Origin: Nemertoderma westbladi
Taxonomy: Eukaryota > Animalia > Xenacoelomorpha
Length of the DNA: 64,000 bases
Reading direction: 5' to 3'
Assembly: GCA_032718475.1 (NCBI GenBank)
Contig: JAUCBJ010006452.1
Coordinates: 10,949-74,948 of the forward strand
Shown here: piece after piece, positions 1-64,000 of the stretch
Position numbering within the stretch: position 1 is the stretch's first letter
Layout of the letters: each line of letters starts with the position of its first letter
Notes under the pieces: model-generated
Databases searched by the model: none
What the model was told of the DNA's origin: nothing
What the model saw: the letters and a program-made list of their open reading frames with translations, nothing else
Translations under genes and position numbers: made by a program

Positions 1-14
1 CCATCATAGTAGGC

Positions 15-950
15 ATGGACTGCCCGACGGCCCACGAGAGAATACAAACGGTCTTCGGCGAAGACAGGGAGTGTGACCCAGTGGCGATATTGACACCATT
101 CGGGTGGACACTGACAGGCCCAATCAAGAGTAATATTCCATTCCATGCATCTGAGAGTTCAGGATGCATGGTGCCAGGAAGTGTTAACGAGACAGAGGAG
201 AGACCAGAGATGGGCAATAGTGGCAGAGAGCTAGAAGTGGAAGCGACACCAAGAGAGTGGGCGGAGGAGAATGGCATGGATGCAGAGGATCTAGAGAGGA
301 TGGGTTGGAACAAAGGTCCCAGCAAGTATCGGTGTGGAGATGGAGAGGAGCGGACGGCGATATGTCTGGGGGACAGGCCGGAGGAGCGTCCGGTGGAGTG
401 TCCGGAAGAGACGCCGGTCCGGTTGGGAGGCATGCCGACAAGGGGGAGACCGAGCGGGACGACAAGGTGGAAAGGGAGAAGATTTGAGACGACCAGACCA
501 GGGGCGGGGAAGCCCGTGGGTGGGCGTGTGATAGACAAAGGAGCTGGGAAAGTAGCTCTAGGCGTGCCGCATACGCACGCGGGACTGACAGATTGTGAGG
601 GGGCATTACATGGGCAAAGAGCGTGTACACCGAAGGACGAACGGGGGTCGTCGAAGCCTTTAATGCCAGCACACATCTTAAGGGGGAGGCCAGTAGAGAT
701 GGCATCTAAGATTAAGGAGAAGAACAGGGGCGGCATTATACCGCCGAACGACACGTTGAAGGGTGGCACTCTGCCGCCAAAACACGACCACGAATTAAGA
801 AACATAAATAAAAGACAACACTTACCTATTAGGCATGAGAAAAAGACACCTATCGAATTGACAAGGAGAGTGGAGCGAAGAATTAGAGGACCTATAGGGG
901 GGAAGTGGGAGAGTTGCCTGCTGGAGGAATCACCCCTTGGGTCGCAATAA
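15..950 (+). CDS. 3' remnant of BEL/Pao gag-pol: protease tail joined in frame to an integrase C-terminal-like tail; RT/RNase H/integrase core missing
   Basis: MDCPTAHER...TPFGWTL is nearly identical to ORF 34189-36375. It ends with RGPIGGKWESCLLEE, resembling the BEL pol terminus RPxxKLCLLE. No YxDD or DDE motifs. Confidence 0.75.
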   Translation: MDCPTAHERIQTVFGEDRECDPVAILTPFGWTLTGPIKSNIPFHASESSGCMVPGSVNETEERPEMGNSGRELEVEATPREWAEENGMDAEDLERMGWNKGPSKYRCGDGEERTAICLGDRPEERPVECPEETPVRLGGMPTRGRPSGTTRWKGRRFETTRPGAGKPVGGRVIDKGAGKVALGVPHTHAGLTDCEGALHGQRACTPKDERGSSKPLMPAHILRGRPVEMASKIKEKNRGGIIPPNDTLKGGTLPPKHDHELRNINKRQHLPIRHEKKTPIELTRRVERRIRGPIGGKWESCLLEESPLGSQ

Positions 951-1151
951 GTTGGACCGAGAGGAAAGAGACAGATACGTAGAAGTGCGGGTAGAGGTGT
1001 TACCTGTCTTTTAGAGGGAGCGCCTTGATTCTAGAAGTGGAGGGAGTAAGTTTGTGTGTATATTATTAGTCGTCCATTTTGGACTGAGGGGGGTGGGATT
1101 GAGGGCTAGACGCCCTTCCCACACAAAATAATAAAATATAATAAAAAGAGT

Positions 1152-1775
1152 CAGTTAGTTAATTAGTTAAAGGTCTGTCCGCTAGTTAGCTAGAGTAGTT
1201 AGAGGGTACGTAGTACCGCTAGTTTATAGGAGTTAGTTAATTAGTTAAAGGTCTGTCCGCTAGTTAGCTGAAGTAGTTAGTTGGTTAAGGGTACGTAGTA
1301 CCGCTGGCTAGCTAGAGAGTAAGAGTTAGGGTAGTTAGTTAATTAGTTAAAGGTCTGTCCGCTAGTTAGCTGAAGTAGTTAGTTGGTTAAGGGTACGTAG
1401 TACCGCTGGCTAGCTAGAGAGTAAGAGTTAGGGTAGTTGGTTAATTAGTTAAGGGTACGTCCGCTAGTTAGCCGGAGTAGTTAGTTAGTTGAGGGTACGT
1501 AGTACCGCTAACTTGCTAGAGAGTAGGGTAGTTAGTTAATTAGTTAAGGGTCCGCCCGCTAGTTAGCTGGAATAGTTAGTTGGTTAAGGGTACGTAGTAC
1601 CGCTGATTAACTAGAAAGTAAGAGTTAGGATAGTTAGTTAATTAGTTAAAAGGGTCCGCCCGCTAGTTAGCTGGAGTAGTTAGTTGGTTAAGGGTACGTA
1701 GTACCGCTGACTAACTAGAGAGTAAGAATTAGTTAGTTAATTAGTTAGGGTCCGCCCGCTAGTTAGCTTAAGAGT
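1152..1775 (+). repeat. Tandem array, about 102-bp unit (two related ~50-bp halves), about 6 copies, inside family A element
   Basis: AGTTAGTTAATTAGTTAA...CCGCTAGTTAGC...GGGTACGTAGTACCGCT recurs, with unit starts at 1231, 1333 and 1435. Confidence 0.9.
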
Positions 1776-2225
1776 TAGAAGTAGGGATATAGATATAGAT
1801 ACTAGTTAGTAGTTAGAGGGGGGCATATGAGTACAGTCGGATAGATCGTGTAGGCCACGCGACACATACTACTGTACTGCATAGACCCACAGAGTAGGCC
1901 AGAATGTGGATTAGAAAGTAGGATAATTCACAGGCAATAGTAAGTAATAGCACGGCAGGGCAAGAAATAAATAGTATAGGGCTGAAAGTTACGAATTATG
2001 GTAACAGTAGAGAAATTATTCTGGAACATAATAAAAGTAACGGACAGAAATCGTAATTAGGGTACATTTGTTAGCTAGGGAATTAGATAAGAAACAATAT
2101 AAGAAAAAGGCGCAAATTAAGTAGAATATAGGCCATTATCGAACCGAAACATCGTAATACATCACTCATCTGTACTGCGCCTTGGTAAGGCACCACCTTG
2201 CAGGTGAGCGAGTGTAGAGTTCGGG

Positions 2226-3719
2226 ATGGCGAGCAAGTTGATCAGGAAGAGAAAGGCAGAGTCAGGAGGAAAGGAGACATTGGTGGACTTCACCAAGAGA
2301 CATCCGGAAGAGAAGACGAGAGGGTACTACGAACGGTTGGAGAGGGGTCACGCAGCACGAGCGCTACAAGACCATTTCAGGGAAGTGCAGGAACAGCGGC
2401 TGGTCGGGACCTACGGGACACCGTCGCTGGACAACGCGATATCCCAACACTTCCACTATGTAGTAAAGGGAGACGAAGAGAAGTTCGGGATTCCGAGGTA
2501 CGCCAGGGATTCGCCGAAGAAGGATTGGAAGAGGTTCGTAGAATCCGTCAGTAGAGGAGGATATATGATCCTGGATGACGAGGGAACCGTGGAAGACGGG
2601 AAGGGACATAGTGGGTCAACCGGGATACCGGGATTGGAACCACTGCGAGAGGAGGAAGAAGACGACGACGAGTTCGGGGAGATGCCACCCATTGCGAGGA
2701 TAGGCCGCTCGGATACGGACTGGGTTGGCGGAAGAGTGGTGACGGCCAGTGCGGCGCGAGCCTTCTGGGACACGCCCGGCAAGCGGGCCTGGGTGCACGA
2801 AGAACCGGCGATGGATTTCGCGGGGGACACCATCAGGCTGGGCGAACAACCGGGAACGGCACCACGGGTAGTATTCGGGGAGACGATGCCCGATAGGGGC
2901 GGAGAAATCGACGTAGAAAGAGACAGCAATGTGGAAAAGTTCGCCTACCAGCGACTCCATAGACCGCGGAGGTCGCTCGGGACGAGAGACGACGTGGGGC
3001 GGGAGACATTGGTACTAGGCTGCGACTACTGTGGGAGACAGACCCACCAGGAAAGGAGCTGTTTGTATCGGTTCCAGAGGGGAACCTTTTGTCTCTACTG
3101 CCGAGAAACAAGCCACAGGATGGGAGCGTGTCCACGGTTACACAACCGATGTCCAAAGTGCCACTTCCGGGGACACTACGGACGCCAGTGCGACTGGATG
3201 GACGACGAGGAGAAGTTCGCAAGGTTCGAGGAGTGGGCCGACGTAGGGGCTATGACGCGCCAGCGCATGAAGGCCCAGGAGTTCAAGTGGGGTTTCTTTC
3301 TCATAAACCAGGAGACCCACATGGAGATCATAAAGAGAAGGTTACCGTTTACCTATCAAGAGGTAGCGACGGCGGCGTCGTACGCCGGAGTTATGAACAC
3401 GCAACGGTACCTGGACAGATGGACACCGGAGAACCGAAAAGAGTTTAGGGATTTCTTGACGGAACACGTACCGCAAGCAATGAAAACGATCCTATGGGAC
3501 GCCACCAGAGGGAGGCAACCGGGCCACTCTGAGGGACCACCTGCGAAGCGGTATCGGGCACTAATAACACCAGCGCCCAAGGAGCCAACAACCGGAATCA
3601 GCAGGGAGGTGGCGGCAAAGGTCCGAAAACACAAAGCGGATCCCAGAGGAGCGGTGATAAGCAAGAAACGACCCAGGGAGGAGGACGCCAGGGGGAACCA
3701 CCCCCGAGGGAACAGATAG
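2226..3719 (+). CDS. Accessory ORF of BEL family A: 497-aa protein with three CCHC zinc knuckles
   Basis: Intact ORF between pol and the 3' LTR, with CDYCGRQTHQERSC, CLYCRETSHRMGAC and CPKCHFRGHYGRQC. No signal peptide or transmembrane helix. Confidence 0.85.
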   Translation: MASKLIRKRKAESGGKETLVDFTKRHPEEKTRGYYERLERGHAARALQDHFREVQEQRLVGTYGTPSLDNAISQHFHYVVKGDEEKFGIPRYARDSPKKDWKRFVESVSRGGYMILDDEGTVEDGKGHSGSTGIPGLEPLREEEEDDDEFGEMPPIARIGRSDTDWVGGRVVTASAARAFWDTPGKRAWVHEEPAMDFAGDTIRLGEQPGTAPRVVFGETMPDRGGEIDVERDSNVEKFAYQRLHRPRRSLGTRDDVGRETLVLGCDYCGRQTHQERSCLYRFQRGTFCLYCRETSHRMGACPRLHNRCPKCHFRGHYGRQCDWMDDEEKFARFEEWADVGAMTRQRMKAQEFKWGFFLINQETHMEIIKRRLPFTYQEVATAASYAGVMNTQRYLDRWTPENRKEFRDFLTEHVPQAMKTILWDATRGRQPGHSEGPPAKRYRALITPAPKEPTTGISREVAAKVRKHKADPRGAVISKKRPREEDARGNHPRGNR

Positions 3720-4405
3720 GTTCCAAGGAGGCGAGGGAGTAGAACTGAAACTAGCACGTGGTATGCCTGGAGGGCACCGCACGGAACGTACGAACTATTA
3801 AGTAATTTAATTAATGCAAATATTCATATAAGTGCAATCTGTACGTACGTACGTAGTAATCAGTAATAAAATACATACGTTCGGAGTAAGTACTATAGTC
3901 ATACAACCTTTCTCAACTAGCTACTGGGAATGGGGGGCTAACATGACTATGGGACTATGGACGAGACATGAGACGACTTCACACCACTTGAGTGCGACGG
4001 CACGGGGGGGGGGGAGGTGACATTCGTCAGAGTGGATGAGGTAGTCAGTGAGGGGTCGAGGAGAGAGTCAGATAGAGCGGAGTGCGGAAGGAGTGCGGGC
4101 GCAATCCTATAGTGGGAAAGTGGTAAGAGAGTGAGTAAGGGACAGAGAAGTCCAAGAGTAGAGTGAGAGTTAAGGGCGAAAGTGTTGGGGAAACAAAAAT
4201 CGTGTGAGAGGTGAGCGCGATCGGCCCGACGCGGACGCCAGGCATAAAGGGTAGCGTTATCATACCCAGAGGGAGCGGCCTGGAAAGTCGACTCCAAAAG
4301 AAAAGATTTCCACCCCACACCCGATGCTAGATCGGGATCCAGCGGGATTGTAACGCACTTTAAGGTTTGATGCTATCTTCACCGGGAAGATAGCATGGGG
4401 GGGAG

Positions 4406-4941
4406 TGTTAGCGAATCAATCCCGCCAATACTCCACAAAGTTGAGCCAATAAGCAATATTGGGGGACACGAGATTGGGTACCAACCAACTCGTGCCTCCC
4501 CAACAGAATGGGAGAGAGAAGCACACAATAAGGGTCAGGGGTTAGTATCCTGACAGAAGAGGGAATAGCTGGGGTGAACGGGAACACCCCAAAGGGCGCC
4601 AACAAGGGTAGCAACCAATCAGAGGGGGGCTGGCACCGATTGAGTATCGATAAGGCCACCATGCAATATAACCAGTAAGCAGTAATCACATTACCTCAGT
4701 TATCTCAGTGTTACTGGTGGTACAGTAAGTTACAATTAGGGAAGTACCGGGATTTTAGTTACCGTCGTCCCGACAGCCATTAATGTTAGTGTATAACATC
4801 AATCTATATCTATATCTATATCACATCTCAACGTCAGAATATAACGAACAACAATAACTCCAACTTTATACTCTTTCATACGGCGGGGACGCGTGAACTA
4901 AACCGGATAAATCGGGTTCATCTCCGGATGATCCCGTCACA
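4406..4941 (+). repeat. 3' LTR of family A copy 1 (536 bp, TG...CA)
   Basis: TGTTAGC...GTCACA, preceded by the PPT. Colinear with 31598-32132 but clearly diverged from it. Confidence 0.92.
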
Positions 4942-4945
4942 TTGG

Positions 4946-5290
4946 TCAATCTAGTCCCATAGAAAAATAATAGTTAGATTGATGAAATTGAACCTACTTT
5001 CAACTTCTTCAATCCAGACTTTCTGTCTAGATTGATCAGATTTAACAGATTGAAAATGTAGAGCCGAAGTATCCCTCTGTGCAGAGATGCCATGGGTTAG
5101 TAGGGCAGGCTTATCCATACCTAAAGGAATAAAGAGCAGGGCGGCTAGGCGGGTAGACTAAGCTCAAAGAGCAGGGCGGCTACTTCAAACATCTATAGGC
5201 CAGGCTACTATTGAAATCCCGCAGAGCTTGAGAGTGATTGACAGGCACAGTAACAATACAGATGGTGTATGGTGACTTTCTGAATTGCAG
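4946..5290 (+). repeat. Dispersed repeat, second copy at 38889-39230
   Basis: Near-identical CATAGAAAAATAATAGTTAGATTGATGAAATTGAACCTAC...GATTGACAGGCAC at both sites. Confidence 0.85.
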
Positions 5291-6499
5291 TTTCAGTACA
5301 CCTGCCGTCTGCAGAAGTTATTGCCAAATTTCTCCTCTCCACTCCAACTCCATAAGTCAACATGGCATGGCCTTGTGTAACAAAGCCACTAATGAAATGG
5401 GCCGCACTTTTGCCGCCTAGTTGAATTAATAACATGTTGCCCTGTCAAGCCAGGAGTGCCTTAATAAATTTAATCAGCTACAGTCATACTGATAAATATT
5501 TTCCACTTTATATAAATAAACAAATTTAAAAGCAGAATCAATATTCTTAATTTTCTGAAGCTAAAGAAACCAAATGTCCTTACATTCGTTTCTCAGTTAG
5601 TTTAACAGTTATGTCCTTGACGTTCAAACCTTTATTACTTTGTTTAACCACTATATTCCACCATATTCGTTATATAGACTTGAGGCACCTGCTCCAATGA
5701 ACCTCCGGCCGCACGGCCGATCGCCCGCTGGCCGTAGCGATCAGGGCTAATTGGATTGCAGGGAGTAGGAAATGCCCCCCCCCCCCCCCCCCACGTTTGG
5801 CCGCCACGCTCAGTAGGCCCCTTGCTTAGACAATAGTCTATGCAGCAAGAGGAAATTGATAAGTACAGTAGGAAAGACTTGTCTTTTCTGTGGGCCGCAC
5901 ACCCGCATGTATAGATAGAGAGATGTGCAGATGTGAGTGTAGGAAGTAAAGTTAGGCATGGGCGGGGGTGGTTACATTAGGTAGGTTTAATATGATTTTC
6001 ACTCAGCGCAGTTCGCACTAATCCCTATCGATTATGTTGCCATTTTTTGTTACTTATTGTTTCCCGCCCTCCCTTGCAATCAATATTAAAACAGACCCCT
6101 GCGCCCCTGCGAATGTTTGATAGATTAATTGTTACATATAAATAATATTCAAACAAAAAATAAATGTTCTTGTTTATTATATTTATGGAATGATCTCTTT
6201 ATTAGCTAGTCCAAATGTAATCAGTGAGTAAAACATTTAATTTGTAAAAGTTATAAATAATTATGCTTACAGTACTACATGTACTTTATTTGCTTGCAAG
6301 TGCCCCATAATTATCTGATCCCTGCAATAATCTCTTTTAAACCAATGCAACGGCTCTATTTTGGGGAGCCAACCATGTCCGCCTGTCAATCACTCAGTTG
6401 GCTAGAAACCTGCGGCGTCCTGAAAGATATTTCCAGATTGATGAAATTGAGCAGATTGAACAGATTGAAAAATGGACTTTAATTGAGAACATAACTGTA

Positions 6500-7616
6500 C
6501 GTGACCGAGAGACTGAATCAAAGGCCTTGAAGAAGTCAACAAAGATAACAGCCAGATGCCTGTCTTTCTTTTTTGATAATTCTTCAATTATCCTTCTAAG
6601 TGCCAAAATGGGCTCCATGGTCCCACGACCTTTACGGAACCCATTCTGATTTCCACGGAGCAGTCTCTCAATGGGATCCCTGATGCGATTTAATAGAATC
6701 CTATTGTATAGCTTTGCAGCAATCGAGATCAATGAGATTCCCCGAAAAGAACCATAGAGTGTTAGGTTGCCCTTCTTGGGAACTGGCACCAACTTATTTG
6801 TTTTCATTTCTTGTGGGACTCTTGTTGTTCGGTACATGTCTACTATGATGGGATAGATGAGCTTTAAACACTCAGGTATTTTAAAGACCTCAGGGGGAAA
6901 ACTATCTACTACACTGGCACGATTGGTCTAAATGCTCTTTGCAGCAGCCTTCACTTCTGCAAAGGAGATATCACCAATGGGAATATCTGGGAGTACAGAC
7001 TCAGACACTTTTACTTCTATAAAGTTATCAGGCAATACCCTGTCATTATTGAGGAGCTTTTCAAAGTGGGCCTTCCAACCATTGAGGCGATCGGCTGGTG
7101 ATTCAGCCTTAACCTTCCTTCGTGGTTGGTTGGCTTTTTCGACCAGCAAGCAAGTTGATAGATCTCCATGCCTGGGATGATTGCCTGCTGTCGTCAGCAT
7201 CATTGATGGCATCAACCTGTTGGTTTATTAGCTCCTGTAAATTAACAGAATACTGCCTGTTCAGGGACCTAGATGCAGCCTTAACTGCATTCTTGGCCGC
7301 TGTAGTCTGTTTGAGTCGGGACTCTTTCTGCGCCTTGTAGAGGTCATTTCGGCACTTCTGAATTTTGTTGACAGTCCAGGGGGCCCGTTTCCTGTTTCGA
7401 GGGTATACAGGAACTGTTTCTGCCGATGTGATCTGTGATCTGCGAACTGTGATCTGCCGCCTCAGAGGCAAGAACCTTATACCTGTTGCTCATGCTCAGT
7501 TGTAGTGTGAAGCTGGATCTCACACTTGGCTGTTGCAACAGAGGGGACCAGTCATGCTGCGGCAAGGCAGATTTCGTTGTTCTGCTAGCAAGCAGACTAA
7601 GTCTTACCCTGGCCAC
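6500..7616 (-). pseudogene. RTE-like LINE, linker plus N-terminal reverse transcriptase (frameshifted, 3'-truncated)
   Basis: PVPKKGNL..FRGISLISIAAKLYNRILLNRI..NQNGFRKGRGT..FVDFFKAFDSV, with fragments in several frames. Confidence 0.88.
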
Positions 7617-8393
7617 AATACGGCCCTTACATGCCAAAACCGTCTAATTCAAATTTTTTGAAAAATGACATATGCATATATTTGGAATCAGAAAAACGAG
7701 GCGCATCTTTGTAGTCAAGTCTTAAGACGTAATTATGAAGTCCTAAGGAGTTATATTTTTGCCAAAACCGGCTATCTCAACATCTGTCAATAATAGTAAA
7801 TCCCAAAACCATCTATCTTTACTTAGATTGATTTGGAATTAAACATTAAGTTTGGTTTTATTGTTTCCTTTATGCCGAAACCGTCTATCTGTGAATTCTA
7901 GTCTATCTGTGTATTCTGTCTACTTGTATTCCGTTGGATTCAATATCTAATAATTTTTCATTTTTAATTTACCAAAACAGTCGAGTCTATCTCTATGATC
8001 TACAATACAATAATGACACTAAACTTGCCTTATAGCCTACAATTATGTTTTTACTAGTATCTAGTTTTACTAGTTTCCTAAAATGTAATGGGCTATCCAA
8101 CATCGCAAACGCCATTTATATAGCTACAGTATGATTGTTTTCGTGCCATGGTAACGCTCTGACACCCATCTCCAGTATTTTTCGTGCTAAAATTTTCAAA
8201 AGTTTTTATGACTAACTAAAATAAATTTTATGACCTTTATTAAAAATTTTGATTTTTTTTGGAGTGCTGATCACGAATGTGACACTGAAATATATCGCAC
8301 ATTGTTGATTATGGCATTTTTAGAAATGTGTCAATGTGCGGCACGAAAAATATAAATGTAGAAAAATTTGTTAATCAAAAATCATTACTAAAT

Positions 8394-9600
8394 TGTTCGC
8401 GCTTTCAGACCTTTGGCAGTTTAACCCGCCAAATTATGATGTCTTCTAGATATTAAATCGCTTTTTAGCCTATGACAAGTATTTGATTCACTACACTAGT
8501 CGAAACCAATCTGTGCGCGATCATTCACCCGCTGGATATACCCGGGGGATTGGGTTCGACGGTTTAATCTTATTGCTATGTAAGCCTAACGTATTATTCG
8601 ACTGACAGTATTATATAATCTCTGACAATATTATTCACCTTCGGGGAATATTAACAGTTCCTTTAGGACGTGGCGCTCTATCCATATAAACAGAGTTATG
8701 ACTTAAACTACTCACAACGATATGGCTTAATTATAATTCACATATATGGCGCATTCTTTAGGAAATGCTTCTTTAACAGACTCACTCATACACAATGCTG
8801 CACAATACTGCACATTAATCCGCCGATCTTCACTGATTTTAGTCACATATAAAAGGAACACCGACTGACTCATGTAGGGTCTATCAAATAACATTAGATT
8901 CACTTCAAACCACTTTAACATAAGTCACAATCGATATATGTAACCCTTCTCTCTTACCTTCGGTATATCAAGAATATTGGGTTTCGGGGTTGTTTCTCGT
9001 TATTCCAAATATAATAATTCATCCACAAATATAATGAATAACCGACAGCAAAGCAGTAATGTTAAGTTAAGTTGCACAGTATGGGCCAATTAACCAGTTT
9101 GTTTTGAGTTAAGACAATCAGCAATTAGTTTGCGAGTGATTCGTTAGTTAAAGGATATATGTCCTTATAATTAAACCTACTAGTGTGAAGCTAAAAAGCA
9201 TAAAAGCACAAAACACTACAAAGCCGTTCTTTCGTGGCTTTGAAAAACTCGTGACTACTACTCTATACGAGGATACCAACTACCCTTATTCCACGAAGCT
9301 CCCGTTCAACACAGAGAAAGAGCAGTGAGATAGGAAAATTTCAGTTCAGTAGCTCTGTGATAGGTCAAAATCAAAGCTAACTCAAATTCTATTGGGAGAT
9401 ACAAAAACAGGGCTATGACGCAACCTCCCTAGGCTGGTTGTCCGATTAAACAGAGCCCAGTTACCTGCTTACAGCAAATCAGCCAATAAGCTGGTAGCTT
9501 GCACTATTTTAGTTATAGATCCCCTTTAGAGTATTCTAGCGACCGGGGGGGAACTGGCCAGCAAAGCAAACGAACCAGTTATCCCACAAAAGCTTTTACA
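8394..9600 (-). repeat. 3' LTR of family B (1207 bp)
   Basis: TG...CA ends. About five substitutions relative to 25746-26952 were seen by eye. Confidence 0.96.
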
Positions 9601-9678
9601 CCGCTCCCAGAAAATGGGATTTAAGTCTATAAAATATACAAAATTACAGTTTCTAAAATATAAAAATACTCTAAACAG

Positions 9679-11568
9679 TTAGTCTTTCTTGCGCGGACGG
9701 CGTTTACGCAGTTTCTTGAGGCTAGCAAGAGTCCTTTTCTCTTTGGGGCGAGCCACTTTATGAGGAGGGCTGTAGCTCCTAGGTGAAGGGTGCAATACAA
9801 TTGCATCAGAAGGTGTAGGGTTACGATCGGTATACCCGCCGGTCGAAGTACCTGGTTGATTAATATCAACCTCAGTGGAGCGAGGTCTAACGGTCTCTAG
9901 AGCGCGTCTCAGGACAGCAGCTCCTACGGGTCCCTGACGGGTCGTCTGGACACTAGCGGTGGGTGGACCGTGAGTGGTAAGGAACTTTCGCGGTTTAATG
10001 GTTCTCTCCAGCTTGCGTTCTCGGGTTTGATATTCATATGGGCGCCGAGATACTTCCTGGAGTTCAGGATGCGAGTTCACAAAAATGTCGCCATACTCAG
10101 GGTCCTGACGGATAAAATTGATCAGGTGATATGTAGTTATATCATTAGGGTTGACGTTTCTAAGGTATTTTCTGACAAACTTGGTGGAAATACACTCACC
10201 AACACGCTTCATTAACTCGTAACTGGGTACGCATGTTTTCTGTTCAATCGACGCAAATAGGTAAGGATGGAACTCGTAAACTCCCTCGTAAGCTCGTCCA
10301 GGGTAATAGCGATGTCTGGATTCGCAATGTAAATCTGCGTTTGCTTCCCAAGCTCGAATGTATCGCAGGGTGATCATTTCGTCTACGCTCTCTAAATCGC
10401 GATTAAAGGGACAATTGTAACTTTCATGTCCTTTAAGTTGACAGTAGTGACATTGAGTCATAAATTGTGGGCAGAAGGCAAAAATATGAGAGTTATTAAG
10501 TCTGCAATAAGCACAATATATTTCCATCATCGGTTGTTCGAGGAAATAGGAGCAAGGTGCGTTGGAGTCGAGAGGAGTGAAGTGGTCTCTCGATGCGCAT
10601 AATCGACAACGTTTTCGAGAAACGTAGTTGGCGTGTCGATAATCGTACGCTGTGAGACGTTGTGGACCTTGATACCACTCTATGACATAATCATTGTCAC
10701 TGCTCCGGGAAGCTGTAGGCTGAATCGCTTCTGATTCCAAGCATACTGGCTCATCCTCCAGCTGCATAGACGAAGTGGGTGCGTCTGTTTCCGTAAGTGG
10801 ACCCACTGTCTGTATTTCCACGACAGAATAACCTATAGGTATTCGAGGTCTTTGTATAACCGATGAATGTAAGTTCTGTATACAAATTTCTTGAAAAACG
10901 GCAAATCCAGCGCTACTCAGTTTCTCAGCAGCTGAGTCTCTCAGACTGAGTTTGGTCAGCGCGCGGTCCTTGAACTGACTATCAACGTTACGGAACGGAG
11001 TCAGGAAGCGCCGGAAACATTCAAAACGTATAAACTTATTGTGTTCGTCTAACTTGGCGAGTTTAGTTCCAAGTATCAATGGGTGAGCGCGTATGGTACG
11101 ACTGCACACATCGGCTAGCCAACCGGCAAGTGCTGCGTTTTCAAAGATCGTGCATATAGCTAAGGAAGGACGAAGTGGAACACTCATAAAGCTATACACG
11201 GCACCAGGCGCAGTTAATGGTCCATCGAAATATAAACGAGAGTAATGATCTCCATATACTTGCTGGTAATTGATAGGATTTCCAACCTTGAAATTCCAAC
11301 CATATTCTTGAAAGGCAAGATGTCCGATGGATGTCCGTTGTACTTTAGTAATGCCGCAGGGGGTATTGGCATACATAGTGCGAAAGAAACCTCGGCCTTC
11401 GGCCCAAGGAGCAATCAGCTGAGTATCAACGAAAGGGTATGGAATGTTCTCCATATTCCGGAAGTCGTTTTGGAGGTCTCCATAAACAGCTGAGCCGATT
11501 TTTAGAATTCTTTCGTTAAACAACATTTCGAGTACAGGTTGGGGTAACATTGATCCATCGATACCCAT
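9679..11568 (-). CDS. Accessory ORF, C-terminal part: DEDDy/RNase D-like 3'-5' exonuclease-like domain plus triple zinc knuckle and basic tail
   Basis: LPQPVLEMLFNERILKIGSAVYGD...FVDT resembles the WRN/EXD/Mut-7 Exo II region. Knuckles are CRLCASRDH..C, CAYCRLNNSHIFAFC and CHYCQLKGHESYNC. The C-terminus KKLRKRRPRKK is NLS-like. Confidence 0.75.
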   Translation of the reverse strand: MGIDGSMLPQPVLEMLFNERILKIGSAVYGDLQNDFRNMENIPYPFVDTQLIAPWAEGRGFFRTMYANTPCGITKVQRTSIGHLAFQEYGWNFKVGNPINYQQVYGDHYSRLYFDGPLTAPGAVYSFMSVPLRPSLAICTIFENAALAGWLADVCSRTIRAHPLILGTKLAKLDEHNKFIRFECFRRFLTPFRNVDSQFKDRALTKLSLRDSAAEKLSSAGFAVFQEICIQNLHSSVIQRPRIPIGYSVVEIQTVGPLTETDAPTSSMQLEDEPVCLESEAIQPTASRSSDNDYVIEWYQGPQRLTAYDYRHANYVSRKRCRLCASRDHFTPLDSNAPCSYFLEQPMMEIYCAYCRLNNSHIFAFCPQFMTQCHYCQLKGHESYNCPFNRDLESVDEMITLRYIRAWEANADLHCESRHRYYPGRAYEGVYEFHPYLFASIEQKTCVPSYELMKRVGECISTKFVRKYLRNVNPNDITTYHLINFIRQDPEYGDIFVNSHPELQEVSRRPYEYQTRERKLERTIKPRKFLTTHGPPTASVQTTRQGPVGAAVLRRALETVRPRSTEVDINQPGTSTGGYTDRNPTPSDAIVLHPSPRSYSPPHKVARPKEKRTLASLKKLRKRRPRKKD

Positions 11569-11625
11569 GGCCGGTTTGCGCTCGGTGTCGGTGACGTAAC
11601 GCTGCGCGAGCTCGAATTGTCCATG

Positions 11626-13389
11626 TCAAAGTTTCTTTTGTATCTCCATAAGAGTTTCAAAAGAATAATCAATCACGTCGGAACACGCTCGAGTGAATAC
11701 GTGGGTAGAACCAGCAAGTCCTCGTATATGTATCATTCGCGTGGTTCCTAATTCTCCCACCGGAACGCTACCTTTGTTGTCATAAGTAACAACGCCATAC
11801 ATCTCGATAACGTTAAGAGTCTCGTTCCATTCTTTAGTGGCGTTTTCGAGAGTCATTCCCACTGGATGCCATAAAGTAGCGCACTCATTAGCATTGGGTA
11901 AATCTCTATACTTTAAGCATTGTGTAGTATAGGTTTCCACATCTCCATATCTTTTTACTCTTTCTTCCTCGAATAACACGTCAAGATTCCAGTGCACTAA
12001 TCGAGTTTTAATGAATCCATCAAGATTGTACGGAGGTGATGTTTCTTTCTCTATTCTAGAAATATTATACGGTTTTCGAAATGAGTTTAATTTAACTAGC
12101 TGATCTAGATGTTTTTGTAGTTGTTCGAGTTCGACAAGATCGAGAGGATTGATTAATGGTAGGAACCTCAGACTATGCGTAGGATCTTCCGGTTTCACCA
12201 TGTAATATTGCTTCAAATTGACGTAATAAGGGTGATCCTTAATTCCATAAAATGAGTCCGGCAAAGGTCTAGCGCGTATGTTAACATCGTGCACCATGCG
12301 ACGGACAAGATCCGCTCTATTGTCCGGAGGCTCAACAAGTACGCCATCGACACGAGCAGCCTCGACGGGTGGACGTTGTAGCATGGGAGCGTCAGCAACG
12401 AGCTCGTGAGATCTGAGATCAGTATTAACCGGTTGAGGCTGTACCGTAGCAAAGAGCTTGTCTTTAAACTGAGGAACCATCAAGGGGTGGAGGATCGTTT
12501 TGGAATAGAGATCCGTCACTAGAATTTGAACTTCTGGTTGGGCTAAAGCTGCTTCTTCCCTCTCAGTCAGCTCCATATGTCTCTCCTCGAGCTGATTTTC
12601 CTCCGCTTGTTGTTGCAAGCGCTCGTCCAGGAATTCCTGTAAAGAGTAGGTTCGTCCACGTTCTATGTCCTCCTCTAGATTTTGTATTTCTCTATCGAAC
12701 TGGGGTAAAGCTAGTTCTTTCACCGCTTGGACTTGTTGTTGCAATTTACGTTTCTCCAAGCAATCGTAAGTTCCTTTTCCAATTTTCTGCCGAATAGCGT
12801 CTAATGCATTTCGTATCACGCTCTCTTCGACTTCTGTAACAGGTTGGATCGGAGGAAGGCCAGGACGGTTGTAGGGGTTAAACGGTGATATTAGATGACC
12901 GCGTCCTAGTCCAGCGAGGTAAGGTTGGCGAATAGCAAACAAACCCACTACCGGAGTGCCACCAATCAACTGTTCAGGTAACACTAGATCTTTGAACAGT
13001 GAGTACAGTTCGGGAGGATCCGTAATACTATTAGGATCTAGAGTTTGAGGTATCACTTGGGAATGGGGAGGTCTGACCGAGTATTCCGGAACTCTGATCA
13101 TGGGTTTATTCAATGATCGCTTAAGGCGCGCGACCGTAGGTGATACGTCGAAAAGGTTACGCTCGAAACTCCCATAAGTATATCGTGTAAAACTGTGTTT
13201 AGCACAACGTCTCCGAGGATGTTTATGCCTTTCGATTTGCTGGTTAGGTCTAGGGCATTCATCACAGTAATACCAAAGACGCACATCTTGAAGGGGAAAA
13301 GCGGGTGATCGCTCTCCAGTTTTACAATATTCCTCCATCTGTTCGAAGCTATCTGGAACGACAGGTAGCACGTTTATCAGGTTCTTCAA
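11626..13389 (-). CDS. Accessory ORF, middle part (coiled coil; ends with Exo I-like VVTYDNKG); in frame with 9679-11568 across a single TGA
   Basis: 587-aa ORF. The sequence reads CTT TGA CAT GGA...GCC ATG GGT, giving 19 open codons in the same frame up to the next ORF. Confidence 0.7.
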   Translation of the reverse strand: MKNLINVLPVVPDSFEQMEEYCKTGERSPAFPLQDVRLWYYCDECPRPNQQIERHKHPRRRCAKHSFTRYTYGSFERNLFDVSPTVARLKRSLNKPMIRVPEYSVRPPHSQVIPQTLDPNSITDPPELYSLFKDLVLPEQLIGGTPVVGLFAIRQPYLAGLGRGHLISPFNPYNRPGLPPIQPVTEVEESVIRNALDAIRQKIGKGTYDCLEKRKLQQQVQAVKELALPQFDREIQNLEEDIERGRTYSLQEFLDERLQQQAEENQLEERHMELTEREEAALAQPEVQILVTDLYSKTILHPLMVPQFKDKLFATVQPQPVNTDLRSHELVADAPMLQRPPVEAARVDGVLVEPPDNRADLVRRMVHDVNIRARPLPDSFYGIKDHPYYVNLKQYYMVKPEDPTHSLRFLPLINPLDLVELEQLQKHLDQLVKLNSFRKPYNISRIEKETSPPYNLDGFIKTRLVHWNLDVLFEEERVKRYGDVETYTTQCLKYRDLPNANECATLWHPVGMTLENATKEWNETLNVIEMYGVVTYDNKGSVPVGELGTTRMIHIRGLAGSTHVFTRACSDVIDYSFETLMEIQKKL

Positions 13390-13771
13390 CGTCTTCTCTT
13401 TCGAGTTTGTTTCGAATAGAGTTCTCGTGTTCTATTCTCGATTTATCGTTTCGACTCCGCTGGGTATGATATTTAAATAAAACCATTTCCCTTTTGGTGT
13501 CTACATCGTCCGTATCGTGTAAATCGATAGGGTGACCAGTAGTCAAGAAGTCCATATACATACCATTACGATGCGTATAGCGAGCCGTGAACTTTCTATA
13601 ATCCAATTCACGCGTAAGTTGCTCCTGGGACATTGGCGGTTCGATATAACAACCATTGTCCTCCGTAGTAGTTGGATCAGCGTCGCCGCGTATCAAGCTA
13701 TCAACAAACGCTTGAAAAGGTAGAGTATATCTCTCCCTGATACCAAGATCATCTTCTATTAATTCAGTCAT
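13349..13771 (-). CDS. Accessory ORF, N-terminal part (140 aa), overlapping the next ORF in the +1 frame
   Basis: ATG preceded by GCAG-AT. A homologous degenerate copy lies at 48440-48888. Confidence 0.65.
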   Translation of the reverse strand: MTELIEDDLGIRERYTLPFQAFVDSLIRGDADPTTTEDNGCYIEPPMSQEQLTRELDYRKFTARYTHRNGMYMDFLTTGHPIDLHDTDDVDTKREMVLFKYHTQRSRNDKSRIEHENSIRNKLEREDVEEPDKRATCRSR

Positions 13772-15403
13772 ATCTGCTATACGAGTTCACCAATATTATA
13801 ATGAGTTTATATATTGTTAGGCGAGCGGGCGTCGCTGCCTATTTCTCCCGTGCCCCCAGACAGTAAGAGATTCTCAGCGCCGATGTACCGCTGTAGCTGT
13901 ACTTTCGCCAACGACGTAGCTGTACAACGACAACGATAACCGGCACAAGTCACTCCACTGTCCGTCCCAAAGGCTTAGATGTACTTCAGGTTTTCCTTGG
14001 AGAGTTAGGTTACTTTCACGATTGCGACTAGCTACTGTAAACACACTTTAGCAGTAACATTCACCTATAAACTCACAAATACCACACAACTTGTCACAAC
14101 TACACACATTCGGGCCATTTGTCCGTTAGTCAATGCCTTCCAGAATGTCACTGTATTGTTATGTTTCCTTGGATACTAGCAGTGCACTATTTATTCCCTA
14201 TGCTATTCAATGGGACAAGCTTTCTATTGTTCTTTTAACTCAATTCTAATTCTAGCGTGGTTTTTGCTATGTGACATTATGTAAAGCTAGCGGTAGAATT
14301 AGGGTAATTCCAATGCATACAGATCTGGGATGTTATTTAATAGTAATTCTTTAATAGTCAATGTCCTGTTTTATACATGACTTTATGAATTTTATCGGCT
14401 ATTGACTATGTTTGGGAGACTTTCATACACGCATACGCATAATAATATAAATCTCCGCTCCCTTGATCTATTAATTAATGGAATTTTGGGAATGTTATAA
14501 ATTGCGTAAAATGGCAATTTATTAAATTCATTAAAAGACATGAATTTAAATTTATTCCCTGAAATTTTATTATTTGATAATTAAATTGACATATTTTGAT
14601 TCCAGAACATCCTTAATTCTATGGAAATTGTCCTTTTAAGAATATCGGTAAATGCGACGATATCTTAATTGACTAGAATTGTTGAAGGATCTGAATTTTA
14701 CAGATTTTGACTTATTAGATTTGCAAATATTAAATAATTAATATTTGAGATGGGCACCGATTTATTCCAGAACTTGTCTGGGGACGTTAACCACTGATTC
14801 TATAATTTGTCTTTCAAGTATATCGGTGGGTGCCACGATATCTTAATCGACTAGAATTACAGATGGTCAAAGGGTTTAACAGATTTATTTTGCGTTATAC
14901 GCTACTGTTAAAGGGACATCACGCTACTATATGTATTATTTAATATACGGTATGAGAGCAATATCGCACGAAGCAATGTCAGTGTGAAGAGGCAAGTCGT
15001 TTCCAAGGTCTACCCAGAGCTTGGTTTAGCCGAGACACGAGGATCTGAACTTTGCATTCCTAATACTCTGCCTACCAATAATACTTAAATATAGTAGTGG
15101 CTTTATTGTACTTTAATAAGTACGGACATTTCATCTTACTGTAGTTACGTATTTATAATATAATACGGACAGTAAGGAAGAGAAAAAATAATTATTTCTT
15201 CGCCGTCTCACTAAATATAATATAAGTAATTACGTACGTAATAAACACGAATATATTGCACTATTCTACTAAATAATCGCTAAATAATATTCTACTAAAT
15301 TAAATAAAACGATTATAATAAAATTACATAGTAATACATACATAAAATATAAAATAATAAAATAATATAAAATAATAGAGTCACACGCCCACTCCGAACG
15401 ATA

Positions 15404-18400
15404 TTAAGTTGGGGAGCCCCTAGATGTCGGTTGAATTAGGGAAGTGGTCGTGGGAAGAGTTTCTTGCCTTCCATAGTTTCCGGAGAGCTCTCTGTCTCTT
15501 TCCAGTAAACATAAACGACCCACTGGGCGGTTGAGCTGTTGAGTCTCAAAGACTATCCCTGGTTTCTTAAAGTTACGACGCATGACGACGAGTTCTACTG
15601 ATCGCACTAAGCCATCGCTCGAGATATAAGTCTCGATGATTCGTCCTGTTTGCCATCGCTTACGTGGGAGATCGGGGTCCACAATAAGCACCATGTCTCC
15701 AGTGCTGACGTTTTCTTGCTGCGCAAACCACTTAGTTCGAAGTTGTAGAGTGGGCAGGTAATGTTTCTCGAAATGGTCAGCGAAATGACGGGATAGCAAC
15801 TGCATAAGTTGCCAGGTTCGACGGCAGTACTCGTCTCCGTCGGTGATCTCCGATTGTGGGAGCATGGCTACGGGCTTCTTCAGCAGAAAGTGCGCGGGTG
15901 TTAGCGCTTCCAGGGAATCAGGATTTGAAGAGACTGGCATAAGCGGTCTTTCGTTGAGATAGGCGGCGATTTCCTCCATTAACGTCCGCAATAATTCGTC
16001 GGTGAGATAAGCGCGACAAGGCACAACAAAGTGGAACGCAGTCTTCACGCTCCTAATCAATCTCTCCCAACTTCCTCCCCACCAAGGGGCGTCGGCGGCA
16101 TTGAAGGTCCAGCTAGACGCTGTTATCTTTAGCTGATTGTCCACCTGTCTTCCGTTCCAGTCCTTTATGTAAGCTTGAATTTCGTTGTTGGCGCCAATGA
16201 AGTTCGTTCCCTTATCCGATCTCATCGTGTTACTGGTTCCGAAGCGAGCGATCTGTCGTCGTAAACTCAACACGAAGCTGTTGGTGGATAGATCGTTTAC
16301 CATATCGAGATGGATAGCTCTACAAGTCATACAAACGAAGATGACACACCATCTTTTGACTATAGTCCAGGCACGATATACTTCAATAGGGCCAAATAAA
16401 TCCACACCGGTATTAGTAAAGGGTGGTTCATAGAAGCTTACTCTTTCCCTAGGTAATTCTGCCTCTCGCTGTGTTAAAGGCCTACTGAATGCTTTCCTAC
16501 AGGGTATGCAGTTCCTAAGAACTTGGTTCAGAGCCCTACGGGGTTTATAAAAATAGTAGCGAGTTCGAATTTCGCTCAGAACTCTTTCTCTACCAGCATG
16601 GTACAGTTTGCTATGAACATCTACAATTATCTTGATTTGTATGTCAAGATTTCTAATGAGGATGGGAAACTTAGTGTCAAAGGATAATGGGGCGTTAGTT
16701 AGCCTACCTCCAACACGTATTAATCCATCTATCATGGTACTAGAGAAGCGATCCCTTAAGCGCATCTGCGGATTTCTTAACAACAGGAAATACTTATCGG
16801 AATCCTTATAGCATTGTAGGAGTCTTAGCATCTGTTTGTTGGTTTCATCATGCTCCTGGTAACTGATCTTCTCCGTTAGAAACCTGTCGGTTATCTTGTA
16901 CTTTGGAAGATCTTTAACAGCATGTACTCGTGCAGATGTTGATGGAGCATCATCACTATTGGTCTTTGTCCCGGAGTAACGATGATGAAAACATCGTTTC
17001 AAATAAGTAACAGCTTTACAAAGCCGATTCCAGGAACTGTAGTGACGTATCGCTCTCTGCAAGAGAGGTGAGAGTCCTTGCGAGATATCTGGTATTCCAG
17101 ATTTCCAATCCTTGTCACGGATTTCCAAGATTTCTTTGGTCGTAGCAGTGGGTTTCTGATCCAAAGCATCCTCTCCGGAAGTAAATAATACAGATAGATC
17201 AACCGCAGGTTTAAACAACTTCGATTTACTCGCTCGAGTTTTGGGTTTAACTTTCTCCGCTCCCTTGGCCTGTCTGATCTCTGCTGTTGTGAGATGGGGA
17301 GGCCATTCCTCTTCTTCTCGGTAGAGAAAGTCAGGTCCTCCTAACCATTCGGGAGTATTTACCAATTCCTTTGGAGTTGCTCCTCGGGAAGCGATATCCG
17401 CTGGATTAATCGTTCCGGGGCAATGTCTCCATTGATCCATCGTCGTGCGACTAAGTATGATGGCTACTCTGTTGGTAACGAAGACGCTGAACTGACAGAC
17501 TTCATTGGTTATATACTCTAACACGAGTAAAGCGTCGGTCCAATAGACAGTTTTCTCTAAGGGATAGTCAATCTGTTCTGTTACATTCCGGCCGATGGCT
17601 GTAGCGTATAGAGCCGCCTTTAACTCCGCTCGAGGAACTTTCAACTTGTTGTTGATTAATGCCTTAGAAGTAACCAAGGCGACTTTGATTCCATCCGGAG
17701 TTTCCACTCTTAGATAGGCTACTATACCTATTCCCATATCGCTGGCGTCTCCAAACACATGGAGTTGATAGGAATACGTAGGGAGAACATGACCAAAATA
17801 TGAACGGGAAATTATAAAATCCTCGATAGCAGGTAGGGAATCTTCCCATTTCATCCACTTCTTCAATAATTCTCCCTTAAGTGGATCGTCCCATGAGTGG
17901 TTTTCAAGCCACATTTGTTGTACCAAACTACGAGCAATCAATATAACTGGGCTAATAAATCCCAATGGATCGAAATAAGTGCTCAGTATACTTAAGCAAA
18001 TCCGTTTGGTTCGAACGGGATTATCTCGCTGTTTTAGTTGGAAAAACAGGATATCTCTCTCTGTGTCCCATTTCAAGCCGAGTGTCTTGGTTTCTGGCAG
18101 ATCATCTTTGATCAAATCGAGATCTTTCGCTCCTCGATCTTCCGCAGGGATCGACTCCAGAAACTCACGGGAGTTGCTGGTGAATTTCGTTAATCTAAAC
18201 CCACCTCTTTTTAAGCACTCTACCGTTCCTTTTGCGACCTCAATGGCTTCTTCAACTGATGGAAGGGACTTCAGATTGTCGTCCATGTATATGTCTCGCT
18301 TGATGTTGTCGATCACTTCCTTAGAGAAGGCCTCTCGGTTGTCTTCTGCAGTGGCACGCACTACTGAACAGGCGTTGGAAGGGCTTGAGATTATCCCAAA

Positions 18401-21400
18401 GGCCTGGATGGTCATCCAGTACTCCACCGGTTGCTGGTTGAGGTCTCCTTCGGGCCACCATAGAAATCGTAGGCTATCTCGATCCTTATCCAACACTTTG
18501 ACTTGCAAGAACATGCCTTCTATATCGGAGGCGAAAGCAATCGAATATTGTCTCAATCTTAAAAGAATTCCCAACAAAGATTGAAGTAAGTTGGGTCCGG
18601 GTAACAATTCAGAGTTAAGGGATTGACCCATGTAAAGAGCGGAGCCATCAAACACTACTCTCACTTCGTTTGGTTTACCGGGTTTAGGAACGTAATGGTG
18701 AGTTAAGTAATACGTTCTTTCAGTCACAGGTGTTTCTTCCGGTACCCTCTCCGCGTATCCCTTATTAATAAATTTTTCCAGCTGTGTTTGATACATTGCT
18801 TTAGCTGAAGAATTAGCCGTAAGGCGTCGATGGAGTTGCGCGATTCTTTTTTCCGCCAAAGGTCTATTATTGATGAACTTCGGTTCTCTCTTGCGGAAAG
18901 GTAAACCAACTTCATACCTACCTTGATCTTTGAGGAAACGTGTAGTTGTCTCTTGGATCTGCTTGGCCCTTTCCTCTTCCACCGATAATGCTTTATCGTA
19001 GGAATTGGGCTCTACCGCCTCTTGCGTAAAGAATCGGACAGCATGTTCATCTCGAGTCTTGGCATTATGACGCTCAATGACGTCATTTAACTCGTCGTTA
19101 TAAGCTTCTTGTTCAGATGGATAAAGAAGTTGACATAAGTTCACTTGGTTTTGCCAAGCCTCGTTTTCCTTAAGGAGATCGATGATATTCTCCTCATCAA
19201 AAAGCTGGTGAATGTCGTCGTTATCTGAGGAGTATGGAGTTCCCTCAGTTAAATCGTCTCCTTCACTAGTATCATCTTCCCATTCACTCACCTGGCAGAC
19301 TCGCTCTTGCGGTAATCTTTCTCTGAGTGTTCTACGGGAAGGGCCAGTAAAGTACCAACCTACTCTAGTTCTTACCGCATAGGTCTGTAGTGGCTGCGGT
19401 TGAGCAGGCCGTTTCTCTAATGTCTCCAGCGCCTCATGCGCGTTTTGGCCGATGAGTATTTGCACTCCAGGATAATCAGTCGGGAATCGAGGTATGTTAA
19501 GATGTTGGATGCTCTCATCCTCATCCCAATTATAAAGGTCTGCTTGAGTAGTAGCGAAGTTCTTTATAGCCACCATTTTCACTGACCTTATGCTATGTTC
19601 TCCTAGTTCGTCCTGGGGGGTGGACAACGCTCCTAAATAATAATCTGCTGTTATTGTAGATTTCCAAACTTGCATGATTCCGGACATGTTTAGCTTGGTT
19701 CGGAACTTGGGTTGTCCATTGAATATGTCTTCGGCTAGTTCTTTATCAATGAATGTTCCTGTGCTGCCGGAATCCAGGAGGGCGTTCACCACACAACTCC
19801 GTTCAGGCCCGTGTACCCTTACCTGCACCACAGGAAACTCTCGGATCCCTACATTGGAAGATGGCTCTTTCCAAGATGGTTGTCTTTCAGAAGTAGTTAG
19901 GGTTAGGTCGCTGTCTGTGTCTTTTTCATATGTGAGTGCTCGATACACTGCGGTATTTATCATGTAACAGGATTCGTTTTCGTCGGAGAACTCATCCGTG
20001 TAGAATCCTTCCATCTCAGATTGATCAGTGTCGTTCACATCACTGAATTGGACATGTAGTTCGGAATCACTTACCTGATTCGGACTATTTCGCTCGAATT
20101 CAGCGTGCAACAAGATATGATGTTTCGCACCACACTTTGCACACCTTAGGTCAGAAAAACAGGTTCGCCGTTGGTGTCCTTGTCTGAGGCAATTATAACA
20201 TAACCGCTTATCCCACATAACTTCACGTCTCTCAGTTAATGATTTCTTTAGAAATTCATCACACATATTCAAACGGTGGGTCCCGTCGCATAGCGCACAT
20301 TTCGGTTTGATGTTACTTACCTTATTCTGAGTCACATTGTGTACACTCGCCTTTTCTTCGGGCTTTCTCACCTGAATTCTCTTGGGAGACGTAGGAGGAG
20401 TTTTTCTTACCTGTTCTCTCCTGTCATTTGTTCGAGACTTAAATTTACTCACCTGATCTTTAGGCATTTTATTCACGTAATAAGATCTCTCAGTGTCCTT
20501 CCCGCTATCTTCTCCCTGAGAAGTCGGGCTTTCGCCGTCGTCTGTATAACACACTGGTGTTATCTTTCTCCTAGAGACGGGTTTTTCACTTACCTTGTTT
20601 TCCGGTGTCTTCTCTCTGGATTGCTTGAGGAGTTGCAATTTCACTTCTCCATCCAGGAATGACATGAGATCAGCCATGGTAGGGTCTCGTCGCTGTTGTT
20701 CCATCATATATAGTACTTTCTTATCCCAGCGTGTGCCTACCCCACCTTTCGGTAAAGTAGAAGCCACAGCTCCAATGACCATAGAACTTTGGTATTCATG
20801 AGACTTACCTAACCAATCTAATTGTCTACAGATCTCTTGAATCTCATCGGAAAACTCTATTATCCCACTGCTGATGAACTTTCTGGGCGCTACTAATTTT
20901 GCATATAAATACTTGGCGATATTATTCCTATTACCATACCTGATGTTTAGTGTATCCCAAACTTGTCTTAATCCGTCTGGATGTCCAATAAACTTTAACG
21001 CCATTAATTTGGGAGATCCTTCCAAGCACTCGATGAGGAATCTAAGTTTCTCTCCATTATATAGGACAGAGTTCTGTATGTTATCTTTGTAATATTCATT
21101 AAAAGGTAACCATTTCATCTCATCTCCATTGAACTTGACGATCTCTCCCACCTTCACCGCTTGCCGGGCTTCGGTTCTAGCCATTTGACGCGTAAAACTT
21201 TCTTGGGCCATCGTGTTATTTAATATCGAGCTATCGGTATATAAATTTCTCGGATTATGATCAGTTCTATATGGGATATCATTATCAACAGGTCTATAAT
21301 TACCCTTAATAGGGTTCACTATAGGAGTTTCTACTTCGCTAGCAGTATAAATGCGTGTAGGCTCCACACCTTGCGCATGTGATACTTCAGACCTAACAGG

Positions 21401-23479
21401 TTGACATATTGTTACAAGGGGTGGTGGTATACCCCTTTGAATGTTCACTAATTTATCGCGCTCTAGCGCGATACTTTGCTGCACTTCTTGCAACTCTAGT
21501 CTACTTTCCCTTACTGTGCCCTTAAATTGTTGAACAGTCTCCTGCATCTGCCCGAGCAGGAGATCCACCCCCCGCCGTCTCTCGTCCACCCATTCGACCG
21601 CCGAAGCGGGAGTCGCCAACGTTGTAGCGGGCGGACGAGGGACAACGGGCCACAAATTATGAATGTTTCGCTCGGGGTCCAGGACCTGAACTGTCTCCTG
21701 GGCAGTTCTACGGGGCACAGGTAGCTTAGTGCTATGCAGAGGGAATTTAGAGGTAACTTCAGGGAGTACAGGTGTGTCTATCACCGAAGGGGTGATTTCG
21801 AGAACAGGCCTAATTATTTCAGGCTCATCTACTATAGTAGGGAGTCTTTCTATTTTAATTATTTGGTCTGTGGGCTCTGTACTACCTAAATTGTTGTTAT
21901 TTAGTTGCCTTCTAACAGCTGGAGGCAAATCAGGCAATTTCTGACGGTGGAATGTTCTTTTACGTCTACTTAGACGAGATCTATTTCCCTTGCCTTTAGT
22001 ATCAGTGGTATCGCCTTCCTCAGATGATGTATAACCCTGTCTTTTGGGAGTAGATCGACTCATCATCTGCATATTACTAGCTGTTAACTGTTTATTTATG
22101 CAGTCTTGATTCTCTTGAAGATTTTCCAACTCCAGTTGGGTGATCTCTTCCGCTGCTCTCCGTTCTGCTTCCGCCACCGCTGCCGCTTTTGCCTCTGCCG
22201 CTGCCGCCTTTGCCTTTACCTCGGCTTCTGCTGCTGCCGCTTTTGCCTCTGCCACGGCTTCTGCCAAGGTCGCTTTTCTTTCTGCCTCTGCCACGGCTGC
22301 TATCTTTCTGTCTTCTATACGTTTTTTCCTTACTTGTTCTTCCTTTTCTCTAGCGATGCGGAGTTGTTCATCGAATTTAGCTTGATTCGCCGCTAACCTA
22401 TCTACATCTATTGCATCCAACACACGCTGGGCTCCTTCACTATTAGGGCTAAGTCCATCTAGCCTTCTCCTCAACTCTTCATCTCCCAAAAAACGCTGAT
22501 AGTCGTCAATATAGATGTCAATGGCATCCCTCTTATGCGGTTTCTCTGCCGTCGCTTCACTTTCCGCTTGGAAAAAAGTAGCGTCCGTTGATTCTCCATG
22601 GGTTGAGCGCTCCTCCAACTGAGCTTTCCACTGAGCTGCTCCTTGAACCTGGCGATTCACTCGTTGAAACCAAGTCTTTACGGCAACTTGCAACGACGTG
22701 TCTTGTCTTCTTTTAGAAGCCTCTTCAAAGGCTGATAAGATTAGCCTAATTTGCAGAACTCTTTCTCTAACTTGATAAAGCAGCTGTCCCTGCTCTTGAG
22801 GTCCTTGAGGTTGTTGTAACAGTTGTTTTTCTACTCGCTCCATAGAGCTGAAGAATCCTTGTGCGTATCCGGCTGCAGACCTCTTCCATACAGCTGGATC
22901 GATGGTTTCCTTGGCTACTCCCATCCGGTGTATGTCTTCCCAGGCAGCTTCTGATAAATTAAACGGGAGTCCGGGTCCGGGGAAGTTCCATTGCAACTCG
23001 ACAATAGACTTCAGTTCTTCCCTCGTGTATCCCGCATAACTATCTCTAGTTGATCGTTGACTTCTCGCCCAATCGATCTGGTGTTCTTCCACCGCGATCA
23101 ATAACCTAGTGAGCACGGCTGCAGGAAGGATGAGAAGGGGATCCGAATAAACCGCATCCGTTATCTCTGCTCCGCACTCGGGTTTCAGCTCTACAGTATC
23201 CTCACTACTGGAGCTGTTGGGCCGCTGAGAAATAAGTTCCCGGCTCGCGGGTTTTCGCTGTTCCGCTGCTTCTTGGTCCCGCTTGACCTGAGCTCGAGTG
23301 CCTATGATAGACCTACGATGTTGGACTAGCCTAGGTTCGGTTATTACTACTGGAGGGATGACCTTCCTCACAGTGGGAGGTGAACTGGACTTACGACCAG
23401 ACGGTTCTACATCTCTATCTGAGTCGCAGATCGTTACATCTAATAAACTGTCTGACAGGTTCTGCTTAGTATCAGACAT
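15404..23479 (-). CDS. BEL/Pao Gag-Pol polyprotein (2691 aa)
   Basis: Gag FNGDEMKWLPF with a triple CCHC, protease LLDSGS, RT YMDD, RNase H FGDAS/PRAEL/WTD, integrase HHCC plus GVDLFGP/SDKGTNF/WGGSWERL. Order is PR-RT-RH-IN. Confidence 0.97.
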   Translation of the reverse strand: MSDTKQNLSDSLLDVTICDSDRDVEPSGRKSSSPPTVRKVIPPVVITEPRLVQHRRSIIGTRAQVKRDQEAAEQRKPASRELISQRPNSSSSEDTVELKPECGAEITDAVYSDPLLILPAAVLTRLLIAVEEHQIDWARSQRSTRDSYAGYTREELKSIVELQWNFPGPGLPFNLSEAAWEDIHRMGVAKETIDPAVWKRSAAGYAQGFFSSMERVEKQLLQQPQGPQEQGQLLYQVRERVLQIRLILSAFEEASKRRQDTSLQVAVKTWFQRVNRQVQGAAQWKAQLEERSTHGESTDATFFQAESEATAEKPHKRDAIDIYIDDYQRFLGDEELRRRLDGLSPNSEGAQRVLDAIDVDRLAANQAKFDEQLRIAREKEEQVRKKRIEDRKIAAVAEAERKATLAEAVAEAKAAAAEAEVKAKAAAAEAKAAAVAEAERRAAEEITQLELENLQENQDCINKQLTASNMQMMSRSTPKRQGYTSSEEGDTTDTKGKGNRSRLSRRKRTFHRQKLPDLPPAVRRQLNNNNLGSTEPTDQIIKIERLPTIVDEPEIIRPVLEITPSVIDTPVLPEVTSKFPLHSTKLPVPRRTAQETVQVLDPERNIHNLWPVVPRPPATTLATPASAVEWVDERRRGVDLLLGQMQETVQQFKGTVRESRLELQEVQQSIALERDKLVNIQRGIPPPLVTICQPVRSEVSHAQGVEPTRIYTASEVETPIVNPIKGNYRPVDNDIPYRTDHNPRNLYTDSSILNNTMAQESFTRQMARTEARQAVKVGEIVKFNGDEMKWLPFNEYYKDNIQNSVLYNGEKLRFLIECLEGSPKLMALKFIGHPDGLRQVWDTLNIRYGNRNNIAKYLYAKLVAPRKFISSGIIEFSDEIQEICRQLDWLGKSHEYQSSMVIGAVASTLPKGGVGTRWDKKVLYMMEQQRRDPTMADLMSFLDGEVKLQLLKQSREKTPENKVSEKPVSRRKITPVCYTDDGESPTSQGEDSGKDTERSYYVNKMPKDQVSKFKSRTNDRREQVRKTPPTSPKRIQVRKPEEKASVHNVTQNKVSNIKPKCALCDGTHRLNMCDEFLKKSLTERREVMWDKRLCYNCLRQGHQRRTCFSDLRCAKCGAKHHILLHAEFERNSPNQVSDSELHVQFSDVNDTDQSEMEGFYTDEFSDENESCYMINTAVYRALTYEKDTDSDLTLTTSERQPSWKEPSSNVGIREFPVVQVRVHGPERSCVVNALLDSGSTGTFIDKELAEDIFNGQPKFRTKLNMSGIMQVWKSTITADYYLGALSTPQDELGEHSIRSVKMVAIKNFATTQADLYNWDEDESIQHLNIPRFPTDYPGVQILIGQNAHEALETLEKRPAQPQPLQTYAVRTRVGWYFTGPSRRTLRERLPQERVCQVSEWEDDTSEGDDLTEGTPYSSDNDDIHQLFDEENIIDLLKENEAWQNQVNLCQLLYPSEQEAYNDELNDVIERHNAKTRDEHAVRFFTQEAVEPNSYDKALSVEEERAKQIQETTTRFLKDQGRYEVGLPFRKREPKFINNRPLAEKRIAQLHRRLTANSSAKAMYQTQLEKFINKGYAERVPEETPVTERTYYLTHHYVPKPGKPNEVRVVFDGSALYMGQSLNSELLPGPNLLQSLLGILLRLRQYSIAFASDIEGMFLQVKVLDKDRDSLRFLWWPEGDLNQQPVEYWMTIQAFGIISSPSNACSVVRATAEDNREAFSKEVIDNIKRDIYMDDNLKSLPSVEEAIEVAKGTVECLKRGGFRLTKFTSNSREFLESIPAEDRGAKDLDLIKDDLPETKTLGLKWDTERDILFFQLKQRDNPVRTKRICLSILSTYFDPLGFISPVILIARSLVQQMWLENHSWDDPLKGELLKKWMKWEDSLPAIEDFIISRSYFGHVLPTYSYQLHVFGDASDMGIGIVAYLRVETPDGIKVALVTSKALINNKLKVPRAELKAALYATAIGRNVTEQIDYPLEKTVYWTDALLVLEYITNEVCQFSVFVTNRVAIILSRTTMDQWRHCPGTINPADIASRGATPKELVNTPEWLGGPDFLYREEEEWPPHLTTAEIRQAKGAEKVKPKTRASKSKLFKPAVDLSVLFTSGEDALDQKPTATTKEILEIRDKDWKSGIPDISQGLSPLLQRAIRHYSSWNRLCKAVTYLKRCFHHRYSGTKTNSDDAPSTSARVHAVKDLPKYKITDRFLTEKISYQEHDETNKQMLRLLQCYKDSDKYFLLLRNPQMRLRDRFSSTMIDGLIRVGGRLTNAPLSFDTKFPILIRNLDIQIKIIVDVHSKLYHAGRERVLSEIRTRYYFYKPRRALNQVLRNCIPCRKAFSRPLTQREAELPRERVSFYEPPFTNTGVDLFGPIEVYRAWTIVKRWCVIFVCMTCRAIHLDMVNDLSTNSFVLSLRRQIARFGTSNTMRSDKGTNFIGANNEIQAYIKDWNGRQVDNQLKITASSWTFNAADAPWWGGSWERLIRSVKTAFHFVVPCRAYLTDELLRTLMEEIAAYLNERPLMPVSSNPDSLEALTPAHFLLKKPVAMLPQSEITDGDEYCRRTWQLMQLLSRHFADHFEKHYLPTLQLRTKWFAQQENVSTGDMVLIVDPDLPRKRWQTGRIIETYISSDGLVRSVELVVMRRNFKKPGIVFETQQLNRPVGRLCLLERDRELSGNYGRQETLPTTTSLIQPTSRGSPT

Positions 23480-24900
23480 GTTCGTGTGTACAGTTGAATG
23501 CCTACTGCTATATTACAGTCTGAGCAAGTCTAGTAATTCAGTATTAACTGCTAGCCTAGTAATTAATTACCGATACTGCTACTCAGTGCAGCGTGATATA
23601 TATATAATATATTAGAATACCGGTATACTTATAGTATATATAACTATATAAGTATTATTACAGATACAGACTAGGTTTATCTCAGAATACCGGTATAATT
23701 TTAGCACAAATATATGAATATATAATAGGCCTATCGGTAATACCGGTATACAGCTTACAGTTTGTAGTATATATAATTCTGGACTAGAATTAAGTACAAG
23801 TACCGGTATAATTTCAGCCTAAATTTATAGAAATAAAGATAATAGGCCTATCGTAAATACCGGTATATCAATTATTTTAAATAATTGAATTTCTGTACTT
23901 TAGGGTTACTTGGTTACTCTACTTACTTTATTACCGTTATTTGAGCAGTAGTCCAACTGATATTGAGACCTAATGGTTGTATGGTAGGCCTACTATTTAT
24001 AAATCGTTAGATTTGATTTACAATATATATATATACCCGTTTTAATGGGTTTTGTCAATGTTTGAAATAAATGTTATTATTTCTGGGGAGTAATCACTAC
24101 ACAAAGCGGTGCGCTTTCAGTGAAGTGTTACTTATAGGACACTAAAACAAATAATACTAATTTACCTAAGTTACTTAATACTACAAATTACGTACGATTC
24201 GGTGGTGATTACAATCTCTAAATAAACACAAAATTTTACAAAAAACACGAAACACGAATTTTCAGGGTAATTTTATAAGAAGTCTACAAACCAGCCTAAC
24301 AAAGGGTTAGAATCTGGTTACTACAACGGACAGGGTACTACGGTATTTGAAAATAATAAGTAGTAGTAAATACACTGCGTTGTCCAGATAGGAAAATACC
24401 ACCGCCTGACGACCTATGGCCGTATCGCTATAGGTACTACGTTATGTATCACGGAGTGTTCCTACCGAGAAGTTAATAGAGCTAATCGAATGTGCCTATC
24501 AACCACTTTACAACTCAAATATAATGCCTACAACAATTACTTTCGGAAAGCACTGTACACTAAACCCTAAATTAGGTACGAGTACTTGTACAACAGATAA
24601 TCAGTAGTTAAATATACTTGAACAGCTAAAAGAACCACGGCATCTGCTGGAGTAACCGATGCACAAAATCACCAGTCTTTACCTACGCCAAGCAGCCCGT
24701 GTAGTACCGGGGTTAATTTAACTATAACGGTATGTATAACAAACACAATTACTGTAGGAACAAACTTTGGGAATATGAATGTTGCGAATAATCGCATAAA
24801 CTCTGAATAATAAATATTACGCTACGCGTACAAACTACTCAAACAAAATGCAGACCAAATACCGACAGACTACTATCAAGCCTAAACAAACTATGGTATA

Positions 24901-25375
24901 TGCAGACTCCGAAATGATTAGGTAGTATGCGTTCTAACCCAGTAGTACGACTTATTCTTTAATTGGGGGTTTACCTTACAGCATTGGCTGCCCCTACTTC
25001 CTAACCGTACTTAATCGGACAGGTGCTCTACACACACTACAATCCATTCAGACCTAACAACAGCCAGACAACTATCCAGCCTACAAATTATCTAATAAAT
25101 ATTATACGCTACCTGTACAGACTTACACAAACAAAGTACAGACTAAACGATGGCAGACGACTCTCAAGCCTAAATAAACTACAGGACATGCAGACTCCGA
25201 AATGATTAGGTAGTATGCGTTCTAACCCAGTAGTACGACTTATTCTTTAGCTGGGGGTTTACCTTACAGCATTTGCTGCCCCTACTTCCTAACCGTACTT
25301 AATCGAACAGGTGCTCTACACGCACTGTAATCCATTCAGACCTAACAGCAATCAGACAACAGCTCAGCCTACAAA
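24901..25375. repeat. Direct repeat (period 288 bp) in the long 5' UTR of family B
   Basis: TGCAGACTCCGAAATGATTAGGTAGTATGCG... begins at 24901 and again at 25189. Confidence 0.85.
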
Positions 25376-25733
25376 TTGTCTGTACAATCTGATCAGGTTT
25401 ACACGCCTTCTGTTCAATACTGGCCTACTAACAAATAAAACTGACAGAAATAAGTAAGCTCCAAAAGAAACAAGGGGTGTACAGTCCCTAATCTCTTAAA
25501 CAGCCTACCGGTATACAACAATCAAGTCGAATAATACTAATGTACTTATACGGAAGTACCGGTTAGGACAGTTGGGCCTACGGACCTACAGAAGTACCGG
25601 TTCTGGAAGTTGGACCTACGGGCCTACGGCAGTACCGGTTCTGGCAGTTGGGCCTACTGACCTACTGAAGTACCGTTCAGGTTTACCGGTTGACCGGTAC
25701 TTTCAACTTTATTGCTTACTGCAATAAAGAAGC

Positions 25734-25745
25734 TATATCCTTTAA
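25734..25745 (-). promoter_or_regulatory. Non-tRNA primer-binding-site position of family B (TTAAAGGATATA), complementary to LTR 26500-26511
   Basis: Immediately follows the 5' LTR, has no TGG, and has an exact 12-nt complement inside the LTR. Confidence 0.6.
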
Positions 25746-26952
25746 TGTTCGCGCTTTCAGACCTTTGGCAGTTTAACCCGCCAAATTATGATGTCTTCTA
25801 GATATTAAATCGCTTTTTAGCCTATGACAAGTATTTGATTCACTACACTAGTCGAAACCAATCTGTGCGCGATCATTCACCCGCTGGATATACCCGGGGG
25901 ATTGGGTTTGACGGTTTAATCTTATTGCTATGTAAGCCTAACGTATTATTCGACTGACAGTATTATATAATCTCTGACAATATTATTCACCTTCGGGGAA
26001 TATTAACAGTTCCTTTAGGACGTGGCGCTCTATCCATATAAACAGAGTTATGACTTAAACTACTCACAACGATATGGCTTAATTATAATTCACATATATG
26101 GCGCATTCTTTAGGAAATGCTTCTTTAACAGACTCACTCATACACAATGCTGCACAATACTGCACACTAATCTGCCGATCTTCACTGATTTTAGTCACAT
26201 ATAAAAGGAACACCGACTGACTCATGTAGGGTCTATCAAATAACATTAGATTCACTTCAAACCACTTTAACATAAGTCACAATCGATATATGTAACCCTT
26301 CTCTCTTACCTTCGGTATATCAAGAATATTGGGTTTCGGGGTTGTTTCTCGTTATTCCAAATATAATAATTCATCCACAAATATAATGAATAACCGACAG
26401 CAAAGCAGTAATGTTAAGTTAAGTTGCACAGTATTGGCCAATTAACCAGTTTGTTTTGAGTTAAGACAATCAGCAATTAGTTTGCGAGTGATTCGTTAGT
26501 TAAAGGATATATGTCCTTATAATTAAACCTACTAGTGTGAAGCTAAAAAGCATAAAAGCACAAAACACTACAAAGCCGTTCTTTCGTGGCTTTGAAAAAC
26601 TCGTGACTACTACTCTATACGAGGATACCAACTACCCTTATTCCACGAAGCTCCCGTTCAACACAGAGAAAGAGCAGTGAGATAGGAAAATTTCAGTTCA
26701 GTAGCTCTGTGATAGGTCAAAATCAAAGCTAACTCAAATTCTATTGGGAGATACAAAAACAGGGCTATGACGCAACCTCCCTAGGCTGGTTGTCCGATTA
26801 AACAGAGCCCAGATACCTGCTTACAGCAAATCAGCCAATAAGCTGGTAGCTTGCACTATTTTAGTTATAGATCCCCTTTAGAGTATTCTAGCGACCGGGG
26901 GGGAACTGGCCAGCAAAGCAAACGAACCAGTTATCCCACAAAAGCTTTTACA
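25746..26952 (-). repeat. 5' LTR of family B (1207 bp)
   Basis: Near-identical to 8394-9600 and followed on the + strand by the TSD TAAAT. Confidence 0.96.
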
Positions 26953-27778
26953 TAAATCAACCTTATTTCCTGACATTAGGGGTTTTCTGAGAAGCTGATC
27001 ACAAATATGAGACTAAAAAATATCATATTATCCAACTAAATTAATTTTTTTGGCATTTGTAAGTTTTATGCTACAGTTGTATTTTTCGTCCCACCAGAGA
27101 AGCACTAAAAACAAAAGTTTCATTACCACTAAACATTTTTAACGAGTAGTTGTATCATGCATGATCAGCGGCCTTGAAAACCAATATTACCCAAACAATG
27201 GGAAAATTTAACCGTATGAAATTTTTGCTACTTCTACTTTTAATCCTGGGGTATCAGAAATACACCAAAAATTATGTTTGACGTACGAGAAACATTATTA
27301 CAGTAATAAGTTTCATCGTGATCAGAGACCTCAAAAACCCATATATCTTCGGAATTATCAAACCAAATACAACATATTTTTGTTTTCTAACCAATAACGT
27401 ATTAAAAAAGCCGGGCCAGATAAGAGTTTATATCTGAGATAGTCTGTTTTGGCACGTAAGAATGCCTAGAACTTCAGGTTAAACAACAAATTTATACATG
27501 CCAAAACAGACTAACTTTGAGATAGACTGTTTTGGCATATAAATGTCTAAGAAAACATAAAAGCAATTACGCTCTATCTCACATTACACTATGTAGATAG
27601 GAGTTTCAGTTAAAAATATGCTGTTCAAATAATTATATGACTATAACTTACCTAATGACATCATTTCACAGGATTTCCACCAATCAGGATTCAAATGACA
27701 AGCCTGGAATGTATTTTGCGTTTTTCTCAAAACTATGTAAAAATGAGATAGACGGTTTTGGCATTTAAGGGCCGAATA

Positions 27779-28546
27779 AGGCGGTGATCACTGAAGAAGG
27801 GTTGTAGTGTAAATGCATTACAGTCTTGTATAGAGCTCCTGTATTTCACACGAAACAGGATATGGTCTATCTGGGACTTGTGACCACTGGATCCACTTTC
27901 TAGTTCGCTTCTTGAACTGGGTTCCAGCCGAAAACAATCCATTTCCAGAGATAAAATCCTGAAGATGGATGGAATTTCGGTTAACACTATTGCTATAGAC
28001 CCAGGGCGATGTAGGTGATTGATGCAGACTTGCATTAAAGTCTCCCAGGAATGTTAAGGATGCATGCTGATCCACTCCATCAGTAGCTGCTTGTAGATTC
28101 TGGTAGAAATTTTCCACCTCCTCTACAGGGGCAACACTAGTTGGAGAGTAGCACACAATCAGAACCACCTTAGGAAACTTCTTAGCCAGTCTTCCAGAAC
28201 ATAAGAAGTGGCAACGGATTATGCGGTTAGAGATTTGGTCTGTTTTGTCCAATGCTGCTTGTGCAGTTGGATTCATCAATAGACCAATTCCACCATTGCC
28301 ACTATCATCTGCTGAAGCGAGGGCAAGTCGCCAACCGCCCCCCATGTCCTTAATCAGAACCTCATCAGTCTGTCCAGTCTGCATTCGGTGCTCTTGAACA
28401 CCCACTGCACTAAGAGAAAGCTTATCTGCCAAGGCAGTCAGCTCACCTTGTCGCATTGGGGACCCGAGTGTTAGGGTGTTTACTGAGGCTAGTCTAGTGG
28501 GTGACCCAGGGTTTGGGCCAGAAAGGTCATTAGGAAAGGGACTCAA
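27779..28546 (-). pseudogene. RTE-like LINE, 5' half: apurinic-like endonuclease domain
   Basis: Motifs VGVQEHR, GGIGLLM, CYSPT, LGDFNA, QIDHIL and SDHRLI. Continues at 7616 once the DNA transposon is removed. Confidence 0.9.
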
Positions 28547-28799
28547 AGAATTGTTTGCCGCTCTCTCTCCAGTAGGGGGTAAGACAGCCGGTCAGGAGAT
28601 AACTGACGCCTGTGAGGCCGATTGTGTCCAGTCATTCCACTGGCCTAGGTAGGCCACTGGTAGTGGAGCGTCAGACTGATGATAACAGCTAATAGGTCAT
28701 AATTAACTGAGTACCGGTTTAACTCTGGAACTGTAATAGGTATATTGCAATTGGCCTACTGGACTGGCCTAGCTCTACCTATCTAACAATGAAGGCCTA

Positions 28800-29700
28800 C
28801 CTAATGTTATCGCGGAGCTGGATAAATTATATCTAAAAGACGAGCAGACACATCCACGACACAAGGATATGAGGTATGGTTAAAATTATAACAGTATACA
28901 AAAACATCTAGTATAAATTATCAAGAATACTGTAGTCAATTTTCAAGATTAAGGAAAGAAGCAAAATTGTTTCATGTAGAAGTTAGTGAAACCGTTGACA
29001 TTAGCAATGAGTGCAGCTGGGGGTGAGAAGGTGAGCCCAGTCCATGTTGAGTCTGCACTCAGGAGGTACCTTAGTACTACTGTAAAATTATGTAAAGATG
29101 AGGAGGATTTATTACAAAAATCATGTGTAAAAGGTCTGGATGTTAGTGGTGATGGTATATGCGAATTTGACAATGTAGAGTATGACAAATGGTTACAGGA
29201 ATTGTTAGATGAAGATAAAATGCAGGCTTTAGAATGTGCTTTTATAGCTACCCAACGGGGTGTGAAACGTTTTTAAAGGAACCCTATCCGTCAAAGTTCT
29301 AATGTGTTTGGTAGGCCCGGTTTCAACAAATATGCTGGACCGTCAAATTTTTCCAGGGAACCTAACCCAATTTTCAGACGTATGAATACACCCATGAATT
29401 GTTTGGGATGTGGCAGTATATACCATTTATTAATAATTGCAATGCCAAGGGAGAGAGAAGTGAGTTTGTCAATTTGAGCAGTATTTATAGTCCAGGAATG
29501 CATGATATTAATGAAAATACAGAGGATATTTTTCATATTGAAAATGCATATGTTACCTTCACAAATGACAAAATAATTTCTGAAAGGTCGGCAATTATTG
29601 ATTCAGCAGCTACAAGATCTGTATGTGAAACGGCGTGGGACAATAATTTCAAAAAAATCATTTTCATATCTCTCCTGAAGAATTGCCTTCAAATACATTT
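28800..29700 (+). pseudogene. Degenerate LTR-retrotransposon gag/protease relic (Copia-like, uncertain)
   Basis: Aspartic-protease-like SAIIDSAATRSVCETAW and upstream LDKLYLKDE, interrupted by stops and frameshifts. Confidence 0.45.
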
Positions 29701-29761
29701 TATAAATTTGGCCATGGTGGATTACGACGTGCTGTTTTTTCATCAAAAGTTATTTCATCAA

Positions 29762-31597
29762 GAAGCTCAGAGAGGAGTTGGTACACAGAGAGGGTATGGA
29801 AGCTCAGAGAGGAGTTGGTACACAGAGAGGGTATGGAAGCTCAGAGAGGAGATGGTACACAGAGAGGGTATGGAAGCTCAGAGAGGAGTTGGTCAACAGA
29901 GAGGGTACGAAGGCCAGATAGGAATTCGTACAAAGAGAGGGTATGGAAGCTCAGAGAGGAGTTGGTACACAGAGATGGTACGAAAGCCAGATAGGAATTC
30001 GTACACAGAGAGGGTATGGAAGCTCAAAGAGGAGTTGGTACACAGAGAGGGTATGGAAGCTCAGAGATGAGTTGGTACACAGAGATGGTACGGAAGCCGA
30101 TAGGAATTCGTACACAGAGAGGGTATGGAAGCTCAGAGAGGAGTTGGTACAGAGAGACGGTACGGAGGCCAGAGAGGAGTTGGTCAACAGAGAGGGTACG
30201 GAGGCCAGATAGGAATTCGTACACAGAGATGGTATGGAAACTCAGAGAGGAGTTGGTACAGAGAAAGGGTATGGAAGCTCAGAGAGGAGTTGGTACACAG
30301 AGATGGTATGGAAGCTCAGAGAGGAGTTGGTACACAAACAGGGTATGGAAGCTCAGAGAGGAGTTGGTACACAGAGAGGGTATGGAAGCTTAGAGAGGAG
30401 TTGGTACACAGAGATGGTACGGAGGCCAGATAGGAATTCGTACACAGAGAGGGTATGGAAGATCAAAGAGGTGTTGGTACACAGATAGGGTATGGAAGCT
30501 CAGAGAGGAGTTGGTACACAGAGATGGTGCGGAGGCCAGATAGGAATTTGAACAAAGGGAGGGTATGGAAGCTCAGAGAGGAGTTGTGGTACACAGAGAG
30601 GGCATGGAAGCTCAAAGAGGAGTTGGTACACAGAGATGGTACGGAGGACAGATAGGAATTCGTACACAGAGAGGGTATGGAAGCTCAGAGAGGAGTTGGT
30701 ACACAGAGATGGTATGGAGGCCAGATAGGAATTCGTACACAGAGAGGGTATGGAAGCACAGAGAGGAGTTGGTACACAGAGAGGGTACAGAAGCCAGAGA
30801 CGAGTTGGTACACAGAGATGGTATGGAGGCCAGATAGGAATTAGTACTCAGAGAGGGTACGGAATCTCAGAGAGGAGTTGGTAAACAAAGAGGGTACGGA
30901 GGCCAGATAGGAATTCGTACAAAGAGAGGGTATGGAAGCTCAGAGAGGAGTTGGTACACAGAGATGGTACGGAGGCCAGAGAGGAATTCGTACACAGAGA
31001 GGGTATGGAAGCTCAGAGAGGAGTTGGTACACAGAGAGGGTACAGAAGCCAGAGACGAGTTGGTACACATAGATGGTACGGAGGCCAGATAGGAATTAGT
31101 ACTCAGAGAGGGTATGGAATCTCAGAGAGGAGTTGGTAAACAAAGAGGGTACGGAGGCCAGATAGGAATTTGTACAAAGAGAGGGTATGGAAGCTCAGAG
31201 TGGAGTTGGTACACAGAGATGGTACAGAGGCCAGATAGGAATTCGTACAAAGAGAGGTTATAGAACCTCAGAGAGGAGTTGGTACACAGAGATGGTACGG
31301 AGGCCAGATAGGAATTCGAACACAGAGAGGGTATGGAAGCTCAGAGAGGAGTTGGTACACAGAGATGGTATGGAGGCCAGATAGGAATTCGTACAAAGAG
31401 AGGGTATGGAAGCTCAGAGAGGAGTTGGTACACAGAGATGGTACGGAGGCCAGAAAGGAATTCGCACAAAGATAGGGTATAGAACCTCAGAGAGGAATTC
31501 GTACACAGAGAGGGTATGGACGCTCAGAGAGGAGTTGGTACACAGAGAGGGTATGAAAGCTTAAAGAGGAGTTGGTACACAGAGATGGTACGGAGGC
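29762..31597 (+). repeat. Minisatellite array with 37-bp and 36-bp variant monomers
   Basis: GAAGCTCAGAGAGGAGTTGGTACACAGAGAGGGTATG is interspersed with GAGGCCAGATAGGAATTCGTACACAGAGAGGGTATG, with no unique spacers. Confidence 0.95.
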
Positions 31598-32132
31598 TGT
31601 TAGCTTATTCAATCCCGCTAACACCCCATAAAGTTAAGCCAATAAGCAATATTGGGGGACATGAGATTGGGTAACAACCAACTCGTGTCACCCCAACAAA
31701 GTGGGAAGGAGAAGCACACAGTAAGGGTCAGGGGCCAAACCCCTAACAGAGAGAGAACAGGTGGAGTGAAGGGGAACACTCCAGAAGGCGCCAACAAGGG
31801 TATCAACCAATCAGAGGGGGGAAAGGCACCGATTGAGTACAGCAATAAGGCCACCGTGCAATATAACTAGTGGGCAGTAATCATCTCACTCAGTTATCTC
31901 AGTATCATGTTGGTGCTAGTTAGGTTAGTTAGTTTAGCTAGGGAAGGACTGGGACTTTAATTACCGTTTCCCGCCTTCCGTGTACGACATCATATCACCT
32001 ATATCTATATCTATATCTTATACCTGAACATTATACACAAGGAACGACACAAACTCTTTCACTCTTCACACACGGCGGGGACACGTGAATTAACACCGGA
32101 TAAACCGGGATCCTTCCCTGGATCCCGTCACA
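31598..32132 (+). repeat. 5' LTR of family A copy 2 (535 bp)
   Basis: TGTTAGC...GTCACA, homologous to 4406-4941, with TATAA at about 31862 and TCAGT at about 31890. Confidence 0.92.
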
Positions 32133-32212
32133 GTAATTAAATCAGAGCTGCCGCCCTAGTTGAATCCACTAGCTACCAGTGACTACCAGCCACCAATCCA
32201 AAGTTAAAGGAG

Positions 32213-34280
32213 ATGAGTAGAGAAGGAGAGACGACACCGACGCGGACCCCGGACGACAATCTAACGATCCGCGAGGCCGCGACCAGACAGTATACACCCA
32301 CGACGCCGGACCCATCGATGACGGGCGATCCGGAAGTTCAGGATGAGGGGGGCCGTCTGGAGTCAGAGGTCGAGTCGAGAGGAGGGGAAGTCGAGTTAGA
32401 GGGAGAAAGAGACGAGTCGACACGCGACGACGATCACCGTGCCGATGCCGCCGGCCCGCCACAGGCTGAGGGCGACAGACGGCCCACCGGAATGGCGACG
32501 GCGGGGCCGCCGGTACGACGTTGGACCCGGAGAGACAGAGGAGAGGTCGGCGACGAGGACGTCGGGGTTTCTGAGCAACTTCAACGGGCCTACATCGCGA
32601 CCCGGAGACTACTAGAGGAGGCCAGAGGAGGGGCGACGATAGACGAGGTAAAACTAAAAAAAGAACTAGGTGAGTCAAATAGGCATTTTAACTATTTAAT
32701 GCGATTAGGACAGAGAGAAACGGCCAAAGAGAGAGCGAGAGGGGTCGCCAAGAAACTGTGTGACCTATGGGGGTGTAGGGATATGGGGCCTGGTGCAGTG
32801 TACATAGGGCCATACTTAGTCGGTGCCCAGGGTGTAAAATTAGTGGGTTGGAAGAGACCTGAGGAGGGCGAATCCGAGGCTGACCCCGAGGATTTGGTCT
32901 CGTCGGTCGGAGGGAGTTCTGGGAGGAGGGGGAAAGTTAGTGGGACGGGAAGGCGGATGGAATCCGTCACAACCGGTAAGTCTGCTACATCCTCCGCGAA
33001 AGGAAGACGGGTGAGAGAGATAAACGCCACGTACCATCTCGACCTAATAACGCAAGGTAATAGAGAAGTAAGTAGACGGTTAGAGGAGGGGAGAGTGCTG
33101 ATAGAGAAGGAGATGGCACTGATTAGGGAGACAAGAGAGAGGGCCGAAAGGGCCGCGAGAAGCTTTAGGGAGTGTGAGGAAATAGAGAGGAAGGAACAAG
33201 AGGAGCGTGTGGCGGAACGTAAGGAGCGTGAGGCGAGAGAATAAAAGGAACGGAAAGAGCGTGAGGCGGAACGCAAAGAGCGTGAGGCGGAACGTAAGGA
33301 GTGTGAGGTGAGAGAGGAAAAGGAACGCAAGGAGCGTGAGGAGAGGCGAAGGGAGGGAGCTAGGAGAGTGGCAGAGTTGGCCGACCAGGACGCGCGGAAG
33401 TGTGAGGAGAGAATGGCAAAAGCGGAGCGAAAGCAGAAGGAATTGGAGAAACAACAAAGTGGGATTATAGAGTACAAAGCTAGACACATGCGCAAATTGG
33501 AACTGGCGCAGATAGGGGCGCGTCTGAGAGCGGGGATGGCTCGAATATTTTCGAGGAGCCAAGGGCCATGGACACGTTTATTAATACCCCACTTACAGGG
33601 ACCGCACGACAGACCCAAAACTGGTGTGACCGTACGGGCGGGGGGGGGGGGGGGGGGGGGGGGGTAATAATAATATTACCGTAGATGACGTTAATATTAA
33701 TAATACTGTATTGAATTACTCTAACCAAATCTTTATTGCAGGAAGTACTTTACCTAATAGTAATAATTTTATTTTAAATCCGAACAATTTAAATATTAAC
33801 GTGCAAAATAATTCTAATAATGTAGTTATGCAGAATAACCCAAATAATTCAAATAATAGCCCGAATTTGAATTTACAAAGTAACACAAATAATTTAAATA
33901 ATAATCCGAATTTGAATTTACAAAATAATTTAAATAATGTTGTAACGCAAGATAACGTTTTTAACTTTGGTGCACAAAATAATTTGGGTGAACTAGAGGA
34001 TAATCACAGTGGTGTTATTGGTGTGGATGCGTCGGACGTACATAGCCCGGCGGGTGAGGGCCTGGTAGGCCACGTAGTCGGTAGGCCGGAAGCAGCGGGG
34101 TTGAGCCAACCCGAGGTAGGCCTGGTAGGCCTCGTAGATAGTAGGCCGGAAGCGGCGGGGTTGAGCCAACCCGAAGTCCAACCTGATCGTGCTAAAGACG
34201 CTAAACGCACCATACGAGCTCAACGCGTCCAACAACATCACCACGATAGCGCAGGCACTGCCGATCTGGCTGCGCAATAA
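32213..34280 (+). pseudogene. N-terminal gag region of family A (Glu/Arg coiled coil, poly-Gly, Asn-rich), disrupted
   Basis: ORFs 32213-33244 and 33308-33667 share a frame across one TAA. Frames shift at the poly-G run and near 34190. Confidence 0.7.
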
Positions 34281-36273
34281 GTGGAGGAGAGTCGGTTTCT
34301 CCACTCGAGATAGAAAGGGTGCGGAACCGGGTTTAGAAGAAATGTCGAGCTTCTTAAGCTACGAAGCTGAATTAATAACCAATCCAGTCTATAGCGAAGA
34401 TAGCCTGGGAAAGGGATCAAAGACAGATTACCATAGACTGAAACCAGAGCACAACGCTTCGAATGCATTACCAAAGCTCAGGCAATCACAGCCATATGCA
34501 GCAACCCAGGGGACTGCAAGTCCACAAGTAGCAGAAGGTAAGACCGGACAGGGGAAAAATAACAACACGAATAAACATAGCCCCAATACATCCAGAAGGC
34601 AGAACTCAAACTATAAAAACAGTAGGGACTTCAGTACAAATGCAACTGCGATACACGATGCACTGTACAAGGACGGCTACGACCCAAAGAGTAAATGCCA
34701 ACTACATACAAATGCAAAGCATCGAACCATGAATTGCAGCTACTGGCAACCGTTACCTAGGGAAGATCAGCTAGAATATGCGGCGAGAAATGAGATCTGC
34801 TCACGATGTGTGAAGAGTGGACATCGAGCAAGGCAATGCACGGAGACCCCGGTTAAGTTCGGTCAATACAAAGGCCAAAAGATGGCAACGAGCACAGTAG
34901 GGGCGAAGAAAAGAGGAACGGTGCTACTTGGGGTAGTACCGGTGCGAGTGATTGGGGAAGGCAACCGATCAGTAACCACTCTGATGCTGGTTGATAGCGG
35001 AGCTGCCTTCACATTAGTTGAGGATTGGGTGGCCAAAGAAATAGGATTGAGGACGAGGCCAAGTAGAATGGCGGTAACAACTATCTCTAGTAAAGACGAG
35101 GTCCTAGAGATGAGGACCGGACGGTGCGCGATTGCAGCAGTAGCACTGGGATGTGACTACGGGGCAACCATCGACCCCATCCAAGCGATAGAGTCAATTA
35201 ATATCAATGCCAGGCAGCCAACCAACATCAAGGTTGAGCAATATAAATTCCTGGACAGTATTGACTTCTCAATCCCGGAGGTGGACGTCAGGAAGGTATC
35301 CATCCTAGTAGGAATGGACTGCCCGACGGCCCACGAAAGAATGCAAACGGTCTTCGGCGAAGACAGGGAGTGTGACCCAGTGGCGATATTGACACCATTT
35401 GGGTGGACACTGAGTGGCCCAATCAAGAGCAAGATACCATTTAGGATGTCGGAGACATCAGGATGCATGTTCACGGGAACTATGCAGGAAATGGGTGATG
35501 AGAGAGCAGAGGAGCAGCTTAAAAGACTGCTCAAACAAGATTTTGAGGGATTAAAGGAGACCGGGGTAGGGACCTCGGTGGAGGACAAACAGGCTCAACA
35601 GAGCGTAGAGGAGTCCATGACATGCAATGAGGGGCGGTATACCATAGGGATGGTATGGAAGCTACCGAAGCTACCGTTACACGATAATAAAGGGATGGTA
35701 CTTACGAGGCTTCGTAAGTTGAAACAGACACTAAAACGGAGCCCCGAGAAGAATGAGTACATCCACCGGACGATTAAGAAGTACGTCGAGAAAGGATGGG
35801 CTGTGGAGTTACCGGTCGACGAACCGAACACAGACAGGACATATTACCTGCCACTCCACGTGGCTTTAGATCCGAAGAAAGGCAAACTGAGGATGGTAGT
35901 AGATGCGTCGGCAAAAACCAACGGAAAATGCCTAAACGACTATCTACTAGAGGGCCCCAATATATACAACTCGGGGATCGAGGTCCTACTAAGGTTCAGG
36001 AATGGGATACACGCCTTCACCTGTGATATTGAGGGCATGTTCAACCAAGTCCGTGTAACGGAAGAAGATAGCAATAGTCAACACTTCTTATGGTATAACG
36101 GCGACGAAGAACCGCCGATTATACTGATGTACAAGATGATAGTACAGAACATGGGGGCCAAGTCGTCTTCCTTCACGACGACTATGGCGGTAAGAGACAC
36201 AGTGAAAGGGAAGAAGGATAGATATAGTACTAGGGCCGTCGACATGATTCGACGCGGCTTCTACGTAGACGAC
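34189..36273 (+). pseudogene. BEL/Pao Gag C-terminus, protease and partial RT
   Basis: Motifs CSRCVKSGHRARQC, LVDSGA, YYLPLH, RMVVDAS, CDIEGMFNQV and GFYVDD. Confidence 0.92.
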
Positions 36274-37013
36274 ACAGAGATGGTACGAAAGCCAGATAGG
36301 AATTCGTACACAGAGAGGGTATGGAAGCTCAAAGAGGAGTTGGTACACAGAGAGGGTATGGAAGCTCAGAGATGAGTTGGTACACAGAGATGGTACGGAA
36401 GCCGATAGGAATTCGTACACAGAGAGGGTATGGAAGCTCAGAGAGGAGTTGGTACAGAGAGACGGTACGGAGGCCAGAGAGGAGTTGGTCAACAGAGAGG
36501 GTACGGAGGCCAGATAGGAATTCGTACAAAGAGAGGGTATGGAAGCTCAGAGAAGAGTTGGTACACAGAGATGGTATGGAGGCCGGAGAGGAATTCGTAC
36601 AAAGAGAGGGTATAGAACCTCAGAGAGGAATTCGTACACAGACAGGGTATGGAAGCTCAGAGAGGAGTTGTGGTACACAGAGATGGTACGGAGGCCAGAT
36701 AGGAATTCGTACACAGAGAGGGTATAGAAGCTCAGAGATGAGTTGGTACACAGAGATGGTACGGAGGTCAGATAGGAATTCGTACAAAGAGAGGGTATGG
36801 AAGCTCAGAGAGGAGTGGGTATACAGATATGGTACGGAGGCCAGAGAGGAATTCGTACAAAGAGAGGGTATAGAACCTCAGAGAGGAGTTGATACACAGA
36901 GAGGGTATGGAAGCTCAGAGAAGAGTTGGTACACAGAGATGGTTCGAAGCTCAGAGAGGAGTTGGTAAACAAAGAAGGTATGGAAGCTCACAGAGGAGTT
37001 GGTACACAGAGAT
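36272..37013 (+). repeat. Second block of the 36/37-bp minisatellite
   Basis: Same monomers as the first block. 36272-36528 matches 29967-30223, including rare variants. Confidence 0.95.
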
Positions 37014-37029
37014 TGTTCAGAGGACAGTA

Positions 37030-37216
37030 CTTTAATAATAATACTGTAGTTAGTTCTAAGTGTAGTTAGACCTTCTGGGGTTTTACAAATCTGCTTTGAG
37101 AACAAACTTACAGTTTCTCTTTCAACTAATTTGTTGGTGTCCTCGTTGTTGTCTCCATTGCACTCCACAGCTAAATATGCTGCCAGAGCTAAGAGTAGGA
37201 GATTTGCCTTTGACAT
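37030..37216 (-). CDS. Possible first coding exon of a secreted protein
   Basis: MSKANLLLLALAAYLAVECNG looks like a signal peptide. The 3' boundary is uncertain. Confidence 0.3.
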
Positions 37217-38888
37217 TGTAGAGTTGTGATAAATAAATGTTTACACAAATGAAAATAAAATCTTCTTGAATGACTTTAATGACACAAACATACCCTATAT
37301 AACTCAAGGAGTGCAGACCTACAAGTACATTAGATACTGTCTGCTGTATGCTTAGTAGAATCAAAGTAGCTCAATGTTAATAAATGGATCAGTTTATATG
37401 AATAAATAATTGGTGTATTTTATGAAATAAAGTAACGGACTGATAAACCAACACAAACTCTCCTACTAAAACGGTGCCTTGGATGCCAGATGTTGCATTG
37501 TCTATATTGGTTTAGGTACTGTAAACTAACAAAGAGGAAAGGATTTATATTAATAAATATTTGAAATTCCAATTTGTTGTCGTCATGTGATGTCTGCATA
37601 TAGGGTAATGACTAATATACATTGCGGTGTGGAGTGGAGTTGATATGAATCTATCGAGGGGAGTTTACAGAACCCAAGTTATATAAAAAAATGAAGTTTA
37701 TTATATATTTTAAGAGATATTGAAATTTAGAGGCATCATGCTTATAAATAAAATTTAGTTATATAGGCAAAATGTACAAAGCAAACAGAACAGGCCCTGA
37801 CATACATGAGTCTGGGTTCGGCTAAGCTGTCTAGCATTCAAAGCACTGTGACCAAACAGTGCTGCCTCATCTAGAGATCGAACAATTTGGACCTGATACT
37901 TAGGAAACCCAGGAATGTCACCTCTAGACCAATCTGCTCTATCCAAAATAAACATAAAGACACTTTTTAGGCGATTCATATCTTCGGCCTTTGGGAGATA
38001 TATTTCTTTACGTTTCTTTCATCATCATCTTATCATTACCATCAACATTTAGCTCATTTATCACACATCCTACCATACAGTAGGGCCTTCCTACTGTACT
38101 GTATGTACAGTATACTGTACAGCATTGGGGGGTCTCATTTGTTTCCTAAGCTTCTTTTGCGTGCAAATTGTGAACAGTCTGTGACTCTGAGAAATAAATG
38201 GCTGCGACATGACGCCGGCAATATAATACACACAATATTTATATTACCTCGTTGCAACCACATTTCGAGCGCTACTGTATGGAATACTTCTTGCAACTGC
38301 TGCTCTGGTTGCAGCTCAGTATCCCTCGTGTAATGTGTCTGACTGCCCAACAGCTACTGTAGGACTGTAGATGTAGAACTAAACATGATCTGACTTTATC
38401 TGATTATTAGACTGTGCAATACAGCCATTATAGAGTTACTGTATTTGTTATGCAGGTTACTGTAGATATAGTAGTAAACAATTTTGGTCCTTATTATTCT
38501 TACTTTTGGTTCTTTCTTATTTTGGTTGCATGTACTTAGGCGGTTGGTTTGGGCTTTAGTGGTAGTGGTATCAGTTTTGGGTTTCATCTATCTACTATCT
38601 GTCTGATTTATTTTATTTCTGTATTTCAGTAGGCCTACCTATTCTTTTACGTTTCCTGTAAGGTCAGGTCAGGTATTCTAGGTCATTGATCAAGAAAACT
38701 TGCCACCTACATGCAGCATAAAGGAGGTGCCACCGGTAGCTGCATAGACCCTCTTACTAGGAAAAATCTGGTCCTGTAACTAGGACCCCCTTCGTTCTGG
38801 GATAAGGACGCCCTTGGTCCTTGATTAAGGACCCTTATACAGTCTTGTTCACAATTAAAATCCATTCTTCAATCTGCATCAATCCGAA

Positions 38889-39230
38889 TCAATCTACTCT
38901 CATAGAAAAATAATAGTTAGATTGATGAAATTGAACCTACGTTCAACTTCTTCAATCCAGACTTTCTGTCTAGATTGATCAGATTTAACAGATTGAAAAT
39001 GTAGAGCCGAAGTATCCCTCTGTGCAGAGATGCCATGGGTTAGTATAGGGCTGTGTAGGGCAGGGGAATAAAGAGCAGGGCGGCTAGGCGGGTAGACTAA
39101 GCTCAAAGAGCATGGCGGCTGCATCAAACAACTATAGGCCAGGCTACTAATGGGATCCCGCAAAGCCTTAGATTGATTGACAGGCACTGTCACAATACAG
39201 TTGGTGTGTGTGTGGTGTTCTACTGAATTG
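38889..39230 (+). repeat. Dispersed repeat, matches 4946-5290
   Basis: Direct sequence match. Confidence 0.85.
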
Positions 39231-39949
39231 CGGTAGTGTACTGTAGAATACTGTAGTTAAATTCCTCCTTTCCAGTTATCCAGTTGCAGTCTATACAATG
39301 TACTGTAGATTATTTGACTTGGCTAACCGCACTATTCCCTTCATTAAATATTACAATAAACGAATAAACCCCTGGAAAAATGCTTGGTAGAATGTAAAAA
39401 AACCCTCATAAATTGTCTACTTACTGTTATATGGTGTGGTATGTATGGGGGAGGGAGGAGGTTAAATAGTTTTTAGGCTTATAATAGGTACAGTACGTTT
39501 TATGTAGTTGAACGGCTACCTTAATGACATCATGTCTTTATATAAGTATGTGTTTTGTTTGACCACAAAAGTACTGTTTACGATTGGCCGTTTTTGGGAC
39601 GTTTTGTTCCCACATCTTTTCAGACTGAAAAACTGGCCCGAAAAGCGTCACAAGTCAGTAAAAACGGCTGAATGTTATCATTATCAATATAAAAGAAAAG
39701 GATTCTAGAACAAAATAATGTAAAATGTGGTAACAAAACGTCCGAAAAACGTCCCATAAAGTTCAATCGAAGTTTACTTTTATGTCGGCCGTCTGTATAG
39801 ATAACCAAGGTCACCTTTTTAAAACTCTTATAAAAAGAATTTAAAGGCAAGGTCGAAAATTCCGGCTTCATGATGAACATCGACTGTGAGTGAGTTGAAC
39901 TCTGTTGTGTATTCGTAGAAGCACATTTTACAAACAGTTATAGTAGGTA

Positions 39950-40920
39950 ATGCTATTTCTGTTGTTACTAAAGTCACTTCTGGAACAGTACAGGGAAGGG
40001 TCTTAGGTCCGCTATTGTTTTTGTTGTACGTAAACGACTTACCTGATGCACTCGTTAGTCCTACAAATGACGTTAGTTGTGAATTATTTGCTGATGACCT
40101 CAAACTGTACAGTAAAGCTTCAGCCAGCAAATCGTTGGCAGATGCCCTCACAGCACTCGAAACCTGGGCTAGTGAATGGCAAGTTAAAATTGCCACTCAT
40201 AAATGTTAACAGTGTTGAACATTTCCACATCAGTTAATAATTTATCCCAGGATAAATTCGTCCTGTATGGTAAAGCCTTGTCGCTAGATAAATCTTGTAG
40301 GGACCTTGGTGTCTCTATAAGTAGCAATCTAAAATTTGACCTCCACTACCGTGAGCAGGTCCAAAAGGCTTTTCGTATTGTTAATATGATATTTAAGTGC
40401 TTTTACACTAGCAATCTCAATGCGTTACTAACAGCGTACACATCTTATGTTCGACCCATATTGGAGTACTGTACACCAGTTTGTTCGCCTTTTAATTTGG
40501 GGTCAATAGATCTTATTGAACGAGTCCAAAGATATTTTACCCGTCGTTTGTATGTTCGTTGTAAATTTGATCGTGCTGACTACTTAGATCGACTCCTACG
40601 TTTAAAACTACAGCCGCTAGAAGTCCGAAGACATATTTTTGATCTAAAGCTGGTGTATATGATATTATAACAAACTTGTTGATTTAAACTTTGATGACTT
40701 CTTTCTATATCAGTTAGAAATAATAATAGGGGTCATTCCATGAAACTTTACAAGTCCTTTTCCAGACTTCAGATAACTAAAGAATCGTTCTCAAATCGTG
40801 CAGTAGATATTTGGAATGGCCTGCCGCAAGATGTCGTTAGTGCATCCAATATTAATATTTTTAAAGATAAAATAAAATAAGTTGACCTGTTACCTTATTG
40901 TAATTTTAATAGATTTATAG
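39950..40920 (+). pseudogene. CR1-like LINE 3' fragment (RT C-terminus)
   Basis: SGTVQGRVLGPLLFLLYVNDLP, LFADDLKLY, RDLGV, YVRPILEYC and IERVQRYFTR, with internal stops. Confidence 0.88.
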
Positions 40921-41461
40921 ATTGAAATTTCTATGCTTATTTTATTTTTTCTGATAACTGAACCTTCACTTTTGATCCACTAAGAAACATATCATATGTT
41001 GTATTTTATTCTTTTTATTTTTTTCCTTTTAAGAACGTTTTTTATTTAATACTTTCACCCCATGACTACAGTACGTGTTTATAATCTATGTTCCCCGTTT
41101 TGTAATTTCTGTCGTAACTTAATAACAACATTATTGCATTATTGATATATTTGACGTTTTATGTATGTAACCACCTATAAGCGTAACAGTAGCATTTACG
41201 CGAATTGTACCTTGGTGGTGTTTCCCCCTTTAATTTTAATTTTAATTAATGTTAATATTAAATGAGTGTTGTAATAATAATAATAAAAAAGTATTTGGGG
41301 GGCGGGGGGGGGGGGGGGGGGGGGGTAATCCGTGTTATCAGAAAATTGCACATTTCTACAAGTAAAATACCTACATCATCATTCTAACATTCGATGTGGA
41401 ATTTAAATAAAATTTATTTAATTAATATCATTGCAAATATTAATTTTGTTAATTTTTGCAG

Positions 41462-41679
41462 CATAAAATAGACGGAGTTGGTCTTCTTACTATAACAGAG
41501 GACGATCTGAGACAACCCCCTCTTTCCATACCAGTTCTAGGCGACATCAAGCGGATTGTCATTGCATTGCGAGATCTCAAAAACCATAACGTCGCTGCCG
41601 TTAGGCGGTTGTCTACTGTGGATTTCTTGCAATCAGAACCGCAGCCAACTCAAAGTAATAGAAGGCAGACAAATCATGT
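41462..41679 (+). CDS. SAMD8: Host exon: SAM domain of sphingomyelin synthase-related protein (SMSr/SAMD8-like)
   Basis: HKIDGVGLLTITEDDLRQPPLSIPVLGDIKRIVIALRDL matches the SMSr SAM pattern. Acceptor TTTTTGCAG and donor GTAAGT at 41680. Confidence 0.8.
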
Positions 41680-41989
41680 GTAAGTTTACATTATTAGATA
41701 ACGATATGTTTTTACTTTCGATTGGCATATTTCCGTAATTACAGACTAGTCTAAAGTCATAAACAATGTTCATGTCATGTCATACATCGAACATACATTT
41801 AATAAATTTATTGGGGGGCGAGGACTGTAAAACAGTATTTTGTTTCTGTATGTATCTATTTTTGTTTCTGGATGTAAAGTCAACGACCATTTTGGTTTCA
41901 TTTTAGGCTCTAGGCTGAAAAGTACTGTAGCAAATATTTCAGAATGTTAAATTTTTCCCTTTGTTGGGTAATTCTGAATCTACACTGTG

Positions 41990-42800
41990 GGGACGGTTTT
42001 TAAGGTCGCTGATCACGATTCAACTCGTTAAAATTATTTCACGATATCGCAAAGATCGTTTTATGTGATTACCTGGGGCGACGAAAAATACAAGTAGCAT
42101 AAAATTTCGAACTCCCAAAAATTTAATTTGTTTGGATAAATGTGAAGGTTTTTCGAGGTCGCTGATCACGATATAACTTGTTATAAATCTTTTATGGTAG
42201 TGTAACTATACAATTTATTAGCGATATGTGCTACTTGTATTTTTCGTGCCACATTGGCAAATTTTAAAAATATCATAAACATTCAGACTCTGAATTTTTG
42301 AGAGTCATATTCTAATTTAGCTATACAGAAAACTCATAAAGCCATAAAAACTGGTTGATTTGGTAATTAATTACTTATGATTATCTAATATTTGGTACTT
42401 GTAATTTTCGTTCCACTTTACATTGGCACAAAAATATACCACAATAAATCGGATACTATATCAGCTTCCCATAAAACCCATAATGTCATAAAATTAGATT
42501 GATTTGGTGGTTTTTTTTTACATGATCGTATTCGCATAACTTTTTTTAGTGCTCCAGAGGGAGATTCCAAATTACCAGAAATCTTTTCGAATCCTTAATT
42601 TAAGTTCTAGATTCTAGAATCTAGAATCGTAATCAGCATCCAAAAACCCCTTTATATCGCAAATATATTTAGTTTAGCGAGCCATAAAAACCTTTTAAAA
42701 TTTCAGCACGAAAAATATTGGAGATGGGTGCCAGAAAGGGACCACAGCACGAAAACTAACATAGCCATATATAATGGGCGTTTACGCTGTTGGTTTACGC
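41990..42800 (-). mobile_element. Degenerate relative of the 7621-27774 DNA transposon (inverted)
   Basis: 42700-42795 is a diverged reverse complement of about 8098-8200. GCTGATCACGA and GCACGAAAAATA motifs are shared. Confidence 0.55.
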
Positions 42801-43052
42801 AATATGATGGTGCTCTCCATAGCGAGGAATGTCAGCCGGCCCTGTTGGGACTCGGACCCGGTACCTAGGTTTCAAACTTCCGGTTATCATCAGCCGGTTG
42901 AGTGTACTGAGCTACCAGACCGGATGAATATTTCGCTGTGGAGTGGGATATCATATTTAGGCCAACTAATCAGTCAAAGGAAGCCTGGGTGCCGGGTTCG
43001 AGCCCCGGTGGGGCCGGTTGATATTTTTCGCTGTGGAGAGCATTATCATATT
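42801..43052 (+). repeat. Palindromic tRNA-derived (SINE-like) element with 73-bp inverted arms
   Basis: Arms at 42801-42873 and 42980-43052. B-box GGTTCGAGCCC in the right arm. Confidence 0.75.
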
Positions 43053-43156
43053 GTCTTATTTACATTGTATATTTAATACACCGCGTCACTCACCCCACAA
43101 CAATTCACTTATTATTATTGAATAAATAATTATGCATCGTGTATAATAATACTGTT

Positions 43157-43810
43157 CTACCATTCGGAAATTAGAATCCCTCCTAAGACAATAGTAATGA
43201 TTACAGCAACTACGTGCGTGGTTGTTGGTGCGGCATTGGTCTCAGTAACCAATGATGTTGATGTAGACCCACCTTCGGTAGTGGATTCAGTAACTCTCCA
43301 TTGGATCCATTGCTCTGCTGGAGGGCAGGGGCCCGTGGGACAGCACTGATATTGGCAAGCTTCGTGTGTTACTGTGAGATCAACCTTTGCCCAGTTGATA
43401 ATCGCCATAACTCTAACTAGATAGTCATCTCTGTACTCCGGGGCGGCATCAGGTAGAGAAACTGTCACGAAATGGGTGCAAAACGCTTCGTTTAAAGGGA
43501 CGCAATTGTACTCGGCCACGTGGCATACCCCGTCTTGATAATCGAACACGATCTCCTCATTGTACTCCTCCGAATAGCCAGTAAGTGTGTATGATACAAC
43601 GGCACAACTGAAACACTCGCTGTGTGTGAAATTACCTTGAACGAAGTCGTTGCTTTTCGCAAAGTGAGATGCTCTATCTTGATACTTTTTTAATAAGGCG
43701 TCGTTCTTGCTGGTAAGCGACCAGTCCATTCCACCTGGACACGTGAAGTTGGAGACTGCCTTAGTAGCAGGGAGTATAGTTATAACAAATAGAGTATAGA
43801 TGATTTGCAT
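43157..43810 (-). CDS. Intronless Cys-rich cell-surface protein (signal peptide, Ly6/three-finger-like, Thr-rich stalk, hydrophobic or GPI tail)
   Basis: N-terminal MQIIYTLFVITILPATKA, CFSC...CQYQCCPTGPC, a Thr/Ser stalk and C-terminal VVAVIITIVLGGILI. Confidence 0.7.
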   Translation of the reverse strand: MQIIYTLFVITILPATKAVSNFTCPGGMDWSLTSKNDALLKKYQDRASHFAKSNDFVQGNFTHSECFSCAVVSYTLTGYSEEYNEEIVFDYQDGVCHVAEYNCVPLNEAFCTHFVTVSLPDAAPEYRDDYLVRVMAIINWAKVDLTVTHEACQYQCCPTGPCPPAEQWIQWRVTESTTEGGSTSTSLVTETNAAPTTTHVVAVIITIVLGGILISEW

Positions 43811-44299
43811 TTTATAACTGCTAGCTACCCTTACATATACAATACAGAGCAGTATTATACACCGACCGAAAATGTAATTCCACGCTAATTGTAAATAATC
43901 CCACGCCTAATATTCTAAAAGAGGTGAATTATTTAACTATATTACACAGCGAAATTTTAACACAATATAACTAATTCACAGGGAGATTTTATTCTCTATA
44001 GCACATTTAGACAGGGGGGGAAACTCGACGCAATAGTGAAGGTTTAGAATCCGGGATGTTTCGTATTTTTGCTAGATCGGTAGCCGAAATAACAGAATAA
44101 ATTATGCCAAAATAATTAATTAACTATATTCAGTACATTCAGTTTGGGTTTATCGCTACAAATATAGTGATGCTTTGTTTTTTCAAATCGAACTAACAAT
44201 ACAAATTTTATTGAATTAATTTCAATTGGGTTTTCTACAATATTTCTAACTCTCGTTAGTAGTCTTGGCCTTGGGTCTTGGCCTTGGCCTCGGGTCTTG

Positions 44300-44585
44300 G
44301 CCGGCTCTGTGACAGTTGGACCCCACTGACACCCATTGGGTGTCATATGACACCCAATTATCACCCTATGGGTGTCATTGGCGCCAGACTGTCTGGGTGA
44401 CACCTCCCAATTAGGCTAATTAGACCCCAATTGACAGGTGTCATCAATTAATTAGTACAATTAAACCCCAACAGGTGTCATATGACTCCTAATTAGGGTT
44501 TGATTGATTATCCTAATTAATCAGACTGATTAGCGCCGTGACATACAATGGGTCATCAGTGAGGTCCAACTGTCGCAGAGCCGGC
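44300..44585. mobile_element. MITE-like element with about 39-bp imperfect TIRs
   Basis: GCCGGCTCTGTGACAGTTGGACCCCACTGAC..CCCATTG pairs with CAATGGGTCATCAGTGAGGTCCAACTGTCGCAGAGCCGGC. No clear TSD. Confidence 0.65.
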
Positions 44586-45556
44586 TCAAGAGGGTGTCAT
44601 AAGTGACACTGCAGCTCTTTTATTCATTAATACCTATTTATTTATATTTAATTTTAATTAATTGTTTGTATTCTATTTTACTTTATTTATTCATTTGTAC
44701 TTTATTTTAAATTAATTAATTGTTTATATTACTTTTACTTTATACATTGATTTCTATTTTTAGATTAATTAGTTTTTATATTACCAATGAGATCACTATG
44801 ACATAATGTCTATATTTATCTTTATAATGGCTATGGTATACGGCTCCCTACTGGCAACTATCAACTGCGTTCATCGGCGGGGGACCCCTCCTCTGCCCTC
44901 ATTATTCGCATACGGGGCCCCTCCTCTGCCCTCATTATTCATTAAGTAGATACAACAGGCAATAAATCTACACGTATACCCCAAAGGCAAATATAAACAG
45001 CCCCTTCGATGACTCACTAATAATCCCATCGCAGCCTTGACTACACCAAATCCGTATATCGCTCAAGGCTAATGCTCTAGCGGCCCTCCTTTGTTCTCAC
45101 TATAGCCGACATCACTTGGGTCCTTTCCTATATCCAAGCAGCCCATATCATAACAATGAAGCGCCTCTAAACACGCATTCCTCTCTACTAATCCCTTTCC
45201 TTTGCACCAGACCTGCTTCTGTTATACAGCCAACTCAACATAATTAGTCAAGATGCCTACAGGAGTTTTCTAATATAGATTCATCAACACGAGAAGTTGC
45301 CCTGGTTACCGCTTATGCACGAACATCCAATTAGCGGGCTTCATTTCTACTGCTGCGTTCTGATTGGCTCATTTAAGAGACAAGGGCCTCCCTTAATAAC
45401 CGAATTGCTATTTAATACATCCCCACCAATTTATTACGTCATTATTTTAAACGATTAACATCATTTACCATTATTTTGTTTTCGAATTTAATATTATTTA
45501 TTAAGAATATTTATTTGTTATCATCAGTCAACAACCCACTTGTAGAGTTGTATTAT

Positions 45557-46177
45557 TGTCATTTTGCCGCGTTATCGCTCATCGTCGACATCGAACTTTC
45601 CGCTTAGCCGTCGCGTAATATTCTTCCGATACCATTCCGTTCTATCGATTAATAAACTCTTTTGTCGTCCACGGCAACCAACTTCTTCGCGAACATCCAA
45701 ACTTCATCTTTCCGTTGAATATTTACTAACACTGTAAGTAAAATCTGCCTTCCACCATCTCCATCGACGCCGCTAGCAAACAATTTACATTTAATGTCTA
45801 CCGATACAACAGTATTGCAGTAGGCTCATTATTAATTACTATCAGACTGCGGTGCTACCGATAGCCTAAACCGTGATTGAGGCATTCGATCAATAGGCCT
45901 ACAACTGTTTATCTGCTTATAGTATTTTTTATCTTTTTACAAATAATCAACTTATTTTTCTAGTGTCATTTTGCCGCGTTATCGCTCATCGTCGACAACA
46001 AACTTTCCGCGTTTCCATTGTGTAATATTTTTTCGATACCATTCCGTTCTATCGGTTAATAAATTATCTCGTCGTCCACGTCAACCAACTTCCTCACAAA
46101 CTTCCAAACTTCTTCTTTCCGTGAATATTAACTAATACCGTAAGTAAAATCTGCCGGTGTCTGTCATTTCGCCGCAT
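45557..46177 (+). repeat. About 190-bp direct repeats (45557, 45964, and a third at 46162 cut by the LTR)
   Basis: TGTCATTTTGCCGCGTTATCGCTCATCGTCGACA...GTAAGTAAAATCTGCC is repeated. Confidence 0.8.
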
Positions 46178-47447
46178 TGTACGCGCTTTTGTAGACCTTT
46201 AGCAGTTTAACCTGCCAAAATTTATATGTCTTTAATTGTTAAATTGACTTTAGAAGATGACAAAGATTTAACACAAAACAAACAAAAACATTAGTCGAAG
46301 CCAGTCGATGCGCGTTCATTCACCCGATGGTTACACCCGGGAGACTGGATTCGTATGCTTAGATTTATTGCGGTGAAGCCTACTGTATTATTCGATTGAT
46401 CACTAATATATAATCTCTGACAAGTATTATTCACTTTCGGGAAATATTAGCAGTTCCTTTAGGACGTGGCGTTCTACCTATGTAAACAGAGCTATGACTT
46501 ATACTAAACACAACGATATGGCTTAGAATTCAAGTATGAGACGCATTCTTTAGGAGATGCTTAGTTATCAGCCACAATCATACACACTACCGGTAACGCA
46601 CAATACTGCTCACTGGTATGCCGACAGTTACTGACTTTGATCAGGTATAAAGAGGAACACACTGGACTCATGTAGTATCTATTAAACAGCATTAGATTCA
46701 CTACAAACACAATAATATAAGTCGCAATTGTTGTATGTATCCTGTCTCTCTAACCTGTAGTGTATCAAGAATATTGGAAAATTTGGGTTGTTTATCGATA
46801 TTCTTCAACTAATAACATCCAACTAGACTGATACAAATAATCACAAACAGTAAAAGCAGTAAGACGGTAGGTTACGATATGATAAGTATGAATGAGTTGT
46901 TGTGATAAGATTGGACCGTGATTAGACCGTGGTTTGATAACAGTTATACTTTCTATAATCTAAGCCTACTAAGGTTCCTTCTAAAGTCTGAAACATAGAG
47001 TCATTCCAAAAGCCGATGTTCAGGCAATAGGAACGACATAACACACATACTGACTCGCCCAGCCTCGATCTGGAGAGTATCTCTTCAGAGAAAACGAAAA
47101 TCGCCCTGATTGGCCGTTAGGCAGAAACAAAGAAACCAGGTGTCCAATGAGGGCTCCTTCCACGTCATCAGCCAGCTGGGAGATGTCGTAATCGGAATTC
47201 TTCCCACGACATGGTGACAGAGAGAATGCCGCATTGCGGGTTTTGTACCTTGTTATGTCCGCTAAAGCACACATCCAGAAGAATCAACATTTATTTCCGT
47301 TAAAAACACCTATACATTACTTTGAGGGCCAGGGAATTAATTATATCCGTAAACGCGTTTACAGTAGGTTTTAGAGTATTTGAGCGCACGGGGGGAAAAC
47401 TGGATTGCGGAGCAAAGGAGCAGTTATATCCCATAGAAGCTTTTACA
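46178..47447 (-). repeat. 3' LTR (1270 bp), diverged homolog of the family B LTR
   Basis: TGTACGCGCTTT...GCTTTTACA followed by CCGCTCCCAGAAAAT, as at 9601. Confidence 0.9.
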
Positions 47448-47525
47448 CCGCTCCCAGAAAATGGGATTTAAGTCTATAAAATATACTAAATCACAGTTTC
47501 TAATATACGTAAATACTCTAAACAG

Positions 47526-48888
47526 TTAGTCTTTCTTGTGCGGACGGCGTTTACGCAGTTTTTTAAAGCTAGCCAGAGTCTTTTTCTCTTTGGGGCGAGC
47601 CACTGTACAAGGAGGGCTATAACTCCTGGGTGAAGGGTGCAATATGATTGCATCAGAAGGTGTAGGATTATAGTCGGGGTATCCGCCGTTTCGATATGTT
47701 TCTCCTCAAGCTGATTTTCCTCCGCTCATCGTTGGATACGTTCGTCTAAAACTCTCGCCGAGAATAGGGTCGTCCAAGTTCAATATCGTCTTAGGGACTA
47801 TGGATTTCCCAATCGAACTGGGATAAAGCCAATCCGTTTACCGCTTGGACTTGCTGTTATAATTTAGGTTTATCTGAACAAACGTAGGTTTCTTTTCTGA
47901 TCTTTGTAGAATAGCGTCTATCTCGTTTCGTACAACGCTCTCCTCCGCCTTGATGATGGGTGGTAACGGGTTAAACAGGGACGATTCCGATTATACGGTT
48001 GAATGGCGATATTGGGTGTCCGTCCCCCAATCCGGTCAGGTAAGATAGGCGGATATTTAGGGAGCCATCAACCTGAGTGCCACCGACTAACGGTTCGGGT
48101 AACACTGGATCTCTGAACGGTAAGTACAGTTCGTGAGGATCCGTGATACTATTAGGATCAAGAGTCCGAGGTCTAACTGAGGAATGAGGAGGTCTGACCG
48201 AGCATTCCGGAACTCAGATCATAGGTCTACTCAAGGATCGCCTGAGCCGAGAGAGCGTGGGTGACACATCGGACAAGTTTCTCCCGAAACTCCCGCAAAC
48301 ACAGCGAACAAACCGTGTTTAAAGCAACGTCTCCACTGGCGTTTATGTCTTTCCGTTTGTTGGTTGGTCTTGGGCATTCATCGTAATAATACCAAGACAC
48401 ACGTCTTGTAGGGGAAACGCGGGTGATATTTATTTGGTGTTACAATGCTTCTCTCAAGAATTCTAAATATACGTTGGAGTTACCGCGTTTATCCGCTTCT
48501 TGAACGTCTTTTCTTTCGAGTCGATTTCGAATAGAATTTTCGCATTCGAATTTCAGTTTATTGTTGCGACTCCGCTGGGTAGGATATTTAAATAATACCA
48601 TTTCCCTTTTTGCGTTGACATAGTCCGTATCGTGTAAGTCGATAGAATGGCCGGTAGTTAAGAAGTCCATATACGTACCATTACGATGCGTATAGCGAGC
48701 GGTGAATCTTGCTATAGTCCAATTCACGCGTAAGTTGCTCCTGGGACATAGGCGGTTCGATATAACTACCATCGTCCTCCGTAGTAGTTGGATCAGCTTC
48801 ACCGCGTATCAAGCTTATCCACAAACGCTTGTAAAGGTAGAGTATATCTCTCTCTAATACCAAGATCATCTTCTATCAACTCCGTCAT
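47526..48888 (-). pseudogene. Decayed accessory gene (exonuclease and zinc-knuckle part deleted)
   Basis: Matches about 9679-9845 joined to about 12575-13771, with frameshifts and stops. Confidence 0.85.
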
Positions 48889-50510
48889 ATCTGCTTATAT
48901 GAGTTTATTAATATTATAATGAGTTTAGCTTTAGGCGAGCGGGCGTCGCTGCCTACTCCTCTCTGCCCCCGGACAGTGGGATCCTCAGCGCCGATGCACC
49001 GTTGTCGCGGTGTTTACGCCAACGTAGTAGCAACAGCACGACAACGATAACCGGCACAAGTCACTCCACTGTCCGTCCCAAAGTCTTGAAATCACTTAAG
49101 GTTTTACGGCAGAGTTAAGGTTACTTTCACAATTGCGACTCGCTACTGTAAACACACTTTAGTAGTAACATTCACCTATAAACGCACAAATTCCACACAA
49201 CTGTCTCCAATTGTACACATACAAGGCCATTTGTCCGTTAGTCAGTGCCTTCCAGAATGTCACGTTGTTATTGCGTATCCTTGGATACTAACAGTGTGCT
49301 ATATTCTCTATGCTATGCAATGGGTCAAGCCTTTTATTGTTCCTTTTAACTCGTTTCTAATTCTAGCGTGGGTGTTGCCATGGTGACATTATGGAAAGCT
49401 AGCGGTAGAATTAGGGTAATTCTCATGCATACAGATCTGGGATGCTGTTTAATAGTAATTCTTTGATTGTCAATATCCTCTTTATGCATGATTTTATAAA
49501 TTTTATCGGCTATTGACTATATGTTGGAGATTCTCGCACTCTAGTACACTCAATAGGATGAATCTCCGCTCCCGTGATCTATTAATTAATGGAATTTTGG
49601 GAATGTTATAAATTGCATAAAATGACAATTTATTAAATTCATTTAAGGATATGAATTTAAATTTATTCCCGTGAATTTTATTATTTGATGGTAAAATTGA
49701 CACAATTTTATTCCAGAGCATGTCTGGGGACCTAGGATCCTTAATTCTATAAAATTGTCTTTTAAGAGTATCGGTAAGTGCTGCGATATCTTAATTGACT
49801 AGAAATTTTAAAGGATCTGACATTTTACAGATTTTAATAAATATTAAATTAATATTTAAGATGGGCACCGATTTATTCCAGAACTTGTCTGGGGACGTTA
49901 ACCACTGATTCTAGAATTTGTCTTTCAAGTATATCGGTGGGTGCCGCGATATCTTAATCGACTAGAATTACAGATGGTCAAAAAGGTTTAACAGATTTAT
50001 TTGCGTTTTACGCTACTGTTAGAGGGACATCACGCTACTATATGTATTATTTAATATAAGGTAGAAGAGCAATATCGCACGAAGCAATGTCAGTGTGAAG
50101 AGGCAAGTCGTTTCCAAGGTCTACCCAGAGCTTGGTTTAGCCGAGACACGAGGATCTGAACTTTGCATTCCTAATACTCTGCCTACCAATAATACTTAAA
50201 TATAGTAGGAGCTTTATTGTACTTTAATAAGTACGGACATGTCATCTTACTATAGTCTCGCATTTATAATATAATACGGACAGTAAGGAAAGAGAAAAGA
50301 ATTATTTCTCGCCGTCGCACTAGATATATTATATGTAATTACGTAATAAACACTAATATATTGCACTAATCTACTAAATAATCTAAAATAACATTCTACT
50401 AAATAAAATTAAATAAAACGATTATAATAAAATACATAACAATCCATACATAAATATAAAATAATAAAAAAATATAAAATAATATAGTCACACACCCACT
50501 CCATATATAA

Positions 50511-53321
50511 TTACGTTATGGAGTCCCTAGATCTTTGTCGAATTAGGGAAGTGGTCGTAGGAAGAGTATCTTGCCTTCCATGGTTTCCGGACAGTTTTCG
50601 GTCTCTTTCCAGTAAACCTAAGCGACCAGCTGGGCGATTAGGCTGTCGTGTTACTTCCTCCGCTCCCTTGGCCTGTCTAATCTTCGCCGTGGTAAGATGA
50701 GGAGGCCATTCATCTTCTTCTTTACTTAGGGAGTCGGGTCCACCTAACCAGCCGGGAGTATCTATCCGTTCTTGAGGAGTTGCTCCTCTGGAAGCGATGT
50801 CGGCTAGATTAATCATCTCGGGGCGATGTCTCCATTGATCTACATTGGAGTTAATATCGTCATTATCTGAGGAGTATGGTGTTCCCTCAGTGGGTTCGTC
50901 CACCTCACTGCTCTCCTCTTCCCAATCCTTTACTTGAAGTAGCCGGTCTTGTGGCAATCTTTCTTCAAGAGTTCTGCGGGAAGGGCCAGTAAAGTACCAA
51001 CCTACTCTAGTTCTTACCGCATAAGTTTGTAATGGCTGCGGTTGAGCAGGCCGTTTCTCCAATGTCTCGAGCGCCTCATGCGCGTTTTGGCCGATGAGGA
51101 TTTGCACTCCAGGATAATCGGTTTGGAATCGAGGTATCTCAAGATGTTGGATGCTCTCGTCCTCGTCCCAGTTATAAGGTTCTACTTGGGTAGTAGCGAA
51201 GTTCTTTATTGCCACCATTTTTACTGACCTTATACTTTGTTCTCCTAATTTATCCTGTGGGGTGGACAACGCACCTATATAGTAATCTGCCGTTATGGTA
51301 GATTTCCAAACTTGCATAATTCCGGACATATTTAACTTAGTTCGGAATTTGGGTTGTCCAGCAAAGATGTCCTCGGCTAGTTCTTTGTCGATGAATGTTC
51401 CTGTACTGCCGGAGTCAAGGAGGGCATTCACTATGTAACTCTTATTAGGACCGTGAACTCTTACCTGTACCACAGGAAATTCTCGTATTCCTACGTGGGA
51501 GGTTGGAGCTTTCCAAGATGGTTGTCTGTCAAAGGTGGTTGGGGGGAACTCCGTGTCGGTGTCTTTTTCGTACGTAAGTGCTCGATACACTGCGGTATTT
51601 ATTAGATAACAGGATTCGTTGGCATCGGAGAATTCGTCCGTATAGAATCCTTCCCACTCAGAACTTTGGTCAGTGTCGTTCACATCACTGAATTGGACAT
51701 GTGATTTGGGCTCACTTACCTGACTCGGGCTGTTTCGTTCGAATTCCGTGTGCAACAAGCTATGATGTTTCGCGCCGCACTTAGCACACCTTGCGTCAGA
51801 GTAACAGGTTCGCCGCTGGTGTCCGCGTCTGAGACAGTTATAACACAACCGCTTATCCCACAGGACTCCACGTCTATCTGCCAGGGATTTCTTTAGGAAT
51901 TCTGCACACGCACTCAAACGGTGGGGCCCGTCGCACAGCGCACATTTTGGTTTGATGTTACTCACTTTACCTTGGGTAATGTTATGCACTTTCGCTCGTT
52001 CTTCGGGCTTTCTTACCTGAATTCTGTTGGGAGACTGAGGAGGGGTCTTGGCAACCTGTTCTCTCCTATCATTGGTTCGAGACTTGTATTTACTTACGTC
52101 TTTTGGGGTTTTGTGGTCATAGTAAGATCTTGCTGTGTCTTTCCCGCTGTCCTCCTCATGGGAGGTCTGGCTTTCGCCCTCGTCTGTATAACACACGGGT
52201 ATTATTCTTTTCCTAGAAACGGGTTTCTCACTTACCTGATTTTCCGATGTTTTCTCTCTGGACTGCTTTATGAGTTGTAGTTTGACCTCACCGTCTAGGA
52301 ATGACATGAGATCAGCCATGGTAGGGCTCCGTCGTTGTTGCTCCATCATATACAACACTTTCTTGTCCCAGCGAGTACATACTCCACCCTTTGGTAAAGT
52401 AGAGACTATGGCTCCAATAACCATGGAACTCTGATATTCATGAGACTTACCTAACCAATCCAATTGTCTACAGATCTCTTGAATCTCATCGGAAAACTCT
52501 ATAATCTCGTTACTAAGGAACTTTCGGGGGGCTACTAGTTTTGCATACAAATACTTAGCTATGTTATCCTTATTACCATACCTGGTGTTTAATGTATCCC
52601 AAACTTGTCTTAATCCATTTGGATGTCCAATAAACTTCAACGCCATTAACTTGGGAGGTCCTTCCAAACATTTGATGAGGAATCTCAGTTTCTCTCCGCT
52701 AGATAGTACAGAGTTCTGTATGCTATCTTCGTAATATTCATTAAACGGTAACCATTTCATCTCATCTCCATTGAATTTGACGATTTCTCCCACTTTGACC
52801 GCTTGGCGGGCTTCTGTTCTAGCCATCTGACGCGTAAAGCTTTCTTGGGCCATCGTGTTATTTAATATCGAATTATCGGTATATAAATTTCTCGGATTAT
52901 TATCAGGTCTATAGGGAATATCATTACCAACAGGTTTATAATCACCCTTAATAGGGTTTGCTATAGGAGTTTCTACTTCGCTAGCAGTATAGATGCGTGT
53001 AGGCTCCACACCTTGCGCATGAAATACTTCAGGCCTAACAGGTTGACACATGGTTACAGGGGGTGTTGGTATGCCCCTTTTTACATTTACTAATTTATTG
53101 CGTTCTAGCGCGATACTTTGCTGCACTTCTTGCAGCTCTAACCTACTTTCCCTGACTGTTCCCTTGAACTGGTGGACCGTCTCCTGCATCTGTCCGAGCA
53201 GGACAAACCAGTCTAACAAAGGGTTAGAACTTCTGGTTATTACAACGGACTGGATACTACGGTATTTGAAAATAATAAGCAGAAGTAAATATACTGCGTT
53301 GTCCAGATAGGAAAGTACCAC
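50511..53321 (-). CDS. Gag-protease-only ORF with in-frame deletions of RT/RNase H/integrase; true start uncertain
   Basis: Gag, triple CCHC and LLDSGS are intact. Joins SDNDDI to QWRH..ADIASRG and KGAEEV to RPAGRLGLLERD. Confidence 0.85.
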   Translation of the reverse strand: MVLSYLDNAVYLLLLIIFKYRSIQSVVITRSSNPLLDWFVLLGQMQETVHQFKGTVRESRLELQEVQQSIALERNKLVNVKRGIPTPPVTMCQPVRPEVFHAQGVEPTRIYTASEVETPIANPIKGDYKPVGNDIPYRPDNNPRNLYTDNSILNNTMAQESFTRQMARTEARQAVKVGEIVKFNGDEMKWLPFNEYYEDSIQNSVLSSGEKLRFLIKCLEGPPKLMALKFIGHPNGLRQVWDTLNTRYGNKDNIAKYLYAKLVAPRKFLSNEIIEFSDEIQEICRQLDWLGKSHEYQSSMVIGAIVSTLPKGGVCTRWDKKVLYMMEQQRRSPTMADLMSFLDGEVKLQLIKQSREKTSENQVSEKPVSRKRIIPVCYTDEGESQTSHEEDSGKDTARSYYDHKTPKDVSKYKSRTNDRREQVAKTPPQSPNRIQVRKPEERAKVHNITQGKVSNIKPKCALCDGPHRLSACAEFLKKSLADRRGVLWDKRLCYNCLRRGHQRRTCYSDARCAKCGAKHHSLLHTEFERNSPSQVSEPKSHVQFSDVNDTDQSSEWEGFYTDEFSDANESCYLINTAVYRALTYEKDTDTEFPPTTFDRQPSWKAPTSHVGIREFPVVQVRVHGPNKSYIVNALLDSGSTGTFIDKELAEDIFAGQPKFRTKLNMSGIMQVWKSTITADYYIGALSTPQDKLGEQSIRSVKMVAIKNFATTQVEPYNWDEDESIQHLEIPRFQTDYPGVQILIGQNAHEALETLEKRPAQPQPLQTYAVRTRVGWYFTGPSRRTLEERLPQDRLLQVKDWEEESSEVDEPTEGTPYSSDNDDINSNVDQWRHRPEMINLADIASRGATPQERIDTPGWLGGPDSLSKEEDEWPPHLTTAKIRQAKGAEEVTRQPNRPAGRLGLLERDRKLSGNHGRQDTLPTTTSLIRQRSRDSIT

Positions 53322-54236
53322 CGCCTGACGACCTATAGCCGTATCAGTAGTATAGGATGCTAGTACACGGCATCATGGTCACCCGTAGCCCATCATTACC
53401 ATCCATTTCTACTCCTTCCTCCAATAAGAAGCCACCATTTCAACCATTAGCAGTGGTCGTTATTATTTCAACCAATCAGATGTCAGCATTTCAAGCTTAA
53501 TCATGGTAACTTTTCAAGTTCCCGCATCTTCCGCTAGAGGCGTTATTAGTCACCCAACGCTACTCCTTCCTCCAATCATAAGCCTTTATCTTCCAGGTGT
53601 TCGGGTGTCTACACTTAGCATCAGGTAACTTCTACTATTTTTCACCAGTAACTAAATTTAATTTTGCAATTTTTCAGATAACAAAATATTCATCTTCGCA
53701 TAGCCTAACCTCACGATGCATGGCTAGCTCCCAACCCATCGCTACTCAATCCACAGCTGTTACCCACTCAACCAACAGCGATGCTTGCCTAACCCACCGG
53801 TTATTCACCTTTTCACCACATCACCACCACCACCGCCTCTATCGCTGTATACTGTATATGATGGCGACGTGGCCACCAACTACCCGCATCGCCTGTATAT
53901 GATATTATATCGATTGCCAATGCCACGACTGCTGTTGTCAAACCAACAAACCAGTATGATACATGAAATTCCATCCCGTTCCAGCTATGCGTATACATGC
54001 ATTAGTGATTATTATTATTACGCAATAATTGTTGATTATACAGTAGTTCCCTACCGGCTAATCAACCAATCAATAATCCGAATTTAGGCTATTTTTCAGT
54101 TTAAGACTTGTATTATTTTTGTTGATAATATCTTATATATAATCTCTTGCTTTAATCACAATTAATAATTTGTAATGGTTTTAGTTTAAAAAGTTTTTAC
54201 TTTCTTTGTTTGATTTACAATAAAATAAATTTAATA

Positions 54237-56106
54237 ATGTCTTCTGATACCGATATGGTTAAGCCAATAGTAAGGCATTCATTTTTTGCAGAAGACGGTC
54301 AAGCCTATATTGTTATTGATCATACAATTTACCGTCAGGGAGATGATAAATATAAAATTGAGTTTTCTAAAAAAGCCAGGAAAGTTTTAAGCTCAATCGA
54401 TATTGATGCTTCTGAAAATAGCATTCATCTCTTGGAATACACCCCGAAAGTTGATCATGAGGGAAAATTAATCAACATTTTACTATTATCCATGATAGAG
54501 GGGTTAACCCTATTAGCACTGGGGGGGGGGCCGAATCGGCCCCTTCCTAGTTTTTAGTTGCTGTAACTATGCAACCACATTACGTACCGGCCCAATTTTT
54601 TGTGAGAATTAGCCAAATTTAATGCCGCATCTTTTGCAAAAAACGCCGTTGCAATTGGATTTCTACTTTTCGATGTGGGTACCACCTCAAAATTTGGTCT
54701 CCAGCACCAAATTTTTTGAAATTTTCGAATTTTACAAAGTCATTCGTGATTTAGTAATTATTTATGTTTGGGCTATTTTTATTTATTTTTATTGGCTTGG
54801 ATCACTCTAATGCTCTATACAAGTATGTAAGTGTAGTGGTTCGCCATTTTTGGTGCACCAAAATTAGGGCGTGGCACTTCAAATTTTGAAAAATACGAGA
54901 TTCGGAAAATACACTAAAGTTTTGATTTGCAAAGCATTTTTATAGGTTTTCTGGAGCGCTGAATCGATTGAAAGTAATATAGAAGCCTGAAGACTTAGTG
55001 GTTCGCCATTTTTGGTGCACCAAAATTAGGGCGTGGCACTTCAAATTTTGAAAAATACGAGATTCGGAAAATTCACTAAAGTTTTGATTTCAAATTAATT
55101 TTATAGGTTTTCTGGAGCGCTGAATCGATTGAAAGTAATATAGAAGCCTCAAATCCTTTGTGTACGTAATTTTCGGTGCATCAAAATTAGGGCGTGGCAC
55201 TTCAAATTTTCAAAATTACTTTATTCGGAAAAAACACTAAAGTTTTGATTTCAAAAAATGGCTAACATCTAAGTCTTCAGGCTTCTATATTACTTTCAAT
55301 CGATTCAGCGGTCTGGAAAACCTATATAAATTCGTTAAATTTTCAATTTTGGTTTATTTTCCGAATCTCGTATTTTTCAAAATTTGAAGTGCCACGCCCT
55401 AATTTTGGTGCACCAAAAATGGCGAACCACTCAGTCTTCAGGCTTCTATATTACTTTCAATCGATTCAGCGGCCCAGAAAACCCATAAAGATGCGTTGAA
55501 ATAAAAAAATTAGGGGCATTTTCTGAATATCTAATTTTTCAAAATTTGAAGTGCCACGCCCACTTCTTAGGTGCACGAAAAATAGCATCCACTTCAATTT
55601 TTGGAAGTGGAATATAATCACATTCGATTCAGCGTCTTGAAAAACCTACTAAATCTAGCCAACACTGCCACACTATCAGTTTTTAGAAAACGAAAAATTT
55701 TGTAATTTTGTCCTGGGACTACTTTTATTTTTCATCAAAATTATGAGACCCTGCTTATGAAATTTTAATTTTTTAAGGTTTGGTAGTGTTCATCTATAGT
55801 TGTTTCACCAACAGCCCAAATTTTGTAGGATTTCATTGGACGACTACAAAAATATAGTGGGTGGGCCGAATCGGCCCCCCCCCCAGTGGTGCTAATGGTC
55901 AAAACACCCCAGTGGTAATAGGGTTAATTGTTATTACACAATACAATGAAGCTGGTGAAAAGTTTGAAATACGGCTAAATCGCCATAGTCCCTACGAAAT
56001 TATGTCTTTCTTTATTGTAATGATTTCAAAAGAATCCTTTGTCGAAACTGAAGAATCAACAGATAATTTTGAATACCGATACGATGATAATATCATTGAT
56101 TCATGA
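54237..56106 (+). pseudogene. Polinton hypothetical 149-aa gene split by a piggyBac-like insertion
   Basis: Removing 54508-55927 joins MIEGL to IVITQYNEAG in frame. Confidence 0.75.
54508..55923. mobile_element. Non-autonomous piggyBac-like element (1416 bp), TTAA TSD
   Basis: TTAA-CCCTATTAGCACTGGGG...CCCCAGTGGTAATAGGG-TTAA, with internal ~160-bp repeats in direct then inverted orientation. Confidence 0.92.
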
Positions 56107-56275
56107 CTATTCCCACTATATTATAAATATTTTATGCTTATATATAAAATTTTAATGTTTTTAAGTAATCGAAAATTGTAGTAGTATTTGTATATACAGT
56201 ATAACAGTTTTGTTTGTTGTTGTTGTTGTTGTGTATTGTGATAATTATTTTCAATTTACTTTAAAATTTGGAAAA

Positions 56276-56731
56276 ATGGATATGTTAAATGAAAAATGCC
56301 CAGTTTGCTATTCTAAGTTATTGCAACAACATCGAGATTATTATAAATGTGAAAATAAACATGCAACTTGCGTACAATGTATTGTACAATATTCCGAAAT
56401 GAATAATTATTGTTCTAAAATTTGTCCTATTTGTCGCGCACCCATATCTAATTTTAATATAAAGTTGGTAAGTTACCAACCCTTTTATTGGAAAGAGCTT
56501 CGCAATATAACTTATATTTCCGTGAAAAGTAATGATCCAGGAGATTTATTTACAATATTGGAGAATATTTTTTATAGAAATGTTGTCCGAAGGTGTTGCT
56601 ATTATATTCCTTATTTTTTTAGCGGCGAACATAAAAAAATCATTAGCGCGAAATTCTCGGGAAGTGATTTCCAAACCGCCGATATTACCTATCATTATTT
56701 AGCGTATAAAGATGCTCACCTCCATGCTTGA
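56276..56731 (+). CDS. RING-finger protein (putative E3 ligase)
   Basis: CPVC..CENKHATCVQC..CPICR (C3HC4-like). Confidence 0.8.
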   Translation: MDMLNEKCPVCYSKLLQQHRDYYKCENKHATCVQCIVQYSEMNNYCSKICPICRAPISNFNIKLVSYQPFYWKELRNITYISVKSNDPGDLFTILENIFYRNVVRRCCYYIPYFFSGEHKKIISAKFSGSDFQTADITYHYLAYKDAHLHA

Positions 56732-56944
56732 AATTACATCAGTTTGGAAATAGCACCTTTTGCTGCAGCGAGCGTCGCATACTGTTGTTGTGTTATATGT
56801 TAATTAAATATACAGTACAGTACTCTAATATTATTGTAGTTCCATCAATTATTGTTATATACATAGTAATGGTGATGGATTATTGATATTGATATTGATA
56901 TTATATTATATTGTATTGTTGATATATCTTAATAATAATAATAA

Positions 56945-57625
56945 ATGGCTGACTTTAATTCAGGTCCATATAATTTAAACTTTCAAATGGGAACGAGTAT
57001 GATAATTTCAGGGGCATCTGGTTCCGGAAAATCAACTTTTGTGGGGAATTTAATTAAACACAAGAATGGTTGTTTCAACGAAGCCCCCTTGCGCGTATTG
57101 TATTGTTACGGGAGCAATCCACCGACTATTCCTGGTATTACACACCTTTACAAAGGCTTGCCCGAAAATATAGATACTTTAGTGAATAGTCGAGATTTAT
57201 TAATTATAGATGATTTATTAACAGAAACCGAGTCCAGTACAGCTTTAACTGTATTGTTTACTAAGGTAGCTCATCATTCCAATATATTTATTTGTTTTAT
57301 AACGCAAAACATGTTTTACGGTGGGAAGCATAACCGCACAAGATCAATTAATAGCCATACCTTAGTATTAATGAAAAATCCAAGAGACAGCCTATCGGTT
57401 TTAAATTTCGCAAAGCAAATGTTACCAGGGCAGACCAAATTTTTAGTAGATTCCTATCGAGACGCAACTATTGATCCATTTTCACATTTCTTAATTGACT
57501 TACGTCAGGAAACACTCGAACATTTAAGATTTAGATCGGATATATTTTGTAATCATAATTGTTACATTAAAAATTACATTGACTATAAACGTAGCGAAAA
57601 TAATAATAATAATAATAATAAATAA
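56945..57625 (+). CDS. Polinton DNA-packaging ATPase (A32/FtsK-like)
   Basis: Walker A GASGSGKS, Walker B LLIIDD, plus ITQN and MKNPRD. Confidence 0.92.
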   Translation: MADFNSGPYNLNFQMGTSMIISGASGSGKSTFVGNLIKHKNGCFNEAPLRVLYCYGSNPPTIPGITHLYKGLPENIDTLVNSRDLLIIDDLLTETESSTALTVLFTKVAHHSNIFICFITQNMFYGGKHNRTRSINSHTLVLMKNPRDSLSVLNFAKQMLPGQTKFLVDSYRDATIDPFSHFLIDLRQETLEHLRFRSDIFCNHNCYIKNYIDYKRSENNNNNNNK

Positions 57626-57662
57626 TTAATATTTTGTAACAATTTTCAATAATGTTGCAAAA

Positions 57663-58046
57663 ATGAATAGACTTGTGCAGAAATATCGTAACGAACTGGA
57701 ATTTCTACGCAGCGCTACCCCTCAACAAAGAACTTATTTTATTAACCATACCGCGAGTAACGAATTAATACGACTCATTGTAAATACTGCATTAAATGTT
57801 CTAAAAGGTAACGTACAATTGACTCCTCATTCATTTAGAAATATTCGCCGCTATAAGAAGGTATTGAAATCACTCAACCGTAAAACAAAAAATATATCAA
57901 GTTACAGAAAAAAGTTAAGCAATCAATCTGGAGGCATACTACCCTTTCTAATACCCTTACTCGGCATTGGTGCAAAACTTGCCGCGAGTGCTGGCGCCGC
58001 TGCCGCTGGAGCGGCTATTGCGAAAAAAATTAACCGTGGACGGTAA
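57663..58046 (+). CDS. Polinton small virion protein with adenovirus pX-like C-terminus
   Basis: Basic region followed by QSGG-ILPFLIPLLG (cf. adenoviral MRGG-ILPLLIPLIA). Confidence 0.75.
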   Translation: MNRLVQKYRNELEFLRSATPQQRTYFINHTASNELIRLIVNTALNVLKGNVQLTPHSFRNIRRYKKVLKSLNRKTKNISSYRKKLSNQSGGILPFLIPLLGIGAKLAASAGAAAAGAAIAKKINRGR

Positions 58047-58054
58047 TAATAATA

Positions 58055-58225
58055 ATGGTTAAAACGGACGTAACATTTAGAAAATTATATTTAGTATCGA
58101 GTAAACCGTTAGCTACTGATTTAAAACCACAAGATATACCTAGAGTAAATACTACAAAAAGAAAACCATTCAAAACATCAACTTCCAAGAAAATAATTAA
58201 AAAATTTCAGTTGTTTTTGCGGTGA
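58055..58225 (+). CDS. Small basic Polinton ORF (56 aa)
   Basis: MVKTDVTFRKLYLVS..., with the same AATAATAATG start context as neighbouring genes. Below the ORF-track cutoff. Confidence 0.45.
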   Translation: MVKTDVTFRKLYLVSSKPLATDLKPQDIPRVNTTKRKPFKTSTSKKIIKKFQLFLR

Positions 58226-58276
58226 TGCCCTTTATAAGAGATTTAAATATACATATTACTTGCGGATGTCGAAAAG

Positions 58277-59365
58277 ATGCCACGCAAGATGAAACCGATT
58301 TTAAGCCGAAGCTTAGACAAAAAACTGTCAAGAATTTATTTAGATCCTTCATCCCCAGGGGGTTTTGCAAGTGTTGCAAAATTAGCAAAAGCTGCAAACA
58401 TCAAACCAGCTCAAGCTCAGAAATGGTTGAGCGGGCAAAAGACATACACCCTTCACGCACCACGTAGACATCATTATCCAACATCTAAAATATTTACGGG
58501 TGGTTTAAAAGATATATATATGATAGATTTGGTGGATATGCAGCAATATAAATCGCAAAATAATAATTATAACTATATATTAACGTGTATTGATGCCTTC
58601 AGCCGGCTTGCTTTTGCATATGGTATGAAAACAAAAACAGGTATTGAGATTATTAGTATATTGCAAAAAATATTCCAAAAGGGTAAACCAAACAGAATCG
58701 CCACGGATCAAGGTTCTGAGTTTCTAAATAAATCTGTAAGAAAATATTTAGATACGTTAGGTATACAGTATTACGTAATGTACTCTGTGAATAAGGCGGC
58801 TATTGTTGAGAGATTCAATCGCTCCTTAAAAACAAAGATGTTCAAAATTTTCACACAACGAGGAAATAATGTTTGGATAAAAATTTTACCTAAGCTTATC
58901 TCAGCTTATAATAGGTCGTATCATAGGACTATACAAATGACGCCCATTGAAGTTAATAAATTTAATGAAACTGAATTAATGAATAGATTATATGGGAGAT
59001 ATAGACAGATAAATCACAAGAAAATAAAATTTAAAGTTGGTGATACAGTACGATTATCTATTGCTCGCACTGCTTTTGCTAAAGGCTATCGTGAACAGTG
59101 GACACGAGAATTATTTTTTATTCATCGTGTCAGGTTGGATAGAGTACCTGCGGTAATGTTCGATATTAAGGACAGCGCCGGAGCTATAATAAAGGGTTCA
59201 TTTTATTCTCACGAACTCCAAAAGGTCCACCCGAATAGTAATATTTATCTTCCGATTGACAAAAATATTGGCAAACTTAAAGAACGTGTACGCAACGGGA
59301 AAAAAGAATATTTAGTCCGTTTCATCGGATCCAAGAAACAGTCTTGGGTGCAACACGTTCAATAA
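58277..59365 (+). CDS. Polinton retroviral-like integrase with chromo-like C-terminus
   Basis: Motifs IDLVDM, CIDAFSR, TDQGSEF, VERFNRSLK and KKEYLVRFIG..SWV. Confidence 0.95.
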   Translation: MPRKMKPILSRSLDKKLSRIYLDPSSPGGFASVAKLAKAANIKPAQAQKWLSGQKTYTLHAPRRHHYPTSKIFTGGLKDIYMIDLVDMQQYKSQNNNYNYILTCIDAFSRLAFAYGMKTKTGIEIISILQKIFQKGKPNRIATDQGSEFLNKSVRKYLDTLGIQYYVMYSVNKAAIVERFNRSLKTKMFKIFTQRGNNVWIKILPKLISAYNRSYHRTIQMTPIEVNKFNETELMNRLYGRYRQINHKKIKFKVGDTVRLSIARTAFAKGYREQWTRELFFIHRVRLDRVPAVMFDIKDSAGAIIKGSFYSHELQKVHPNSNIYLPIDKNIGKLKERVRNGKKEYLVRFIGSKKQSWVQHVQ

Positions 59366-59605
59366 GCTTAGGTTTATACTGTATATTAATTCATTTTGTC
59401 CGCATATGACCGTAATCAATCAATATTAACTCGAATGATATTACTATATCTATAGTTCAACCGCTTTAAATAAAGTCAGTAAAATATTGATCTCTCGCAT
59501 ATACGGTAGAAGATGCGATGATGAACGTGGTCACAGATGTCTATAATTTAACATTATACTGTATGTACAAAGGAGTCAAGTAGAGAGAGAGCTTAAATAA
59601 TAATA

Positions 59606-60478
59606 ATGGCCACAGATACATATATCACTCTACTTTCAGATAGCTCATTAAGCACTTACCCCAATAATAATCCTAGCGAGTTTACTGTTGATTTAGCCGA
59701 AGAATTATATATTGGTCCAAACGCTAAAATTGGTCTAGCGGAACTTCAATACCAAGCAACATACAGTAATATTACGCTGCAAACTCAAATCTCGCTGTCA
59801 ATCGGCGTCGATGCCAAGGATGCCAAATTATACAGTTTATTTCCTGGTATGCATAGCTCTATTCAAGTCATTATTGATGATATAAATAAACTGTTTAATT
59901 CTGAAGCAAAATATAGAGATTTCGAATTCATTTTTAATACAAATAATTCTAGAATTAAATTTAAATTTCCTAAAAAGTTGAAAAAAATACAATTAAGTCT
60001 ACGCGGTGATTTAATACAAATTCTAGGTTTAAAACCGTTATTGGATCAGAATCATCAGAGTATTCCGAATTGGGATATATACAGTACCACTACAGTAGAT
60101 GAATTAAGCAATATAGAACAGCCGATATTAATTTTAAATTATAGAGGAGCAAAAATTTCGGAAATTGGTATTTTAGATTTTCCAGCACCCACGAATATTA
60201 CACGCAATAAAGACACTATCTTCATATATACTGATATTATTGAGAGCTCATTTGTTGGTGACGCTTTAGCGCCGCTCTTAAGAACCTGCCCTTTAACGCA
60301 ATTAAATCGAAAATATATTAATCACGAATACGAGAGCATTTGCTATTTCCCCTTGTTGAATAAAAAACTAAAAACAATCTTAATTACTTTACGAGACGGA
60401 CAGGGGCAACTAATTAATTTCAACGGAGGTCGCACTGTTACAACACTTAAGTTAATACGTGGTGGCAACGATGGATGA
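59606..60478 (+). CDS. Polinton minor capsid (penton-like) protein 1
   Basis: YITLLSDSS..YPNNNPSEFTV..IFIYTDIIE..VGD..APLLR..Y.PL..I.L.D..G..INF. Confidence 0.85.
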   Translation: MATDTYITLLSDSSLSTYPNNNPSEFTVDLAEELYIGPNAKIGLAELQYQATYSNITLQTQISLSIGVDAKDAKLYSLFPGMHSSIQVIIDDINKLFNSEAKYRDFEFIFNTNNSRIKFKFPKKLKKIQLSLRGDLIQILGLKPLLDQNHQSIPNWDIYSTTTVDELSNIEQPILILNYRGAKISEIGILDFPAPTNITRNKDTIFIYTDIIESSFVGDALAPLLRTCPLTQLNRKYINHEYESICYFPLLNKKLKTILITLRDGQGQLINFNGGRTVTTLKLIRGGNDG

Positions 60479-61316
60479 ATTCTACGTCAGGTTGCCTAGT
60501 AACTCTTGTCCAATTGATTTTCCCCGCAATAGTGCCAGCAATTATCAGATCAATTTCCACGGTGCCTTACCTATACACCCAAACGAAAACTGGGTGGTAG
60601 GTATAAAAAGTATTTTTTATTTAGCAACATTACCGAGCATGTACAATAATGTTGAGAATGTTATTTTATTAAAAAAAGGGAAAAAAATTTTTGAGGATAC
60701 ACTTCCATCTGGTTTGTTCTACAGTATCAATGACATTATAGATTATTTTAACACGGGGGCATTGAAAGATAAATTACAAATAGTTGAAAATACTCAGCAA
60801 AATAGGTTGCAATTTATTTTAGGGAAAGCGGTGCGAGAGTTATTTATAGGTCAACAATTAGCCTATTATTTTGGAATTACTGAAAATAATCTCGGTGCGA
60901 ATTTAAATCCAAATTTTAAAATTATTTTGAAGACGAAAAATAACATAAAGGGTTATTTAATAAAGGTTGTCGGAAATGAAGAAAAAGCTTACCAGATGGT
61001 ATTTTTATGCCCACAACCACCCAATTCTATTCCAGAACCTAAGTCGAACATGTACGTGACTACTAATATAATTGAAAATCAATATATTAATGACTTTGGT
61101 TTAGCTTTACTTCGTCGTGTCGCGATACCTGATGACGTGAAATATGGTAGTGTAATAAATAAAGAATTTGCCAAGGATACAATTCATTATATCTCTGTAA
61201 AAAAATCATATAAGATAACATACATTCATATTGAAATAACAGACAAAGAAGGAAAAGATTTAAATTTTGAATACAGGACAACATCTATTACTTTACACTT
61301 TAAAAAAATAAATTAA
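60471..61316 (+). CDS. Polinton minor capsid (penton-like) protein 2
   Basis: FYVRLPSNS..FPRNSASNY..MYVTTNIIE..LLR..ITLHFK. Paralog of the upstream gene. Confidence 0.85.
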   Translation: MDEFYVRLPSNSCPIDFPRNSASNYQINFHGALPIHPNENWVVGIKSIFYLATLPSMYNNVENVILLKKGKKIFEDTLPSGLFYSINDIIDYFNTGALKDKLQIVENTQQNRLQFILGKAVRELFIGQQLAYYFGITENNLGANLNPNFKIILKTKNNIKGYLIKVVGNEEKAYQMVFLCPQPPNSIPEPKSNMYVTTNIIENQYINDFGLALLRRVAIPDDVKYGSVINKEFAKDTIHYISVKKSYKITYIHIEITDKEGKDLNFEYRTTSITLHFKKIN

Positions 61317-61317
61317 A

Positions 61318-61887
61318 ATGGATTCCGATTTATTTCAAAGATACAGTAAACCTCAATATGGTGGCTCAGACTCTAATCTTGCTGTTTTTAAAGGCGGTAG
61401 AAATACGAGAGGCTCGACGCAAGTTCCTGTTTTTCGTGGTGGTTCATATATTGACCCTTACGGACAACAAATTGGTGCATTTGGTCCAAACTTAAAACAA
61501 CGTCGTTTTCAACGTTATCGTAGAGGTATGCAGGCAAATCAACACGGGGAAGGTATATTTACAGAGGCTTTATCTACATTGAAAAAATTTGGTAAACCAT
61601 TAGCAAAAAAAGTGTTACAAAAAGCTTTACCATTTACCACAAAATTTATGAGACAACACGTAATACCAAAAGGTAAGCGGGTCTTACATCAGCAGGCTAA
61701 TACGGTTATTAATAAAGCATTAAATAAAATGAAACCGTCAACCAGATCTGTTGTAGAAAAAGTTTATAGAGACTTAAAGCGACCGACTAGACAACCAATG
61801 TCTATGAACATACCTCATCATCGTAGTAAAAATAGAAAAATAAAAAAAGGCAAACTGAAAAAACACTGCGAAAAAAGTATTTTTTAA
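61318..61887 (+). CDS. Basic Polinton core-like protein
   Basis: Lys/Arg-rich, with QYGG and QHGEG-IF protease-site-like motifs. Confidence 0.7.
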   Translation: MDSDLFQRYSKPQYGGSDSNLAVFKGGRNTRGSTQVPVFRGGSYIDPYGQQIGAFGPNLKQRRFQRYRRGMQANQHGEGIFTEALSTLKKFGKPLAKKVLQKALPFTTKFMRQHVIPKGKRVLHQQANTVINKALNKMKPSTRSVVEKVYRDLKRPTRQPMSMNIPHHRSKNRKIKKGKLKKHCEKSIF

Positions 61888-61889
61888 TA

Positions 61890-63149
61890 ATGTCAATTAT
61901 TAAGGAATTAGATTTATTTTCTACACAGCCAATACAGACTGAATTTAAAGCAAAGCATTATGAAACAATTTATCCAGTATCCAATCTCCGAAGTGAATCT
62001 AGGGAGGTCATGTTTCTTATCCCAAGATCCAATGAATTCTATACGAAACTGCAAGATGCGTTATTAATTACAAAATGTACAGTACGCTGGGATAGACAAG
62101 CTGAAAACTCTCATATATATATGCTGAATTACCCTTCAGGGACTATGTGGAGTGATATTAAAATAGACCTTAATGAGAAGCAGGTTGAAAATAGCAATAA
62201 CCATTATTTCTACAAGTCTTACTTATCCAATTTACTATTTACAACTTACGAGGATAAAAACGGGTTACTGGGGGCGGGTGGTTTTCAACAACCTTTTTCC
62301 GAACATGGAAATGAAATTGACCCCGGCGCGCATCCTATTGACGAAGCCTTTAGTAAACAAATGCAATTTGTAAGCGGGTTGACAATTGATTTTGATACTG
62401 AAACTAAAATAATACAACCCGGGTATGATTTAAGAATGCATTTTAGAAAAGTATCAAATTCGTTTATTTTTAAAATCACCCCAAACGCAAACGCAGTGAC
62501 AAATCTTCGGCTGGAATTAGATGAAATAAAGATCCTAATCCCTAGAATGGAGGTTAATCCGGTAATAGAAAGCAGTCACCTAAAAGGTTTAGAGAGCTAC
62601 GATATTGAATATCAATTTCAAAAGAAAGAGGTAACTACATTTACTATTCCCGCACAAACCACAAATTACACCCAAACAAACATATTTGATGGTAAAAAAC
62701 CCAAATTAGTTATTATCGGCTTCATAACAAATAACGCTTATTCAGGAGAATTAACTAGCAACCCCTTGAAATTTGAACATTTTAACCTTAGACGCGCGGA
62801 ACTGATTGTAGATGGTCTTCCCGTAGGAGGTGTAATATACGAGCCCAATTTTACAGATGGAACCTATATTTTTGAGTATACACAATTAATGAAGAACATT
62901 AATACATATATTAACGGTTATGGAGGTAATAATATAGACCATGAAACCTACTTAGGTAATTGTCCTCTCCTATCCTGGGAACTAACCGCCGACGGTTATG
63001 TTAGGGATCCCCAACCATCGATATATACTAATGGGCAATTAAAATTAAGATTTGCCGAACCGTTGGTTGAAACCATAAATGTAATCGTTTTTAATATTTA
63101 TGATCAATCATTAAGTTTAAATAGCAGGAAAGAAATACATATCGATTAA
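61890..63149 (+). CDS. Polinton major capsid (hexon-like) protein
   Basis: ELDLFSTQPIQT start, YFYKSYLSNLL, P..VIIGF..N.AYSG...NPLKFEHFNL. Confidence 0.88.
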   Translation: MSIIKELDLFSTQPIQTEFKAKHYETIYPVSNLRSESREVMFLIPRSNEFYTKLQDALLITKCTVRWDRQAENSHIYMLNYPSGTMWSDIKIDLNEKQVENSNNHYFYKSYLSNLLFTTYEDKNGLLGAGGFQQPFSEHGNEIDPGAHPIDEAFSKQMQFVSGLTIDFDTETKIIQPGYDLRMHFRKVSNSFIFKITPNANAVTNLRLELDEIKILIPRMEVNPVIESSHLKGLESYDIEYQFQKKEVTTFTIPAQTTNYTQTNIFDGKKPKLVIIGFITNNAYSGELTSNPLKFEHFNLRRAELIVDGLPVGGVIYEPNFTDGTYIFEYTQLMKNINTYINGYGGNNIDHETYLGNCPLLSWELTADGYVRDPQPSIYTNGQLKLRFAEPLVETINVIVFNIYDQSLSLNSRKEIHID

Positions 63150-63151
63150 GT

Positions 63152-63604
63152 ATGTTATCTACAGAGGACCTTGACATGTTTCCCGTGGGAGGTCACTATT
63201 TGGGAGCGTTTCCAGCTAACAAATTACCTAAATTAGATAATAATAAGCGGCGGGATTATGGGTTAATAGTAAATACCGATAAAGAGCATCTGCCCGGGAT
63301 TCATTGGATTGCTATATATATACGAGATAATGAAGCCGAAGTATTTGACTCGTTTGGACCAAAATATCCAAACAGATGCATCGAAAAATGGCTTGAGAAA
63401 AATTCCGCGAGGTGGCGTACTACCCGCAAACAATTTCAAGACCCTAGGCGGACCACATGCGGCCTTTACTGTCTTTATTATTTAGTAAATCGGATTCACA
63501 CAAACCATCCAATGAGCGCGTTTACAAATAATGTGGAGACAAATGAAATAATATTATATAAATGGCTTGTTAATTATTATAAAATAAACCAACAAGCGTT
63601 GTAA
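63152..63604 (+). CDS. Adenain-like cysteine maturation protease
   Basis: GIHWIA, FDSFG and Q...TCGLYC (His-Asp-Cys triad). Confidence 0.93.
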   Translation: MLSTEDLDMFPVGGHYLGAFPANKLPKLDNNKRRDYGLIVNTDKEHLPGIHWIAIYIRDNEAEVFDSFGPKYPNRCIEKWLEKNSARWRTTRKQFQDPRRTTCGLYCLYYLVNRIHTNHPMSAFTNNVETNEIILYKWLVNYYKINQQAL

Positions 63605-63635
63605 TTAATCATTTAACTTTTGTTTATCAGATAAA

Positions 63636-64000
63636 ATGGATAATATTATTTTTGTTGATTTTCAATACTATACGATAGACAATAAGGAGTATCCGGTAGT
63701 ATTTAAAGAATTTGCTATATTCGATTCTAATTATACCAAAACTAATATAAAGACGTTTTTAATTAAAGGCCCTCCTAATATTAAGTTATCGGCTTTAGAT
63801 GCAGCTCACGTAAACAATTTACGGGATATGACTTCTCACTTGCCCTGGGACTACGGCGACATAGCGCAAGACGAATTTAAAAAATATATGAAGAGACATT
63901 TAAAATATAAAAAAAATATTCATGTATTTGGCTTGATGAAGCAAGCAATATTAAACACCCAACTCGGTGTTCTCGCGCCAATTTCGGTGGAGAAATTGGG
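63636..64000 (+). CDS. Polinton accessory ORF, partial (possible DnaQ-like nuclease fold)
   Basis: Open to the window end: MDNIIFVDFQ..FKEFAI..HLPWDYGD..IHVFG..K. Confidence 0.6.
   Translation, partial: MDNIIFVDFQYYTIDNKEYPVVFKEFAIFDSNYTKTNIKTFLIKGPPNIKLSALDAAHVNNLRDMTSHLPWDYGDIAQDEFKKYMKRHLKYKKNIHVFGLMKQAILNTQLGVLAPISVEKL

Follow-up and report, generated by a model that had tools for sequence, protein, structure and literature searches.

Members of the Belpaoviridae have genomes of 4.2-10 kb and a primer-binding site of 18 nt that is complementary to the 3' end of a tRNA, as given in the ICTV profile (PMC8742986). Tf1 is a described case of self-priming, and the same has been proposed for Tj1, in the available part of the source (PMC4600332). 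Genes for DEDDy exonucleases ride on LTR (Juno, Vesta) and Penelope-like (Athena/Terminon) elements of bdelloid rotifers, and Rodriguez et al. propose, in the portion of their text available, that these ORFs process the 3' ends of element RNA (PMC5408684).

The window analysed here, namely the whole stretch of 64,000 nt from Nemertoderma westbladi (JAUCBJ010006452.1:10949-74948; positions are counted from its start), carries a retroelement with an accessory gene at the position of env (Table 1). The Juno and Vesta lineages are Ty3/gypsy-like, whereas the host element here is BEL/Pao-type. Compared by description, and within the available part of the source, the accessory gene and ORF3 of Juno, Vesta and Athena have in common an RNase D-like exonuclease (predicted here), the env position, the absence of transmembrane or env features and a largely intact motif; the motif is written DEED in the rotifer elements, whereas Glu is the last acidic site here and in a distant homolog, P0002, and a Cys-His-Cys motif is described for the rotifer ORFs but neither CCHC knuckles nor a long N-terminal region (PMC5408684).

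Element structure

The element measures 18,559 bp, is bounded by a target duplication of 5 bp and contains an open gag-pol frame of 2,702 codons overall, preceded by a 5' leader of ~2.27 kb. The LTRs (1,207 bp each) are 99.6% identical, with 5 differing sites. The element shares with the Belpaoviridae the LTRs, the single gag-pol, the domain order (gag, protease, RT/RNase H, integrase), the BEL/Pao-diagnostic Pfam families and a short purine tract (PMC8742986). The gag-pol frame matches PF03564, PF13650 (weakly), PF05380 (E 1e-35), PF17921 and PF18701 (E 2e-19), and its RT core was recognised by eye. The differences lie in a size of 18.6 kb, nearly twice the ICTV range of 4.2-10 kb, in a third gene that is not env and in the lack of an 18-nt tRNA-type primer site (PMC8742986). 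Because 18,559 bp falls outside that range, the element is termed BEL/Pao-type and not a typical member. No tRNA genes were found within the element, no Rfam family matched positions 8300-27000 at E<=1, and a scan of viral contigs with the RT region yielded nothing.

The 3' end of the spacer is an AG that immediately precedes the accessory ATG and is also present in the decayed second copy; it represents a candidate splice acceptor. An internal TATA-like element near 13810 was rejected as a promoter, since the second copy does not retain it and a 4-base deletion seen elsewhere in the family overlaps it. The second copy lacks most of pol and the part matching 9842-12571 (exonuclease and knuckles).

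Table 1. Coordinates of the element, its accessory gene and the related second copy in the window
Feature	Positions	Strand	Remarks
5' LTR	25746..26952	-	1,207 bp, TG...CA; 5-bp target-site duplication flanks LTR pair externally
12-nt LTR segment, candidate self-primer	26500..26511	-	LTR positions 442-453; repeated at 9148-9159 in 3' LTR
Primer-binding position	25734..25745	-	directly after 5' LTR
gag-pol, single ORF	15404..23479	-	2,691 codons from first ATG
Spacer, non-coding, 1,632 nt	13772..15403	-	contains 20 ATGs
Accessory piece 1	13370..13771	-	134 codons, no family match; frame coding to ~13370
Break 1	13369..13370	.	extra stretch here in other copies; frame switches
Accessory piece 2	11629..13369	-	~510 residues without family match, then start of exonuclease domain
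Break 2, in-frame stop	11626..11628	-	absent from over 99.6% of contig depth of other copies
Accessory piece 3, exonuclease core	11056..11625	-	Exo II block 11502-11419; Exo III 11178-11137 preferred
Three Cys/His zinc knuckles	10410..10608	-	one canonical, two of variant spacing
Basic C-terminal tail and stop	9679..9760	-	ends 78 nt before 3' LTR; direct reading
3' LTR	8394..9600	-	weak purine-rich tract before it
Second copy, decayed and internally deleted	46176..53345	-	76-92% identical by block

The accessory gene

Downstream of gag-pol, ~1,360 extra codons are distributed over three pieces, which occupy the minus-strand frames 13786-13349 (ATG at 13771), 13431-11626 and 11625-9679. Related copies were read by contig depth from four public runs (X1, X3, X4 and X5). 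Of the 14 variants at 13400-13440, 10 occupy third codon positions in the frame of piece 1. At break 1, loose ends occur on both sides in all four runs, and their lengths indicate a missing stretch of roughly 100 bases. Pieces 2 and 3 share one reading frame, separated by a single stop, which is missing from more than 99.6% of the contig depth (99.7% in X1, 99.8% in X3, all in X4 and X5). Because the bulk of the copies lack this stop and this copy lacks the stretch at break 1, the three frames are one decayed accessory gene that is damaged in this copy. The first-pass annotation had described three ORFs of about 1370 codons after an intact pol; their frames and position hold, while the three become a single damaged gene. 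The part of piece 2 without family match includes Pro-rich and Glu/Gln-rich regions. The basic tail noted earlier is present at the C-terminal end and is a candidate nuclear localisation signal.

Three other interpretations of this region were rejected. Programmed read-through of the break 2 stop is ruled out by the absence of the stop from the bulk of copies, and the additional sequence that other copies carry at the joint of pieces 1 and 2 speaks against a programmed frameshift there. An env identity is ruled out, as the earlier description of a non-env gene implied, by the lack of an env-type hydrophobic segment: no transmembrane anchor was found across the accessory pieces (best 19-residue Kyte-Doolittle mean 1.54), and no family or structure match to fusion proteins was obtained for them.

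Exonuclease domain and zinc knuckles

The distant homolog P0002 was retrieved at E 3.5e-6 among 1.84 billion proteins. Its layout, an exonuclease with three knuckles, matches that of the accessory gene, and pairwise comparison gave E 8e-13 for the nuclease block (31% identical) and E 5e-5 for the knuckles. Language-model features assign its domain to the 3'-5' exonucleases (0.94), and 24 of its 30 language-model matches lie in clusters where PF01612 is carried by 34% of members. A further protein, P0003, was set aside, its match being confined to the knuckles.

Among NCBIfam models, piece 3 matches those of RNase D exclusively (TIGR01388, E 0.01). A two-row profile found 23 weak matches in 201 bacterial genomes, a number no higher than chance, and 17 of the 20 loci retrieved sit in RNase D genes. 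With those loci excluded, a 50-row DEDDy profile placed piece 3 at the top of 255 frames (E 0.019), with a score of 33.5 where none of 60 shuffles exceeded 19.1; dropping 14 profile rows chosen by query match had changed E from 0.0018 to 0.019 and the score from 37.8 to 33.5, with the rank unchanged. Pfam detected no exonuclease family in any accessory piece, and gave E 0.2 in P0002. Taken alone, the Exo I piece was equalled by 1803 of 2000 shuffles against P0002 and by 18 of 60 against the RNase D profile.

The structure model (pLDDT 74.6) is that of P0002, not of the window protein; since 50 bacterial DEDDy rows went into it, the match to the fold is in part circular. Piece 3 alone, modelled with AlphaFold from the single sequence, reached a pLDDT of 32.6. 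VIA-align ranks 1-15 for the P0002 model have Z 11.4-13.7 and rmsd 2.8-3.6, with 145-172 aligned; WRN and family-A polymerase exonucleases tie there, EXD2 comes first in Foldseek, Egalitarian is among the neighbours, and the close ones include the small-RNA pathway proteins Nibbler and EXD1. The model shares fold and motif order with RNase D (1yt3), EXD2 (6k1c), WRN (2e6l), Nibbler (7jw6), EXD1 (5fiq) and Rrp6 (3saf). The window protein has the Exo II block in common with cellular DEDDy exonucleases; the differences from these enzymes are an identity of at most 22% with no subfamily standing out, insertions before Exo III, Glu as last acidic site, the lack of an HRDC match (no such Pfam family in piece 3 or P0002) and the fusion to knuckles and to ~650 N-terminal residues without family match.

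The accessory domain very probably has a fold of the RNase D/EXD/WRN type, which is labelled DEDDy-like because the last acidic site is not Asp. Such a domain joined to three knuckles had been proposed in the first-pass annotation, and the P0002 layout, TIGR01388 and the profile result bear this out; the DnaQ/RNase D fold match on which the proposal hinged comes from modest profile scores and from the partly circular model. The support for the fold consists of several individually weak tests agreeing on the same family. A chance or vestigial likeness of one short block, in a gene that does something else, is very unlikely: only the Exo II block (~45 residues) scores by itself and word-based searches among proteins of near or shorter length gave no further relative, but independent tests converge on the same family, P0002 shares both nuclease block and knuckles, and other copies fit the motif at two sites.

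The Exo I-like motif (11793-11770, piece 2) and the Exo II-like motif (11502-11473, piece 3) are ~30 residues further apart in this copy than in P0002. The Exo II Asp lines up with RNase D both in piece 3 and in P0002. The D-x-E of Exo I is broken in this copy and kept in P0002, which the other copies match at the second site. All letters of the motifs quoted previously are present, but the Exo III register then chosen (11220-11188, with PL at 11220), where Ser occupies the last acidic site, is disfavoured by P0002; the RNase D profile aligns that register on this copy. The register 11178-11137, with Glu at the last acidic site, is favoured by P0002, against which it is the best among all piece 3 offsets (score 14 versus -3), and is likely the correct one. 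Its tyrosine is lost in this copy and retained in P0002 and in other copies. The Y-x3-D consensus of Exo III is not matched, since the last site is Glu (P0002, preferred register) or Ser (other register).

Three CCHC knuckles had been reported, and three are present, of which only the third has the canonical spacing (C-x2-C-x4-H-x4-C; the others are C-x2-C-x4-H-x9-C and C-x2-C-x5-H-x4-C). PF00098-type spacing thus fits one of the three, and Pfam yields only PF13917 at E 0.38. None of 2000 shuffles matched the knuckles of P0002 as well as the knuckle region does. The array resembles that of yeast Air2 (2lli, 3nyb) in its tandem knuckles of similar spacing; Air2 is the best yet non-significant sequence match (E 4.1; E 0.064 for P0002), and here, by contrast, three knuckles are in one chain with a nuclease. 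Air2 knuckles hold single-stranded RNA for the yeast Rrp6/TRAMP pathway. Retroviral nucleocapsids match the P0002 knuckles better than Air2 does (E 1e-4), so a gag-like origin of the knuckles is equally likely.

Variation among copies

The element family is multi-copy in the four public runs, and the gene is accordingly not restricted to one insertion. Among the variants listed (40 of 1,167 rows, both damaged motif codons included), those shared among copies comprise 18 synonymous and 2 non-synonymous changes (p 1e-8 against 0.28 expected), and those private to this copy 5 synonymous and 9 non-synonymous. The accessory gene is under purifying selection, where a dN/dS near 1 had been named as the outcome that would speak against it. 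Two of the 14 private substitutions listed fall on predicted catalytic codons, above chance (p 0.001-0.035, depending on the total assumed). The Exo I lysine codon (11775-11773) and the Exo III cysteine codon (11154-11152) are both private to this copy: in all four runs 99.9-100% of the depth reads otherwise, and at both codons the other copies agree with P0002.

These data bear on the earlier suggestion of an RNA-binding pseudonuclease, a fold without catalysis like EXD1, Egalitarian or Maelstrom that would bind or localise element RNA or act as a decoy for host factors. The last acidic site (Glu, or Ser in the other register), EXD1 and Egalitarian among the structural neighbours, and the two mutated catalytic codons, exceeding chance, favour it; against it stand the private nature of the lysine and the cysteine and the retention of D-x-E, D and Y-x3-E in P0002, and it appears improbable. 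The substitution of E by K does not hold as a family feature, and that of D by S is likely an artefact of the Exo III register. Given the fold, intact copies probably encode an active nuclease, because neither the Exo I lysine nor the loss of the Exo III tyrosine is shared by the bulk of copies, and the Ser is likely such an artefact. Pseudoenzyme calls resting on one copy are therefore risky.

Deletion derivatives without the nuclease are present in three of the four runs, so the nuclease is not required in cis.

Possible roles of the accessory protein

In our main reading, whose whole chain we give a probability of roughly 0.4, the multi-copy family encodes an active 3'-5' exonuclease with knuckles that would counter host RNA silencing in the nucleus. 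The intact accessory gene would be expressed via a spliced or separate message, the protein would be located in the nucleus and act in trans, the knuckles would grip single-stranded RNA, the presumed substrate, in an Air2-like manner, and the exonuclease would trim or degrade host RNAs responsible for silencing the element. Among the roles considered, anti-silencing is the one that we tentatively favour. Counted in its support were the presence of DEDDy genes on unrelated element classes, which suggests a function not tied to one priming mechanism (PMC5408684), the structural neighbours Nibbler and EXD1, the basic tail and the dispensability of the nuclease in cis; the presence of EXD2 and WRN among the top structural neighbours was counted against an RNA role in anti-silencing. 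EXD2 and WRN also act on DNA.

The same neighbours, together with the family-A polymerase exonucleases, could point to a DNA-end enzyme that would trim the ends of cDNA or provide proofreading to the reverse transcriptase, aiding the copying of an 18-kb genome of nearly twice the ICTV size range. This is distinctly improbable, as the enzyme is not part of gag-pol and has no obvious way of entering the particle, the knuckles fit RNA, and the variable positions, 610 to 1,014 in each run across 4.8 kb, give no sign of unusual fidelity.

The 40 nt that follow the 5' LTR contain no TGG, and the first 12 of them are exactly complementary to LTR positions 442-453 (12 is reached by 1 of 3000 dinucleotide LTR shuffles). 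This self-complementary site adds to the case for the primer processor suggested in the first-pass annotation. Primer maturation would have the exonuclease trim annealed element RNA to the 12-base duplex, leaving a 3'-OH for a tRNA-free start, with the knuckles annealing the strands. A Tf1-type primer is freed by an RNase H cut, and such a release demands more than an exonuclease; furthermore, the 12-nt segment is not conserved in the LTR of the decayed relative, whose primer site is gone. This role is rather unlikely, despite the precedents of self-priming and of the 3'-end processing proposed for rotifer ORFs (PMC4600332; PMC5408684). As in Tf1 and Tj1, the primer site can pair with part of the LTR of the element itself; the superfamily differs, and the available part of that source mentions no accessory nuclease (PMC4600332). 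A tRNA-independent BEL/Pao element whose nuclease works together with the self-priming site as a single system, the enzyme possibly doubling as an Rrp6/Air2-like silencing shield, is also unlikely.

Occurrence of related genes and proteins

The listings of full-text literature searches contained no BEL/Pao element for which an exonuclease ORF is given; Repbase reports, subscription journals and supplements, outside that scope, may hold one; the word 'exonuclease' is absent from the main text of PMC3118150 and PMC13524379. Transposon-borne DEDDy nucleases, found in print for rotifer elements only, would extend to a second LTR superfamily, and the present data add evidence of purifying selection and a knuckle fusion that recurs in a distant protein. 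What non-env third genes contribute to LTR elements becomes testable in a family of high copy number that offers numerous natural copies, with deletion derivatives and one dead copy alongside them. If anti-silencing were true, this would be a rare enzyme-type suppressor carried by an animal retrotransposon, and if primer-making were true, a new route to initiate reverse transcription.

No exonuclease was obtained in tblastn searches of phages and plasmids, in PHROGs or in PDB sequence searches, and scans of viral contigs with piece 3 and with the two-row alignment and of metagenomes with P0002 gave no match. Word-based searches gave 0 of 2,465 candidates for piece 3 among proteins of near length (the full gene would be ~1,400 residues) and, for the P0002 domain, only itself at near lengths and 0 of 239 shorter proteins. 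A metagenome scan with the alignment gave one contig of 1.2 kb (L155), which matches the Exo II block only (56% over 25 residues) and whose frames, by eye, resemble a broken or intron-split 3'-5' exonuclease.

Anatomy and classification of the element

The element enclosing the accessory gene is BEL/Pao-type as judged by its domains, yet it lies outside the ICTV description in size and primer. Its LTRs (1,207 bp each, TG...CA ends) differ from each other at five sites, and an identical 5-base target-site duplication is found on both outer flanks. Downstream of the leader, gag-pol is a single open frame of 2,702 codons from stop to stop, in agreement with the intact pol of the first-pass annotation, and the Pfam families that it encodes are diagnostic of BEL/Pao and follow one another as expected. 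A spacer of 1,632 nt, containing 20 ATGs and one repeat of about 180 bp, separates pol from the accessory gene. Another, broken BEL/Pao-like element (32183-36375, +) shares 35% identity with the pol of the main element. A 36/37/73-bp tandem repeat, with arrays near 29700-31630 and near 36270-37020, splits this broken element and also borders it.

The three sense ORFs first described after pol are present (about 1,360 codons combined) and contain all the motifs that had been quoted. None of the three pieces encodes an env-type hydrophobic segment, which bears out their description as non-env. A Pfam search of the pieces returned nothing but one weak knuckle match (E 0.38); the three proposed CCHC knuckles are all present, with canonical spacing in only one of them. 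Elsewhere, window 1-4500 (+) is purine-skewed, with a 102-bp tandem repeat and a 503-codon frame in which a Cys/His stretch is weakly similar to the accessory knuckles (E 5e-5); this region is probably the gag of a different LTR element.

Features of the BEL/Pao-type element, in window coordinates
Feature	Position	Strand	Remarks
LTR element	26952-8394	-	18,559 bp; encloses accessory gene
5' leader	23480-25745	-	About 2.27 kb, unusually long; contains repeats of about 288 bp and about 76 bp
Candidate self-primer pairing	25745-25734 with 26511-26500 and 9159-9148	-	Exact 12-nt complementarity
Accessory frame 1	13771-13349	-	Open frame, sense
Accessory frame 2	13431-11626	-	Open frame, sense
Accessory frame 3	11625-9679	-	Open frame, sense; stop 78 nt before 3' LTR

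Related copies and selection

The accessory stretch, or part of it, was found in six of the seven public sequencing runs listed. Four runs were compared (X1, X3, X4 and X5), three from organism A (three studies) and one from organism B. The contigs mapping onto 4.8 kb (15,943, 7,245, 414 and 148), with several hundred variant places per run, show a multi-copy family, numbers from which no copy number is derivable. At the stop that separates piece 2 from piece 3, another base makes up 99.7% (X1), 99.8% (X3) and 100% (X4, X5) of depth. At the joint of pieces 1 and 2 (13369/13370), contigs end abruptly from both sides in all four runs: a stretch present in other copies, known from these loose contig ends, is missing here. 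By eye it is one further unit of a short repeat (roughly 100 bases) inside the gene. The reading frame switches at this joint, since variants at 13400-13440 fit the frame of piece 1 (10 of 14 on third positions); read in the frame of piece 2, 12 of the 14 would be non-synonymous and one a stop. The three frames, first described as three sense ORFs, are one gene damaged in this copy, the joint stretch being judged from its edges.

This gene is under selection. The tally uses the best-supported 40 of 1,167 variant rows; exclusion of the stop, two LTR rows and three upstream rows leaves 34 within the frames. Where copies share a variant or are polymorphic, 18 sites are synonymous and two non-synonymous (p 1e-8 against 0.28 expected), whereas those private to this copy (at least 98% of depth differing from it in both X1 and X3) are divided 5 to 9, as without selection (Fisher p 0.002); the tally is a selected subset of variants and not a dN/dS. 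From the divergence of the LTRs, the gene should have gained 8.5 (2.8-19.8) substitutions after the element inserted, and the list of private ones, 15 in all, is consistent with this figure. In the decayed relative within the window, substitutions at codon positions 1/2/3 number 14/7/27 in piece 1, 42/58/94 in the initial portion of piece 2 and 64/57/231 in a gag-pol block, a pattern that agrees with selection on the accessory gene.

The decayed relative (46176-53345) lacks the part matching 9842-12571 (nuclease and knuckles) and most of pol. A similar deletion, from 9823 to 12575, occurs in X1, X3 and X5 with several junction variants, and its recurrence suggests an amplified non-autonomous form without the nuclease.

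Identity of the nuclease domain

A HMMER search of 1.84 billion protein representatives gave two matches at E<=0.001. One (P0003) is similar in the knuckles only; the other (P0002), a singleton of 648 residues from a 9.4-kb contig, combines a nuclease-like domain with three knuckles. P0002 matches (i) the Exo II block of the accessory protein (31% over 112 residues, pairwise E 8e-13), (ii) its knuckles (E 5e-5; 0 of 2000 shuffles as good) and (iii) a profile of RNase D type, on which its D-x-E, D and Y-x3-E all fall in register. In a language-model atlas (score 0.94-0.95), 24 of 30 matches of its N-terminal domain fall in clusters where one third of members carry PF01612 (3'-5' exonuclease).

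For piece 3, NCBIfam returned two models only, both RNase D (E 0.01 and 0.069). When 201 bacterial genomes were searched with a profile combining piece 3 and P0002, 23 matches reached E<=0.1, a number near chance expectation. The Exo II block nevertheless accounts for 20 of these 23, and of the 20 loci retrieved, 17 proved to be RNase D genes; the top match did not. A 50-row bacterial DEDDy profile built without those loci placed piece 3 at the head of 255 frames (E 0.019) and scored 33.5 against it in profile-profile comparison, vs at most 19.1 in 60 shuffles. Taken by itself, the Exo I piece was not significant in shuffle and profile comparisons, and exonucleases were not among the matches listed in PDB sequence searches. 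Overall, a chance likeness is very unlikely.

AlphaFold gave no usable model of piece 3 alone. The modelled P0002 domain (pLDDT 74.6) has structural matches in EXD2, Egalitarian, RNase D, EXD1, WRN, Nibbler and Rrp6 (Z 11.4-13.7, ranks 1-15). This indicates compatibility only with a DEDDy fold, because bacterial DEDDy proteins supplied 50 of the 52 rows in the underlying alignment, and 12 of these had been chosen by likeness to the query. The domain is called DEDDy-like here, since it is predicted to work as a DEDDy exonuclease yet departs from the strict Exo III Y-x3-D. A short metagenome contig (L155:644-1088) also carries a split 3'-5' exonuclease-like frame, with an Exo II block that shares 56% identity with piece 3 across a span of 25 residues.

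The accessory gene is real. Full-text searches of the main texts of openly available articles listed no BEL/Pao element with an exonuclease ORF. In rotifers, third ORFs of DEDDy type, with a proposed function, are described for Terminons and for the LTR elements Juno and Vesta (PMC5408684, PMC6431247).

Predicted activity

The first-pass annotation considered two acidic sites lost and the protein perhaps a pseudonuclease, which is unlikely. The Exo I lysine (11775-11773) is private to this copy, as 99.9-100% of depth differs in all four runs, and other copies have the same residue as P0002. For Exo III, every offset of piece 3 was compared with the P0002 block, and the best fit, free of gaps, is at 11178-11137 (14 vs -3 for the register first proposed), where the last acidic site is Glu in both proteins instead of the supposed serine. 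The cysteine at the motif tyrosine (11154-11152) is likewise private, other copies agreeing with P0002. Some doubt on the Exo III register remains, because the RNase D profile still selects the original one on this copy, which lacks the tyrosine of the alternative. The remaining three acidic codons have no row among the best 40 of 1,167 variants, which is uninformative on conservation. On balance, an active nuclease of DEDDy-like type is the likely product of the family. Two of the 14 private substitutions listed fall on predicted catalytic codons, above chance (p 0.001-0.035); the host might, for example, have favoured copies whose enzyme is inactive.

Possible function

The anatomy, the copy-specific damage and the selection are observed directly. 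The likeliest role would be counter-silencing by the element, since nucleases of this kind are carried by element classes that are not related to one another (PMC5408684) and the clade includes small-RNA enzymes. The accessory protein could be made from a spliced or separate message, because the AG directly before its ATG (13771) is kept in the decayed second copy and rotifer third ORFs are described as typically spliced (PMC5408684). The protein would be nuclear, its knuckles gripping single-stranded RNA while the nuclease strips 3' nucleotides, and it may act in trans, since forms deleted for nuclease and knuckles exist in the window and in X1, X3 and X5. To this full chain, with an active nuclease, we assign a tentative probability of roughly 0.4. 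An enzyme acting on DNA ends is quite unlikely.

Trimming of the element's own primer is a rather doubtful alternative, and it was this idea, from the first-pass annotation, that prompted a search for a self-complementary primer site. In its favour, the element has no primer site of tRNA type, as no TGG occurs in the 40 nt after the 5' LTR, and the first 12 nt there are exactly complementary to LTR positions 442-453 (equalled in 1 of 3000 shuffles), a candidate self-priming signature resembling the complementarity to their own LTR of Tf1 and Tj1 (PMC4600332). The 442-453 segment is not retained in the LTR of the decayed relative.

Other features of the window

Open AT-rich frames at 56165-63604 (+) encode a P-loop protein resembling packaging ATPases, an integrase of the rve family (E 4e-11) and a protease of adenovirus type (E 1e-4); others, of capsid-like size, are unassigned. 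They likely belong to a Polinton/Maverick element that is truncated where the window stops; direct and inverted 161-bp repeat units (54765-55561) directly precede these genes. A 249-codon frame (43157-43906, -) with no Pfam match starts like a signal peptide, contains several cysteines and has a hydrophobic segment at the C-terminal end; it is possibly a host surface protein. By eye, non-LTR retrotransposon endonuclease and RT fragments lie at 27818-28591 (-), 40203-40670 (+) and about 5600-7600 (-).

Follow-up and report, generated by a model that had tools for sequence, protein, structure and literature searches.

BEL/Pao retrotransposons are described as tRNA-primed elements whose replication is poorly understood (PMC8742986). 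The element analysed here lies in a stretch of 64,000 nt from Nemertoderma westbladi (hereafter the window) and raises the question of what could prime minus-strand DNA synthesis when the bases following the 5' LTR are the complement of a segment of the LTR itself.

The element and its primer-binding site

The element, Family B of the initial annotation, is a complete LTR retrotransposon of 18,559 nt (18.6 kb) on the minus strand (26952-8394), and its 5' and 3' LTRs differ by 5 mismatches over 1207 nt. It is a young, intact BEL/Pao retrotransposon, and because it is recent and intact, some working primer must have existed. The features of the element and of a diverged relative in the same window, including the primer-binding site (PBS), the polypurine tract (PPT) and the target-site duplication (TSD), are as follows.

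26953..26957, no strand: TSD, upstream copy, 5 nt, ATTTA
25746..26952, minus strand: 5' LTR, 1207 nt, TGT...ACA ends
26500..26511, minus strand: predicted self-primer segment, LTR nt 442-453, uninterrupted, from the sequence match
25734..25745, minus strand: PBS, 12 nt, directly 3' of the 5' LTR, exact complement of the LTR segment, without TGG
25707..25729, minus strand: predicted 9-bp hairpin just 3' of the PBS (minimum free energy only)
23513..25733, minus strand: leader, 2.2 kb, with internal tandem duplications
15404..23512, minus strand: open gag-pol frame, 2702 aa stop to stop, with DUF1759, zinc knuckles, protease, RT, RNase H (Peptidase_A17), integrase and DUF5641
9679..13786, minus strand: extra frames after pol, predicted ORFs of 145, 601 and 648 aa
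9601..9608, minus strand: PPT adjoining the 3' LTR directly
8394..9600, minus strand: 3' LTR, 1207 nt, with the second copy of the primer segment at 9159-9148
8389..8393, no strand: TSD, downstream copy, 5 nt, ATTTA
46178..47447, minus strand: 3' LTR of a diverged, 5'-truncated relative, with a changed segment at the equivalent place (46948-46937)
47448..53345, minus strand: remnant of the internal region of the diverged relative, with 81-92% identity in blocks

The gag-pol frame scored above the Pfam cut-offs for DUF1759, Peptidase_A17, Integrase_H2C2 and DUF5641, and its protease, RT and RNase H motifs were identified by eye. Among the matches listed, all 120 gag-pol homologues contain PF05380 (BEL/Pao family), and the best named ones come from sea urchin, ribbon worms and sea cucumber with 33-38% identity. 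The 2021 ICTV profile of the Belpaoviridae gives an 18-nt PBS for tRNA-Arg or tRNA-Gly and a genome of 4.2-10 kb (PMC8742986), and the available part of the report on Achilles from the olive fly describes priming by tRNA-Tyr (PMC4580426). The element agrees with the profile in the TG...CA LTRs, the PPT, the gag-pol order PR-RT-RH-IN and the BEL/Pao Pfam domains, and its 1207-nt LTRs, PPT and 5-nt TSD correspond to those of BEL/Pao elements (LTRs of 0.2-1.2 kb with TG...CA, PPT and TSD). It departs from the profile in having no tRNA-type PBS and in its length of 18,559 nt versus 4.2-10 kb, which, with the extra frames, is nearly twice the described BEL/Pao maximum. Despite departing from the PBS description, the element was filed in the BEL/Pao lineage because of its Pol. 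The two long extra frames (601 and 648 aa), which share one reading frame with a single stop between them, had no match to Pfam, homologues or Atlas, and several Cys/His knuckle-like motifs are found in the last one. Since the diverged copy has part of the extra-frame region (82% identity), the extra frames appear to be a family trait.

The 5' LTR ends in GCGAACA and is followed by TTAAAGGATATA at 25745-25734. An exact TATATCCTTTAA is found at 26511-26500 and 9159-9148 on the minus strand, and at 25734-25745 on the plus strand. The complementarity between PBS and LTR begins at the first post-LTR base (offset 0) and ends after 12 nt. The initial annotation had claimed that the family is without a tRNA PBS, that the 12 nt after the LTR are exactly complementary to a site in both of its own LTRs and that the pairing starts at the first base past the LTR, all of which was confirmed; TGG is absent from the 146 nt after the 5' LTR. 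No tRNA genes were found in the window, and Rfam gave no match in 23500-27100. None of 300 dinucleotide shuffles of the LTR reached a 12-nt match, and the chance of such a match from base composition is ~3e-4 per LTR, or 2e-3 with six offsets allowed. When one mismatch was allowed, the window-wide count of 4 was not striking and was reached by 3 of 100 shuffles. The best match of the PBS across a GT-AG junction is only 7 nt, which indicates that the primer segment of this element is not split by an intron. Among the contigs of run X1 listed on LTR and leader, which show no RNA ends, the bin with the PBS is covered, 26401-26487 is bare and one contig exits the LTR at 26498. A search of metagenome contigs with the LTR-end pattern gave 0 matches, and viral contigs contained no relatives.

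The diverged LTR (47447-46178) carries ATAACAGTTATA on the plus strand at 46937-46948. This segment has the same spacing from a TAGTAGG anchor common to both LTRs; the initial annotation had placed it at the equivalent position and predicted a co-varying PBS for the diverged subfamily. The homology to the element ends at 53345, and neither a 5' LTR nor a PBS of this relative was found within the window. An array of ~162-nt units, direct and inverted, is located upstream of its break-off (54765-55593). The leader of the complete element (23513-25733) contains a 288-nt duplication at 24808-25381 and short tandem units at 25549-25675. The window also holds, on the plus strand, at least two copies of a second retroelement family (1-5300 and 29700-39200) with an aspartyl-protease match at 34165-36375 and arrays of 36/73-nt units. 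An AT-rich frame cluster on the same strand (56165-63604), with an rve integrase at 58247-59365, presumably resembles Polinton/Maverick.

Primer-binding sites in related families

Relatives were fetched with an RT-RNase H profile, and the best 79 of at least 519 confirmed stretches were used. These loci share 39-44% identity with the element. A long-range direct repeat was present in 36 of the 79 loci, and TGG is absent from most relatives with both LTR ends readable. Uninterrupted exact matches to the own LTR reached 5-9 nt in 12 of 14 relatives and began immediately downstream of a stretch of pyrimidines and an AG. For most relatives, the DNA shows the match in two parts, with a GT-AG segment that has spliceosomal signals between them; the initial annotation had missed that an intron splits the LTR site in most of them.

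For a cleaned test, we used 13 families, each represented by one locus with both LTR ends, and allowed all GT-AG pairs in the LTR. The post-LTR bases pair with the own LTR over 10-15 nt in 12 of the 13 families; the LTR end of L042 was set by eye after its match had been seen, which leaves 11 of the 12 fully independent. Ten of the matching families do so only across a GT-AG junction and two without interruption, as in the window element. The longest match in 38 control stretches (3' flank, +60 and +120) was 9 nt. Nine of the ten best junctions use GTAAG as donor; in the remaining one, GTACGT ties with a weak donor. In the background, 20 of 569 GT sites are GTRAG. In the thirteenth family, L071, a 5-nt spacer separates the LTR from a TGG-type site (L071:56-80), and the own-LTR match is 7 nt. 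L070 is not of the tRNA type. The PBS thus co-varies with the LTR segment across families, with different sequences in different families, and this covariation supports the tRNA-independent priming that had been proposed from the window alone.

We compared three sister pairs. Upstream of the intron (18 nt) and downstream of it (11 nt), identity is 100/100, 100/91 and 78/100%, against 59, 60 and 55% within the introns. This is the pattern expected where an intron is flanked by exon ends under constraint. A poly(A) signal is found no more than 130 nt past the acceptor in 17 of 24 intron-bearing families, which would place the intron in R. In L066 and L067, the whole element is repeated head to tail with a 6138-nt period and LTRs in common, either as a tandem array or as an assembly artefact. 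In L016 (230-275), the LTR contains a trinucleotide microsatellite that directly follows the predicted primer end.

A blind scan, ignorant of the LTR ends, looked for a canonical intron with a complement of at least 10 nt across its junction, located 50-350 nt downstream after ACA or ATA. Such junctions were found in 30 of 79 loci on the element strand versus 2 of 79 on the opposite strand; the 30 include near-duplicates as well as L033, L051 and L058, which lie away from the LTR end and are background. The first scan had no distance rule and was noisy (33 versus 11 of 79), and the blind scan for uninterrupted matches gave no strand excess (17 versus 12 loci). We also assembled 32 representatives, window element included, with a match as the selection criterion; the match is split in 26 and whole in 6. 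Among the 31 related representatives, 26 have the primer segment split by a GT-AG intron. The match is most often 11 nt long (18 representatives), otherwise 10 (3), 12 (5), 13 (1), 14 (3) or 15 nt (2). The introns are 66-426 nt long, with 4-9 nt of the match before the junction and 4-10 nt after it. There are 27 different first 10-mers among the 32. A match of 10 nt is found in 25 of the 992 cross-family pairs, and in 22 of these the two families share a primer. It counts against the proposed priming that the window PBS also fits a chance 10-nt junction in L041. The PBS offset equals the PPT-to-LTR spacer in only 9 of 17 by eye, and both are zero in the window element.

The 31 related representatives contributed 27 rows to a tree of 45, which further contained 4 other loci and 13 named proteins. 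The element was placed in a 32-row group (support 93/86) together with all 27 self-matching families of the tree, and the TGG-type L071 fell outside. The closest relatives among the matches listed are only 45% identical to the element in RT-RNase H, its branch is long (1.79), its position within the tree is unsure, and the grouping does not prove a common ancestry of the priming mode. The intron-less state requires 5 changes on the tree, and L044/L076 (100/99) and L065/L070 (98/92) are sister pairs with and without the intron. Of the 28 labelled rows, 22 have the split state, and the split invariably falls at the primer. Repeated intron loss is therefore the simpler reading, although the tree by itself cannot separate gain from loss. 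MAFFT alignments of L044/L076 and L065/L070 gave no clean intron-sized gap, and we infer the loss from the tree and from the short flank likeness.

RNA start, folding and alternative primers

We consider it likely that the element primes itself with the 5' end of its own RNA. With the same likelihood, the 12-nt PBS taken from the own LTR would be primed by the first 11-13 nt of the RNA, folded back and cut as in Tf1, and the element would be an intron-less member of a lineage with splice-built primers. Transcription would start at the segment or 1-2 nt before it, at about 26512, placing the RNA 5' end at the primer segment or within 1-2 nt of it. By analogy with Tf1, the RNase H of the element would cut after the paired stretch (after 26500), and the RT would then extend into U5. 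Plus-strand synthesis is established to copy the primer in the case of tRNA primers, according to the available part of PMC7175516; here, it would rewrite the PBS from the primer in each cycle, which would account for the covariation and would make the PBS of intron-bearing families a DNA copy of the splice junction. A PBS that matches such a junction would be indirect evidence that the junction exists in RNA.

For the relatives, the sequence comparisons suggest that the tRNA primer of a large animal BEL/Pao lineage has probably been replaced by a spliceosome-built primer, consisting of a 4-10-nt first exon and the first bases of the next exon, with the PBS as the DNA record of the junction. 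Reverse transcription would then be gated by splicing of the 5' and not the 3' LTR copy, and intron-less elements would arise repeatedly on splicing of the 3' copy. That the splice-built primer is the rule in the lineage also seems to us a probable reading. The region would be inherited from the RNA 3' end, and survival of the intron would require either a 3' LTR copy that mostly escapes splicing or a primer that acts in trans. Once the 3' copy is spliced, the intron would be gone from both LTRs, which is the state of the window element. The demand for splicing of a 4-10-nt first exon while the 3' copy is spared counts against the scheme.

Folding predictions bear on the RNA start. When the fold was started at 26520, the helix formed across an 800-nt loop, and the predicted probability of helix pairs 2-10 was 0.96-1.0 with the RNA beginning at 26511-26513 and 0 with 26545, 26700 or 26952 as its first base. 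It counts against the proposal that the helix is not predicted when the RNA starts 34 nt or more upstream. The initial annotation had derived the primer either from cleavage of a fold-back or from the transcript end. Cleavage of a 5' fold-back fits better and the transcript end less, because the site is located 754 nt before the LTR end, LTR nt 1033 is the place of the sole poly(A)-like signal, and only RNA starts at or just before the site give a predicted helix. An upstream U3 hiding the site in intron-less families was considered and found unsupported (p = 0.11).

A candidate start site is the A that 23 of 32 rows, among them the window element, have 13 nt upstream of the primer end; three rows of this comparison are offset by one base. 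Two signals count against this start, and because of them the real RNA 5' end may differ. One is a TATAAG ~5 nt before the site, from which a TATA-driven start would fall downstream of it; the other, found in both window LTRs, is a pyrimidine-rich AG ~32 nt upstream of the segment. The primer would also end in AA, and those of most relatives in AC or AT, which likewise counts against it. The pyrimidine-rich AG of both window LTRs borders the most diverged LTR part (48% identity). A possible GT-AG pair is found upstream of the primer segment at 26824 and 26543 (LTR nt 129 and 410; nt 398 and 467 in the diverged LTR) and might mark an intron in that part or provide an acceptor for trans-splicing. 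A strong donor-like GTAAGAG is located in R/U5 at 26309 (LTR nt 644), and the diverged LTR has a changed version of it at the aligned place.

The own RNA might instead prime from the 3' LTR copy, from a second packaged RNA or from a short LTR-only transcript in trans. Both LTRs contain the segment, a trans primer would also account for inheritance of the intron from an unspliced template, and with a poly(A) signal within 130 nt past the acceptor in 17 of the 24 intron-bearing families, short spliced LTR transcripts could exist. We nevertheless consider this origin unlikely, since the pairing ends at ~11 nt in most families, as expected of a primer ending at the cap, no helix is predicted with the upstream U3 attached, and the sole poly(A)-like signal of the window LTR lies 580 nt beyond the site. 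A host RNA, such as a tRNA half, a tRNA fragment or another small RNA, could make the LTR match incidental or a masking structure. This would be in line with the host tRNA priming that ICTV gives for the family (PMC8742986) and with the half-tRNA priming known in some copia lineages from the available part of PMC6317226, but the 32 representatives have 27 different PBS starts, each matching its own LTR, and the window element has neither TGG nor an Rfam match in 23500-27100, making such a primer very improbable.

We give hardly any weight to the explanation that the match arose by chance, or is a leader fold with another role, and that the mechanism of the element is unrelated to that of intron-bearing families. 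The match is an AT-rich 12-mer in a single element on a long branch, and inverted matches of 12-14 nt arise by chance elsewhere in 600 kb of loci; at the fixed post-LTR place, however, the probability is at most ~2e-3, place and length are the same as in the relatives, and a recent, intact element needs some primer.

Known self-priming elements and implications

Priming by the RNA 5' end, the reading that we favour, has its closest precedent in Tf1. According to the available parts of PMC7175516, PMC4600332 and PMC5341516, Tf1 is self-primed by an 11-nt segment of its own LTR, with an RNase H cut between bases 11 and 12. The accessible text of PMC6317226, PMC6934838, PMC5443660 and PMC3601003 reports self-priming for Tf1/Sushi and Tcn1 and predicts it for TAR copia. 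In these partial sources, Tf1/Tf2 of Schizosaccharomyces pombe, Tj1, and Tf1/Sushi and Tcn1 among the Ty3/gypsy chromoviruses likewise have a PBS complementary to an own LTR segment. The 11 nt described for Tf1 are also the modal length in our set of relatives, and the Tf1-type PBS of ~11 nt of the own LTR beside the LTR end has its counterpart in the 12 nt at offset 0 of the element. An RNA 5' end at the segment, as in Tf1, is compatible with the predicted folding, and the RNase H motifs found by eye fit a Tf1-type cleavage as judged from the sequence. Tf1/Sushi belongs to Ty3/gypsy, whereas the element has BEL/Pao domains only and is without a chromodomain. Cleavage and start site were shown for Tf1 and are deduced by analogy for the element, and the available parts of the sources mention no primer intron in the Tf1 group. 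The element is likely to work like Tf1 in priming without being a member of Tf1/Sushi. The TAR lineage of plant Ty1/copia (Houba and Osr-1) is a second superfamily with self-priming predicted from sequence, and the available part of the source mentions no splice-split primer (PMC6317226).

Our literature search, with most subscription journals, Repbase reports and bioRxiv supplements outside its scope, found no account of BEL/Pao elements that prime themselves or make a primer by splicing. BEL/Pao self-priming is unmentioned in the available parts of PMC13524379, PMC3286476, PMC8220671, PMC554778, PMC3118150 and PMC12440569, and neither PBS nor tRNA occurs in PMC554778 and PMC3118150. The supplements of PMC13524379 contained neither the PBS of the element nor the TGG-type control string from L071.

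If the proposed priming is true, BEL/Pao would be the third LTR superfamily dispensing with a tRNA primer, and the splice-made primer would be a new twist that is absent from the literature found. It would account for such elements scoring 'no PBS' in annotation, and would presumably put them beyond the reach of tRNA-fragment defence. It would also offer a direct test of one intron that is spliced at the RNA 5' end yet kept at the 3' end. The window element shows that the intron can be dispensed with, so that sister families with and without it would provide a natural comparison.
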